Origin: Burkholderiales bacterium GJ-E10
Lineage (GTDB): Bacteria; Pseudomonadota; Gammaproteobacteria; Burkholderiales; Burkholderiaceae_F
Assembly: GCA_000828975.1 (NCBI GenBank)
Contig: AP014683.1
Coordinates: 355,520 to 387,519 of the forward strand
DNA length: 32,000 nucleotides
Reading direction: 5' to 3'
The position numbers were made by a program, and so were the translations under genes. Of this stretch, positions 1 through 32,000 are shown piece after piece; positions within the stretch are counted from its first letter, which is position 1, and the number at the start of each line of letters is the position of its first letter. The notes beneath the pieces were generated by a model. That model did not search any database, was not told the origin of the DNA, and saw nothing but the letters and a program-made list of their open reading frames with translations.

Positions 1-132
1 GATTCGAGTCTGGAGCCCCTGTTATTGTAAGATTGGTTTACGGGGTGGGCATTGTTAGTATGCTGAGAATGCCGGAATTCACTGATAGAAACTGGCGTTT
101 TTGCTGCATACGGCAATTCGGCTTTATGGCGC

Positions 133-1236
133 ATGGCGGTGCCTTCTTCCATCCGGTTGGTCGACTCGTTTGTCTCGGTCCTCGTCCTGAAGGACATCGT
201 GGTCGGCATGGCGGCTTCCTTGTCGGCACTGGTCGTCTTTCTGGTTGTCCAGAAGTTGGTGCTCGAGCGCCACGCCCGCGCGATCGACGGCGCGATCGAT
301 CGCTACAGGCAGGCGATATCCAGCGACGCTTGGCCAAGCGATGTGACGGTTGATCTGAAGCGGCGAGTTGACCGAAAGGCTCTGGCGATGGCGCTGAACT
401 CCGGAGAAGTGCCGGTGCCGCTGGAGCACTTGCGGCGAGCGCCATGGTATGGCGAGGCAGTCCGGAACCTCAAAGAATCGGCCATGCGGGGGAAGTGGGG
501 CATGCGGGTTTTCGCTCTGGAGCTGCTCGGGAAGCTTGGGGCGGTCGAGCAGCGCCCCATGGTCGATGAGATCGTGCGACACGAATCGCATCCGCAGGTA
601 TATGCGGCCGGTTTGGGTTGCCTGGCCGAATTCGTCGACGACTCCTCCTGGCTGCGATTCCTGTGGGACCGGTTGCAGGATCGTCCGGCGCTATCGGGAA
701 GCTTCAATGAATGGCTGTTTCGGACGGCGATCGGGGCATTGACGGGGCGCCGGGGCGCTGAAGTCGCCGTTGCGGCCGTCCGGGAACTGCTCGTGAACGC
801 CTCTCTGCAGGATCCCTTGACATTGGATCTGATCTCGGCCATCGGCAAGGCGGGATTAGGCCAATTGGTTCCCGAGTTGGTTGCGCGATATGCTCAGGAG
901 CGTGCATCGAAGGCGACCCGCATTGCGTGTGTGCGTGCGGTTGGGCTCGTTCGGCCGGATCACAGCCTGTTGCTGCGCGCGTTGAGGGACCGGGATTGGG
1001 AGGTTTGTGCTGTCGGTGCAAAGTACTTGCGCGGCACGACGCCCGAGGTGATCGGCGCCCTCTCGGCTTGCCTGACGGCTTCGGCGTTTTATGTCCGGTT
1101 CAACGCCGCGGTGACCCTTGCCACGCTGGGCGATTCGGGGCGCGAGGCGCTTGAACGGGCCTTGGTTTGCCCGGACCGATTCGCCCGCGACATCAGTCGG
1201 TACGCATTGCACATGTCGCGCCCCGTCTATGCTTGA
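133..1236 (+). CDS. HEAT/PBS-lyase-like repeat protein with N-terminal membrane anchor
   Basis: 367-aa ORF. It has a hydrophobic N-terminal segment (GMAASLSALVVFLVVQKLVL). The C-terminal half contains HEAT-like helical repeat units (RDRDWEVCAVGAKYL; FYVRFNAAVTLATLGDSGREAL). Its stop overlaps the ATG of the downstream GT2 gene (ATGCTTGA, 1229-1236). The true start could be the internal Met at 208. Confidence 0.6.
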   Translation: MAVPSSIRLVDSFVSVLVLKDIVVGMAASLSALVVFLVVQKLVLERHARAIDGAIDRYRQAISSDAWPSDVTVDLKRRVDRKALAMALNSGEVPVPLEHLRRAPWYGEAVRNLKESAMRGKWGMRVFALELLGKLGAVEQRPMVDEIVRHESHPQVYAAGLGCLAEFVDDSSWLRFLWDRLQDRPALSGSFNEWLFRTAIGALTGRRGAEVAVAAVRELLVNASLQDPLTLDLISAIGKAGLGQLVPELVARYAQERASKATRIACVRAVGLVRPDHSLLLRALRDRDWEVCAVGAKYLRGTTPEVIGALSACLTASAFYVRFNAAVTLATLGDSGREALERALVCPDRFARDISRYALHMSRPVYA

Positions 1237-1760
1237 CGCAATCGCAGTTCTTCTACTGGCATTCCAGGTTGCGGTGTTCATCTATTTTCTTGTGCTCAAC
1301 CTTGGGTACACGATGGTGACGTCGTATGCGTTCCGAGAAGTCGAGGCGGGCGCATCGGCGGTCGGCGACCTGGACACCCTGCGCAGGCGAATGCGGGATG
1401 CAAATGTGCGGCCGATCTCGGTGGTCGTCCCGGCATACAACGAACAGGCGACGATTACATCTACGGTCACGTCGATTCTGAATGCCGAGTATCCGGAGCA
1501 TGAGGTCATCGTCGTCGATGACGGCTCTGTTGACGGAACGCTGATGACCTTGATCGATGCCTACAAGGCGTACCCGGTCGAGCGCTCCGTTCGAAGGGTT
1601 TTTCCGCACAAGACGATTGAGAAGATCTATCTATCCAGCATTCATCCCAATCTCTGGATCCTCGAGAAGGAAAATGGCGGCAAGGCCGATGCGCTCAACG
1701 CAGGTATGGAATATGCGCGCTTTCCGCTCGTTTGCACGATCGACGCCGATTCGATCCTGG
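1229..1760 (+). pseudogene. Family-2 glycosyltransferase (processive PgaC/IcaA-like synthase), N-terminal fragment truncated by transposon insertion
   Basis: From the ATG at 1229 there is an N-terminal TM helix (AVLLLAFQVAVFIYFLVLNLGY). GT-A motifs follow: VVVPAYNE, VIVVDDGSVDGT, GGKADALNAG and TIDADSIL. Homology-like sequence stops right after DADSIL at 1760, where the transposon end begins; the ORF then reads 18 unrelated codons into the element. Confidence 0.85.
1756..1760. repeat. Target-site duplication, left copy (CCTGG)
   Basis: CCTGG lies immediately outside the left transposon terminus. An identical pentamer sits at 5356-5360 immediately outside the right terminus. Confidence 0.75.
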
Positions 1761-1788
1761 TGTTAGCGCCCGCGGTATTTCGCGAGCG
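1761..1788. repeat. Left terminal inverted repeat (IRL) with subterminal TTCGCGA-type repeats
   Basis: TGTTAGCGCCCGCGGTATTTCGCGAGCG aligns with the reverse complement of the right end, TGTTGTCTCCCGCGTTAATTCGCAATCC. Further copies (TTCCGCGAT, GTTCGCGAGG) occur at about 1791-1811 and are candidate transposase-binding sites. Confidence 0.7.
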
Positions 1789-1990
1789 ATGTTCCGCGAT
1801 AGTTCGCGAGGTTTGAACGCGGGGTGTCCGGATTGGTTGCCCGCGTGGCGGAATGTGGAAGCGGTGGAGCGATGCGGGAGCCGGCGATCGATTGGCGGCG
1901 GCGATGCGGACGGTGGATTTCGGGGGTTGCGCAGGCGGGCGGTAGTGGGCGGCGCTGTTGCGCCGCTGCCGCTGCGGGGTGGTGGCGGAT

Positions 1991-2239
1991 TCAGAACGGA
2001 TCGAGGAGGTAGCCTGGGAAGAGGTTCATCTGCCGGGGATCCGGGTTTTGCTCGTTGATGGGGCAGTTGTCGCGCTGGCGGCGCGCGTGTCTGGAGAGGC
2101 GAGAGGCGAAGTGCGTGGCGACGAAGTCGCCGAGGGCGTAGATGAGGTCCACGAGGCGAGCGGCGTCGGCGTCGTTGATGTCGTCGTCGTCGGAGTCGCA
2201 GAGGAACGAGGGCCAGGGATCGGAGTCGTAGGCGTTCAT
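1991..2239 (-). CDS. Small acidic hypothetical protein (last gene of the transposon operon)
   Basis: 82-aa ORF. Its start overlaps the ATPase stop in an ATGA arrangement (2236-2239). It has an Asp-rich tract (CDSDDDDINDAD). I recognise no family. Confidence 0.45.
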   Translation of the reverse strand: MNAYDSDPWPSFLCDSDDDDINDADAARLVDLIYALGDFVATHFASRLSRHARRQRDNCPINEQNPDPRQMNLFPGYLLDPF

Positions 2240-3036
2240 GGCCGGAACTCCTCGAGAGCGGTTTGGACGTGCTCGGTGCTGACCTGCTGGGATTTAGCCA
2301 GGGCGGCGGCGGACAGGGCGTAGTGGGCGGCGCGGTTGACGCGGCGCGGCAGTCCCTGGGAGGCTTGGTAGAGGGCCTCGGTGGCGGCGGGGTCGAACAG
2401 CGGCAGTGTGCTGCCGGCGAGTTGCAGGCGGTGGGTCAGGTAGGCGGGGAGCTCTTCACGGGAGAAGCCGTTGAGGTGGTAGCGCACGACGATGCGCTGC
2501 TCGAGCGATTCGTGCACCGCCATCGAGAGGCGGCGACGCAGCTCGGTCAGACCGACGAACAGCAGCGTCAAGCGGCGCTCGGAATCCATCGCGTAGTTGG
2601 TCAGCAGGCGCAGGTCTTCGAGCACGTCGTTGCGCAGGTGCTGCGCCTCGTCGATCACCAGGACGGGGTGCTGGCGCGCTTCGGAGGTCATGCGCAGGAC
2701 CTCGGCCTGGATCGCGCGGTAGGCGCAGGCACGGTTGCGCTCGATGGGCAGGCCGAGCTGCCAGGCGATCGACTTGTACATGTCGAGCACGTTGCCGGTC
2801 GAGAGCGTGACGTAGAACAGGCGATAGAGCCCTGGGTGCAGGGCCGAGGCGAGGTGCCGGCAGGCGGTGGTCTTGCCGCTGCCGACTTCGCCGGTGATCA
2901 GGCCGATGCCGCGCAGCTCGACGAGGTGCTGCAGCCGTGCCTGGGCCTCGCGCAGCGCCACGGCGCCGAAGAGCTCGTCGGGGGCGAGCGCGCGCTCGAA
3001 GGGATAGTGGGTGAAGCCGAAGTGGGCCAGATACAT
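2236..3036 (-). CDS. ExeA/GspA-like AAA+ ATPase (transposition helper, functional analogue of TniB/MuB)
   Basis: 266 aa with Walker A GEVGSGKT and Walker B VLVIDEAQHL. The overall sequence is typical of the ExeA-type ATPases found next to Mu-like DDE transposases. Its start shares one nucleotide with the transposase stop (TGATG at 3034-3038). Confidence 0.85.
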   Translation of the reverse strand: MYLAHFGFTHYPFERALAPDELFGAVALREAQARLQHLVELRGIGLITGEVGSGKTTACRHLASALHPGLYRLFYVTLSTGNVLDMYKSIAWQLGLPIERNRACAYRAIQAEVLRMTSEARQHPVLVIDEAQHLRNDVLEDLRLLTNYAMDSERRLTLLFVGLTELRRRLSMAVHESLEQRIVVRYHLNGFSREELPAYLTHRLQLAGSTLPLFDPAATEALYQASQGLPRRVNRAAHYALSAAALAKSQQVSTEHVQTALEEFRP

Positions 3037-4382
3037 CAGCGCGACTCCTCATCGGGTTTATCGGTCAGCAGCCTGCGCAGCGCCAGGCCGGGGGTGGGCT
3101 GCGATCCGGGCTGGGCCTGGGCCTCCAGAGTGCGGGAAGGCCGATTGCGGCGCACGAAGCAGTTGGCGTAGGCATCGACCGGCTTGGCGCGGTGGATGAA
3201 GACGCTGTTGTGCCAGACCTCGATGCCGCGGCCGGCGGGGGCGGCCGGGTCGAAGCGCAGGGTGACGGTCTCGTTGACGAGCGAGGCATCGACCTCGAAG
3301 ACGGTGCCGTTGAGGCTGACCGTGCGATCGCGGTGCACGCGCCGCTTGGCCTCGAAGAGGAACAGGTCATCGAGATCGAGGCGCGGGTCGGGTGCGCGCA
3401 GGTGCTCGGCGCACTGGGCCCAGCGCTCGAGCGGAGTCTGTCCATCGAGTCCGCGGTGCGGGGTGCGGTGATACTCGCCCTCGACCCAGGCCCACAGACG
3501 GCGGTTGAGCGCATCGAGACTGGCGGTGTCCTCGGCGCTGAGGCGCGAGAGCAGTTGGGAGCGTACGGTACGGAACCAGCGTTCCTGCTTGCCCTTGCCC
3601 GCAGGCTGGTAAGGGCGGGCGTGGATCAGCGCAACGCCCAGCTTGGCGCAGACGAGCGCGAGGTGCTGCGAGCGGTAGTTGGCGCCGTTATCGACGAACA
3701 GGCGCTGGGGGATCGAGCGGCGCATCAGGGCCTGCTTGAACACGGGCAGGAACGCGGCCGTGTTCTCCGACAGGGCGAAGGCGCAGTACGGCACGACGCG
3801 GGTGGCATCGTCGATGAACGCGATCAGGTAGGTCTTGCGGCGGCTTGCGCCGACGCTCACCGTCGGGCCGTGCATGACGTCGCTCATCCACAGCTGACCG
3901 GGCTGCGCGTATGCGAAGCGCCGGCGATCCTGGTCGGTGGGTTGCTCGGCGCCCTTGTGCATCAGGCCGGCACGGCTGAGCAGGCGGTGCACGGTGGTCC
4001 TGGGCACGTCCTGCTCGGGTCCGATCGCGCCTTGCTTGCGCAGGGTGTCGATGAGCAGCGGGATCGACAGCCCGGGCTGCTCGTCCTTGAGGCTGAGCAG
4101 CGCGTCGGCCACGGCCTGGGGCAGCGCACGGGATTGGCCGCGGTCGGATCGCGGCTTGGGCACCAGCGCGTCGAAGCCGCCGCGCCGGTACGACTGCAAC
4201 CAGTCGCGCAAGGTCTCGGTCGCCACCCGGGTGCGCGTGGTTCCCGGGATGACGTAGGACTGTTCGGCCTTGCGGGCGAGCAGCGCGTACAGGCCCGGCA
4301 TGGCGGGCGGACGGTGGATGAGGTCGGCGATCAGGCCGTAGCGAAACAGCGCCACGGCCCGGCCGGGATCGGGCTCGGACAT
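3036..4382 (-). CDS. DDE (rve/Mu-type) transposase
   Basis: 448 aa. The N-terminal region is HTH-like. The integrase core carries a candidate DDE triad: LWMSDVMHG, LFVDNGANY and KGKQERWF. The C-terminal region resembles Mu-transposase C-terminal domains. Confidence 0.9.
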   Translation of the reverse strand: MSEPDPGRAVALFRYGLIADLIHRPPAMPGLYALLARKAEQSYVIPGTTRTRVATETLRDWLQSYRRGGFDALVPKPRSDRGQSRALPQAVADALLSLKDEQPGLSIPLLIDTLRKQGAIGPEQDVPRTTVHRLLSRAGLMHKGAEQPTDQDRRRFAYAQPGQLWMSDVMHGPTVSVGASRRKTYLIAFIDDATRVVPYCAFALSENTAAFLPVFKQALMRRSIPQRLFVDNGANYRSQHLALVCAKLGVALIHARPYQPAGKGKQERWFRTVRSQLLSRLSAEDTASLDALNRRLWAWVEGEYHRTPHRGLDGQTPLERWAQCAEHLRAPDPRLDLDDLFLFEAKRRVHRDRTVSLNGTVFEVDASLVNETVTLRFDPAAPAGRGIEVWHNSVFIHRAKPVDAYANCFVRRNRPSRTLEAQAQPGSQPTPGLALRRLLTDKPDEESR

Positions 4383-4418
4383 CGGATCGGCTCCTTGAGC
4401 AAGATGGGAGCCGCGACA

Positions 4419-5126
4419 CTACGGCGCCTGAGCCGGCGGATCAGCCCCCATGTGTTGTTGGTCGAGCCGTTTGCGTCCACCGGCACGAGCAGCCGGTGGC
4501 GCAAACCCGACGAACCGGGGCAACTCGTGCAGGTACTCGGCGGCAAGGGCGCGGCCGTGCACCAGCACGCAGGCGCACCCCAAATGCGCCCGCAACGGCT
4601 CGACTCGCGGCAGACAGCCCCGCAGCCGCTCGGGCCACAGCGTGATCCAGCATTGGAATGCCATGCGCGCCGGCCGCAGCCGTCGCCTCAGCCAGCGCAG
4701 CGCGCTGGGTAGGCTGATGTCGTCGGGCCGCAGCAGCGCCGCGGCCTGCGCAAGGCTTGGGGATCGCTCGACGGCGGCCACGACCCGCTCGATGTCGGCC
4801 AGCGCGCCCGGAAACCTCGCCGCCAGGCAATCGGGCAGCAAGGCGAACGTGCAGTGTCCCTGCGGGCAGTACCAGCGGGCGATCCGTGTCCCGACAGGGG
4901 TGACGCGTGCATAGGTGCCGTTTCGGTGCAGTCCGCAGCCGCCCTTCGGGTGCAGCGGACACCTCTCGAGACTTGCCTGCCGCCACCCCTGTCGGGTAAC
5001 GTACTCCTCGCTGGTCAGCCCCGACGCGAATCGAAGCAGCACCAGCACCGGCCCGGCGGGGCCGTGTACCCCGCCGGGCCACCCCATTCCATGTGATCGC
5101 GCAAGCCTACCGCCGATCGCCGTCAC
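4419..5126 (-). CDS. Cys-rich hypothetical protein (first gene of the transposon operon)
   Basis: 235-aa ORF co-oriented with the transposase and ending 36 nt upstream of it. It has a cysteine/histidine cluster (CPLHPKGGCGLH...WYCPQGHCTFALLPDC) suggesting a zinc-binding module. The start is uncertain, since an internal Met also exists. Confidence 0.5.
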   Translation of the reverse strand: MTAIGGRLARSHGMGWPGGVHGPAGPVLVLLRFASGLTSEEYVTRQGWRQASLERCPLHPKGGCGLHRNGTYARVTPVGTRIARWYCPQGHCTFALLPDCLAARFPGALADIERVVAAVERSPSLAQAAALLRPDDISLPSALRWLRRRLRPARMAFQCWITLWPERLRGCLPRVEPLRAHLGCACVLVHGRALAAEYLHELPRFVGFAPPAARAGGRKRLDQQHMGADPPAQAP

Positions 5127-5327
5127 GGTCCAAAACGTCCGTTGCCAAATGGCAACCGCGGCACAGCGATCAACATCAATCAGGAGAAGCGGGGGGCCTG
5201 CCGCCCCCCGCTCCCCCCGCCGCTCGAGAAATACCCTTCAGAAACCCCTCACCCCCGCCAGCGACCCGCTCTCAACCACCGCAGTCCACCGCTCACCGGG
5301 GACGCAATCCGGCATCCAGAGAATCGC

Positions 5328-5355
5328 GGATTGCGAATTAACGCGGGAGACAACA
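5328..5355. repeat. Right terminal inverted repeat (IRR)
   Basis: GGATTGCGAATTAACGCGGGAGACAACA is the reverse-complement partner of IRL and ends in ...ACA directly before the CCTGG duplicate. Confidence 0.7.
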
Positions 5356-5360
5356 CCTGG
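5356..5360. repeat. Target-site duplication, right copy (CCTGG)
   Basis: Identical to 1756-1760 and directly abuts IRR. Confidence 0.75.
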
Positions 5361-6235
5361 AACAGGATTCTCTTTTGCGGTTGGGGCAGAAATTTCTCCT
5401 CAACAAGCGCCTCGTTGCGGTTGGAGGGGCGGTCCGGGTTCTGAATGGCTGCCGCGTCGAAGATGCCAGGGTGCAGGAAGTTCGGGCTCCGAAGCGCCTG
5501 ATCGAGTGTGTGCAGGCAGCCGAATATATGCGGAGTTTTTTTGTGGGGCGGCTGGGTTGGCATCGGGTGGACAGCCTGTTGATCATTTCCGGTGCGTTCG
5601 GCGTCTTTCGCAAGGATTTGATGGCAGCTGTCGGGGGCTATCGAAAGACGGTCGGGGAGGACATGGACGTCGTCATCCGTTTGCATCGGCACTGCGTGGA
5701 TCATGGGATTGCCTATGACGTCGGATTCGTTCCGGAGCCCGTATGCTGGACCCAGGTGCCGTCGGATATCCGCTCCTTGCTTCAGCAGCGAAACCGCTGG
5801 CAGCGGGGGCTGGTGGATTGTCTTTGGCATAACCGGGACATGTTCTTGAATCCGCGTTATGGCAAGGTCGGCCTGATCGGTTTTCCCTATTTTTTCTTTT
5901 TTGAACTGTTGGGCCCGTTGGTTGAGTTTCTGGGGTACATCGGCTTTGCTCTTTTTGCGCTTTTGGGCTGGGTCAGCGTACCGTTTGCGACCTTGTTTTT
6001 TCTGGTTGCGGTTTTGTGGGGGATGTGGCTGAATGCCGCCGGGGTTCTGATCGACAATCTTGTCGTTCATCGATATACGCGGTTGCGCGATACGCTCAAG
6101 GTGGCGTTTTGGGGGTCGCTTGAGTTCGTCGGATTTCGGCAATTGGTGGCGATCGAACGAATGATTGGAACGTTCCAGCTGTCGAGAGATAGATGGGGCG
6201 AGATTCGGCGTCACCGAGTGGAGGCCGGTCGGTGA
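5361..6235 (+). pseudogene. Family-2 glycosyltransferase, C-terminal fragment
   Basis: The frame continues from 1760: ...DADSIL|EQDSLLRLGQKFLLNKRLVAVGG. It contains GAFGVFRK, GEDMD and the processive-synthase motif QQRNRWQRG. Multiple C-terminal TM helices follow (FPYFFFFELLGPLVEFLGYIGFALFALLGW...). Confidence 0.85.
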
Positions 6236-6430
6236 CGCGTGCAATGCAACGGGGGGCGAGGTTGATCGGATACGCGTTCCGAGCGGTTTTGCTCGTGATT
6301 TGCCTATCCGCACCGGCCTACCTATTGGTGGCCAATTTTGGGGTGGGTCGGCCGCACAGGGGCCGGGGCTCCGAGCAATGGAATGGGAGGGGGGCGTCCG
6401 GGAGCGAGCGTCCCCCCGCAGACTCGGAAC

Positions 6431-6460
6431 AAAAAGGCGGGCCGGCGCAAGGGCGGCCCG
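6431..6460 (-). terminator. Putative rho-independent terminator of the M61 peptidase gene
   Basis: On the minus strand, a CGGGCCG-N9-CGGCCCG hairpin (plus coordinates 6438-6460) is followed by CC and TTTTT (plus A-run 6431-6435). It lies about 30 nt downstream of the stop at 6491. Confidence 0.5.
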
Positions 6461-6490
6461 ATACCTCGGGGCGAAGCCCCTGATTTGAGA

Positions 6491-8311
6491 TCAAGCCCCG
6501 ATCCATCCCGTCCGCAGTCGTTTTACGGGGACCGTCGGACGAGGATCCAGCGACAACTTCCACGAAACCGGAGCTTGCGCCGCGACCCGCACCGGGAAAC
6601 GCAGCAGTTCGTCCCGGCGGAATGCCAGGATTTCGACGTTTTCCCCGGGCGGAATCCGCGCGAGCAGCGCATCCAGGCGGTTGTTGCCGGCGCGCAATCC
6701 GTCGACGGCGACGATCTGGTCGCCGGCGGACAAACCCGCGCGCTGGGCCGGCCCGCCATCGAAGGCGACACGGATCCGGCCGTCCGCTGCGTCGACCCGG
6801 CATCCGAGGCGGGCGAAGTGCAGCGGATCGGATGTTGGTCCGGCTTCGACCCGCACCCCGAATTTCGGCAACAACTCGGACAGGTCGGGATCGGAGGTTT
6901 CCTGGGTCCAGGCGGCGAGCCATGCGCTGGCGTCCACTCCCGTGGCTTCCAGGACGACCGCTGCGATTTCGTCCTCGGCCACGCCGGCGTAGTCCGCCCC
7001 GGCCCGCTTGTAGCGCCGCCAGAGATGGCGCATGACATCGTCGAGGGATCGCCGCCCCGCGGTCTCGCGGCGGATCGACAGGTCCAGTGCGAGCGCCACC
7101 AGGGCGCCTTTCTGGTAGTAGCTCACCACGGCGTTCGGCGTGTTCTCGTCGGGCTTGTAGTACTTGATCCAGGCGTCGAACGAACTTTCGGCGAGGCTTT
7201 GCCTGCGCCGCCCGCTGTGTTGCAGGACCGAAGCCATCGTCCGCGCCAGGATGTCGAGATATTGCTCGCGGCGGAGCAGGCCGCAGCGCACCAGCGCCAG
7301 GTCGTCGTAGTAGGAGGTGAACCCTTCGAACACCCAGAGCAGCGTGGTGTGGTTCTCGCGGGTGAGGTCGTAAGGGATGAACGCGGCGGGGCGGATCCGC
7401 TTGACGTGCCAGGCGTGAAAGTACTCGTGGCTCGCAAGGCCGAGGAAGCGGCGGTATCCCTCGGTGCTCGCCTGCATTCCGACGTAGGGCAGGTCGTCGC
7501 GGCGGCATAGCAGTGCGGTGCTGGCGCGGTGCTCCAGGCCGCCGTAGCCATCGTCGACGGCAAGGGTCAGGAAGGTATAGCGCGCGAATGGTGGCGTATG
7601 CGAGCGCGGCTCGAACAGGCGCACGTGCGTGGCGCAGACCTGCGCCAGATCCGAAGCCAGTCGCTTGGGATCGAGGCGTGGGCCGGCGCCCGTGACGGCG
7701 ACTTCATGCGGCACGCCCTGGACGTCGAAGCACAGCGAAACGAAGCGGCCCATTTCCACGGGCGCATCGATCAATTCGTCATAGTTTTTGGCGCGGTAGC
7801 GGCCGAATCCGCCCCGCGCGGTTCCGGCGCAGGGCTCGAGCGCGGTGGTCAGGTGCCAGTCGCGGGCCGCCGGATCCTCGGGGGCGAGGATTTCCACCTC
7901 GCAGGCGTCCCACGCCCGGTCCATGGGAAGCACGAATACGCTGGAGCCGTTGAAAAAGCCGTGCGTGGTGTCGAGATGCGCCGCGCGTACCGAAAGATCG
8001 TGGGCATAGACCTCGTATGCGAGAGTGATGGATGCGGGTCTTGCGGGAGCCCGGCGGCGGGCCGCCGCCCCGATCGGCGCGCAGCGCCAAGTGTGCTTGT
8101 CGATCTTCTCGATCGGCACCGGTCGTCCCCGTCCGTCCCGGGCACGCACGCGCAGGATGTGGCGCGCGAAGTCGCGGATCATGTAGCTGCCGGGGATCCA
8201 GGCGGGGAGGAAGAACCGCTGCCCTTGCGGGTCGGGATCGTCGATCCGGACCGTGACGTGGAACGTGTTTCTGCCGAGGTCGACGGGACGGATTGCGTAA
8301 TGCGTAGTCAT
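6491..8311 (-). CDS. M61 family glycyl aminopeptidase with C-terminal PDZ domain
   Basis: 606 aa. The zinc motif HEYFHAWHVKRIRP (HExxH) sits in the context typical of the M61 family. The C-terminus has a PDZ-like segment (GLSAGDQIVAVDGLR). Confidence 0.85.
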   Translation of the reverse strand: MTTHYAIRPVDLGRNTFHVTVRIDDPDPQGQRFFLPAWIPGSYMIRDFARHILRVRARDGRGRPVPIEKIDKHTWRCAPIGAAARRRAPARPASITLAYEVYAHDLSVRAAHLDTTHGFFNGSSVFVLPMDRAWDACEVEILAPEDPAARDWHLTTALEPCAGTARGGFGRYRAKNYDELIDAPVEMGRFVSLCFDVQGVPHEVAVTGAGPRLDPKRLASDLAQVCATHVRLFEPRSHTPPFARYTFLTLAVDDGYGGLEHRASTALLCRRDDLPYVGMQASTEGYRRFLGLASHEYFHAWHVKRIRPAAFIPYDLTRENHTTLLWVFEGFTSYYDDLALVRCGLLRREQYLDILARTMASVLQHSGRRRQSLAESSFDAWIKYYKPDENTPNAVVSYYQKGALVALALDLSIRRETAGRRSLDDVMRHLWRRYKRAGADYAGVAEDEIAAVVLEATGVDASAWLAAWTQETSDPDLSELLPKFGVRVEAGPTSDPLHFARLGCRVDAADGRIRVAFDGGPAQRAGLSAGDQIVAVDGLRAGNNRLDALLARIPPGENVEILAFRRDELLRFPVRVAAQAPVSWKLSLDPRPTVPVKRLRTGWIGA

Positions 8312-8409
8312 GGCAACAATATTACGGAACTATTGAAAAATACTGGATTTTTTTGCCCAGGACATGGCAGAATCCTTCTCCGGTCCGAGCCGGAACGCGG
8401 TTCCCAGGC

Positions 8410-11028
8410 ATGCTCCGGGGATCGGGCCAGATCGGAGGCGCGTTGGGTTTTGCCGTTATCCCACTTCGTCAGTCCGCGCTGGAATCTACGCTTCAGCAGG
8501 AAGCGTTCGAACATCTTCCTCTGGCCTGCGTCTGTCTGAATGCTTCGGCGCAGATTCTCGCCGCCAATCGTGCGTTCGCGCGAATGGTCGGAGCCGCCGA
8601 GGGTGGACTCGTCGGGAGCAACCTTGCCGAATTGCCGCTCGTTGCACGCCCGCGGGCGTTCCCGCGGCGCTGGTCCCGGTTCTGGATTCGCCTCCTCGAG
8701 CGTAGAGCGATGGCCCTGCGTCTCCGCGGGGGAGCGCTGCGCGGCAAGCGCCTGACGCTCCATATCTCCGCATCGATGCCGCGCAGCGACGGCGAGTTGA
8801 TCGCCGTTTTGCTGATTCGCGAGTCCGGCATGGATGCCGCGGTGCGCCTGGGGGCGGCGCAGTCGGCTGCATATGCCGACCCGGCGGTGGTGGCGACCGC
8901 TCTATTGGCGCCGGATCGACGTGTCTTGACGGCGGCGGGGCGGATAGGCGGTTTTCTGGGGGTGCGTCCCGCCGAGGCCCAAGGCGTGCCGTTCGAATAC
9001 CTGCTGGACGAAGCGACGGCGCGGGAGTTTCTGCTTGCGGTCGATGGGCTGCCGTCCCGCCCGATCCGCGCGGAGGTCACGCTTTCCGGAATGATGCGAA
9101 ATATTGCCGAGGGCGCGGCGGCGCGGCGCATCGCCCTGACGGTGACGAATTTCGTCGGGGTCGTGGGGATCGATGGCCTCCTGGTGCAGGTGCGCGATGC
9201 GGGGGAGGAGGGCGCCGTGCCGGCGCCCGCCAGCCGCCTTGGGGACCGCCTCCTGCAGATGACGGTGCAGTCCCATGCGGATTTCCTGCAGTCCCTCGCC
9301 GGAGTCCTGCAGTCGAGCGCCGACGCTCTGCGGACGTCGATCGTGGGATTCTGGCGAACCGATCGGACATCGGGAAAGCTGGTGTGCGAGGCGGTGTACT
9401 CGCGGCCGGAACAACGGTTGCTGCGCGACTGGGTCGGGATGCCGTTCCCGGAGGTCGGCGTCGTCGAGCCGATGGCGCGCCTGCACGATCGCGCCCCACT
9501 GGCGCTGGGTGACCTTGGACGGGATGACGCGGGCCGAAGGGGGGCGCGATGGCGCGGGATCCGCGCATTCCTGTCCGCGCCGGTCCTGATCGAGGGCGAA
9601 CCCGCCGGGGTGATCGCCGCGGCCGATACGGTGCCGCGGCGCTGGACGGACGAGGAGGTGGGCTTCGTCGCGAGCGCCGGGCTCATGGTTTCGCTGACCC
9701 TGGAGGCGGCCCAGCGCGCCGAAGTCGAGGGTCGGGTCGAGCAACTGGCCTGGTATGACGCGCTCACCGGACTGCCGAACCGCAACCTCCTCCGGGAGTC
9801 GTTGCGGGATGCCCTGTCGTCGGCCGCCGAAAACAAGACACGGGTCGGCGTACTGCTCATCGACCTGGACCGCTTCAAGGATGTCAACGACACGCTCGGC
9901 CATCTGGTCGGCGACTCCCTGATCAAGTCGGTTGCGGACACCCTTCGCCAGGTCGCGGGCGGGGAGGCGGTGGCGCGGCTGGGCGGCGACGAGTTCGTCG
10001 TCGTCTATGACGGGTTCTCGCATCGCCAGGAAGTAGCGCATCTTGCCGCGCAGGTCGCGGGGGCGCTTCATCGCAGTGATTTCGTTCCCAACGTCATGGC
10101 GCAGGTTTCGGCGTCGATCGGCGTGGCCTTGTATCCGGAGCACGGTCGGGAAATCGGCACCCTGCTCAAGTACGCGGACGCCGCCATGTATCAGGCCAAG
10201 CGCGACGGCGGGAACCAGGTGCGCTTCTTCAATCCCATCCGGTACGAGCGGGAGGCCCAGGAATTGCGCCTGGGCGTGGAACTGGCACGGGCGGTGCAGG
10301 CCGACTCGCCCCAGCTCTTCCTCGAGTACCAGCCGCAGGTCGACATGACCACGCGCCGGGTCGTGGGCCTGGAGGCGCTCGTGCGTTGGCGCCACCCCGT
10401 TCGGGGCGTCCTGATGCCCGATCGGTTCATCGAGGCGGCGGAAACGGGCAGGTTGTCCGAGCGGATCACGTCCTGGGTCGTGCATGAGGCCTGCGCCCAG
10501 ATCGTGCGGTGGCGTCAGGCTCACCCCCAATTCGACATTCCGATCGCGGTCAACGTCGCCGGCCGGGAGTTCGGCTCCAATACCTTGCCGGCGTTGGTGC
10601 GCTCCGCCCTGGCGCGCTTCAACGTCGACCCCCGGATGATCAATCTGGAGGTGACCGAACGCACGGTCATCCGCGACGGCGAAGCCGACAACGACGTCAT
10701 CGGGGAACTGCGTGCCCTGGGCGTCGGCCTGGTGCTGGACGACTTTGGAACCGGCTATTCGACACTCGGCTATCTCCGGCGCCTGCCGATCCGGGCGATC
10801 AAGATCGATCGCATGTTCGTCGAGGGCCTGCCGCACGACCCGGACGGCTGCGCCATCGTGCATGCGCTGCTCGCCGTCGCGCGCCATTTCCGCCTCGCCG
10901 TGGTCGCCGAGGGGGTGGAGCGGGAGGAACAAGCGGGGTATCTCCATGCCCAGGGTTGCGCCTATGCCCAGGGAAACCTGTTTGCCCGTCCGATGTCTGC
11001 GGCCGAAATCGAGGGTCTGATCGCCTAG
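8410..11028 (+). CDS. PAS-GAF-GGDEF-EAL signalling protein (diguanylate cyclase/phosphodiesterase)
   Basis: The ORF is open from 8353 (TTG); the first ATG is at 8410. It has a PAS-like N-terminus and a GAF-like region (SAPVLIEGEPAGVIAAAD). The GGDEF site is intact (RLGGDEFVVV). EAL-domain motifs are present (EALVRW, DDFGTGYS, AEGVE). The start is uncertain. Confidence 0.85.
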   Translation: MLRGSGQIGGALGFAVIPLRQSALESTLQQEAFEHLPLACVCLNASAQILAANRAFARMVGAAEGGLVGSNLAELPLVARPRAFPRRWSRFWIRLLERRAMALRLRGGALRGKRLTLHISASMPRSDGELIAVLLIRESGMDAAVRLGAAQSAAYADPAVVATALLAPDRRVLTAAGRIGGFLGVRPAEAQGVPFEYLLDEATAREFLLAVDGLPSRPIRAEVTLSGMMRNIAEGAAARRIALTVTNFVGVVGIDGLLVQVRDAGEEGAVPAPASRLGDRLLQMTVQSHADFLQSLAGVLQSSADALRTSIVGFWRTDRTSGKLVCEAVYSRPEQRLLRDWVGMPFPEVGVVEPMARLHDRAPLALGDLGRDDAGRRGARWRGIRAFLSAPVLIEGEPAGVIAAADTVPRRWTDEEVGFVASAGLMVSLTLEAAQRAEVEGRVEQLAWYDALTGLPNRNLLRESLRDALSSAAENKTRVGVLLIDLDRFKDVNDTLGHLVGDSLIKSVADTLRQVAGGEAVARLGGDEFVVVYDGFSHRQEVAHLAAQVAGALHRSDFVPNVMAQVSASIGVALYPEHGREIGTLLKYADAAMYQAKRDGGNQVRFFNPIRYEREAQELRLGVELARAVQADSPQLFLEYQPQVDMTTRRVVGLEALVRWRHPVRGVLMPDRFIEAAETGRLSERITSWVVHEACAQIVRWRQAHPQFDIPIAVNVAGREFGSNTLPALVRSALARFNVDPRMINLEVTERTVIRDGEADNDVIGELRALGVGLVLDDFGTGYSTLGYLRRLPIRAIKIDRMFVEGLPHDPDGCAIVHALLAVARHFRLAVVAEGVEREEQAGYLHAQGCAYAQGNLFARPMSAAEIEGLIA

Positions 11029-11066
11029 GGCGCGGTCCTCGCCTGCGCCGGGCGCCTTGCCGGCCC

Positions 11067-11087
11067 CGCGCAAAGCGCGATTTTTTT
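11067..11087 (+). terminator. Possible short intrinsic terminator after the GGDEF-EAL gene
   Basis: CGCGC-AAA-GCGCG hairpin followed by A and T7. The stem is short (5 bp). The T-run overlaps the AT-rich region upstream of the rrn promoter. Confidence 0.35.
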
Positions 11088-11139
11088 CCTTTTTATATCA
11101 AATGGTTGCAAAGGCTTCCAGAGAGGGCCATTTTCCAAT

Positions 11140-11168
11140 TTGACAGGACTCTTTCTCATCCCCATAAT
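11140..11168 (+). promoter_or_regulatory. rrn operon promoter (sigma70-type)
   Basis: TTGACA (11140-11145), a 17-nt spacer, then CATAAT (11163-11168). An AT-rich UP-element-like tract lies upstream (TTTTTTTCCTTTTTATATCAAAT, about 11081-11103). The promoter is about 250 nt upstream of 16S. Confidence 0.6.
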
Positions 11169-11233
11169 CTCGTTTCTCTGCTGCTCGCGCTGCAAAACGC
11201 AAGTGCCCCTGGTACTTGCCTGGCCGGTGGCGG

Positions 11234-11246
11234 TGTTCTTTAACAA
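11234..11246 (+). promoter_or_regulatory. boxA antitermination element (leader)
   Basis: TGTTCTTTAACAA versus the E. coli rrn boxA consensus TGCTCTTTAACAA. Confidence 0.65.
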
Positions 11247-11250
11247 GAGA

Positions 11251-11276
11251 AACAACCGATAAGCGTGGGCGCTTGA
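11251..11276 (+). other. 16S precursor processing stem, 5' arm
   Basis: AACAACCGATAAGCGTGGGCGCTTGA is complementary to 12971-12996 (TCAAGCGTCCACACTTATCGGTTGTT): 24 Watson-Crick pairs, 1 G-U and 1 mismatch by hand. This is the typical RNase III stem bracketing 16S. Confidence 0.7.
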
Positions 11277-11420
11277 TGGGTAGGCGCAACCGCACGACGG
11301 TCCCGGTTCCGGGTTCGTTGGCGGATTGTCTCAACTCAAAGAGTAGCTCACGGATTGAAGTAACGATCAATTCCGCGAGCATAGAAAGCGGACGTACGTA
11401 AGTATGTTTGCTAAGGATTT

Positions 11421-12954
<1,534 letters not shown>

Positions 12955-12970
12955 GAGATCGCGCCTCGAT

Positions 12971-12996
12971 TCAAGCGTCCACACTTATCGGTTGTT
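12971..12996 (+). other. 16S precursor processing stem, 3' arm
   Basis: Complement of 11251-11276 (see that feature). Confidence 0.7.
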
Positions 12997-13080
12997 CATG
13001 TCCAAGGCAGGGTCGGAGAATGGCGCGACATTCGGCGCGCATAGCGCAAGCGCTGTTGGCCTGAGGAATCGATGATTCTA

Positions 13081-13157
13081 GGGTCTGTAGCTCAGCCGGT
13101 TAGAGCACCGTCTTGATAAGGCGGGGGTCGTTGGTTCGAATCCAACCAGACCCACCA
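13081..13157 (+). tRNA. tRNA-Ile (anticodon GAU)
   Basis: GGGTCTGTAGCTCAGCCGGTTAGAGCACCGTCTTGATAAGGCGGGGGTCGTTGGTTCGAATCCAACCAGACCCACCA. The acceptor stem GGGTCTG/CAGACCC pairs, the anticodon loop is CTTGATAAG, and CCA is encoded. Confidence 0.97.
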
Positions 13158-13178
13158 GCGTCTCGCGTCTCGCTTGAC

Positions 13179-13254
13179 GGGGGTGTAGCTCAGTTGGGAG
13201 AGCGCCTGCTTTGCAAGCAGGAGGTCATCGGTTCGATCCCGTTCACCTCCACCA
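13179..13254 (+). tRNA. tRNA-Ala (anticodon UGC)
   Basis: GGGGGTGTAGCTCAGTTGGGAGAGCGCCTGCTTTGCAAGCAGGAGGTCATCGGTTCGATCCCGTTCACCTCCACCA. It has the G3:U70 identity pair, the anticodon loop CTTTGCAAG, and an encoded CCA. Confidence 0.97.
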
Positions 13255-13329
13255 CTGCAGCCTTGTCGGAGTTCATGCGCGATGGCATTCGGTGCCATGG
13301 CGCCTGACCTCCGGGTCTGGACAGAATCT

Positions 13330-13342
13330 CGTTCTTTAACAA
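13330..13342 (+). promoter_or_regulatory. boxA antitermination element (16S-23S spacer)
   Basis: CGTTCTTTAACAA, the second boxA-like copy, lies between tRNA-Ala and 23S. Confidence 0.6.
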
Positions 13343-13477
13343 TTCGAAGAAGCAAAGCGCATCGGCTCTTGATATGAGAGGAGCCGATGCCGGGTTGAAT
13401 TATTGCATTCAAACTCTCAGCAACTTGAGAAACAGCAAATCGTCGCGACATGACGGACCGGAGACGGCACCGTTATA

Positions 13478-16357
<2,880 letters not shown>

Positions 16358-16502
16358 ATAACCGTGCTGCCTCCCTCGAGGTGTTGGGGTGAGAGTGCAA
16401 TCAACCAGGTCTGTTCCGAATCGGAACAGACGCTTGCTTCCTTCGAATTGGATCGTTCGTACGCGCCGGTTTCCGGCGCGCGACGAAAGGTCGTCCGTCT
16501 TC

Positions 16503-16620
16503 AGCCTGATGACCATAGCGAGGTGGAACCACTCCTTCCCATCCCGAACAGGACAGTGAAACGCCTCAGCGCCGATGATAGTGGGATGTATTTCCTGTGA
16601 AAGTAGGACATCGTCAGGCT
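16503..16620 (+). rRNA. rrf: 5S ribosomal RNA
   Basis: AGCCTGATGACCATAGCGAGGTGG...CCGAACAGGACAGTGAAACGCC...GTAGGACATCGTCAGGCT. Helix I (AGCCTGATGAC/GTCGTCAGGCT) pairs fully. The sequence aligns to E. coli 5S by eye. Ends are good to +/- 2 nt. Confidence 0.9.
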
Positions 16621-16640
16621 AACCTTACTTGGTGAGAGAG

Positions 16641-16665
16641 AAAAACCCCGCGGTGCGGGGTTTTT
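16641..16665 (+). terminator. rrn operon rho-independent terminator
   Basis: AAAAACCCCGC-GGT-GCGGGGTTTTT, then CGCTTTT. A GC-rich stem is flanked by an A-run and a T-run, about 20 nt after 5S. Confidence 0.75.
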
Positions 16666-16755
16666 CGCTTTTCTCGTGTCAATCATGACACCGATTCCCG
16701 GAAGAACCGCACCGCGACTACGCGATCCGTGCCCTTCCGCACTCGAAAGCAAATC

Positions 16756-18117
16756 ATGTCGTTTGAATCCCTTGGGCTAGGCGAGGCGCTCGTGCGCGCG
16801 GTCGCGGATGCGGGCTATACGGAGCCCACCCCGATCCAGCGGGAGGCGATCCCTGCCGTGTTGAGCGGTGGCGACCTGTTGGCCGGAGCACAGACCGGTA
16901 CCGGCAAGACTGCATCGTTCGTTCTTCCGATTCTCGAGCGCCTCCATCGCGCGGGCGACGCGCCGCAGGAAGGGCGCCGCAATGGACGCCGGATCCGGGC
17001 GCTGATCCTGGCACCGACGCGCGAGCTGGCGGCCCAGGTGGAGCAGAGCGTCCGCGAATACGGAAAGTACTCCCCGCTGCAGTCCCTGGCGGTGTTCGGG
17101 GGCGTGTCGATCAATCCGCAGATCGAACGACTGCGCCGCGGTGTGGACATCCTGGTGGCGACCCCCGGGCGGCTGCTGGACCACCACAGCCAGCGGACGA
17201 TCGATCTTTCCGGCATCGAGATCCTCGTTCTGGACGAAGCCGACCGCATGCTGGACATGGGGTTCATTCATGACATCCGCCGGGTGCTGGCGATCCTGCC
17301 GAAGAAGCGGCAGAGCCTGCTGTTCTCGGCGACGTTTGCCGAGCCGGTCCGGGTCCTGGCGGAATCCTTGCTGCACACGCCCAAGCGAATCCAGGTGACG
17401 CCGAAGAACACGACGGTGGATGCGGTCAACCAGGTCGTGGTGCCGGTCGACGCTGCGCGGAAGGCGGACCTGCTGGAGCACCTGATCCGCGAAGGAAACT
17501 GGTTCCAGGTGCTGGTGTTCACGCGAACCAAGCACGGTGCGAACAAGCTCGCGACCCGCCTGGAAAAGTGCGGGATCAGTGCGCTCGCCATTCACGGCAA
17601 CAAGAGTCAGAACGCGCGGACGCGCGCGCTGCAGGAATTCAAGAGCGGATCGCTGCAGGTCTTGGTGGCCACCGATATTGCGGCGCGAGGGCTGGATATC
17701 GAGCAGCTCCCGCACGTGGTGAACTTTGAACTGCCCATGGTCGCAGAGGACTACGTCCACCGGATCGGCCGCACCGGTCGGGCGGGCGCAACCGGGGAGG
17801 CGATATCGCTCGTGGCAGTGGATGAGGCGCCACGCCTGCACGATATCGAACGCCTGACGAAACGCGATCTCCCGCGGCGCACCGTTGCCGGATTCGAGCC
17901 CGAACGGCCGCTGCCCCAGGCCGGCTCCGGCGGCGCGCGGAAGCGGAGCGATTCCCGCCCCGCGGCCAATCGCGGTCCGAATCATCCCCCTGCGCGCGCG
18001 GGAGGCCGCGTTCCCGCGGCCGGAGGAGCGCGACACGACGGAGGCGGGCGCTCCGGCGCGGGCCGCCGCCACGGCGAAAAGAGCGGGGAAAGACGCGCAA
18101 ACCGGACCACCGGCTGA
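16756..18117 (+). CDS. rhlE: ATP-dependent DEAD-box RNA helicase
   Basis: Starts MSFESLGL. Motifs present: Q-motif region (TEPTPIQ), [10 protein letters not shown], Ia [34 protein letters not shown] and [12 protein letters not shown]. It has an Arg/Gly-rich basic C-terminal tail typical of RhlE. The ORF is open from 16729, but the ATG at 16756 matches the canonical N-terminus. Confidence 0.9.
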
Positions 18118-18186
18118 CCGCCCGTTTCCGTACGCTGAGGCAATTCCAAGGTCCAGCAGGGCGCGGAGCGCGCCCGCGGAGTTGCC

Positions 18187-18834
18187 ATGGCGGAGTTCGA
18201 CGAGTCTGCGAACCGACTCACTCTGAAGCTCGTCTACTACGGGCCGGCGCTGAGCGGAAAGACGACGAACCTCCTGCAGTTGCATGACCGGCTTGCCCCG
18301 CCGGTGAAAGGGGAGGTGATGAGCCTCGATACGCGAGGCGATCGCACGCTCTTTTTCGATCTCCTCCCGATCGGGGCACGCTTGCCGGACGGCCTGCTGC
18401 TGAGGGTGAAGGTATATACCGTGCCGGGCCAGGTCGCCCACGACGGGACGCGCAAGGCGGTCCTGTCGCGGGCCGACGGCGTGGCGTTCGTCGCCGACTC
18501 GCAGCGCGGCCAAAGCATCAACAACGGCGAATCGTTCGAGAATCTCGCAGCGAACTGCGCGCGGGTCGGAATCGACTTCGACACGTTGCCGCTGGTCGTG
18601 CAGTACAACAAGCGGGATTTGCCGGGCGTCCTCACCGAAGCCGAAATCGAGGCGCGCTGGCATGGCGCTGCGTGGCCCCTGATGTTCGCATCGGCGGTTG
18701 CCGGGCAAGGCGTGTCCGAGACCTTCGCGGCATTGCTGCAGGCGGTTCTTGGACGCCACCATGCCGAAGGCGGACGGCTCCACCGGTGCGTTCCCGACGG
18801 CCGGGAAGTGCTGGAGGCGTTGGGGCTGGCATGA
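18187..18834 (+). CDS. mglA: MglA-family Ras-like small GTPase
   Basis: 215 aa. Diagnostic blocks align with Myxococcus xanthus MglA, recalled from memory: KLVYYGPALSGKTTNL (P-loop), DRTLFFDLLP (intrinsic Arg53), YTVPGQV (Gln82), VADSQ and QYNKRDL (NKxD). A GGAG Shine-Dalgarno lies 5 nt upstream of the ATG. Confidence 0.85.
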   Translation: MAEFDESANRLTLKLVYYGPALSGKTTNLLQLHDRLAPPVKGEVMSLDTRGDRTLFFDLLPIGARLPDGLLLRVKVYTVPGQVAHDGTRKAVLSRADGVAFVADSQRGQSINNGESFENLAANCARVGIDFDTLPLVVQYNKRDLPGVLTEAEIEARWHGAAWPLMFASAVAGQGVSETFAALLQAVLGRHHAEGGRLHRCVPDGREVLEALGLA

Positions 18835-20108
18835 AGGAAATCCGCTCATCCAGCGAGGTTTCGCCGCCGGCCGTCGCCGCGCCCGGACCTCGGTTCGATC
18901 GCGATCGGAGCCTGCACGAACTCCTGGACGACCTGCCGATGCCGCAGATCGGTGCGGCGATCGAACAGCTGTGCGGCCCCTATGTCCTGGTCGACGGCGC
19001 GGGTTCCGTTCATACCCGCCGGGGAGTGATCGCGATCGAGTACGCCGAGATCCCGATCCGGTGGCAGGCCGAGCCGATCGGGTTCCTGCGCGCCTCGGTT
19101 TCCGTCGAACCCGCCGCCCTGCGCAGCGCCGCCGACCTGCTGGAGGCGATCATCGCGTCGGCGGCGCGCTATGCCATGGCACGGGATCTCCACAGCGAGG
19201 CCGTCGCCGCCGATTTCGATGCCCTTCAGCGCAAACACGCGCAGCTCGCCGCGTCCGAGGCACGATATCGCGACCTGGCCGCAAGCCTGGAACGGCGGGT
19301 TGCAGACCAGGTGAAGGCCCTCGACAACGGCTACCGCCAGGTCTACCGTTCCGAGAAACTGGCATCGGTCGGCCGACTCGCCGCCGGTGTCGCCCATGAG
19401 ATCAACAACCCGATCGGCTTCGTGCGCAGCAACCTTGCCACCGCGCGCGGATATGTCGAGAAGTTCGGATCGGTGGGGGCGGCGTTGCGGGAAGGACGGG
19501 CAGGCGAAGCGGAGGGTCGATGGCGCGAATCCGACCTCGACTACATCCTGGAAGACTTTTCCGCGTTGATCGAGGAAAGCATCGCCGGCGCCGACCGGAT
19601 TGCGGCCATCGTCGGCGACCTGCGGCGCGCGGCCAATATCGACCGCGCCGAGGAAGCGCTCGCTGACGTCAACGAGCTCGTGCGCGCTGCCGTGGCACTT
19701 GCGTCGAACGGCGCCGCGGCGCATCCCCGCCTCGCGCTTCAGCTCCGGAACGTCCCGCCGATCCGCTGCCGGCCGGCGCAGATCAGCGAACTGATTCGGA
19801 ATCTTCTATCCAATTCGATCGCCGCGATCCAGTCGGGCGGGGAGGTCACGGTGCGTACCGAAATGGCCGATTCCTGCCTCGTTCTGGAAGTGATCGATAC
19901 CGGCGAGGGGATCGCACCGGAGACGCTCCCCCGGGTATTCGACCCCTTCTTCACCACCCGTGCCATCGGCCAAGGCACCGGCCTTGGGCTGACCGTATGC
20001 CGGGACATCGTTGAGGCGCACGAGGGAACGATCGATCTAGCCAGCGCGCCGGGGCGCGGAACCACCGTGACCGTGCGCATCCCTGCAGGATGGACAGGCG
20101 GAAGCTAG
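18831..20108 (+). CDS. Soluble sensor histidine kinase (uncharacterised N-terminal domain, coiled coil, HisKA, HATPase_c)
   Basis: The ATG at 18831 overlaps the mglA stop (ATGA). No TM segments are seen. H-box: EKLASVGRLAAGVAHEINNPIGFV. N-box: LIRNLLSNSIAAI. G-boxes: VIDTGEGI and GQGTGLGL. The upstream part of the 478-aa track ORF overlaps mglA and was discarded. Confidence 0.85.
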   Translation: MKEIRSSSEVSPPAVAAPGPRFDRDRSLHELLDDLPMPQIGAAIEQLCGPYVLVDGAGSVHTRRGVIAIEYAEIPIRWQAEPIGFLRASVSVEPAALRSAADLLEAIIASAARYAMARDLHSEAVAADFDALQRKHAQLAASEARYRDLAASLERRVADQVKALDNGYRQVYRSEKLASVGRLAAGVAHEINNPIGFVRSNLATARGYVEKFGSVGAALREGRAGEAEGRWRESDLDYILEDFSALIEESIAGADRIAAIVGDLRRAANIDRAEEALADVNELVRAAVALASNGAAAHPRLALQLRNVPPIRCRPAQISELIRNLLSNSIAAIQSGGEVTVRTEMADSCLVLEVIDTGEGIAPETLPRVFDPFFTTRAIGQGTGLGLTVCRDIVEAHEGTIDLASAPGRGTTVTVRIPAGWTGGS

Positions 20109-20124
20109 GCGGAACCCCCCCATC

Positions 20125-22362
20125 ATGTCGAACCTCGCCGCGTTTTTTACCGGGGCCGGCGGCGCCGGACTCACCACCGAGGCGGCAACACCGCCCTCGC
20201 GCTACCGGCTCCTGATCGTCGATGACGAACCCAACGTGTTGCGGGCGCTGGAGCGTGCCTTCCGCCAGGAAAATTACGACATCGTCACGGCGCCGAACGG
20301 CGTCGACGGCTTGCGCATTCTCGGGCAGCACGAAGTCCAGGTGGTGATCTCCGATTACATGATGCCCCGGATGAACGGCGCCGACTTTCTGCGGGAAGTG
20401 AAGGCGGCGTATCCCGACACGATCCGGATCATGCTCACCGGTCACGCCGACAGTGGTGCGGTGATGGGGGCGGTAAAGGATGGCGCGGTCTACAAGTTCA
20501 TTCTCAAGCCCTGGAACGACGACGATCTGCGCCTGAGCGTCGCCCTGGCGATCGAACAATACGAATTGTCGCGGAAGAACCGCGCGCTGCAGCAGGAAAA
20601 TCGCGACAGGGAGCGGGAAATCTCCGCCCTGGCCCGGATGGCCGTCAACAACCGCAGCCAACTCGCGCTCCTGTTGAACAAGAGGGCCTTGCTGACTTCC
20701 CAGCAGGTGCAGGAACTGCACCGCCTCCAGCAGCAGCGCAAGGAGCCCATGATCAAGCTCATCGTCGAGCGGGAATGGGTCGACCAAAACCGGATCTTCG
20801 ACATTCTCCGCAAGGACATGTTGGCGGAGGAGGTCGCATTACCGGAGTTCTCGATCGATCCGGCGGTTGCGGCCCTCGTTCCCCACGCGTTTTGCACCCG
20901 CGAATGGGTCCTGCCGGTTCGGTTGACCGGGCGCAAGCTGCTGCTCGCCATGGCCGATCCTCTCGACGCGGGGCTGCTCTCCGACGTGCGGTTCGTCACC
21001 GGTCTCGAGATCGTGCCGGCGCTCGCGGCGGTGGCGGCGATCCAAGCGAAGATTGCCGAAGTGTATGGCGGCAATGACACCACGGACCTGCGGGAGCTCA
21101 CCTCGGTCGTCGACGTCGCCGACCCGTACGAGGGAATCGAGATCGTCATCGAAGACGACGACGATGTGGCGCTCGAGGAGCTGCTGCGCCAGACCGAGGA
21201 GCCGCCATCGATCCGTCTTGCGAACTCGATCGTGCTCGAGGCGATCCGCCTGAAGGCAAGCGACATCCACATCCAGCCGCGGACCAAGAACGTGGCCGTG
21301 CGCTACCGGATCGACGGCGTGCTGATCGACAAGTTCCAGATTCCGGGCGGCATTCACCAATCGCTGGTGTCGCGCATCAAGGTCATGGCGGAACTCGACA
21401 TCAGCGAACGGCGGCGCCCCCAGGACGGCCGCATCACCGTCAAGACGCCTACGCGCATCGTCGATCTGCGAATCTCGACCTTGCCGACGATCAATGGCGA
21501 AAAGGTGGTCATGCGCATTCTCGACCGCAACTCGGCGGCACTGTCGCTGGAACAACTGGGTTTCCTCGATCGCGATCTGCTGCGGATCCAGCGGATCGCC
21601 GACAAGCCCCAGGGCATCATCCTGGCGACCGGCCCGACGGGAAGCGGCAAGACGACCACGCTCTACAGCCTGCTGCAGCACAGTGCAACACCGGGAAAGA
21701 ACTACATCACGCTGGAAGATCCGGTCGAGTACTACATGGATCAGGCCGGGCAGGTGCTGATCCGGGAACGGATCGGCCTCACGTTTCCGGTCGCGTTGCG
21801 CGCGATCCTGCGCCAGGATCCGGACGTGATCCTCCTCGGGGAGATCCGCGATGCGGAAACCGCGGAGGTCGCATTTCATGCCGCATCGACGGGCCATGTC
21901 GTGTTCTCCACGTTGCATACCAACTCGGCGGCGGCAACCGTTTCGCGCCTTCTCGACTTGGGTTTGAAGCGCGAGATCATCGCCACCACGCTCGAGGGCA
22001 TCATCGCGCAGCGCCTGGCGCGCAAGGTTTGCGCCCACTGTGGAGAGGAGCATGCGCCGGACCGCGCATTGCTTGCGCAATTGGGCCCGCGTTTTGTCCA
22101 GGAGGTGTCGTCGATCCGCCGCGGACGGGGCTGCGGAAAGTGCCACGGCACCGGCTATCTCGGCCGTGTCGGTCTTTACGAGGTGCTGTCCCCCGACGAC
22201 ACGCTGCGCCAGCAGATCGCCGCCGGCGTGAGCGTTCTCGAGATGGCGCACAGCGCCCGCGAGCGGGGGTTTGCATCCCTGATCGACGACGCACTCGAGA
22301 AGATCAAGGCCGGAATGACCAATCCCGAGGAAATCTTCCGGGTGCTCGGTCCGCAGAACTGA
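20125..22362 (+). CDS. Response-regulator receiver fused to T2SSE_N domain and PilB/GspE-family secretion ATPase
   Basis: 745 aa. REC domain: LLIVDDEPNVL...VVISDYMMPRMNG...FILKPWNDDDL. A coiled-coil linker follows, then a GSPII_E_N-like domain (...LLLAMADPLDAGLLSDVRFVTGLEIVPALAA). The ATPase core has Walker A GPTGSGKTTT, Asp box/Walker B DPDVILLGEIRD, His box TGHVVFSTLHTN and a tetracysteine motif CAHCGEE...CGKCHGTGYLGR. Confidence 0.9.
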   Translation: MSNLAAFFTGAGGAGLTTEAATPPSRYRLLIVDDEPNVLRALERAFRQENYDIVTAPNGVDGLRILGQHEVQVVISDYMMPRMNGADFLREVKAAYPDTIRIMLTGHADSGAVMGAVKDGAVYKFILKPWNDDDLRLSVALAIEQYELSRKNRALQQENRDREREISALARMAVNNRSQLALLLNKRALLTSQQVQELHRLQQQRKEPMIKLIVEREWVDQNRIFDILRKDMLAEEVALPEFSIDPAVAALVPHAFCTREWVLPVRLTGRKLLLAMADPLDAGLLSDVRFVTGLEIVPALAAVAAIQAKIAEVYGGNDTTDLRELTSVVDVADPYEGIEIVIEDDDDVALEELLRQTEEPPSIRLANSIVLEAIRLKASDIHIQPRTKNVAVRYRIDGVLIDKFQIPGGIHQSLVSRIKVMAELDISERRRPQDGRITVKTPTRIVDLRISTLPTINGEKVVMRILDRNSAALSLEQLGFLDRDLLRIQRIADKPQGIILATGPTGSGKTTTLYSLLQHSATPGKNYITLEDPVEYYMDQAGQVLIRERIGLTFPVALRAILRQDPDVILLGEIRDAETAEVAFHAASTGHVVFSTLHTNSAAATVSRLLDLGLKREIIATTLEGIIAQRLARKVCAHCGEEHAPDRALLAQLGPRFVQEVSSIRRGRGCGKCHGTGYLGRVGLYEVLSPDDTLRQQIAAGVSVLEMAHSARERGFASLIDDALEKIKAGMTNPEEIFRVLGPQN

Positions 22363-22446
22363 CGACGAACGTCCAAGCGCGCCGAGACCGGATCCCGCAC
22401 GCGGCCCCGCCTTGGCGCACCGCTCGCGTTCGTGGCGGGGAAGCCC

Positions 22447-23796
22447 TCAGGAATGGAGCGGATCGATCCGGATCTGCAGTCGGATCGGTTGCCCGGTCCG
22501 GATCTCGAATTGCCGGATCCGCCGGATGAGCGGCTCCGTCAATGCATGTCCGGCAACGAGCAGCAGCACGCCTTGGGGCGACAGGAAGTCTGCCGCCAGG
22601 ACCATTCCAGGTGCCAGCTCGCCGGTCGCCATCGGTACGGCCGTTCCCGAAACCGGTGCCTGGCGATGTTCCGACAGCCGGATCTGCAGGAACACGTCCA
22701 CAACCTCGGGGTCGAACTGGGTGCCGCGCCCCTGCCGCAGCAGGATCTGCGCCTCGTCCTCGTTCGGCATCGCGCCGCCCAGATGTCCTTCCTGCAGTTC
22801 GTCGAAGGCATCGGCGACGGCGAGAATGCGCGCGCTCCGACTGATCTCGATCCCGACCTTCCGATCCGGGTAGCCCAGGCCGTCGAAGCGCTCATGGTGT
22901 TCGTGGATGATCGCCGCGACCCCATGGAGATCTTCCAGCGGCATGAGCAAGTGCTCTCCCAGTACGGGATGCTGCTGGTATTGGGCGAGTTCCTCGGGTT
23001 CCATCCGCGCGACCGGCTTCGCCAGCATTGCGTCGGGCAGGCCGATGTGCCCGATGTCATGCAGCAATGCGGCGACGAAGAGATCCTGCTTCTCCGATTC
23101 GTCCAGGCCCATCGCCTGCGCGATCGACCGGGCCGCGGCGGCAACCCGGCGGCCGTGGCCTCCCAGCCGTCCGCCGCGCAACTCCAGGACGTTGGAAAAC
23201 ACCTTGATCGAGGTGAGAAAGGTGGATTTCAGCTTCCGGTTGGCCTGTGCCAGTTCCTGCGTCCGCTCCTGCACCCGTTCTTCGAGATGTTCGTTGAGCG
23301 CCCGCAACGCGAGATTCTGCTGCTGCGTGAGGGCCTCCAGCCGATCCTTGTCGCGTTGCAGCTCGACGCGTTCCAGGCCCTGATGGACCGCCGCGCGCAG
23401 TTCCGATTCGTCCCAGGGCTTGTTGAAGTAGCGGTGGATCCGGCCCCGGTTGACGGCGGCGATCGCCGCGCTCATGTCCGCATGCCCGGTGAGCAGGATG
23501 CGGATCGTATCGGGCCAGGAAGCCTGGACCTGTTCGAGAAACTGCGCCCCGTCCATCCCGGGCATCCGCATGTCGGAAATCACCACGTCGATCGGCGTTT
23601 CCCGCAGCATGGCGAGCCCCTCGGGTCCGCTTCCCGCGGTGAGGATGCACAGATCCGGCGCCCGGAGGGCGCGCCGCAGGGACGCGAGAATGTTGGGCTC
23701 GTCATCGACGCAGAGCACGGTCGGCGGGGGCGCCTTCTGCACGGCGATCGCAAGGCCTTGCGGCGCGTCGGTGGAATCCGGGATCGGTACGGTCAT
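22447..23796 (-). CDS. RpfG-family response regulator (REC + HD-GYP c-di-GMP phosphodiesterase) with C-terminal extension
   Basis: 449 aa. REC: VLCVDDEPNIL...VVISDMRMPGMDG...YFNKPWDESEL. A coiled coil follows. HD-GYP: LLHDIGHIGL and HHERFDGLGYP. There are about 75 extra C-terminal residues. An AAGGAA Shine-Dalgarno lies upstream of the ATG. Confidence 0.9.
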   Translation of the reverse strand: MTVPIPDSTDAPQGLAIAVQKAPPPTVLCVDDEPNILASLRRALRAPDLCILTAGSGPEGLAMLRETPIDVVISDMRMPGMDGAQFLEQVQASWPDTIRILLTGHADMSAAIAAVNRGRIHRYFNKPWDESELRAAVHQGLERVELQRDKDRLEALTQQQNLALRALNEHLEERVQERTQELAQANRKLKSTFLTSIKVFSNVLELRGGRLGGHGRRVAAAARSIAQAMGLDESEKQDLFVAALLHDIGHIGLPDAMLAKPVARMEPEELAQYQQHPVLGEHLLMPLEDLHGVAAIIHEHHERFDGLGYPDRKVGIEISRSARILAVADAFDELQEGHLGGAMPNEDEAQILLRQGRGTQFDPEVVDVFLQIRLSEHRQAPVSGTAVPMATGELAPGMVLAADFLSPQGVLLLVAGHALTEPLIRRIRQFEIRTGQPIRLQIRIDPLHS

Positions 23797-23811
23797 GGGC
23801 GGTTCCTTGCT

Positions 23812-24756
23812 CTATGCGGCTGGCGGCTCGGGCTGCCGTACCGGCAGGCGGACGACGAAGCGCGTCCCCCTTCCGGGTTGGCTATGCACCGCGATGTCGC
23901 CGTGGTGTTTCCGCACGATGCCGTAGGAAAGCGACAGCCCTAGTCCGGTTCCTTGTCCGATCGGCTTGGTCGTGAAGAACGGGTCGAAAATGCGCGCGGC
24001 GTTTTCGGGCGGAATGCCGCAACCATCGTCGGCGACCTCGATCCGGACCTGGCCATCGGATTCGTCGTATGCGGTACGGATGGTGATGGTACCGCGGCGA
24101 TTTCCATCCATCGCCTGGGCGGCATTGACGAGCAGGTTCATGATGATCTGGTTGATTTCGGATGGCAGGCATTCCACGTCCGGAAGATCGCCGTATTCCC
24201 GGACGACGTCGGCCTTGTACTTGATCTCGTTGTTGACGATGTTGAGCGTCGATTCGATGCCGCGATGAAGGTCCGCATGCTCCCACTCCTGGCGGGCGTC
24301 GACGCGCGAAAAGTCCTTGAGATCCTGCACGATCTTGCGCACGCGTTCGATCCCTTCCCGCGACTCCGCCATCAGGGTGGGAATGTCTTCCTTGAGAAAA
24401 TCGAGTTCGATCTCCTCGCGCAGTTGCCGCAGTTGCATTCGGGCCATGGGGTCGGCCACCAGCGATTCCGCCCGTTCGTAGGCATCCAGCATGCGGAAGA
24501 GCTGCATGACGTATTTTTCGAGACTGCCGAAGTTGCAGAACACATATCCGACCGGATTGTTGATCTCGTGCGCAACGCCCGCGGCAAGCTGGCCGATCGA
24601 GGCCAGCTTCTCCGACTGCATCAGCATGTTGCGGGTCTGCGAGAGTTTCCGGTTCGCCTCCTTCAGTTCCTCGTTGGCGCGGATGAGATTGCGGATCTGA
24701 TCGGCGTCGCGCGTGGCCTCGGCGGGAACGGGAGTGCGCGAATCATCGGAGTCCAT
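23812..24756 (-). CDS. Histidine kinase lacking a recognisable sensor domain (coiled coil, HisKA, HATPase_c)
   Basis: The start MDSDDSRT at 24756 gives 314 aa. H-box: EKLASIGQLAAGVAHEINNPVGYV. N-box: IIMNLLVNAAQAM. G-boxes: VADDGCGI and GQGTGLGL. The longer 450-aa track ORF runs through the HDOD gene in another frame and was trimmed. Confidence 0.85.
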   Translation of the reverse strand: MDSDDSRTPVPAEATRDADQIRNLIRANEELKEANRKLSQTRNMLMQSEKLASIGQLAAGVAHEINNPVGYVFCNFGSLEKYVMQLFRMLDAYERAESLVADPMARMQLRQLREEIELDFLKEDIPTLMAESREGIERVRKIVQDLKDFSRVDARQEWEHADLHRGIESTLNIVNNEIKYKADVVREYGDLPDVECLPSEINQIIMNLLVNAAQAMDGNRRGTITIRTAYDESDGQVRIEVADDGCGIPPENAARIFDPFFTTKPIGQGTGLGLSLSYGIVRKHHGDIAVHSQPGRGTRFVVRLPVRQPEPPAA

Positions 24757-25639
24757 GCCGTATCTCCCGGAACGCGGTTTCGACGCGATGGAAAAGGCGC
24801 AGAGGCGCTTCGGTCGACCATTGCAGCCGATCCCACGATGCACGCTGCATGGGCGGTACCAGGTCGTCGCCGGCGGCATGGAGGTCGAGTGCATGGGCGA
24901 TGCCGTCGGCGTTGTGAACCAGGTCGGCAAGCGAGGCACGGCCGGGCCGCCTGGACGAGGTCCCGGCGACCGCATCGGAATCCTCGTCCTCCCCGGACAG
25001 ATGACCGGGGTTGTGGTGCCATGCGATCGCATCGATGACCGCTTCGGTGAAGTGCCAGTGGGCGGCGATCCAGGCGCCGACCTGGCAGTGATCGATCCCC
25101 AATGCCGCACGTTCGGCTTCGAGCCGGGGAAGGTCGCGATCCCGCGCGTCGCGCACCACGGCACCGTATTCCTGCGGAAAGTGGGAGGCGAGGGCGAGCG
25201 AACCCAGATCGTGGATCAAGCCCGCGGTGAAGGCTTCGTGCATCGCATGGCCCGACTCCCGCGCGAGTTCCTGCGCGGCGATCGCAGTCGCCAGGGAGTG
25301 CTCCCAATATTTCGGAAAGTCGAAGGTCGGGCAGCCGGGGCCGTGTAATCGCTGTGCCAAGGACTCCTGCATCACGATGGTTTCGACGGTGCGCAGTCCG
25401 ATGAGGCGGATCGCGTCTCCCACCGTGGAGATCGATCCCGACATGCCGTAAAACGACGAGTTCGCAACCCGCAGGATCCGCGCCGTGATGGCCGGATCGA
25501 TGTCGATTTTGCGCGCGAGATCGTCGAACCCGATGTCGTCATCACGGAATGCGGCCATCAACTCGTGCGCTGCCGCGGGAAGCATCGGCAGCGCCTGGAC
25601 GCGGTCGCGGACCTGCTCGGCATCGATGCGCGCCATCAT
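24743..25639 (-). CDS. HDOD domain protein
   Basis: The start MMARIDAEQV at 25639 gives 298 aa. HDOD-typical blocks: LPMLPAAAHELMAAF, DPAITARILRVANSSFYG, VGDAIRLIGLRTV and GLIHDLGSLAL. Its stop overlaps the downstream kinase start by 14 nt. The start is uncertain. Confidence 0.8.
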   Translation of the reverse strand: MMARIDAEQVRDRVQALPMLPAAAHELMAAFRDDDIGFDDLARKIDIDPAITARILRVANSSFYGMSGSISTVGDAIRLIGLRTVETIVMQESLAQRLHGPGCPTFDFPKYWEHSLATAIAAQELARESGHAMHEAFTAGLIHDLGSLALASHFPQEYGAVVRDARDRDLPRLEAERAALGIDHCQVGAWIAAHWHFTEAVIDAIAWHHNPGHLSGEDEDSDAVAGTSSRRPGRASLADLVHNADGIAHALDLHAAGDDLVPPMQRASWDRLQWSTEAPLRLFHRVETAFREIRHGLR

Positions 25640-25808
25640 GACGGGGGCTCCGTGCGGTAGCGCCGCATCAGATGCATGAGCGGATGCACCCGGCCTTCGC
25701 GCAGCCAGACGCGGAACAGGATGTCGAGCCGGCGGAGTTCCACCGATGACGAGGCGGGCGCCGTCGGGTCCGGCGGCACCGCTTCGTTCCGGGGGGATCG
25801 AGGATCGG

Positions 25809-28451
25809 TCATGAGTCGGCTCCTGCCGCAAGGGGCGCCGCAAACGGTTCGGAAGGGAACAAGATGAGCAGATTCTCCAGGGCGTTGTCCGCCGCCGCCA
25901 GCGTACGCCGGAATGCAAGGTACCGGCGACTCCCGATTTCGAGCCGGGTCGCCGTCGAATCCGGTTTGCGGAGGACTTCCGTGAGCGGGCCCGGCAACAT
26001 CGCCGCCGAACCGCCGATGACCGCCGGGATGGCCGGATCGAACCGCGCCGGATCCCCTTGCACGAATACGATCAAGCCCTCGGCATCCACTCCGATGATC
26101 ACCGCGGGAAGGCTGTCGAGGATCCGGCGCACGCCGTTGGCCGCGCGTGCCAGGACGCGTGCATGGTCGCTGTGGCGGGACACCGCCTCCTGCAGGCGTG
26201 CGTTCATCTGCTCGAGATCGGCCTTTGCCGCTTCGACTTCCCGCGCCAGGCGGCGGTTTTCGTCGGCCAATTCCTTTTTGCGGAACGCATCCGCGATCCG
26301 GTTGCGCAGTTTCTCGTCATCCCAGGGCTTGGTGAGGAACTGGTAGATCGCGCCTTCGTTGACGGCATCGATGATCGACTGCAGATCGGTGAATCCCGAC
26401 AGCACCATGCGAACGGTGTCGGGTACCAGCTCTTTGGCGCGGCGCAGGAATTCGACACCGGTCATGCCGGGCATGCGCTGGTCGGAGAGGATCACGTCGA
26501 CATGGGTTTCGGCGAGGAGCTTGAGCCCTTCGGCAGCGCTGTGGGCGAGGAGGATCCGATACCCTTCCCGGCGCAGGAGGCGGCGCAGCGAGGAAAGGAT
26601 GTTTTCCTCGTCGTCGACCAGCAGCAGAGTCCGCTGTGTTCCGGCGCCGCGCAGGAACTGCGCCGGCAGCCGTCGGTCCTCGCGCAGCATGGCCGTGATC
26701 TCGTCCGCCTCCACCGCTTTGCTGAAGTAGTGCCCCTGGACGAGATCGCACCCGTTGGTCGACAAGGTCTGGAGTTGATCCTCCGTCTCCACGCCTTCGG
26801 CGAGCACCCGAAGCTGGAGGCTGTGCGACATGGCGATGATGGCGCGGGTGACCGAGGCGGTTTCCGGCGATAGCAGCACGTCGGGGATGAGCGAGCGGTC
26901 GACCTTCACGACGTCGACGGGCAGTCGATGGAGCCGGCTGAGGCTTGCGTGGCCGGTGCCGAAATCGTCGAGCGCGATTTCGAACCCGATCGCCTTCAGG
27001 TCGCGCAGGACCGCGGCCGCCTGCTGCGCGTCGTCGAGGAGCGCCGTTTCGGGCACTTCCAGTCCCAGCCAGGACGGATCGCAGTGGCAGTCGAGCACGA
27101 TCCGCTGCACCCAGGCGGAAAAGTTCGGCTGCTGGAGATGGCCCCGGGACAGGTTGACCGTGATCCGCGGCGCGTGCAGGCCGGCGGCGCGCCACGCGAG
27201 CGCCTGCCGGCAGGCTTCCCGGAGCACCCAGCCGCTTACGGCGAGGATCATGTCGCTGCGTTCCGACAGGGGAATGAACTCGGCGGGCGGCACCTCGCCC
27301 AGCGCCGGGGAGCGCCAGCGCAGCAGGGCCTCGACGGACGCGATTTCCCCGTTCGTCAGGTTCATGACCGGCTGGTACGCAAGCGAGAGTTCACCGGCGG
27401 TGATCGCTCCGGGCAGCGCGGACTCGATTCGCAGGGAGCGGATGACGTCCGGGTCGGCCTCGCCCGCGAAGGCAATGGTTCCGGGGGCTGCGCCCGACGC
27501 GGTCGACTCGGCGCGATCGATGAGGTTGGCCGGGTCGTCGGCGTCGCCGGGGAATCCCGCAATGCCGATCGCGCATTGCGGGAATCGTTCCGACGCACCG
27601 ATCCGCGCCGGGCGGTTGACGGCGGCCCGCAACTGGCGCGCCCGGGCCACCAGCGTTTCCGGCGTCTGGCGTTGGCCCGGGTCGGGGAGCACGGCGAATC
27701 CGGCTTCGCCGATGCGTGCGAGGAGATCTCCGGGGCCGCACTGTTCCCCCAGCCGGGATGCGATCGTCATGGCGAGGCTGTTCGACGCGCCCGATCCGGC
27801 GGCGATTCCCAGGTCCGCCGCGATCGTCGGCACCTGGATGGCGATCAGCGCGAGCGGAATCGTGCCCGATGCGGGGGCTGCGCCCCGGCTTCGGAGCGCA
27901 GCGGTTTCCAGATCGACCTCCTCGCGCAGCGATGCGCGATTGGGCAGCCCGGTGACTTCATCGCGATCGGTGAGCTCCTTGATGCGCCGCTCCGCCTCGA
28001 CGTGCAGGGTGATGTCCTGGAGCAGGCCGACGCCATGGAGATCACCGCTGTCGAAGCGTTCGAGAATGCCGCGATGGCGGACGATCAGGGTCCTGCCGTC
28101 GCCGTGGACGGCGCGGTGGCGGAATTCGAAGGGTTGCCCGGGGGTCGCCATCCGCCAGAACGCCGTCACGTACGCCTGGTCGGAGGCGGGGATCCAGGGG
28201 CAGGTGTCGAGCGGGAAGCAGCAAGGGTCGGGCGACCCGCCGAGCATCGCGCTGAGCGCCGGCGATGCCGTGAGCGTACCGGCCGGAAACGCAACCTCGA
28301 ACAGGCCTACGCCGCCCAGGGACTCCAGCCAGGTGAGCTTGCGGGTGTTGTCCGCCTTTTGACGCGCGAACCGCTCGGGGTCGGGATGATCGCGCACCGT
28401 GGTCGGCTCCGTCGCCGCATCGGCGGAAGGACGGTTCGAGCAAGGCTGCAT
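25809..28451 (-). CDS. Multidomain c-di-GMP signalling protein: PAS, degenerate GGDEF, EAL, REC, coiled coil, C-terminal PAS-like
   Basis: 880 aa. The GGDEF-domain entry is TGLPNRASL, but the active-site motif reads GEAGF (27696-27710) instead of GG(D/E)EF. EAL motifs are EALLRW, DDFGTGHAS and AEGVET. An internal REC follows (LLLVDDEENIL...VILSDQRMPGMTG...FLTKPWDDEKL). The C-terminal segment is PAS-like (LDSLPAVIIGVDAEGLIVFVQG). Confidence 0.85.
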   Translation of the reverse strand: MQPCSNRPSADAATEPTTVRDHPDPERFARQKADNTRKLTWLESLGGVGLFEVAFPAGTLTASPALSAMLGGSPDPCCFPLDTCPWIPASDQAYVTAFWRMATPGQPFEFRHRAVHGDGRTLIVRHRGILERFDSGDLHGVGLLQDITLHVEAERRIKELTDRDEVTGLPNRASLREEVDLETAALRSRGAAPASGTIPLALIAIQVPTIAADLGIAAGSGASNSLAMTIASRLGEQCGPGDLLARIGEAGFAVLPDPGQRQTPETLVARARQLRAAVNRPARIGASERFPQCAIGIAGFPGDADDPANLIDRAESTASGAAPGTIAFAGEADPDVIRSLRIESALPGAITAGELSLAYQPVMNLTNGEIASVEALLRWRSPALGEVPPAEFIPLSERSDMILAVSGWVLREACRQALAWRAAGLHAPRITVNLSRGHLQQPNFSAWVQRIVLDCHCDPSWLGLEVPETALLDDAQQAAAVLRDLKAIGFEIALDDFGTGHASLSRLHRLPVDVVKVDRSLIPDVLLSPETASVTRAIIAMSHSLQLRVLAEGVETEDQLQTLSTNGCDLVQGHYFSKAVEADEITAMLREDRRLPAQFLRGAGTQRTLLLVDDEENILSSLRRLLRREGYRILLAHSAAEGLKLLAETHVDVILSDQRMPGMTGVEFLRRAKELVPDTVRMVLSGFTDLQSIIDAVNEGAIYQFLTKPWDDEKLRNRIADAFRKKELADENRRLAREVEAAKADLEQMNARLQEAVSRHSDHARVLARAANGVRRILDSLPAVIIGVDAEGLIVFVQGDPARFDPAIPAVIGGSAAMLPGPLTEVLRKPDSTATRLEIGSRRYLAFRRTLAAADNALENLLILFPSEPFAAPLAAGADS

Positions 28452-28660
28452 GGCGGATCTGCCGGTTCGATGCGCTCACGACCCCAACGGGTCCATGGTC
28501 CGGAACGGAACGTGTGGACCGCATCGCGTCTGGGCGGCCCGCACGGCTCACCCAGACTATGGGACGGGATCGCCGCTGCCGATCGGCAAATAAGATGCGG
28601 CGAACGCCGGATACTCGCCGGATCCAGACGATCCTCCGGGAAGCGGTTTCGCGATCCGGT

Positions 28661-31600
28661 TCAGGAGGACACCGGGTCTCCCCGCCCGGTGCGGAAACTC
28701 CGGGCGAGCGCCGCTCCCGTCGGACTGGACTGCGCGGCGATCGAACGCGGCGGCCCGCACGCCACGACGCGGCCTCCGGCGTCGCCGCCCTCCGGCCCCA
28801 GGTCGATGATCCAGTCGGCATGGGCGATCAGGTCCAGATTGTGTTCGACGACGATCACGCTGTTGCCGGCATCGACCAGCCGGTGCAGCGCCTGCAGCAG
28901 CAGGCGCACGTCGGCCATCGCTAGGCCGACGGTGGGTTCGTCGAGCACGTACAGCGTGTGGGACTGCGGGGCGGATCGCGCCTTGCGGTTCGATGCGCCG
29001 ATCTCGCCGCGGGCCTTGGCGAGTTCGGTGACGAGTTTGATCCGCTGCGCCTCGCCTCCGGACAGGGTGGGCGAGGGCTGGCCGAGCGTCAGGTATCCCA
29101 ACCCGACCTGCTGCAACAGGCGCAGGGGATGGGCGATCCGCGGCGTTGCGGCAAAGAACTCCACCGCCTCGTCGACTTCCATCGCCAGGACGTCGCCCAC
29201 GCTCCTGCCGCGCCACAGCACCTCCAGCGTAGCCGGTTCGAAGCGCTTGCCGCCGCAGCGTTCACAGAGAATCTTGACGTCCGGCAGGAAGCTCATCTCG
29301 ATCGTGCGTACGCCCTGGCCTTCGCATTCGGGGCAGCGGCCGCCCGTCGTGTTGAAGGAAAACCGACTCGCGGTGAAACCGCGCATGCGCGCTTCGGTGG
29401 TGTCGGCGAAGCGCTTGCGGATCTCGTCCCAGATGCCGACGTAGGTCGCCGCACAGGAGCGGGGCGTCTTGCCGATCGGGGTCTGGTCGACTTCGAGGAC
29501 GCGGGCGATGTGCTCGCGCCCGTCGATCGCCGTGCACCCGTGCATGGGAGGTCCTTCCCGCCGCAGGTTCGACAGCAGCACGTCCCGCGCCAGCGTCGAC
29601 TTGCCGCTTCCCGACACGCCCGTCACGACCACCAGACGCCCCAGGGGGATGTCGACATCCAGGCCCTGCAGGTTGTGCAGATGGGCGCCGCGCACGCGCA
29701 GCCGCATGGTGTCGGCGTCGACCGTGCGCACCTGATCCGGCGGCTGCATCGCACCGGGCCGCAGATGCGCGCCGGTGACCGACTCGGGACAGGCGATCAG
29801 ATCCTCGACGCGTCCTTGCGCGACGATCCGTCCGCCGCGCGAACCGGCGCCCGGCCCGACGTCGATGCAATGCTCGGCGGCGCGGATCGTTTCCTCGTCG
29901 TGCTCGACCACCACCAGCGTATTGCCGCGCGACTCGAGCTTGCGCAGTGCGCGCAGCAGGATATCGTTGTCGCGGGCGTGGAGGCCGATCGTGGGTTCGT
30001 CGAGCACGTAGCAGACGCCCTGCAGATTGGAGCCCAGTTGCGCGGCGAGGCGGATGCGTTGCGACTCGCCGCCCGAAAGCGTGGGCGCCGCCCGGTCCAG
30101 TGCCAGATACCCCAGACCGACCTCGAGCAGGAAGTCGAGCCGCGATCGGACCTCGGCGGTCGCGTCCCGGGCGATCTCCGCGGCGCGGCCATCGAGCACG
30201 AGCCCGCCGATCCATGTCCGCGCCTGCTCCACGGTCATGGCGCCGACATCGGCGATCGAGCGTCCGTCGAAGCGCACCGCGAGCGACGTGGGATTGAGCC
30301 GCTTGCCATGGCAGGCCGAACAGGGCGTCTCCTCGCCTTCGTACCACTCGTTCCACCAGACCTCTTCGCCGCTGTGCTCGGCGTCGAAGCCGGAGAGTTG
30401 CAGGCCGGTGCCGAAACAGCGTTCGCACCAGCCGTGCTTGGAGTTGTAGGAGAACATCCGCGGATCGGGTTCGGAAAACGACTTGCCGCAACCGGAACAC
30501 GCGCGCTTGGTCGAGAACGTGCGGTGCTCCAGAACGGCGTCCTGCGCGGTGCCGCCGGCGATGGCCTCGCGCAGTGCCGACATCGGCCAGCAGATTTCCA
30601 GCGCGCCGTTGCCGTGCTCCAGGGCCGTGTGCAGCAGGGCGCGCAGATCCGCTTCGCGCTCCGGCTGGACCAGGATGGTACCGACCGGCAGGTCGATCGA
30701 ATGCTCGCGAAACCGGTCCGGCCGCTCCCAGGGACGCGTCGGAACGAAGCGCCCGTCGAGGCGCAGATGGCTATGGCCCTTGCGCGCGGCCCATTGCGCA
30801 AGTTCGGTGTAGACCCCTTTGCGGTGGACGATCAGGGGGGCGAGCACGCCGATCTCGCGGCCGTGCCATTCCCGGGCGATCGTTGCCGTGATCGCATCGA
30901 AGGTCTGCGGCTCCACCGGCAGATTGCAGTCGGGGCAATACTGGGTGCCGAGCTTGACGTAGAGCAGGCGCAGGAAATGGTGCAGTTCGGTCTGCGTCGC
31001 GACCGTGCTCTTGCGCCCCCCGCGGCTGACGCGCTGCTCGATCGAGACCGTCGGGGCGATGCCGTGGATCGCGTCGACGTCCGGGCGCGCCGCCGGCTGG
31101 ACCATCGAGCGCGCGTACGCGTTGAGCGATTCGAGGTAGCGCCGCTGCCCTTCCTGGAACAGGATGTCGAAGGCGAGCGTGGACTTGCCGCTGCCGGAGA
31201 CGCCGGTGATGACGGTGAACGTGTCGCGGGGGATGGCGACGGTGGCGTTGCGGAGATTGTGCTCGCGGGCGCCGACGATCTCGATGGCCTCCCCTCCCGC
31301 GTACGAAATCCTCGCATCGGTACGCTGCACCCCCTCGCCCGCGTACGAAATCCCGGTGTCGGTACGCTGCACCCCCTCGCCCGCGTACGAAATCCCGGTG
31401 TCGGTACGCTGCACCCCCTCGCCCGCGTACGAAATCCCGGCGTCGGTATGCTGCACCCCCTCTCCCGCGTACGAAATCCCGGCGTCGGTATGCTGCACCC
31501 CCTCTCCCGCCTGCGGGAGAGGGCGGGGGTGAGGGTCGGCCCATTGCCGCATCGCCGCTTCATGCTCCCGCAGCGCGCGCCCGGTATGCGACGTCGGGTG

Positions 31601-31993
31601 CGCCGCAATCTCCGCCGGTGTTCCGGCGGCAACGATCTGCCCGCCCGCATCCCCGCCTTCCGGGCCGAGATCGATGACCCAGTCCGATGCGCGGATGACG
31701 TCGAGATTGTGCTCGATCACGATCAGCGAGTGCCCGGCCACCAGCAGCTTGCGCAGGGCGCGCATCAGTCGCGCGATGTCTTCGAAGTGCAGGCCGGTGG
31801 TGGGTTCGTCGAAAAGCAGGAGCGCGCCTTTGGCGGTGCCGCGCTGGCGTTCCGGACTGCTCTTGGCGGTCTCGGCGAGGAAGCCGGCGATCTTCAGGCG
31901 TTGCGCCTCGCCGCCCGAGAGCGTCGGTACGGGCTGGCCGAGGCGCAGATAGTCCAGGCCGACCTCGGCGAGGGGGGCGAGCGCCCGCAGCAC
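28661..31993 (-). CDS. Tandem-fused UvrA-like ABC ATPase (5'-partial; continues beyond the window end)
   Basis: The ORF is open to the window edge. The N-terminal in-window part is the end of one UvrA-like module ([44 protein letters not shown]). A repeat linker follows. Then comes a complete second module: [11 protein letters not shown], 2x [34 protein letters not shown], Zn-finger CxxC pairs and [11 protein letters not shown]. Confidence 0.85.
31296..31505. repeat. Five tandem copies of a 42-bp repeat, in frame inside the UvrA-like gene
   Basis: Units start at 31296, 31338, 31380, 31422 and 31464 (CCCGCGTACGAAATCCCGG(T/C)GTCGGTA(C/T)GCTGCACCCCCTC(G/T)). Copies 2 and 3 are identical to each other, as are copies 4 and 5; copy 1 is diverged. 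On the coding strand they translate to AGEGVQ(H/R)TD(A/T)GISY x5. Confidence 0.95.
31500..31523. repeat. REP-like perfect palindrome abutting the tandem array
   Basis: CCCTCTCCCGC-CT-GCGGGAGAGGG (11-bp arms) is followed by CGGGGGTGAGGG. The right arm motif is reiterated at the junction of every 42-bp unit. Confidence 0.8.
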
Positions 31994-32000
31994 GTCACGG

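Follow-up and report, generated by a model that had tools for sequence, protein, structure and literature searches.

Small GTPases of the MglA family have been connected with type IV pilus motors: type IV pili are reported to be activated by MglA-GTP via SgmX, and PilB and PilT to be positioned by SofG (PMC7668184; PMC4316618). The only other known operon joining a GTPase to a kinase is the actinobacterial conservon, where the GTPase is proposed to be the output of the kinase and not its input (PMC4316618). Control of a kinase by an accessory protein is exemplified by NosP, which regulates NosK, which in turn phosphorylates the REC-HD-GYP protein NosR (PMC12570481).

The locus described here lies in a stretch of 32,000 nt from Burkholderiales bacterium GJ-E10 (the window) and combines an MglA-like GTPase, a histidine kinase (HK1) and a receiver-fused PilB/GspE-family ATPase (REC::PilB). 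All three genes carry only generic names in the GJ-E10 annotation, and members of this MglA clade appear in a 2014 survey solely as "orphan Group 1 MglA". The best explanation of the locus, to which we assign a probability of about 0.45, is that MglA would act as an input to HK1, which would phosphorylate the receiver and thereby gate the PilB-type motor.

The operon and its three products

According to the ORF list, the three genes are packed on the forward strand between positions 18187 and 22362 (Table 1). Their co-orientation and tight spacing were correctly given in the preliminary description: the mglA stop and the HK1 start share an ATGA at 18831–18834 (ctggcATGAaggaa), and only 16 nt (20109–20124) separate HK1 from the ATG of the ATPase gene. 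The ORF listed for HK1 opens at an upstream GTG (18672), and the in-frame ATG at 18831, from which the 425 aa are counted, has a GGAGG 12 nt on its 5' side.

Table 1. Features of the operon and of the adjoining signalling genes in the window
Feature	Position	Strand	Details
mglA-like gene	18187..18834	+	215 aa, Group-1-type MglA-family small GTPase
HK1	18831..20108	+	425 aa, soluble histidine kinase
HK1 N-terminal domain, residues ~28–89	18912..19097	+	models, pLDDT 86
REC::PilB/GspE-family ATPase	20125..22362	+	745 aa; BAP87478.1
Receiver domain of ATPase, residues 30–138	20212..20538	+	Response_reg
MshEN_N-like region of ATPase, residues ~178–232	20656..20820	+	alignment to Geobacter PilB
T2SSE ATPase core	21193..22341	+	Pfam
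REC-HD-GYP response regulator	22447..23796	-	449 aa; HD_5 141 bits
HK2, bare DHp-CA histidine kinase	23812..24756	-	~314 aa; ATG 24756; longest ORF to 25164
HDOD-domain protein	24743..25639	-	~298 aa from MMARID start; HDOD 198 bits; longest ORF reaches 25918
PAS-like/GGDEF/EAL/REC protein	25809..28451	-	880 aa; EAL 241, REC 83, GGDEF 43 bits

The GTPase, identical to BAP87476.1, yields only a sub-threshold Arf match in Pfam. Its proposed membership of the MglA family is borne out by phmmer comparison with solved MglA structures (5ymx of M. xanthus, E = 1e-44; 3t12 of T. thermophilus, 1e-40). The protein contains the P-loop G19-P-A21-L-S-G-K25-T26, R53 within DRTLFFD, T78-V-P-G-Q82 and N141-K-R-D144; Lys25/Thr26, R53, T78, Q82 and NKRD are invariant in the 16 homologues compared. 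An Ala is likewise invariant at the position equivalent to Gly12 of Ras, which suggests a slow GTPase or another mode of regulation. The protein also extends at its C-terminus by about 25 aa that are missing from canonical MglA.

HK1 shows a weak HisKA and a clear HATPase_c match (96 bits), its N-terminal ~170 residues remaining unannotated by Pfam; the best NCBIfam model, NF038348 "T2SS_HK", scores 220 bits, under the cut-off of 450. No hydrophobic transmembrane stretch was seen when the sequence was read by eye, in keeping with the soluble kinase first described. H189, located in AHEINNP within the DHp domain, is invariant among 54 orthologues, as are N328, D356, G358, G360 and G380–G386, so that the H, N, G1 and G2 boxes are all retained, and the H-E-x-x-N kinase/phosphatase motif is present. 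In an AlphaFold2 model (pLDDT 86), an N-terminal alpha/beta domain leads through one continuous helix (residues 94–220) into DHp, followed by CA. The N-domain, modelled as two short helices and a four-stranded meander, matched no Pfam or NCBIfam family; a profile search against PDB sequences found nothing, and Foldseek against PDB gave no match at E <= 1e-3, returning weak mixed PAS/GAF/Roadblock matches including MglB 3t12_B (E 0.46, TM 0.40). It is a candidate partner-binding domain, perhaps for MglA, and the modelled geometry, a small domain joined to DHp by one helix, would suit the transmission of a binding event. NosK resembles HK1 in being soluble, in its HEINN motif and in its unannotated N-terminus (~130 aa in NosK).

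Conservation and the surrounding signalling cluster

The order mglA-HK-REC::ATPase is kept in 64 of 72 evaluable species-level genomes and, at an MglA identity of at least 55%, in 62 of 64 species loci. Its carriers comprise Beta- and Gammaproteobacteria, Desulfobacterota, Geobacterales and Nitrospirota. Reciprocally, when metagenomic loci were anchored on the ATPase, HK and mglA were found upstream of REC::PilB in 35 of 37. Both counts lie well beyond what chance would give. The three genes mglA, HK1 and REC::PilB form a genuine signalling unit, which is ancient and has been inherited widely. More distant MglA-like genes (50–53% identity; Myxococcota, Bradymonadia) lack the ATPase but still have a kinase, here one with a PocR domain, directly downstream, and two further loci (L071 and L078) retain mglA and HK without the ATPase. 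MglA and the kinase therefore form the tightest pair.

The three genes were initially taken to be self-contained, a view that does not hold, as the module is usually part of a larger conserved two-component/c-di-GMP cluster. In most genomes the genes directly preceding mglA, in the same orientation, encode a second two-component pair, made up of a bare kinase (HK2) and a REC-HD-GYP phosphodiesterase; genes for an HDOD protein, for a REC-PAS protein and for a REC protein of ~180 aa often accompany them. The extended block is inverted in the GJ-E10 window, at 22447–28451, and converges on the ATPase gene. The REC-HD-GYP protein belongs to the NosR family (NF053512, 518 bits, over the cut-off of 400) with intact HD (246) and GYP (308) motifs; at least 50 of the 85 loci have a homologue, in most cases at approximately -1.9 to -0.6 kb relative to mglA. 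HK2 scores 353 bits to NF038348, short of the cut-off of 450, and is a paralogue of HK1 (38% identity over 270 aa, with the H-box AHEINNP in both). The receivers of the ATPase and of the REC-HD-GYP protein are 42% identical, and since both the kinases and the receivers are paralogous, cross-phosphorylation is possible. The HK2 start overlaps the stop of the HDOD gene by 14 nt; the latter gene recurs in the extended cluster, with the order REC-PAS, HDOD, HK, REC-HD-GYP in several loci. The 880-aa protein bears a C-terminal extension of ~160 aa, and its REC and tail are the counterpart of a separate REC280 gene (REC and PAS-like), homologues of which are present at about 40 loci.

Pfam scans of the long ORFs in the window, which covered the main candidates from 150 aa upwards and, for MglB, every segment from 70 aa upwards, detected neither a Roadblock/MglB gene nor any pilC/gspF, pilin, secretin or pilMNOPQ gene, and phmmer with M. 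xanthus MglB found nothing among all stop-to-stop window segments of at least 70 aa. The reported lack of these genes in the 32 kb thus stands. The 18 kb upstream and 10 kb downstream within the window likewise contained no mglB or pil cluster, and in 85 related loci none was found up to 10 kb away from the module.

These data bear on the conventional reading, namely that a standard MglA/MglB polarity system and a standard pilB have their partner genes elsewhere and are adjacent without any special functional meaning. In its favour, the GJ-E10 survey for MglB and pil genes covered the window only, and Methylomicrobium and Methylomonas have MglB genes elsewhere in the genome. The latter, however, pair with a distinct MglA, one of Group 3, and for Dechloromonas aromatica and Hahella chejuensis, both carrying members of the module's MglA clade, the 2014 survey gives no MglB-family gene. 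Furthermore, the same gene order is recovered across phyla whether the search starts from MglA or from the ATPase, the start and stop codons overlap, and the P-loop of the clade is distinct (GPA[LQM]SGKT as opposed to GPGLCGKT). To our knowledge, a receiver fusion does not occur in canonical PilB. Already contradicted by the conservation data, this reading is very improbable.

The motor ATPase and its filament partners

The ATPase was described as a receiver-fused PilB/GspE protein, and its Pfam domains agree: Response_reg (residues 30–138, 86 bits), MshEN (237–317, 65) and T2SSE (357–739, 421). An RpfG/NosR-type receiver and a helical linker are fused onto a full-length PilB-like protein with MshEN_N-like helices, an N1 domain and an ATPase core bearing a Cys4 zinc site. 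The top PDB matches are PilB 5zfr and 5tsg (E about 1e-122), and the alignment starts at PilB residue 18. In 68 orthologues the receiver residues D33, D34, D77 (the phospho-acceptor), T105 and K128 are invariant, and the core motif residues essentially so (Walker A 503–511, Asp box 531–535, Walker B 565–576, His box 589–600; Cys4 at 636/639/670/673). Judged by their conserved key residues, GTPase, HK1 and ATPase all look active. The c-di-GMP-binding motifs of the MshEN_N-like region, as defined in PMC5013675, are degenerate in the alignment columns of the same 68 orthologues, with QLA... in place of RLG in motif I and PMI...E...D in place of RLG...G...Q in motif II. Because of this degeneracy, receiver control has probably displaced direct control of the ATPase by c-di-GMP.

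None of 72 genomes has a filament platform gene near the module, so that a pilus role for the ATPase is suggested by homology. The protein might instead be a domesticated PilB-type hexamer that serves signalling or remodelling in the c-di-GMP/two-component network and powers no filament, with MglA, both kinases, the HD-GYP enzyme and the HDOD protein forming a cytoplasmic decision circuit. Consistent with this, genes for a platform, pilin, secretin or alignment complex are absent from the window and from the neighbourhood of the module in the 72 genomes, all conserved neighbours are signalling proteins, and the ATPase scores under the curated equivalog cut-offs for both PilB (TIGR02538, 536 against 676) and GspE (TIGR02533, 522 against 630); MshEN is also fused to many non-pilus domains (PMC5013675). 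However, the full PilB architecture (N1, N2, zinc site) is kept and its motifs are invariant, which gives the protein the look of a motor still docking on PilC/PilM-type partners. Extra PilB paralogues on one machine are moreover common, as in Ramlibacter with three PilB proteins and one machinery (PMC3164672), and we regard domestication as unlikely.

MglA as input or output of the kinase

In the preferred reading, the MglA-like GTPase would be an accessory input for the sensor-less, soluble HK1, docking in a nucleotide-state-dependent manner on its small N-domain or conserved stalk helix. HK1 would set the phosphorylation level of D77, and the state of the receiver, relayed by the helical linker, would control whether a catalytically competent PilB-type hexamer assembles or is active. 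The hexamer would drive a type IV filament apparatus whose genes lie at another site in the genome. By the simplest route, this hexamer would replace or compete with the housekeeping PilB. The paralogous arm (HDOD, HK2 and REC-HD-GYP) may tune c-di-GMP in parallel, and MglB would play no part. Such an input resembles the control by H-NOX and NosP of their sensor-less kinases, MglA standing to HK1 as NosP does to NosK; the neighbouring REC-HD-GYP protein is of the NosR family, and HK1 and HK2 are paralogues.

The sequence GTPase, then phosphorelay, then motor is read from gene order, and the data equally allow MglA an output or localisation role. In the first form, HK1, acting by way of its N-domain or stalk, or else a phosphorylated receiver would be a GAP or GEF for MglA; in the second, MglA-GTP would bind REC::PilB and recruit it to the pole or pilus platform, while phosphorylation sets activity independently. 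In either form, HK1 would sense something else, for instance via partner proteins of the extended cluster. The conservon offers a parallel, and the partners of M. xanthus MglA include the receiver-domain proteins RomR, FrzS and AglZ, with RomR/RomX as the GEF. A ~180-aa receiver with a conserved C-terminal PGITxVxWxxDGS motif is encoded directly 5' of mglA in at least 18 loci, although its gene is missing from the GJ-E10 window and many loci. Invariant R53 and Q82 indicate that hydrolysis matters, so that some GAP-like partner is expected despite the absence of MglB. MglB/Roadblock structures are among the weak top Foldseek matches for the HK1 N-domain, but these are not significant (E 0.5–1, TM about 0.4), and strands 2 and 3 of the domain are not separated by the helix found in Roadblock folds. 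Nor does it have any other recognisable ligand-binding fold to serve as a sensor. Overall, an output or localisation role is possible, if somewhat unlikely.

Evolutionary rates count against a dedicated MglA-HK1 interface, for which the pattern is not an obvious behaviour: within the operon, the N-domain evolves fastest (25–40% identity) and MglA slowest (mean column identity 75%). Also speaking against MglA as an input, locus L118 keeps an HK1-like N-domain and REC::PilB with no mglA within 6 kb.

No publication describing an mglA-HK-REC::PilB module was found in the literature, in line with the initial impression that it matched no described system. The module thus appears never to have been studied so far, and it merits experimental follow-up.

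Organization of the operon and its three products

The mglA-like gene, a histidine kinase gene (HK1) and the gene of a PilB/GspE-type ATPase with a fused receiver (REC::PilB) form a packed, co-inherited operon, whose products keep their catalytic residues and which lies within a two-component and c-di-GMP signaling neighborhood. The tight packing given in the preliminary description is seen in the sequence: the in-frame ATG of HK1 overlaps the mglA TGA as ATGA (...ctggcATGAaggaa...), a GGAGG lies 12 nt 5' of this ATG, and 16 nt separate the HK1 stop from the ATPase ATG (8–18 nt for the kinase–ATPase gap in gene calls). A scan of positions 17900–22700 returned no promoter-like sites and two terminator-like sites vs. 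three expected. The GTPase corresponds to BAP87476.1 (exact sequence match; "GTPase SAR1 and related small G protein"), the HK1 product to BAP87477.1 ("uncharacterized protein E1O_03460") and the ATPase to BAP87478.1 ("type II secretion system protein E"). An antisense ORF of 690 aa (16777–18849, minus strand), spanning the helicase gene and mglA, matches no family; such spurious long ORFs are typical of high-GC DNA and mislead gene calling based on ORF length.

Features of the window, domains of the ATPase and examples of an additional receiver gene from two comparison loci
Feature	Position	Strand	Remarks
Family-2 glycosyltransferase, N-terminal part	1118–1816		
istB-like ORF (AAA_22)	2236–3036	-	
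istA-like ORF (integrase core, rve)	3036–4382	-	
Family-2 glycosyltransferase, C-terminal part	5375–6235		
PAS-GAF-GGDEF-EAL protein	8353–11028	+	
rRNA operon	11421–16619		complete (16S, tRNA-Ile-GAT, tRNA-Ala-TGC, 23S, 5S); ~1.6 kb upstream of mglA
DEAD-box helicase	16729–18117		between rRNA operon and mglA
mglA-like GTPase	18187–18834	+	215 aa
HK1	18831–20108	+	425 aa from ATG 18831; longest ORF from upstream GTG 18672
REC::PilB ATPase	20125–22362	+	745 aa
REC::PilB, receiver	residues 30–138		Pfam
REC::PilB, MshEN	residues 237–317		Pfam
REC::PilB, T2SSE	residues 357–739		Pfam
REC-HD-GYP protein	22447–23796	-	NF053512 (NosR family), 518.4 bits vs. cut-off 400
HK2, kinase paralogous to HK1	23812–25164 (longest ORF)	-	bare DHp-CA; likely ATG 24756 with GGGAGA RBS
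HDOD protein	24743–25918 (longest ORF)	-	likely start MMARID 25639
PAS-like-GGDEF(weak)-EAL-REC protein with tail	25809–28451	-	
REC180, comparison locus L025	9440–9997		~180-aa receiver protein
REC180, comparison locus L044	9461–9985		~180-aa receiver protein

The GTPase reaches no curated Pfam or NCBIfam cut-off (Arf, 21.7 bits vs. 22.3). That it might not be an MglA, as this sub-threshold Arf match could imply, is ruled out by comparison with solved structures together with the catalytic motifs. In phmmer, residues 5–199 align with Myxococcus xanthus MglA (5ymx; E = 9.6e-45), and Thermus thermophilus MglA (3t12) is matched at E = 1e-40, which upholds the initial assignment of the 215-aa protein to the MglA family. 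Group 1 MglA proteins are defined by TxxGQ, with Thr replacing Asp in G3 and a catalytic Gln, a switch I Arg finger and a [NT]KxD G4 motif (Wuichet & Sogaard-Andersen 2014). The corresponding residues, T78-V-P-G-Q82, Arg53 in DRTLFFD and N141-K-R-D144, are invariant in 16 homologues, as are Lys25/Thr26 of the P-loop, and TVPGQ is found in 84 of 86 loci. Beyond canonical MglA, the protein carries a C-terminal tail of ~25 residues. It also departs from the Gly21 of MglA (the equivalent of Ras Gly12), since its P-loop, GPALSGKT, has Ala21. This alanine is invariant in the 16-homologue alignment and in all retrieved P-loops, an invariance that is partly by construction given that the P-loop motif was one of two patterns used in the locus scan. 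Substitutions of Ras G12 and the MglA G21V variant are established biochemistry, on the basis of which Ala21 predicts slow or differently stimulated GTP hydrolysis; this prediction agrees with the absence of MglB.

HK1 gives a weak HisKA and a strong HATPase_c match in Pfam, and its top NCBIfam model, NF038348 ("T2SS_HK"), scores 220 vs. a cut-off of 450. The kinase appears to be soluble and to have no HAMP domain. In an AlphaFold2 model (54 orthologues, pLDDT 86), two helices and four strands make up the N-domain (residues 28–89), followed by a single unbroken helix (94–220) running into the DHp and then by a normal CA domain. In Foldseek, the N-domain yielded non-significant matches of a mixed PAS/GAF/Roadblock kind; the Roadblock/LC7 fold of MglB is an alpha-beta-beta-alpha-beta-beta-beta sandwich. 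The H-box AHEINNP includes the H-E-x-x-N kinase/phosphatase motif, and all 54 orthologues share H189, N328, D356/G358/G360 and G380–G386 of the H, N, G1 and G2 boxes. In the same alignment, the best-conserved part outside the catalytic core belongs to the stalk helix (residues 113–143; window ~19167–19259): R113, M116 and H121 never vary, and Y114, A117, E123, V125, D128, L132, H136, L139 and E143 hardly do. This part forms a conserved surface between the N-domain and the DHp.

Past the receiver and a helical linker of the ATPase, an alignment to full-length PilB begins at residue 18 of the Geobacter protein (E ~1e-122), and the closest solved structures are PilB. The ATPase reaches the cut-off of neither the PilB equivalog TIGR02538 (536.5 bits vs. 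675.65) nor the GspE equivalog TIGR02533 (522.2 bits vs. 630.25). It has Walker A, Asp box, Walker B, His box and the Cys4 zinc site, all of which show almost no variation across 68 orthologues, and the receiver quintet D33, D34, D77, T105 and K128 shows none. Kinase boxes and receiver quintet together make up a classical two-component signature. Binding of c-di-GMP by MshEN domains is associated with two tandem RLGxx(L/V/I)(L/V/I)xxG(L/V/I)(L/V/I)xxxxLxxxLxxQ motifs, although imperfect motifs are still able to bind (PMC5013675). Across the 68 orthologues, the hydrophobic pattern of motif I and its last Gln persist, with Q for R and A/G for G; in motif II, most of them carry P/F in place of R, I in place of G and E/D in place of Q. 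One metagenomic REC::PilB of 810 aa (comparison locus L118, 6001–8433) bears an extra C-terminal double zinc-ribbon tail (CxxC...CPHC...CxxC...CPFC).

Conserved gene order and absent partners

More than 8000 relatives of the GTPase are found in the database, the closest at ~70% identity and spread across Beta- and Gammaproteobacteria; gene calls of Methylotuvimicrobium sp. KM2 and a Sulfuricella MAG reproduce the three-gene order. A scan using one genome per species identified at least 596 genomes with a relative. The best 80 loci come from Burkholderiales, Rhodocyclales (Zoogloea, Azonexus, Dechloromonas, Aromatoleum), Nitrosomonadales, methanotrophs, Marinobacter, the Pseudomonas/Stutzerimonas group, Chromatiales, Desulfobacterales, Geobacterales/Desulfuromonadales, Nitrospirota, Bacteriovoracaceae and a few Bacteroidota MAGs. 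Cultivable and genetically accessible carriers are Marinobacter, Stutzerimonas azotifigens, Pseudomonas zhanjiangensis, Methylomonas, Methylotuvimicrobium, Zoogloea, Azonexus, Dechloromonas, Janthinobacterium, Geomonas and Desulfoluna. The order mglA, kinase, receiver, ATPase was recovered by tblastn in 64 of the 72 loci whose downstream sequence was long enough, and in 62 of 64 where the GTPase is at least 55% identical to that of the window. In the reciprocal direction, 50 REC::PilB fusions were retrieved from metagenome contigs with the receiver and PilB N-terminus as anchor; a kinase and mglA lie upstream in 35 of the 37 with at least 2 kb of upstream sequence. The synteny on which the preliminary reading depended is therefore conserved, and forward and reciprocal results together rule out a chance adjacency of the three genes. 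Both exceptions are metagenomic loci (L111 and L118); at L118, a REC-kinase and an HK1-like kinase that keeps its N-domain precede REC::PilB, and mglA is missing.

Distant MglA-like genes (50–53% identity; Myxococcota, Bradymonadia) are directly followed by a PocR-domain histidine kinase, and the ATPase is absent. Two examples from Bradymonadia/Myxococcota MAGs (L083, 10001–12117; L085, 789–2995) encode a 240-aa MglA-like protein of the GPALSGKT type and then a PocR kinase, with neither REC::PilB nor MglB. Because these genes keep a kinase without the ATPase, the GTPase–kinase pair is the most persistent association, and the coupling of GTPase and kinase is broader than the three-gene module.

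No MglB gene lies within four genes of mglA, the distance that defines a coupled system. An M. xanthus MglB query (100% identical to PDB 6h5b_B) found no phmmer match at E <= 10 in 8414 ORF segments taken from the window plus 85 loci. Robl_LC7 is not among the 25 families listed, of 40 matched in Pfam, for 127 small, unassigned ORFs that lie no more than 2.5 kb from the module; the other 15 families have one member each. Both results, the empty search and the lack of a recurrent Robl_LC7, argue against a hidden MglB nearby, other than as a single isolated case. Four members of the clade (Daro_0968, HCH_00229, MEALZ_0921 and Metme_1144) have been listed as orphan Group 1 MglA proteins, with no context given, in a 2014 survey of prokaryotic small GTPases, and neither Dechloromonas aromatica RCB nor Hahella chejuensis has an MglB-family entry in Tables S2 and S3 of the same study (PMC4316618, including Table S2).

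Pfam scans of the long ORFs of the window detected no Roadblock, pilus or secretion genes. No filament gene such as pilC or pilD is linked to the module in the window, no gsp genes lie near it, and no non-signaling family recurs within 10 kb in the 72 loci. Clustering of 228 further neighboring ORFs of at least 260 aa gave no family in more than 4 of the 72 loci; the top families (ABC-F, HAMP kinase, EamA, MCP, iPGM, SNF, MatE) are not pilus-related, and this clustering speaks against pilus or secretion genes accompanying the module elsewhere. The absence of mglB and of pilus or secretion genes claimed for the 32 kb has thus withstood profile searches and, for mglB, extension to 85 further loci. 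As an alternative to an action on a filament machine, the ATPase could have been domesticated for signaling; its neighborhood holds signaling genes and no filament genes, while the protein itself retains the motor motifs and aligns with full-length PilB, and we regard this second rival as improbable.

The remaining contents of the window include UvrA, an M61 peptidase and the rRNA operon, which accounts for a low-GC stretch. A family-2 glycosyltransferase gene looks split by an IS21-like insertion (1118–6235), whose two ORFs lie on the strand opposite to the glycosyltransferase parts; a repeat search did not find clean terminal inverted repeats of the element (~2.2–4.4 kb).

The surrounding signaling cluster

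The preliminary description presented a self-contained module leading from GTPase through phosphorelay to motor. The three-gene unit stands, but the self-containment does not, as homologues of HD-GYP, kinase, HDOD and REC-PAS (receiver plus PAS-like) genes recur beside the module in other genomes. In the window, the REC-HD-GYP protein next to the operon has intact motifs (HD at 246, GYP at 308). A homologue occurs in at least 50 of 85 loci, mostly directly upstream of mglA on the same strand, and is preceded in other genomes by a kinase, often an HDOD protein, and a REC plus PAS-like protein; REC-PAS-GGDEF-EAL proteins are also found nearby. Directly upstream of mglA in at least 18 loci (Rhodocyclales, Marinobacter and others) lies REC180, a receiver protein of ~175–185 aa with a coiled-coil tail ending in a conserved PGITxVxWxxDGSxxL, whose stop is located 3–16 nt before the mglA ATG. 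The window has no REC180, which the precedent of the receiver protein RomR makes a candidate partner of MglA. Taken together, the usual layout is REC-PAS, HDOD, HK2, REC-HD-GYP, (REC180), mglA, HK1 and REC::PilB, in this order; GJ-E10, comparison locus L006 and a Rhodoferax MAG (L017) have the first block in reverse orientation, downstream of the module.

HK2 is a paralogue of HK1 (38% identity), and the receivers of the ATPase and of the REC-HD-GYP protein are 42% identical. Since HK2 and the HD-GYP receiver are paralogues of their counterparts in the module, cross-talk between the two kinases and the two receivers is possible. Phosphotransfer from HK1 to the ATPase receiver is putative, based on adjacency and co-inheritance. 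The longest ORFs of the HK2 and HDOD genes overlap by ~420 nt, whereas the likely starts leave a 14-nt overlap of HDOD stop and HK2 start, which suggests that these genes may be translationally coupled as well. Four c-di-GMP-related genes lie within 20 kb, namely two encoding GGDEF-EAL proteins, one HD-GYP and one HDOD.

Relation to known systems and proposed mechanism

With the MglA-MglB system of M. xanthus and T. thermophilus, in which SgmX/SofG act on PilB/PilT, the module shares the GTPase family, the Group-1 catalytic set and the functional tie of such a switch to a type IV pilus extension ATPase. In contrast to that system, no MglB/Roadblock GAP is linked and some carrier genomes list none, Ala replaces the Gly21 of M. 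xanthus MglA, and the ATPase is reached via a co-operonic kinase and a fused receiver instead of polar scaffolds. The module is also found mainly in Beta- and Gammaproteobacteria, Desulfobacterota and Nitrospirota.

The actinobacterial conservon (kinase CvnA, Roadblock protein CvnB, DUF742 protein CvnC and GTPase CvnD; also Mfp) is the sole other described operon joining an MglA-family GTPase to a histidine kinase (PMC4316618; PMC12236503). The conservon GTPase belongs to Group 2 with a deviant G4, whereas the module has a Group-1 NKRD; the conservon always includes Roadblock and DUF742 proteins, neither of which accompanies the module. Unlike the soluble HK1, the conservon kinase sits in the membrane and has a HAMP domain and an LPxR tail; the conservon has no response regulator, while the module has a cognate fused receiver and an enzymatic output. 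By the four-gene definition, the module is thus not a conservon: HK1 appears to have no HAMP, no Roadblock or DUF742 was found, and the GTPase carries the Group-1 NKRD.

NosP-NosK-NosR and H-NOX-HnoK systems resemble the module in having a soluble HEINN kinase with an unannotated N-terminus and an RpfG-type receiver; in these systems, a separately encoded small accessory protein controls the kinase, and the output is c-di-GMP-related (PMC12570481). The REC-HD-GYP protein of the window even passes the NosR-family cut-off. The ORFs scanned in the window contain no FIST/NosP or H-NOX, and a NosP-type system is ruled out by the missing FIST/NosP gene despite the NosR-family neighbor. Unlike in these systems, the accessory position is taken by the GTPase beside HK1 and by the HDOD protein beside HK2, and one of the two outputs is a PilB-type ATPase.

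The ATPase shares its family and its N-terminal MshEN architecture with c-di-GMP-regulated MshE/PilB and FimX-PilZ-PilB, in which, as proposed for the module, the motor is regulated through the N-terminus (PMC5013675; PMC8389850). It differs from MshE/PilB in its fused upstream phospho-receiver and in the degeneration of both 24-residue c-di-GMP motifs, motif II most. REC-MshEN combinations were catalogued in 2016, with no mention of an operon (PMC5013675). As in the Chp system (PilG/PilH) and the PATAN-REC regulators of Synechocystis, which reportedly bind PilB1 (bioRxiv 10.1101/2021.06.11.447907), a receiver would control a type IV pilus extension motor; those receivers act in trans, whereas that of the module is covalently fused. 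Unlike in CheA-type pairing, it is matched with a dedicated classical kinase, plus a GTPase.

The favored sequence, which we infer by analogy, runs from MglA via HK1 and the receiver to the motor. MglA would act as a nucleotide-state accessory input to HK1, HK1 would set the phosphorylation of D77, and the receiver would gate a PilB-type hexamer acting on a filament machine encoded elsewhere. This order is preferred because NosK, a soluble HEINN kinase with an unannotated N-terminus, is the closest mechanistic precedent: separately encoded NosP controls its autophosphorylation, and NosK phosphorylates the REC-HD-GYP protein NosR (PMC12570481). Several observations point the other way. The HK1 N-domain evolves fast (25–40% identity) whereas MglA has hardly changed (mean column identity 75%), mglA is missing at L118, and the conservon GTPase has been proposed as an output (PMC4316618). 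The main rival is a possible though rather unlikely reading in which MglA is the regulated or localizing partner.

Degeneration of the MshEN motifs, with motif II lacking Arg, Gly and Gln, suggests that phosphorylation may have replaced direct c-di-GMP sensing, with the arm from HK2 to HD-GYP tuning c-di-GMP. A further-reaching reading would have the Ras-like GTPase directly set the kinase-vs.-phosphatase mode of HK1, whose N-domain and stalk would be a new MglB-independent effector/GAP surface. The phospho-signal would then turn on a dedicated, receiver-gated PilB paralogue in the type IV filament machine of the cell, a GTPase-timed and phosphorylation-driven extension switch of the pilus replacing direct c-di-GMP sensing and conserved in more than 600 species. 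We give this reading a probability of roughly 0.3; if true, it would be the first bacterial pathway described from a small GTPase through a two-component system to a motor.

Every domain of the module is of a known kind, and the operon is distinguished by its MglB-less MglA clade, dedicated kinase, receiver-fused PilB and paralogous HD-GYP arm. No description of it was found in the full-text literature, carrier locus tags included; many subscription-journal papers lay outside this search, and absence is no proof. MglA is the paradigm of bacterial Ras-like polarity switches, and to our knowledge nearly everything learned about it stems from work on Myxococcus, Thermus and Bdellovibrio, with MglB as the frame of reference. 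The module, which is widespread, conserved and present in tractable organisms, would supply an MglA clade working without MglB and a PilB-type motor genetically hard-wired to an MglA-family GTPase. The latter would suggest that the connection of GTPase and pilus predates myxobacterial polarity and is more widespread. Fusion of a receiver to a pilus/secretion motor would offer a directly testable phosphorylation switch of hexameric ATPases. After the conservon, this would be the second case of small GTPases talking to histidine kinases, and because its enzymatic output is clear, it would make the long-standing question of the interface between small GTPases and two-component systems in prokaryotes experimentally tractable.

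Follow-up and report, generated by a model that had tools for sequence, protein, structure and literature searches.

A receiver domain fused to a PilB/GspE-class ATPase in Burkholderiales bacterium GJ-E10, encoded in a conserved cassette with an MglA-type GTPase and a histidine kinase

The window analysed is a stretch of 32,000 nucleotides from the genome of Burkholderiales bacterium GJ-E10. On its forward strand, an uninterrupted ORF (20125..22362) codes for a protein of 745 amino acids, hereafter REC-ATPase. Pfam detected three domains: Response_reg at residues 30-138 (E=3e-24, 85.7 bits with a cut-off of 30.2), MshEN (PF05157) at residues 237-317 (E=5e-18, 65.3 bits, cut-off 23.1) and T2SSE (PF00437) at residues 357-739 (E=4e-126, 421 bits, cut-off 24.9). 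The order of receiver, T2SSE_N domain and ATPase core had been read from the nucleotide sequence in a preliminary description, and the Pfam matches agree with it. REC-ATPase is the last gene of a cassette. The first gene (18187..18834, forward strand) encodes an MglA-type small GTPase of 215 amino acids, matching MglA of Myxococcus xanthus (5ymx, E=1e-44). It is followed by the gene for a soluble histidine kinase of 425 amino acids (HK1; 18831..20108, forward strand; Pfam HisKA and HATPase_c), which has a conserved position and the H-box AHEINNP. The stop codon of mglA and the start codon of HK1 share the sequence ATGA, and 16 nt separate the end of HK1 from the first codon of REC-ATPase. When the surroundings of the operon were scanned for promoters and terminators, no signal exceeded that of shuffled sequences.

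A cluster of signalling genes on the reverse strand follows. Convergent with the REC-ATPase gene is a gene for a REC-HD-GYP response regulator (22447..23796; Pfam; NCBIfam NF053512, 518 bits with a cut-off of 400). By sequence, the protein belongs to the NosR family of c-di-GMP phosphodiesterases; in most genomes, its gene is found in synteny with the cassette. A second histidine kinase of 314 amino acids, HK2 (23812..24756), is a paralogue of HK1 and also syntenic. Next are an HDOD protein (24743..25639; Pfam HDOD, E=1.5e-58) and a GGDEF-EAL-REC protein (25809..28451; Pfam) that recurs near the cassette. A low-GC stretch at 11-16.6 kb was considered as an island tied to the locus; it is an rRNA operon.

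The fusion is a property of a protein family. More than 120 orthologue clusters have a length of about 745 amino acids, and all of the 120 best matches carry the same three Pfam domains. Near-identical copies, 15 in number, came from separate assemblies in NCBI, ENA and Logan, and 16 further genomes of the order contain stop-free matches over the full length. Residues F8, Y27 and R28 at the N-terminus are kept in the family alignment. The possibility that a frameshift or assembly error fused a pilB-like gene with that of a response regulator, against which the preliminary description had cautioned, has a negligible probability: the ORF is a single open frame, and the clusters of equal length and domain content together with the independent copies rule it out.

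Orthologues were detected in 16 of 200 sampled genomes of the order with 59-67% identity; the next-best PilB/GspE matches had 37-44%. The architecture 'REC - MshEN - T2SSE' was listed for beta-, gamma- and deltaproteobacteria (Wang et al. 2016, Nat Commun 7:12481, PMC5013675, Suppl. Table 4), with Geobacter metallireducens Gmet_3473 as example. The domain order is identical to that of REC-ATPase, the comparison being one of architecture. The table gives the architecture only, with no function or reference and no MglA/kinase cassette. The occurrence found in our survey agrees with this listing. The view that the fusion is unusual did not hold: about 8% of the sampled genomes of the order have an orthologue, and the fusion itself is not new, having been catalogued in 2016 and being common in metagenomes. 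The best 150 representatives of clusters at 50% identity included 21 with an N-terminal and 44 with a C-terminal receiver. A contig scan with an alignment of distant members with N-terminal receiver, in which the search patterns fell on Walker motifs, had one informative locus (L031) among the matches listed, the rest being generic PilB. A literature search, thin on subscription journals, found no functional study of the fusion, in line with the preliminary description, and no report on a link of REC-ATPase with MglA.

The REC domain (residues 30-138; 20212..20538, forward strand) has the residues D33/D34, D77, T105 and K128, the latter in a KPW sequence. All five are invariant in 121 orthologues, and a single T-to-S exchange is the sole change in 14 distant cluster representatives. 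The phospho-acceptor D77 is encoded at 20353-20355 (forward strand). Its presence disposes of the second objection foreseen in the preliminary description, a receiver without this aspartate. By its residues, the receiver is phosphorylation-competent, and the full DD...D...T...K pattern with KPW described before is real. The fold was predicted by AlphaFold2 with a pLDDT of about 85. The closest solved receivers are those of HupR, NtrC1, DctD and HD-GYP response regulators (2jk1, E=1e-27; 1ny5; 1l5y). Residues 133-170 (20521..20634, forward strand) form one long helix in the AlphaFold2 model (pLDDT 62-72). It extends helix alpha5 of the receiver and joins REC to the MshEN_N bundle. The inter-domain geometry of the model is unreliable (pTM 0.42, N2 domain pLDDT below 50), and it therefore provides no structural support for a mode of action of the receiver.

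The helix leads into a degenerate MshEN_N four-helix bundle at residues 179-231 (20659..20817, forward strand; four helices in the AlphaFold2 model). According to the alignment register with M. xanthus PilB (3jc8), this is the place of both 24-residue c-di-GMP motifs. The MshEN/T2SSE_N1 alpha-beta subdomain follows at residues 237-317 (20833..21075, forward strand; PF05157, pLDDT 80-89). The tandem motif RLGxx(L/V/I)(L/V/I)xxG(L/V/I)(L/V/I)xxxxLxxxLxxQ is absent in its canonical form: motif 1 reads Q-L-A...A...Q and motif 2 P-M-I...E...D. In motif 1, the arginine is replaced by Q179 and the glycines by A181 and A188, the latter being an asparagine in most orthologues. In motif 2, arginine is replaced by P208, the glycines by I210 and E217, and glutamine by D231. 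These exchanges in motif 2 are kept across the family, and all orthologues have P-[ILVM]-I at its start. The altered form of both motifs is conserved over 121 orthologues. The loose match to the c-di-GMP motif noticed earlier thus reflects two degenerate half-sites. The exchange G11I in Vibrio MshE abrogated c-di-GMP binding. The MshEN_N bundle of REC-ATPase, with an isoleucine at this glycine position, is therefore predicted not to bind c-di-GMP. An MshE with a triple-leucine change was non-binding and constitutively active, which suggests MshEN_N as a regulatory switch. The same genome encodes two separate MshE-like ATPases, each with four canonical c-di-GMP motifs. It may reasonably be assumed that in REC-ATPase phosphorylation takes the place of nucleotide sensing.

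The ATPase core of PilB/GspE class (N2 and CTD, residues 357-739; 21193..22341, forward strand; Pfam T2SSE, E=4e-126) is complete, as had been claimed. All motifs were read from the sequence on the forward strand: Walker A GPTGSGKT (residues 503-510; 21631-21654), the Asp box TLEDPVEY, Walker B RQDPDVILLGEIRD (21811-21852), the His box TGHVVFSTLHT (21889-21921) and the tetracysteine C636/C639/C670/C673 (22030-22143). Each is invariant in an alignment of 57 sequences of the family, as are the catalytic glutamate of Walker B and the arginine fingers. The tetracysteine zinc motif in the CTD separates extension and secretion ATPases from PilT. Foldseek matched the N2 and CTD fold to PilF (5oiu) and PilB (5tsh) with E ~1e-36 and TM(target) of 0.72-0.74, the N2 model being of low confidence; GspE was also matched at E ~1e-36. 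The best explanation of these features is a catalytically competent hexameric ATPase of the PilB/MshE type that would itself be a response regulator.

The equivalog models of NCBIfam did not assign the protein to either family. The PilB model TIGR02538 scored 536.5 bits (cut-off 675.65) and the GspE model TIGR02533 522.2 bits (cut-off 630.25). The near equality of these two scores (536 and 522), both below the cut-off, speaks against a reading as pilus motor. The alignment with the PilB model starts at residue 180 of REC-ATPase, that with the GspE model only at residue 252. The phylogenetic analysis proposed in the preliminary description placed the core in its own clade (FastTree support 100, IQ-TREE SH-aLRT 99), apart from the PilB, GspE and MshE-like paralogues of the same genome in both trees. 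FastTree grouped the clade loosely with the GspE of the genome and with C-terminal-REC fusions, the Tad ATPase being distant. The grouping with GspE was lost under the IQ-TREE mixture model, which left the deep branching relative to PilB and GspE without resolution. A firm placement of the core as PilB-like or GspE-like was given up.

The conserved cassette of MglA-type GTPase, histidine kinase and REC-ATPase was absent from the preliminary description. Among 600 sampled genomes, 18 have an orthologue, and in 16 of these the MglA gene precedes it by about 1.4 kb. In the sample of the order, the ATPase gene lies about 1.3-1.5 kb downstream, on the same contig and strand, in all 14 other genomes with an MglA homologue; none of the 184 genomes without REC-ATPase has one. 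The sample of the phylum added two further cases of MglA with REC-ATPase. In the genomes sampled, the MglA homologue was thus seen only together with REC-ATPase. The trio with the kinase is present in every annotated context, and the same cassette is encoded in a distant 'Deltaproteobacteria' MAG. Gly21 is replaced by alanine or serine in 15 of 15 MglA proteins of the cassette, while Arg53 and Gln82 are retained. A gene for MglB/Roadblock is absent from the genome. For the N-terminal domain of HK1, AlphaFold2 predicted with confidence an alpha-alpha-beta4 module and one long helix behind it. Foldseek found no match to this fold at E<0.01; matches to PAS, GAF and MglB (3t12_B, E=0.85) were weak. 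HK1 is presumably the cognate kinase of the fused receiver.

No platform, secretin or pilin gene is located within the 32,000-nt window, so that the description of an ATPase lacking a local machine stands. The T2SSF genes of the genome are at 2.10, 2.72 and 3.25 Mb; the gspE-gspF pair at 2.72 Mb is away from REC-ATPase. REC-ATPase is neither placed next to pilC/pilD nor in the PilB clade, no T2SSF gene is nearby, and a platform gene adjoins it in none of the genomes examined. The genome encodes one PilM/PilQ/PilBC set, one T2SS, one Tad system and five ATPases of the PilB/GspE class. No pilus gene adjoins REC-ATPase in GJ-E10, and the same is true for 16 among 18 other genomes. The exceptions are the two genomes of genus g47. 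There, an orthologue with an intact receiver, and with neither mglA nor HK1, comes immediately after one or more type IVa pilin genes and a TPR gene. That this pilin-adjacent arrangement comes from one genus with two genomes counts against a reading as pilus motor. Candidate genomes with REC-ATPase as the only enzyme of PilB class (G054, G187) were rejected, as Pfam detected canonical PilB-PilC pairs in five of five genomes checked. In none of them does REC-ATPase therefore stand alone as a candidate extension motor.

REC-ATPase is likely regulated by phosphorylation. The preferred, though tentative, interpretation falls slightly short of an even chance: REC-ATPase, the output of the cassette, would be gated by phosphorylation and serve the cell's one type IVa pilus machine as an alternative extension ATPase under certain conditions. 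HK1, its activity perhaps set by the MglA-like GTPase, would transfer the phosphoryl group to D77 of the fused receiver. The signal may pass into the MshEN_N bundle, a switch operated by c-di-GMP in MshE and devoid of the c-di-GMP contact residues in REC-ATPase. The switched step could be ring assembly, ATPase activity or docking, and both the phosphotransfer from HK1 to D77 and the direction of the switch are inferred. Lacking a platform protein of its own, REC-ATPase would work on the PilC/PilM machine beside the housekeeping PilB. The type IV pilus as target machine is the least certain element of this scheme.

The absence of an adjoining platform gene in all genomes examined and the presence of a canonical PilB in all carriers checked could also be explained by an ATPase that powers no filament. 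Such a protein would relay signals from the MglA/kinase cassette, or act as its scaffold, in a nucleotide-dependent manner, with exopolysaccharide, the polarity of the cell or the c-di-GMP enzymes encoded nearby as conceivable targets. The dense signalling cluster around it (REC-HD-GYP, HDOD, GGDEF-EAL-REC and the second kinase) fits such a role, and M. xanthus PilB has a comparable one in the regulation of EPS; PilB is reported as a signalling protein (PMC5544727). The family-wide invariance of catalytic, arginine-finger and zinc-motif residues, the likewise invariant docking domains N1 and N2 and the gene beside a pilin in genus g47 argue against this alternative, which is unlikely but deserves serious attention. 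The same neighbourhood raises the question of a dual input, in which MshEN_N still binds c-di-GMP or another nucleotide and integrates phosphorylation with a c-di-GMP level set by the HD-GYP and EAL enzymes nearby. The bundle of four helices is retained together with its hydrophobic core positions, the c-di-GMP enzymes are conserved neighbours, and perfect conservation of the motif may not be needed for binding (Wang et al. 2016, PMC5013675). However, motif 2 has lost arginine, both glycines and glutamine and carries the isoleucine known from the non-binding MshE G11I, motif 1 has glutamine, alanine and alanine (asparagine in most orthologues) for arginine, glycine and glycine, XpsE lost c-di-GMP binding through comparable changes, and two MshE-like ATPases, each with four canonical motifs, are encoded separately in the genome. 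A dual input is thus decidedly improbable. Still less probable is that REC-ATPase drives type II secretion or the Tad system, rather than type IVa pili, as an alternative motor. Both systems are present in the genome, the NCBIfam score for GspE nearly equals that for PilB, and FastTree loosely joined the clade to GspE and C-terminal-REC fusions. This grouping vanishes under the better model of IQ-TREE, and the Tad ATPase is far off in the tree. Furthermore, the N-terminus is of PilB/MshE type with a four-helix bundle and N1, aligned to the PilB model from residue 180 and to the GspE model from 252, and the links to pilin and MglA point to type IV pili.

Among solved structures, PilB proteins come closest (M. 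xanthus 3jc8; Geobacter 5tsg, 5zfr, 6olj; residues 176-740, E ~1e-122). They share with REC-ATPase the layout of MshEN_N, N1, N2 and CTD, the catalytic motifs and the zinc site. Unlike PilB, REC-ATPase has an additional N-terminal receiver and linker helix. It also has two degenerate half-sites; in M. xanthus PilB, the second c-di-GMP motif has remained canonical. In MshE of Vibrio cholerae (5htl), the c-di-GMP-activated ATPase of the MSHA pilus, MshEN is likewise followed by T2SSE, and the N-terminal four-helix bundle is the regulatory module. In contrast to MshE, REC-ATPase has the RLG...Q contacts replaced in both motifs and a phospho-receiver attached; its match to 5htl has an E of only 0.07. 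A receiver with a long alpha5-linker helix before an oligomeric ATPase is also the arrangement of NtrC1, DctD and HupR. By analogy, this layout suggests phosphorylation-controlled ring assembly. The likeness is limited to regulatory logic, REC-ATPase being a secretion ATPase of the PilT/GspE class and not an AAA+ sigma-54 activator.

Control of a pilus extension motor by a phospho-receiver acting in trans is represented by Synechocystis PATAN-REC proteins, Xanthomonas DrdR and PilG/PilH; an action on PilB is reported for the Synechocystis PATAN response regulators and DrdR. In REC-ATPase, the receiver is instead covalently fused to the motor, and a PATAN domain is absent. The type IV pili of Myxococcus and Bdellovibrio are under the control of MglA (PMC4316618). 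The MglA/MglB/RomR and SofG systems of M. xanthus and the MglA of Bdellovibrio, which works without MglB, resemble the cassette in that MglA is genetically tied to a PilB-type ATPase and receiver proteins. Unlike in M. xanthus, MglB/Roadblock is missing from the genome, a kinase gene follows mglA and the receiver resides on the ATPase. This gene neighbourhood is not described in Wuichet and Sogaard-Andersen (2014; PMC4316618). A more far-reaching scheme, which is rather doubtful, would connect all elements. A GAP-independent MglA (Ala21) may act on the kinase encoded in the usual gene position of MglB and, through it, on the REC-PilB protein. The cassette would then be a self-contained switch of a second extension ATPase that decides when, or at which pole, pili are extended by the shared type IVa machine in bacteria without MglB, with phosphorylation replacing the role of c-di-GMP in MshE.

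The fusion per se is the lesser part of the importance of these observations. The proteins are soluble, and carriers such as Sulfuricella denitrificans skB26 and Sulfuriferula are in culture. Characterised PilB, GspE and MshE proteins are regulated by partner proteins (PilZ/FimX, SgmX, PATAN response regulators) or by c-di-GMP bound to MshEN. If the proposal is true, REC-ATPase would have a two-component phospho-signal wired straight into the motor polypeptide. The near-constant linkage with MglA and a kinase suggests that such motors can be switched in a manner not described before. It would, if true, bring MglB-lacking Betaproteobacteria that oxidise sulfur and iron into the biology of MglA, beside Myxococcus, Bdellovibrio and Thermus.

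The open reading frame at 20125-22362 (+) runs from ATG to TGA without interruption and encodes the REC-ATPase, a protein of 745 amino acids with three Pfam domains: Response_reg (residues 30-138, E=3e-24), MshEN (237-317, E=5e-18) and T2SSE (357-739, E=4e-126). The complete PilB/GspE-class core with zinc motif claimed in the preliminary description was confirmed. Walker A (GPTGSGKT, residues 503-510), Asp box (TLEDPVEY), Walker B (RQDPDVILLGEIRD), His box (TGHVVFSTLHT) and the tetracysteine C636/C639/C670/C673 were read from the sequence; together with an RRRPQDGR arginine-finger stretch, they are invariant in a family alignment of 57 sequences. The receiver is complete, as had been described from its DD...D...T...K pattern and KPW. 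D33, D34, D77, T105 and K128 (of KPW) have a CheY-like spacing and do not vary across 121 orthologues; 14 more distant cluster representatives with an N-terminal receiver showed a single change, one T-to-S. Thus, the earlier observation stands, and its interpretation was supported in part.

An AlphaFold2 model built with the family alignment had a mean pLDDT of 68. The receiver (pLDDT about 85), the N1 alpha-beta subdomain (80-89) and the C-terminal domain (85-93) were confident; N2 was poorly modelled. The coiled coil described after the receiver is predicted as a single long helix at residues 133-170 (pLDDT 62-72), and residues 179-231 form four short helices (about 80). Top Foldseek matches were Thermus PilF, Geobacter PilB and Vibrio GspE (E about 1e-36 to 1e-35). 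NCBIfam scores for PilB (536) and GspE (522) were both under the equivalog cut-offs. The PilB model aligned from residue 180, which indicates a PilB/MshE-like layout of four-helix bundle, N1, N2 and CTD.

Phylogenetic trees of the ATPase core (FastTree, 174 cores; IQ-TREE with LG+C20, 75 cores) placed the protein within a strongly supported clade with N-terminal receivers (support 100 and 99, respectively). Both separated this clade from that of the PilB of the same genome and from the GspE and MshE-like paralogues; the deeper backbone was not resolved. Three smaller lineages with N-terminal receivers are located elsewhere, so the receiver fusion occurred more than once. In distant members of the main clade (representatives P0123, P0126, P0132, P0133 and P0148, and locus L031:2914-5346), a double zinc ribbon (Pfam DZR) is added at the C-terminus; the REC-ATPase has none. 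Tandem double-core proteins (16 of the best 150 representatives at 50% identity) entered the core tree as 32 rows. Such proteins (about 1000 aa, P0130-P0155) are common among PilB-class proteins in metagenomes, as are proteins that end in one to three receivers, arranged MshEN-T2SSE-REC (P0152-P0270).

In a search of 5.8 billion proteins, all of the best 120 matches had the same three Pfam domains, with lengths of 739-763 aa and identities of 63-96%; named sources were Sulfuricella, Sulfuriferula, Sulfurimicrobium, Gallionella and Nitrosomonadales. The 90%-identity cluster of the REC-ATPase comprises 15 members, each exactly 745 aa long, drawn from NCBI, ENA and Logan assemblies. These matches and the equal-length copies in separate assemblies ruled out an assembly or frameshift fusion. 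Among 200 genomes of the same order (order sample), 16 encode a full-length orthologue (59-67% identity) and one further genome a copy without receiver; next-best matches were canonical PilB or GspE with only 37-44% identity. The distribution is patchy, covering about a dozen of 61 families, and none of four other sampled genomes of the same family had an orthologue. The best 150 representatives at 50% identity include 21 proteins with an N-terminal and 44 with a C-terminal receiver. With these frequencies, the fusion is not the unusual solution it had been called. The architecture REC - MshEN - T2SSE is listed in Supplementary Table 4 of Wang et al. 2016 (PMC5013675) for beta-, gamma- and delta-proteobacteria, with Gmet_3473 of Geobacter metallireducens as example and a blank reference column. 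As the preliminary description had it, a functional study was not found in the literature searched, where most subscription journals are missing. The REC-ATPase is a regular member of a family catalogued in 2016 but unstudied.

The gene is the third of a cassette. An MglA homologue (18187-18834; match to M. xanthus MglA, E=1e-44) lies directly upstream of the soluble histidine kinase HK1 (18831-20108), whose start codon shares the sequence ATGA with the mglA stop; 16 nt separate the HK1 stop from the REC-ATPase start codon. The same trio is present in Sulfuricella denitrificans skB26, a Sulfuriferula-like contig, four more annotated contexts and seven loci from sampled genomes. It also occurs in a 'Deltaproteobacteria bacterium' MAG, with an ATPase of the distant zinc-ribbon branch. 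Fourteen other genomes of the order sample have an MglA homologue (E<=1e-20). All 14 encode the REC-ATPase 1.3-1.5 kb downstream of mglA, on one contig and in one orientation; the 184 genomes that lack the REC-ATPase yielded no MglA homologue at this threshold. A phylum sample of 400 genomes added two carriers from another order, both with mglA upstream. The coupling of the REC-ATPase to an MglA-type GTPase and a kinase is near-obligate.

The P-loop of the MglA, GPALSGKT, has alanine at the Gly21 position. Alanine or serine is present there in 15/15 cassette MglAs, all of which retain Arg53 and Gln82. A Roadblock/MglB gene was not found in the genome. The N-terminal domain of HK1 (residues about 25-93, window 18831-19110) was confidently modelled as a small alpha-alpha-beta4 fold (pLDDT 83), from which a single long helix leads into the DHp domain. 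The N-terminal domain had no Foldseek match at E<0.01; PAS, GAF and MglB/Roadblock were all weak matches.

The commonest gene order is HDOD - HK2 (a paralogue of HK1, one to three copies) - REC-HD-GYP - stand-alone REC - MglA - HK1 - REC-ATPase, often accompanied by a GGDEF-EAL-REC protein. In the window, the half with REC-HD-GYP, HK2, HDOD and GGDEF-EAL-REC (22447-28451, -) is inverted, downstream and convergent with the cassette, as in an 81%-identical relative; this genome lacks the stand-alone receiver that most others have between REC-HD-GYP and mglA. The best NCBIfam match of both kinases is NF038348 'T2SS_HK' (220 bits for HK1, 353 bits for HK2 at 23812-24756, -; both below the cut-off of 450), a name which suggests that curators tie this kinase subfamily to T2SS-type loci. 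Further upstream, a complete rRNA operon (11421-16619; 16S 11421-12951, 23S 13479-16357, 5S 16505-16619) contains two tRNAs at 13081-13251 and explains the low-GC stretch (0.54-0.55) before the cassette locus. At 2236-4382 (-), a Mu/Tn7-like transposase (rve, Mu-transpos_C) precedes an AAA_22 ATPase, the two making up a TniA/TniB-like pair, and a glycosyltransferase ORF at 1118-1816 looks truncated.

The motor and the receiver are intact, and the adjacent kinase and GTPase are conserved. HK1 would phosphorylate D77, and the signal may travel along the alpha5-linker helix into the MshEN_N bundle to set ring assembly, activity or docking. Among solved structures, the nearest receivers belong to HupR, NtrC1, DctD and HD-GYP regulators. 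Assembly of the ATPase ring in NtrC1 and DctD is under the control of a receiver-linker dimer; the likeness is in regulatory logic only. In a rival reading, retained nucleotide binding would instead make a dual input. The register of the two 24-residue c-di-GMP motifs was set by alignment to M. xanthus PilB (3jc8). Motif 1, QLALLLNKRALLTSQQVQELHRLQ, retains Gln24 and has Gln for Arg1, Ala for Gly3 and Ala for Gly10 (Asn in most orthologues). In motif 2, PMIKLIVEREWVDQNRIFDILRKD, Arg1 is replaced by a proline invariant across the family, Gly3 by Ile, Gly10 by Glu/Asp and Gln24 by Asp/Glu. The match to the MshEN motif is loose, as first noted. Hydrophobic core positions and four predicted helices survive, thus the bundle is retained and the ligand contacts are lost. 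G11I abrogated c-di-GMP binding in MshE, and comparable changes did so in XpsE. A triple-Leu MshE that does not bind c-di-GMP behaved as if constitutively active, suggesting that the bundle serves as a regulatory switch. Loss of c-di-GMP binding by the REC-ATPase is a well-founded prediction from these motifs. Two near-identical MshE-like ATPases of the genome (about 780-830 aa; C1:187085-188317, +, and C1:3248144-3249373, -, outside the window) have four canonical RLG...Q MshEN_N motifs each.

The weakest step of the proposal is that the REC-ATPase might dock on the type IVa machine and take the place of PilB under certain conditions. The complete genome (3.28 Mb) encodes one pilMNOPQ-type set (PilM 3.216 Mb, secretin 3.220 Mb), one pilB-pilC pair (3.25 Mb), PilT and PilU, one T2SS (gspD/E/F at 2.72 Mb) and one Tad-like system (2.10 Mb); three platform genes face five PilB/GspE-class ATPases. 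No platform gene lies beside the REC-ATPase or the two MshE-like ATPases, and no T2SSF gene adjoins the REC-ATPase in five other carrier genomes checked, all with a canonical PilB-PilC pair. The claimed lack of a local machine is therefore a conserved family property, and a signalling ATPase without machine is a rival reading. Another is service to the T2SS or Tad system. Genus g47, with the two sampled carriers that lack mglA and HK1 (L021, G043:C6; L022, G187:C32), gives the sole direct genomic connection to a filament system. In these carriers, genes for an MshE-like ATPase, a GAF-HD-GYP protein, one or more type IVa pilins (with N_methyl and Pilin domains), a TPR protein and a REC-ATPase with intact receiver follow on one strand; the MshE-like orthologue is about 5-6 kb from the REC-ATPase and preceded by PP2C, FHA and a metallo-beta-lactamase-fold phosphodiesterase. 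This pilin adjacency and known MglA biology point to type IV pili as the target. The coupling to the MglA-type GTPase and kinase, more than the fusion itself, is the aspect worth follow-up.

Follow-up and report, generated by a model that had tools for sequence, protein, structure and literature searches.

The closest described relatives of the locus studied here are the nosRPK genes of Burkholderia pseudomallei and B. thailandensis (PMC12570481). There, as at our locus, a soluble sensor-less kinase with a HEINN phosphatase/kinase motif adjoins a REC-HD-GYP protein. In B. pseudomallei, phosphotransfer from NosK to NosR has been measured, and NosR is degenerate, with HG-GTP in place of HD-GYP (PMC12570481). 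The Hno/NosP network of Shewanella oneidensis and Vibrio cholerae (Plate and Marletta 2012, as related in PMC12570481 and bioRxiv 10.1101/2021.11.05.467447) is also similar: one kinase family is reported to be paired with several receivers, including those of a REC-EAL phosphodiesterase and a REC-HD-GYP protein.

We analyzed a 32,000-nt stretch of the genome of Burkholderiales bacterium GJ-E10 (hereafter referred to as the window), in which four minus-strand genes face an MglA operon. Compared to nosRPK, the gene that overlaps the kinase start encodes an HDOD protein and not NosP (FIST), the HD-GYP motifs are intact, and the locus adds an EAL-REC-PAS protein and an MglA-kinase-ATPase unit. Compared to the Hno network as those accounts present it, the window has a non-degenerate HD-GYP domain and a receiver placed after the EAL domain, and its genes are linked to those of a GTPase and a pilus-type ATPase. 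We found no H-NOX gene in the window genome.

RpfC/RpfG and FimX-PilZ-PilB control type IV pili in Xanthomonas and Pseudomonas. FimX has a non-catalytic, c-di-GMP-binding EAL domain and an N-terminal receiver. The initial annotation named RpfG and FimX as the analogs, and the window does resemble them in placing a REC-HD-GYP protein and a degenerate GGDEF-EAL protein beside a PilB-class ATPase. However, its EAL domain is catalytically complete and its receiver C-terminal, and none of the genome's four PilZ genes lies near the cluster as a potential adaptor. The NosK/NosR system of Burkholderia and the Hno network are closer. On balance, we think it rather probable that the four genes make up a rearranged version of a conserved signaling module, one that is functionally tied to the MglA unit.

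Gene arrangement at the locus

The features of the two facing units are as follows.

18187-18834, plus strand: MglA-like small GTPase (Pfam)
18831-20108, plus strand: HK1 kinase (Pfam)
20125-22362, plus strand: ATPase with REC, degenerate MshEN and T2SSE domains, output of the MglA unit (Pfam)
22363-22446, no strand: convergent intergenic region, 84 nt, with a GC-rich hairpin (sequence and folding)
22447-23796, minus strand: REC-HD-GYP gene of the NosR family, 449 aa (NCBIfam NF053512)
23812-24756, minus strand: sensor-less NosK-type histidine kinase (HK2), 314 aa (Pfam and sequence)
24743-25639, minus strand: HDOD gene, 298 aa (Pfam HDOD)
25640-25808, minus strand: 169-nt spacer between the EAL and HDOD genes (read from the sequence)
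25809-28451, minus strand: 880-aa gene with a weak PAS_3-like N-terminus, GGDEF, EAL and REC (Pfam)
28598-28620, minus strand: terminator-like hairpin 3′ of a UvrA-like gene, upstream of the 880-aa gene

Open reading frames and Pfam domains bear out the minus-strand gene order of the initial annotation, and the junctions it described can be read directly in the sequence. The HDOD stop codon (24743-24745) overlaps the kinase start (ATG at 24756) by the annotated 14 nt, with GGGAGA upstream. The annotated 15-nt spacer between the kinase stop and the REC-HD-GYP ATG, agcaaggaaccgccc, contains AAGGAA as its Shine-Dalgarno sequence, and 84 nt indeed separate the convergent stops of the REC-HD-GYP and REC-ATPase genes. 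The hairpin in this region folds at -38 kcal/mol, no better than shuffles. The HDOD gene starts at the ATG at 25639, with no start codon further upstream in frame.

Considered as a single operon, the genes lie on the same strand with a 14-nt overlap, a 15-nt spacer, and a 169-nt gap after the first gene. Because of this gap behind the 880-aa gene, it is the HDOD, kinase, and REC-HD-GYP genes that form a tightly coupled trio; the 880-aa EAL gene may have its own promoter and hence be transcribed separately. A search of the 169-nt spacer for a sigma-70-like site or a terminator returned neither, and its fold does not improve on shuffled sequence. Upstream, the hairpin at 28598-28620 marks a boundary, with a separate transcription unit starting with the 880-aa gene.

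Proteins of the minus-strand module

Against the NCBIfam NosR model NF053512, the REC-HD-GYP protein scored 518.4 bits (curated cut-off, 400 bits), with residues 27-441 aligned to positions 1-421 of 422. A sensor-less partner kinase adjoins the gene, its stop 15 nt upstream. This kinase is 59-61% identical to kinases adjoining NosP (FIST) genes elsewhere, which together with the NosR score identifies the core as a NosK/NosR-type two-component c-di-GMP phosphodiesterase system. Judged by sequence, the c-di-GMP module beside the MglA operon thus belongs to a widespread NosK/NosR-type module. The match of the kinase to NCBIfam NF038348 is confined to the core (353-354.7 bits). Its phospho-accepting histidine is His63, within HEINNP, and the 62 residues ahead of it leave no space for a sensor domain. 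The NosR-family gene has one copy in the window genome and is single-copy in 52 of 301 genomes sampled evenly across the order.

NosP, which shares an operon with its partners in nosRPK, is absent: no FIST gene lies in the window, and the only one in the genome is 2.8 Mb off, beside a GGDEF-EAL gene. HK2-type kinases do stand beside FIST genes in seven other genomes, one of which (G242) has the run REC-GGDEF-EAL, REC-PAS, HDOD, PAS-kinase, NosR, FIST, and sensor-less kinase. At our locus, an HDOD protein with metal ligands occupies the place where NosP would be.

HDOD is a common signaling domain for which we know of no established mechanism. The window protein matches PF08668 with an E-value of 1.5e-58 (198 bits) and shares its fold family with 3HC1 (Geobacter sulfurreducens, di-iron), MmoQ, and SadB (E 1e-22 to 1e-31; PMC12075610, PMC6543031). 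Residues H114, H143-D144, H184, and H208-H209 align with the di-iron ligands of 3HC1, and we accordingly refer to metal binding as predicted. These His/Asp ligands are kept in the window protein, whereas three of the aligned His residues are missing from SadB, a YbaK-HDOD adaptor, and likewise from MmoQ and 3M1T. They are largely kept across 31 module HDOD proteins. In 25 of 30 cases, the next gene after HDOD encodes an HK2-type kinase. HDOD genes also precede kinases bearing their own PAS sensors, so the HDOD protein is not simply a replacement sensor. Our literature search found no paper tying HDOD to kinase control; if the association is functional, the conserved, translationally coupled place before NosK-type kinases would offer a concrete partner candidate.

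The 880-aa protein consists of a PAS-like N-terminus, GGDEF (E 4e-11), EAL (1e-71), and REC (2e-23) domains, a helix of ~70 residues, and a C-terminal PAS-like domain. The annotated C-terminal PAS has no Pfam match in the window protein itself, but it stands on other grounds: 23 of 45 homologs have a Pfam PAS match there, and the AlphaFold (AF2) model shows five strands and a helix following the 70-residue helix (pLDDT 91). The receiver is of NosR type, with Asp657. Alignment to active 5M3C and MorA (4RNH) indicates a complete set of EAL catalytic residues (EALLR, N, ExxE, DDFGTG, K..D, EGVET, QG), and DDFGTG is kept in 50/50 sequences of the family alignment, in which the GGDEF site is mostly degenerate. 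In the window protein, that site has become GEAGF, and GPGD stands at the I-site in place of RxxD. By these residues, we predict a catalytic EAL domain and no active diguanylate cyclase. We rejected a FimX-type identity, which the initial annotation had suggested, based on the complete EAL site, the receiver following the EAL domain, and a PDB match far weaker for FimX (3.5e-31) than for MorA (5.5e-66) or 5M3C (1.7e-68).

The REC-HD-GYP protein has Asp75 as its acceptor, intact HD and HHE..D..GYP motifs, and a conserved C-terminal domain of ~60 aa. Together with the 880-aa protein, this agrees at the level of motifs with the annotated pair of EAL and HD-GYP phosphodiesterases, each putatively under receiver control. 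Alternatively, the REC-HD-GYP protein may be no enzyme at all but may regulate the EAL protein allosterically, depending on its own phosphorylation. HnoD acts on HnoB in this way in Shewanella, and a similar role has been proposed for the degenerate B. pseudomallei NosR. The characterized NosR, with its HG-GTP (PMC12570481), would fit such a role, as would the constant presence of an EAL-REC partner in the module. HDIGK, found in 46 of 71 orthologs, has moreover become HDIGH in this genus only, and the lysine contacts c-di-GMP in PmGH (Galperin and Chou survey). However, the metal ligands H, HD, HHE, and D and the GYP motif are all present in the window protein, most of the 71 orthologs keep the matching motifs, and PDB alignments with the active V-cGAP3 and PmGH run along the entire catalytic domain. 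We consider the allosteric role unlikely.

We hypothesize that the module works as a phosphorelay in which the cytoplasmic kinase, having no sensor of its own, would be controlled by an accessory protein. The translationally coupled HDOD protein is the candidate, in a parallel to the heme protein NosP acting on NosK. By analogy with the transfer from NosK to NosR in B. pseudomallei (PMC12570481), the kinase would pass phosphate to the HD-GYP enzyme's receiver and probably to that of the EAL enzyme, and phosphorylation would tune c-di-GMP breakdown by both.

Linkage to the MglA unit across genomes

The usual order of the module is degenerate GGDEF-EAL-REC(-PAS), HDOD, NosK-type kinase, and NosR-family REC-HD-GYP, with a lone receiver in most species. 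Among 43 full-flank loci collected as relatives of the ATPase, 35 have orthologs of the kinase and REC-HD-GYP genes within 10 kb of the MglA unit, although the loci are mutually related and such counts overstate their independence. Reciprocal best hits support the orthology of both genes. In 34 of these 35 loci, REC-HD-GYP, REC, MglA, HK1, and REC-ATPase follow one another at constant offset; in the Azonexus locus, the co-directional run has several stop and start codons that overlap or adjoin. Within the evenly drawn sample, the NosR gene occurs in 16/18 MglA-positive genomes compared to 38/283 MglA-negative ones. It lies directly upstream of mglA in 13 of the 16, and the window adds an adjacent inverted case, a rearranged variant of the cluster. 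Downstream co-directional, convergent, and divergent arrangements were also seen. Our literature search found no paper describing a cluster of a NosK/NosR-type module and an MglA unit.

The window genome encodes ~32 EAL and 7 HD-GYP genes, so adjacency alone is unremarkable; what raises it above chance is that other genomes conserve it. By chance, two single-copy genes would fall within 5 kb of each other in ~0.3% of 3.5-Mb genomes, whereas NosR and MglA do so in 14/16. The co-occurrence and adjacency of the two units are conserved in relatives, and the recurrence through several arrangements supports the integrated circuit that the initial annotation had proposed over coincidence. The NosK/NosR-type module and the MglA unit very probably work together.

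The two units could instead be independent, traveling together as signaling genes that gather in shared transferable islands, with no signal between them. In some members of the genus, the 10.3-kb block resembles one insertion between DEAD and UvrA-like genes, and the cluster contains no recognizable c-di-GMP receptor (the MshEN domain is degenerate and the four PilZ genes are all distant). The NosR module is also common without MglA: ~70% of module-bearing genomes lack it, and most of 20 MglA-negative loci have GGDEF-EAL-REC, HDOD, kinase, and REC-HD-GYP in order, usually followed by a lone REC. Nevertheless, adjacency persists through at least four arrangements, spread over deep branches of the ATPase tree, and most species have the REC-HD-GYP gene within a co-directional overlapping run, right before the lone REC and mglA. 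Given this and the chance estimate above, we regard independence as improbable. As the module often occurs without MglA, functional coupling of the two units would be facultative.

Conversely, MglA units without the module occur in five Zoogloea-type loci and in two genomes of the sample. Within the genus, the seven genes come and go as a set: all seven are found in the window genome and two others, and in one genome (G006) the DEAD and UvrA-like genes of the flanks stand next to each other. In another (G004), the REC-HD-GYP gene alone is intact, with relics of the kinase and EAL genes at its sides and the MglA unit lost. G004, together with variants whose module lies upstream or downstream, is inverted, or is missing, provides natural comparisons for genetics.

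Possible routes from the module to the ATPase

MglA is found in 18 of the 301 sampled genomes. The MglA-kinase-REC-ATPase unit is widespread and unstudied, and the NosK/NosR module as its regular neighbor in many bacteria would, if the tie is real, give it a candidate input and a second-messenger link. Pfam places an MshEN domain at residues 237-317 of the ATPase. The MshEN consensus consists of two RLGxx(L/V/I)(L/V/I)xxG(L/V/I)(L/V/I)xxxxLxxxLxxQ motifs; in the window protein, motif 1 reads QLA for RLG and motif 2 begins P-M-I. This degeneracy makes direct binding of c-di-GMP to the motor unlikely as the link. That a drop in c-di-GMP from the two phosphodiesterases acts directly on MshEN, as in MshE and PilB2, is suggested by the Pfam match and by the RLG that some orthologs retain in motif 1, but we dismiss it as very improbable because motif 2 has Pro at its start and is missing R, G, and Q in all 83 family members and the MshE N-domain (5HTL) matches only with an E-value of 0.085.

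The tie between the module and the MglA unit would most likely run through a shared receiver family and paralogous kinases, or through protein contacts. For all three receivers, the receiver of the NosR model is the best-matching family, and their mutual identity is 44-47%. We also entertain, tentatively and as rather doubtful, a more specific reading in which the metal-binding HDOD protein is the redox, NO, or O2 input of the NosK-type kinase, like NosP, and the phosphorelay and MglA switch the pilus-type motor ATPase via a receiver that replaces the ancestral c-di-GMP site. If true, this would be the first mechanistic role for the HDOD domain and a new mode of control for PilB-class motors. 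HK1 and HK2 are paralogs, with 104 identities over 270 aligned core positions (~38%), and HK1 carries a family-specific N-terminal domain.

Four-gene block and its transcription signals

The window, G000:C1:355520-387519, comes from a complete, high-GC genome of 3.28 Mb. The block facing the MglA unit (an MglA-like GTPase, the histidine kinase HK1 and a REC-MshEN-T2SSE ATPase, hereafter the REC-ATPase) comprises, in order of transcription:

25809-28451, minus strand: 880-aa protein with GGDEF, EAL and receiver (REC) domains
start ATG at 25639, minus strand: 298-aa HDOD protein
23812-24756, minus strand: 314-aa histidine kinase HK2
22447-23796, minus strand: 449-aa REC-HD-GYP protein

We take the ATG at 25639 as the true HDOD start because the longer frame contains no other start codon. 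Read from the sequence, the 14-nt overlap between the HDOD and kinase genes, the 15-nt spacer with AAGGAA ahead of the REC-HD-GYP gene and the 84-nt convergent gap exactly match the initial annotation, which did not mention the 169-nt spacer separating the first and second genes. Upon scanning 18000-28800 for promoters and terminators, we found no sigma-70-like promoter site in that interval and no terminator within the four-gene block; a terminator-like site lies just upstream of the block (28620-28598). Neither the 84-nt nor the 169-nt spacer shows a better fold than shuffled sequence does.

Relation to the NosK/NosR module

In Burkholderia, the sensor-less kinase NosK is under the control of the haem protein NosP and phosphorylates its REC-HD-GYP partner, NosR, in vitro (PMC12570481). 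The window's REC-HD-GYP protein matches NCBIfam NF053512 ("NosR family") end to end with 518 bits, against a cut-off of 400 bits, and is the product of the sole NosR-family gene of its genome. Among 301 evenly drawn genomes of the same order (the order sample), 52 carry one NosR-family gene above this cut-off, and at the loci inspected the gene adjoins an HK2-type kinase. The order GGDEF-EAL-REC, HDOD, kinase, REC-HD-GYP recurs in most of 20 MglA-negative loci, usually followed by a lone receiver, and genome G242 carries the row REC-GGDEF-EAL, REC-PAS, HDOD, PAS-kinase, NosR, FIST (a NosP-type haem-sensor gene), sensor-less kinase. The N-terminal region of the kinase shortens from 190-817 residues to 82-87 in a Noviherbaspirillum group and, in the window's genus, to 35 residues ahead of the core. 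The window's operon thus represents a compact version of a module that is widespread. Among known systems, it most resembles nosRPK and the Hno network, and the NosK/NosR core is the only part of the module studied so far. In the literature on MglA with HD-GYP and PilB, on MshEN with receivers and on HDOD with kinases or autophosphorylation, we found neither the cluster nor HDOD-kinase coupling described.

HK2 carries its His63 within HEINNP, preceded by a short coiled coil, and has no space for a sensor domain. Pfam matched neither the kinase N-termini nor the C-terminus of the HD-GYP protein. No NosP gene adjoins HK2, and of all fetched loci L105 alone has a FIST gene beside the module, L036 giving a weak match; kinases 59-61% identical to HK2 directly follow FIST genes in several genomes, G242 among them. 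In the window's genome, the only FIST gene sits immediately ahead of a gene for a 792-aa GGDEF-EAL protein, without an intervening kinase gene (G000:C1:3182098-3185479, minus strand); the two resemble a candidate NO-to-c-di-GMP pair of their own. At G000:C1:2125643-2130878, another NosR-type receiver has a third kinase paralogue, 42% identical to HK2, some 4 kb away.

An HK2-type kinase comes after the HDOD gene in 25 of 30 cases. Aligned with 3HC1, the HDOD structure from G. sulfurreducens in which five His and one Asp bind two iron ions (PMC12075610), the window's HDOD protein retains H114, H143-D144, H184 and H208-H209, and the equivalent residues are largely conserved in 31 module HDODs.

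The GGDEF and EAL domains of the 880-aa protein align with those of the active enzymes 5M3C and MorA. In this alignment, the EAL domain retains its full set of catalytic residues, the cyclase site is GEAGF and the I-site has lost its Arg; across 50 family members, DDFGTG is invariant and the GGDEF site is usually degenerate. C-terminal to the EAL domain are a receiver, an approximately 70-residue helix and a small domain (pLDDT 91 in the model) that matches Pfam PAS in 23 of 45 homologues. This REC-helix-PAS piece is a separate protein in many relatives; a fold search with its model was dominated by receiver domains and gave no independent PAS match. The EAL motifs and domain order rule out a FimX-type identity, and the FimX analogy of the initial annotation falls with it.

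The metal ligands and GYP of the REC-HD-GYP protein are intact, and the Lys of HDIGK is replaced by His, a substitution limited to the window's genus. Its C-terminal approximately 60 residues (22450-22686, minus strand) form a conserved small alpha/beta domain (pLDDT 85; consensus L.PGMVLxRDL...DG.LLL..G..L). A fold search found no significant PDB match for this domain; the best hit, to RNA polymerase beta-prime subdomains, has E 0.09. The domain is not PilZ-like.

Linkage to the MglA unit and routes of coupling

We fetched 80 loci around REC-ATPase orthologues (62-68% identity) and mapped their domains by tblastn and reciprocal best hits. Of the 43 loci that extend 9 kb or more to either side (the full-flank set), 35 have a REC-HD-GYP gene within 10 kb. 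All but one of these 35 place it upstream, co-directional and at a constant offset, in the order kinase, REC-HD-GYP, lone REC, MglA, HK1, REC-ATPase, often with a hemerythrin kinase next. In Azonexus hydrophilus (L052) the run is closely packed, with several stops and starts abutting or overlapping. Other arrangements were as follows:

Module downstream of and co-directional with the MglA unit: L092, L044, L069
Module convergent with the MglA unit, as in the window: L046
Module divergent from the MglA unit: L049
Module absent beside the MglA unit: Zoogloea-type loci

Both units also occur in Aromatoleum evansii KB740 (L034) and Formivibrio citricus (L040); L092 belongs to Noviherbaspirillum suwonense, and Zoogloea ramigera (L064) is among the carriers of the MglA unit that lack the module. 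In 19 of the 43 full-flank loci, L052 (12238-14217) among them, the gene after that for the REC-ATPase encodes a hemerythrin-PAS histidine kinase; the window has no such gene.

In the order sample, which is independent of the fetched loci, MglA was found in 18 of 301 genomes. NosR is present in 16 of these 18 versus 38 of the 283 MglA-negative genomes, counts that are non-independent trials because the genomes are mutually related. In 13 MglA-positive genomes, the distance from NosR to mglA downstream of it is no more than about 1.3 kb, and the window adds a fourteenth adjacent case. The co-occurrence and adjacency in relatives that the initial annotation proposed as a check on a single integrated circuit are thus borne out, and the association is asymmetric: the MglA unit is nearly always accompanied by the module, and the module often occurs without the MglA unit. 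To this picture the window contributes a variant that is inverted and reduced, its kinase lacking a sensor.

Direct gating of the ATPase by c-di-GMP was rejected on its MshEN motifs, which are degenerate in the window and across 83 family members; with no PilZ or H-NOX gene found in or near the cluster, such gating is unlikely. All three receivers, whose phosphorylation sites would be Asp75, Asp657 and Asp77, have the NosR receiver model as their best match and share 44-47% mutual identity, and HK1 and HK2 are identical at 104 of 270 aligned core positions (about 38%). This relatedness suggests that cross-phosphorylation or protein contacts would be the likelier coupling routes.

Gain and loss within the genus

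The window also contributes a genus-level gain/loss pattern. Of 14 genus genomes, only the window's own, G001 and G010 carry the ATPase, kinase and HDOD genes, with 88-96% identity and an unchanged arrangement. Genome G004 has an intact REC-HD-GYP gene (L093, G004:C29, 2668-4316; 79% amino acid identity) between DEAD and UvrA-like genes whose identity to the window's is 91% and 94%. Relics of the kinase and EAL genes bracket it: the final 64 nt of the kinase gene, the first 126 nt of the EAL gene and an inverted 231-nt EAL piece; of the MglA unit no trace is left. The DEAD and UvrA-like genes are immediate neighbours in G006, a more distant genome. The relics and this empty junction point to arrival of the seven genes as a single block, after which one lineage would have lost both halves and retained the HD-GYP gene.

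The left border of the block is the DEAD-box helicase gene (16729-18117), which follows a complete rRNA operon (16S, two tRNAs, 23S, 5S; 11421-16619, plus strand). The UvrA-like gene (28661-31993, minus strand) is cut off by the edge of the window; its open reading frame in relatives spans about 2,000 aa and comprises two UvrA-like halves. A second long GGDEF and EAL ORF (8353-11028, plus strand) lies just upstream of the rRNA operon, and the 3.28-Mb genome holds roughly 37 GGDEF, 32 EAL and 7 HD-GYP regions in total.

What the first reader, a model, noticed from the sequence alone, without database searches (positions are those of the whole stretch)
31296..31523. In-frame 42-bp x5 minisatellite, seeded next to a REP-like palindrome, forming the linker between two UvrA modules
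Five head-to-tail 42-bp units encode AGEGVQ(H/R)TD(A/T)GISY x5 without breaking the frame. Copies 2 and 3 are identical to each other, as are copies 4 and 5, indicating stepwise recent duplications. The array abuts the perfect palindrome CCCTCTCCCGC-CT-GCGGGAGAGGG followed by CGGGGGTGAGGG. From memory, that motif class occurs as a dispersed extragenic palindromic repeat in many GC-rich proteobacteria. Each unit reiterates the GCGGGAGAGGGGG arm and contains its own GCGTAC-N15-GTA(C/T)GC inverted repeat. So a repetitive-element-like sequence appears to have been captured and amplified inside a coding region, creating a variable-length interdomain linker. It is also a likely hotspot for slippage and a risk for assembly collapse or expansion.
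Basis: partly seen in the sequence, partly recalled or inferred. Interest (0 to 1): 0.6.

Follow-up and report, generated by a model that had tools for sequence, protein, structure and literature searches.

The report
Hairpin-seeded repeat in UvrA linker
A short dispersed DNA hairpin landed in frame in the floppy tether between the two halves of a fused double UvrA protein, and one arm plus 27 neighbouring bases has since multiplied to five copies; this is a clean but ordinary example of selfish repeats lengthening a protein linker.

Summary
Five head-to-tail 42-bp units plus a 15-bp partial unit lie at window 31286-31510, in frame on the minus strand. They sit in the linker between the two UvrA modules of a 1939-aa fused protein and overlap a perfect 11-2-11 palindrome.

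- **Dispersed family:** the palindrome has 83 loci in this 3.28-Mb genome. The 42-bp unit occurs only here.
- **Orthologues:** the gene fusion is kept in most related species searched, across the genus and the order. Only the four closest species carry the hairpin piece in this linker, with 1, 2, 3 and 5 units. All other orthologues have unrelated, repeat-free linkers.
- **Copy number:** a deposited protein 99.7% identical to this one has two units instead of five, so copy number varies within the species. Short-read collapse is a possible caveat.
- **Origin of the middle unit:** it is a chimera of the outer two, as unequal exchange predicts.
- **Structure:** AlphaFold models the segment as an unstructured tether.

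Two corrections apply. The hairpin is not a classical RAYT-type REP: it flanks DUF559 nuclease genes. It is also not strictly extragenic: it sits in frame in at least ten other genes here.

In-frame palindromic repeats and VNTRs are known (RPE, BRE). The scan noted DUF559-bounded hairpins before, on other DNA. Sequencing reads could not be checked.

The parts
31301..31510 (-). Five complete 42-bp units (pattern A A B B C in coding order). Each encodes 14 residues beginning AGEGV.
   Evidence: TRF. Unit-by-unit read-out and pairwise differences. Variable sites and the chimeric nature of unit B.
31286..31300 (-). Partial sixth unit (encodes AGGEA). It resembles the first 15 nt of a unit, so the repeated block is bracketed by a short direct repeat.
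   Evidence: Read directly from the sequence. The homologous sequence is present in G001.
31500..31535 (.). One copy of the dispersed hairpin element: a perfect palindrome with 11-nt arms and a 2-nt loop (31500-31523), plus the 12-nt 'head' CGGGGGTGAGGG (31524-31535). It is translated as [12 protein letters not shown]. Its left arm is the start of unit 1.
   Evidence: The family has 83 loci with the same head. There are 55 exact copies against 0 for a reversed control.
31536..31999 (-). C-terminal part of UvrA module 1 (second ABC cassette), ending in the helix [16 protein letters not shown]. The gene continues upstream beyond the window, to window-equivalent position 34480.
   Evidence: Translation. 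Pfam and NCBIfam UvrA matches. AlphaFold helix at piece residues 138-154.
28661..31285 (-). Complete UvrA module 2. It starts with the strand [11 protein letters not shown] directly after the array and ends at the stop codon at 28661-28663.
   Evidence: The first beta-strand is at piece residues 238-241.

Best explanation
**What it is.** The array is a neutral or nearly neutral, slippage-prone in-frame minisatellite. It grew out of a selfish hairpin element that settled in a permissive protein linker.

**Proposed sequence of events.**
1. In the common ancestor of the four closest species, one copy of a dispersed GC-rich hairpin element inserted in frame. The element has a 12-nt head and an 11-nt-arm palindrome, and in this genome it bounds DUF559 nuclease genes. 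It landed in the already existing, hypervariable tether between module 1 and module 2 of a fused double UvrA paralogue. Shown by comparison.
2. The hairpin's 3' arm plus the next 27 bases (42 bp = 14 codons) was then duplicated. The likely mechanism is replication slippage or unequal exchange between the arm and a similar 13-15-nt sequence 42 bp downstream, which survives as the partial sixth unit. Inferred.
3. Once two units existed, the array kept expanding and contracting by unequal exchange:
   - two units in this species' closest relatives (A C);
   - then a chimeric unit B (5' part of C, 3' part of A);
   - then duplication of A and of B, giving A A B B C here.
   The pattern is shown; the order of events is inferred.

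**Why it is tolerated.** The period is a multiple of three and the hairpin frame used encodes Pro/Gly/Glu/Ala-rich peptide. The protein is therefore never broken. The array only lengthens a disordered tether, to 103 residues here against 38-58 in the species without the element, and 55-75 in the three sister species.
For: **Array and frame.**

**The unit is unique to this locus.** No other match even with 8 mismatches, while the hairpin has 83 loci.

**Lineage restriction of the hairpin family (exact copies).**
- Clade that carries it in this linker: G000 55, G001 44, G010 32, G004 17.
- Other genomes with it: G011 26, G029 17, G009 12.
- All remaining genomes searched have 0-3.
- Reversed control: 0 in every genome.

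**Orthologous linkers.**
- G001: hairpin plus 3 units.
- G004: hairpin plus 2 old, diverged units.
- G010: hairpin plus 1 unit.
- The 15 other species whose linker could be read keep the fusion but have unrelated linkers of 38-58 residues.
- About 25 metagenome double UvrAs all differ in this linker.

**Copy-number variation.** A protein 99.7% identical (6 substitutions) has units A and C only. Two proteins at 98.4% also have two units.

**Chimeric middle unit.** Unit B matches C at the two 5' variable sites and matches A at three of the four 3' sites. The fourth site carries a private change.

**Such elements seed arrays elsewhere.**
- A 60-bp x 3.4 in-frame array of the same hairpin lies inside a 2754-aa polyketide synthase frame.
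- A 59-bp x 4 array lies beside a DUF559 gene in G009.

**Linkers are permissive.**
- The hairpin lies in frame in at least ten other genes with Pfam domains.
- A second copy lies in this same gene.
- An independent pair of related hairpins lies in the same linker of a distant metagenome double UvrA.

**Disorder.** pLDDT is below 50 with no secondary structure across piece residues 161-235, between a confident helix and strand.
Against: - No reads could be laid on the locus, so the count of five rests on the assembly alone.
- The two-unit relatives come from contigs of 16-78 kb, probably short-read assemblies. Every k-mer of an A-C array exists in the five-unit array up to k = 41, so collapse in those assemblies cannot be excluded.
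- The initiating slippage between the arm and the partial unit is inferred from one short direct repeat.
- Neutrality is inferred from variability and predicted disorder, not measured.
- With only six variable sites, the chimera argument is suggestive, not statistical.
Confidence: 0.8

Rival explanations
1. The 14-residue repeat is a selected functional module, for example a binding or modification motif, or a spacer whose length tunes how the two UvrA modules pair. Copy number would then be adaptive.
For: - The frame is always kept.
- The units keep a common AGEG..(R/H)TD..ISY pattern in G000 and G001.
- The linker in this genome is the longest seen.
Against: - The repeat is absent from all but four closely related species, although the fusion itself is conserved.
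- Half of the differences between units change the residue.
- Copy number differs between proteins that are 99.7% identical.
- The segment is predicted to be disordered.
- A frame-keeping period is what survives in any coding array, so it shows nothing on its own.
Confidence: 0.07
2. The array is real, but the copy number in one or more assemblies is an artefact. Either it was over-expanded in this closed genome, or it was collapsed in the relatives, so the apparent 2-versus-5 polymorphism is technical.
For: - A two-unit path is k-mer-compatible with the five-unit array up to k = 41, and a three-unit path up to k = 48.
- The relatives sit on short contigs.
- Reads could not be examined.
Against: - Three separately deposited proteins of two different strain lineages all have two units, and the 98.4% lineage has its own unit variants.
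- G001 has three clearly distinct units that cannot be a collapse product.
- The A A B B C order with a chimeric B is what biology predicts, not what assembler errors produce.
Confidence: 0.08
3. The hairpin did not seed the array. The tandem repeat arose first from native linker sequence and the hairpin later inserted beside it, or the likeness of the unit start to the hairpin arm is coincidence.
For: G010 has the hairpin with only one non-repeated unit, so the hairpin and the duplication are separable events.
Against: - Every unit begins with the 13-nt hairpin arm, exact in two units and with one mismatch in three.
- No orthologue without the hairpin has the array.
- The same hairpin heads in-frame arrays at two other places.
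Confidence: 0.05

Closest known systems
Rickettsia palindromic elements (RPE; Ogata et al. 2000, as reviewed in PMC3184786)
   Same: A family of dispersed palindromic repeats is found inserted in frame inside functional protein-coding genes. It adds a peptide segment without breaking the protein, and the segment is absent from orthologues.
   Different: The sequence, host group and size are unrelated. RPEs are about 100-150 bp and are not reported to seed tandem arrays from one arm plus flanking DNA. Homology to RPE was not tested and is not expected.
Betaproteobacterial repeat element (BRE) of Bordetella and Comamonadaceae (Hot et al. 2011, PMC3110155)
   Same: A GC-rich dispersed repeat occurs singly or in tandem, varies in copy number between genomes (VNTR behaviour), and is sometimes located entirely inside coding sequences.
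   Different: BRE units are about 90 bp and the whole element is what repeats. Here only the 3' arm plus 27 unique bases repeats. The BRE consensus was not available to me, so relatedness could not be tested.
Classical REP/REPIN elements mobilised by RAYT (Y1) transposases; GTAG/CGTC-tagged REPs (PMC3733652)
   Same: It is a short GC-rich palindrome in tens of copies, dispersed, with a conserved asymmetric 'head' on one side. It is often found in inverted pairs.
   Different: - It has no GTAG or CGTC tag.
- The only Y1 transposase gene in the genome is not flanked by it.
- The element instead flanks all four DUF559 nuclease genes.
- About a fifth of its copies lie inside genes.
DUF559-bounded hairpin cassettes noted earlier in this scan (e1-705705, an AI note on another genome)
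   Same: Translatable hairpin repeats flank a DUF559 (Vsr-like) nuclease gene. The end-pieces multiply in tandem with a 42-bp period and sit in frame inside other proteins.
   Different: That case had the whole cassette inside a gene. Here a solo hairpin, without the nuclease gene, lies in the UvrA linker. No published description was found in the library.
Coding-region VNTRs / MIRU-type minisatellites
   Same: It is a head-to-tail array with a period that is a multiple of three, with copy-number differences between close strains. Expansion by slippage or unequal exchange is the mechanism proposed here and is the usual explanation for such arrays.
   Different: The array is seeded by a recognisable mobile hairpin. 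It lies in a cytoplasmic DNA-repair-type protein, not in a surface protein or an intergenic spacer.

Membership tests
REP sensu stricto (RAYT-mobilised) | Short (20-40 bp) GC-rich palindrome present in many dispersed copies | tested here: met
   It has 11-nt arms, a 2-5-nt loop and a 12-nt head. There are 83 loci, with 55 exact copies against 0 for a reversed control.
REP sensu stricto (RAYT-mobilised) | A Y1 (RAYT) transposase gene flanked by the same palindromes | tested here: not met
   There is one PF01797 hit, at genome 3223872-3224201. No element copy lies within about 1.6 kb of it.
REP sensu stricto (RAYT-mobilised) | GTAG or CGTC tetranucleotide tag at one end (PMC3733652) | tested here: not met
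   The conserved end is CCCTCACCCCCG. CGTC occurs only as one of many loop variants.
REP sensu stricto (RAYT-mobilised) | Essentially extragenic location | tested here: inconclusive
   About 19 of the 83 copies lie in open frames with Pfam domains. The rest look intergenic, but the genome has no annotation to check this against.
In-frame intragenic palindromic elements (RPE-like behaviour) | A palindromic repeat family inserted in frame in intact genes and missing from orthologues | tested here: met
   It occurs at two sites in this UvrA gene. It also occurs in an aminotransferase, HypF, DnaX, an exosortase, AroA-Cmk, MalQ, a double ABC ATPase, TerC and a polyketide synthase. Orthologous UvrA linkers lack it.
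Coding VNTR / minisatellite | Head-to-tail units, a period that is a multiple of three, and an open frame | tested here: met
   42 bp x 5.1 copies at 95% identity, within a 1939-aa open frame.
Coding VNTR / minisatellite | Copy number differs between closely related strains | tested here: met
   There are 5 units here, 2 in proteins that are 99.7% and 98.4% identical, and 3 in a 93% relative. Caveat: assembly collapse is possible for k up to 41, and reads were unavailable.
DUF559-bounded hairpin cassette | A DUF559 gene flanked on both sides by the hairpin in inverted orientation | tested here: met
   All four DUF559 genes of G000 are flanked in this way. Of the relatives checked:
- G011, G025 and G002 have a palindrome on both sides of the gene.
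- G021 and G009 have palindromes on one side only; in G009 they form a tandem array downstream.
- The palindrome variant changes with the genome.
BRE (Betaproteobacterial repeat element) | Sequence similarity to the ~90-bp BRE consensus | not testable with these tools
   The consensus is only in a supplementary PDF or figure that is not held, and no BRE sequence is on hand.
UvrA (TIGR00630 / NF001503) | Score above the curated cut-off | tested here: met
   TIGR00630 scores 1855 bits against a cut-off of 730. NF001503 scores 1902 bits against 1147. Matches fall in both modules.
Chlamydia-type double-length UvrA (NF001885) | Score above the curated cut-off of 3054 bits | tested here: not met
   The score is 1069 bits. 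This is a different fused double UvrA lineage.

The most novel reading that the evidence does not exclude
The hairpin belongs to a DUF559-nuclease-associated mobile element family that has not been described in print. On this reading the family preferentially survives in frame in interdomain linkers. In this genome it occurs in at least ten genes and twice in this gene, and related hairpins occur independently in the same UvrA-UvrA linker of a distant lineage. There it seeds in-frame minisatellites, so it would be a general generator of linker-length variation and possibly of gene fusions, for example AroA-Cmk and double ABC ATPases.
Probability: 0.3. Interest if true: 0.55.

Novelty: new member of a known kind. 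Interest (0 to 1): 0.4.

Why it matters
**What the locus shows.** It is a well-resolved natural example of how a selfish hairpin repeat becomes part of a protein and then drives rapid length change of an interdomain tether. The intermediate states of 1, 2, 3 and 5 units are preserved in sister species and strains.

**Practical uses.**
- It marks a strain-typing (VNTR) site.
- It marks a place where short-read assemblies may collapse.
- It shows that the tether of the fused double UvrA tolerates 38 to 103 residues, which helps anyone modelling how the two modules pair.

**The wider lead.** The link between this hairpin family and DUF559 nuclease genes is the more original point. If it holds, it gives a handle on a repeat family that appears in translated form in many proteobacterial proteins.

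Tried and rejected
- **Unit junction in public collections:** an exact-pattern scan found only G001 among species genomes and nothing in metagenome contigs.
- **Classical REP/RAYT idea:** rejected. The one Y1 transposase gene has no element copy nearby.
- **Gene conversion between the two colonised linkers of the gene:** the peptide of G010 at site 2 resembles the last unit at site 1. However, DNA downstream of the two sites is only about 70-75% identical within a genome, against 88-96% between orthologous sites. I make no such claim.
- **Hairpin function for the unit's 6-bp inverted repeat:** not supported by folding.
- **Literature:** the arm sequence and 'DUF559 plus palindromic repeat' gave nothing relevant.
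- **DNA of the two-unit relatives:** I did not fetch it, because those proteins came from a cluster listing and the contig look-up is not open to them.

Full report
**1. The observation**

Tandem Repeats Finder gives one array at window 31296-31510: period 42, 5.1 copies, 95% matches, score 367. It is the only sizeable array in the window. Genome-wide it is among the most perfect of about 25 arrays with a period of at least 12.

The gene lies on the minus strand. In coding order the five units follow the pattern A A B B C. Units 1 and 2 are identical, units 3 and 4 are identical, and unit 5 differs by 4-5 bases. A 15-nt partial unit follows and encodes AGGEA.

The perfect palindrome (11-nt arms, 2-nt loop) lies at 31500-31523 and the 12-nt head at 31524-31535. 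The left arm of the palindrome is also the start of unit 1, so the array grows directly out of the hairpin.

The unit's own GCGTAC/GTACGC repeat is perfect in three of the five units. It gives no significant extra folding: the RNA z-score is -1.76, and only the palindrome forms a strong stem.

**2. The gene**

The window lies in a closed 3,276,549-bp genome with 66.3% G+C. The full frame gives a 1939-aa protein made of two complete UvrA modules.

- Both modules score far above the UvrA cut-offs (TIGR00630, 1855 bits).
- The protein is not the Chlamydia-type double UvrA (NF001885, 1069 bits against a cut-off of 3054).
- A separate canonical uvrA, with a 951-aa open frame, exists elsewhere in the genome.
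- The fusion is old. Open frames of about 1880-2210 residues covering both modules occur in three other species of the genus and in eight other genera of the order; in several further species the two modules lie adjacent on the contig. The fusion also occurs in many metagenome contigs.

**3. The hairpin is a dispersed family, but not a classical REP**

With at most one mismatch per arm there are 83 loci. Most carry the same head, CCCTCACCCCCG, on one side. The 42-bp unit has no other copy even with 8 mismatches.

Exact copies of the hairpin are restricted to a lineage:

| Genomes | Exact copies |
|---|---|
| G000 | 55 |
| G001 | 44 |
| G010 | 32 |
| G011 | 26 |
| G004 | 17 |
| G029 | 17 |
| G009 | 12 |
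| All other genomes searched | 0-3 |
| Reversed control, every genome | 0 |

The only Y1 transposase gene has no copy of the element nearby, and the element has no GTAG or CGTC tag.

Instead, all four DUF559 genes of this genome are bracketed by inverted copies. In relatives, DUF559 genes are flanked by palindromes of the same superfamily, and the exact variant changes with the genome. I found no paper on it.

**4. The element is often inside genes**

A frame and GC3 screen followed by Pfam scans shows in-frame copies in genes with domains on both sides:

- a class-III aminotransferase
- HypF
- DnaX tau (between domains III and V)
- an exosortase-EpsI protein
- an AroA-Cmk frame
- MalQ
- a double ABC ATPase
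- a two-hydrolase frame
- a 2754-aa polyketide synthase, with six copies that include a 60-bp x 3.4 in-frame tandem array

There is also a copy in the tail of a TerC protein.

The frames used mostly encode Pro/Gly/Glu/Ala-rich peptide.

The same UvrA gene holds a second copy, in the linker between the two ABC cassettes of module 1. It lies outside the window, at genome 388105. G001 and G010 carry it in other forms, and G004 and all more distant relatives lack it.

**5. Comparative history of the array**

Linkers were cut out between conserved anchors:

- G000: hairpin plus 5 units (103 residues).
- G001: hairpin plus 3 distinct units.
- G004: hairpin plus 2 old, diverged units.
- G010: hairpin plus 1 unit and unrelated sequence.
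- Eight further species of the genus and seven other genera: 38-58 unrelated residues, with no hairpin and no repeat.

About 25 metagenome double UvrAs also have mutually unrelated linkers. One of them carries an independent pair of related hairpins at the same place.

A search of 5.8 billion proteins with the linker alone found only three clusters. Their members show the following:

| Proteins | Identity to this protein | Units |
|---|---|---|
| P0002 (this genome) | 100% | 5 |
| P0006 | 99.7% (6 substitutions) | 2 (A and C) |
| P0007, P0008 | 98.4% | 2 |
| P0003, P0009 | 93% | 3 |
| P0004, P0010 | 90% | 2, diverged |
| P0005, P0011 | 89% | 1 |

Two units is therefore the likely ancestral state of this species, and five is derived.

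Unit B matches C at the two 5' variable sites and A at three of the four 3' sites, and has one private change at the fourth. That is the product expected from unequal exchange in an A-C array. Duplication of A and of B then gives A A B B C. This implies at least three length changes in 210 bp, over a divergence that produced only six amino-acid substitutions in about 1900 residues.

**6. Structure**

AlphaFold2, run on a 22-sequence alignment, models confident flanks: a helix at piece residues 138-154 and a strand at 238-241. Residues 161-235, which are the hairpin peptide plus the array, have pLDDT below 50 and no secondary structure. The array is best read as a disordered tether.

**7. Caveats**

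- Every k-mer of a two-unit A-C array is present in the five-unit array up to k = 41. Short-k assemblies of relatives could therefore have collapsed the array.
- Two-unit states in two strain lineages, and three distinct units in G001, argue for real variation, but long reads are needed.
- Neutrality, the initiating slippage between the arm and the partial unit, and the order of expansion steps are inferences.

**8. Comparison with known systems, and verdict**

In-frame palindromic elements (Rickettsia RPE) and dispersed repeats that form VNTRs and sometimes lie in genes (Bordetella BRE) are documented (PMC3184786, PMC3110155).

This locus is a new, well-resolved member of that kind and not a new kind of system. 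The DUF559 association and the preference for linkers are the parts worth following up.

Noticed in passing
L001:5106-5131 (genome C1:388105-388130; window-equivalent 32586-32611, just outside the window): A second in-frame copy of the same hairpin lies in the same gene, directly before the first strand of the second ABC cassette of module 1. G001 and G010 carry it in other forms. G004 and all more distant relatives lack it.
   Followed up: partly
Genome C1: 398815, 889693, 933360, 2134795, 2190209, 2372227, 837276, 2145205, 2243987 (loci L106-L111, L113-L115): In-frame hairpin copies lie inside or between Pfam domains of a class-III aminotransferase, a two-hydrolase frame, exosortase-EpsI, HypF, AroA-Cmk, DnaX tau, MalQ, a double ABC ATPase and TerC. 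Some of these may be gene fusions made or bridged by the element.
   Followed up: partly
L112 (genome C1:1387143-1395404), array at genome 1391140-1391342: A 2754-aa polyketide synthase frame (KS-AT-DH-ER-KR-ACP) carries six hairpin copies in its interdomain regions. They include a 60-bp x 3.4 in-frame tandem array, which is a second hairpin-based coding minisatellite in this genome.
   Followed up: partly
Genome C1: 91591-91889, 1266941-1267460, 1526937-1527455, 2849208-2849726 (L117); relatives L116, L118-L121: Each of the four DUF559 (Vsr-like nuclease) genes is bracketed by inverted copies of the hairpin, with shared flanks. Relatives show the same arrangement with genome-specific palindrome variants, and G009 has a 59-bp x 4 hairpin array beside its DUF559 gene. 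This looks like a small mobile cassette. No paper on it was found.
   Followed up: partly
L028:1501-2130 (metagenome contig Ga0222712_10000199): A distant double UvrA (53% identity over this region) has two related hairpins in opposite orientation in the same inter-module linker. This looks like an independent colonisation of the same site.
   Followed up: partly
Genome C1:3239552-3240591: A regular array with a period of about 67 bp and roughly 12-15 copies of a conserved ~37-nt repeat separated by variable spacers looks like a CRISPR array.
   Followed up: no
Genome C1: 818740-819381, 2649216-2649761, 2652944-2653409: Three arrays of 144-bp units (3-4.5 copies, 72-84% identity) probably encode 48-residue protein repeats.
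   Followed up: no
Genome C1:3223872-3224201: This is the single Y1 (IS200/RAYT-like) transposase gene of the genome. It is not flanked by the hairpin family.
   Followed up: partly
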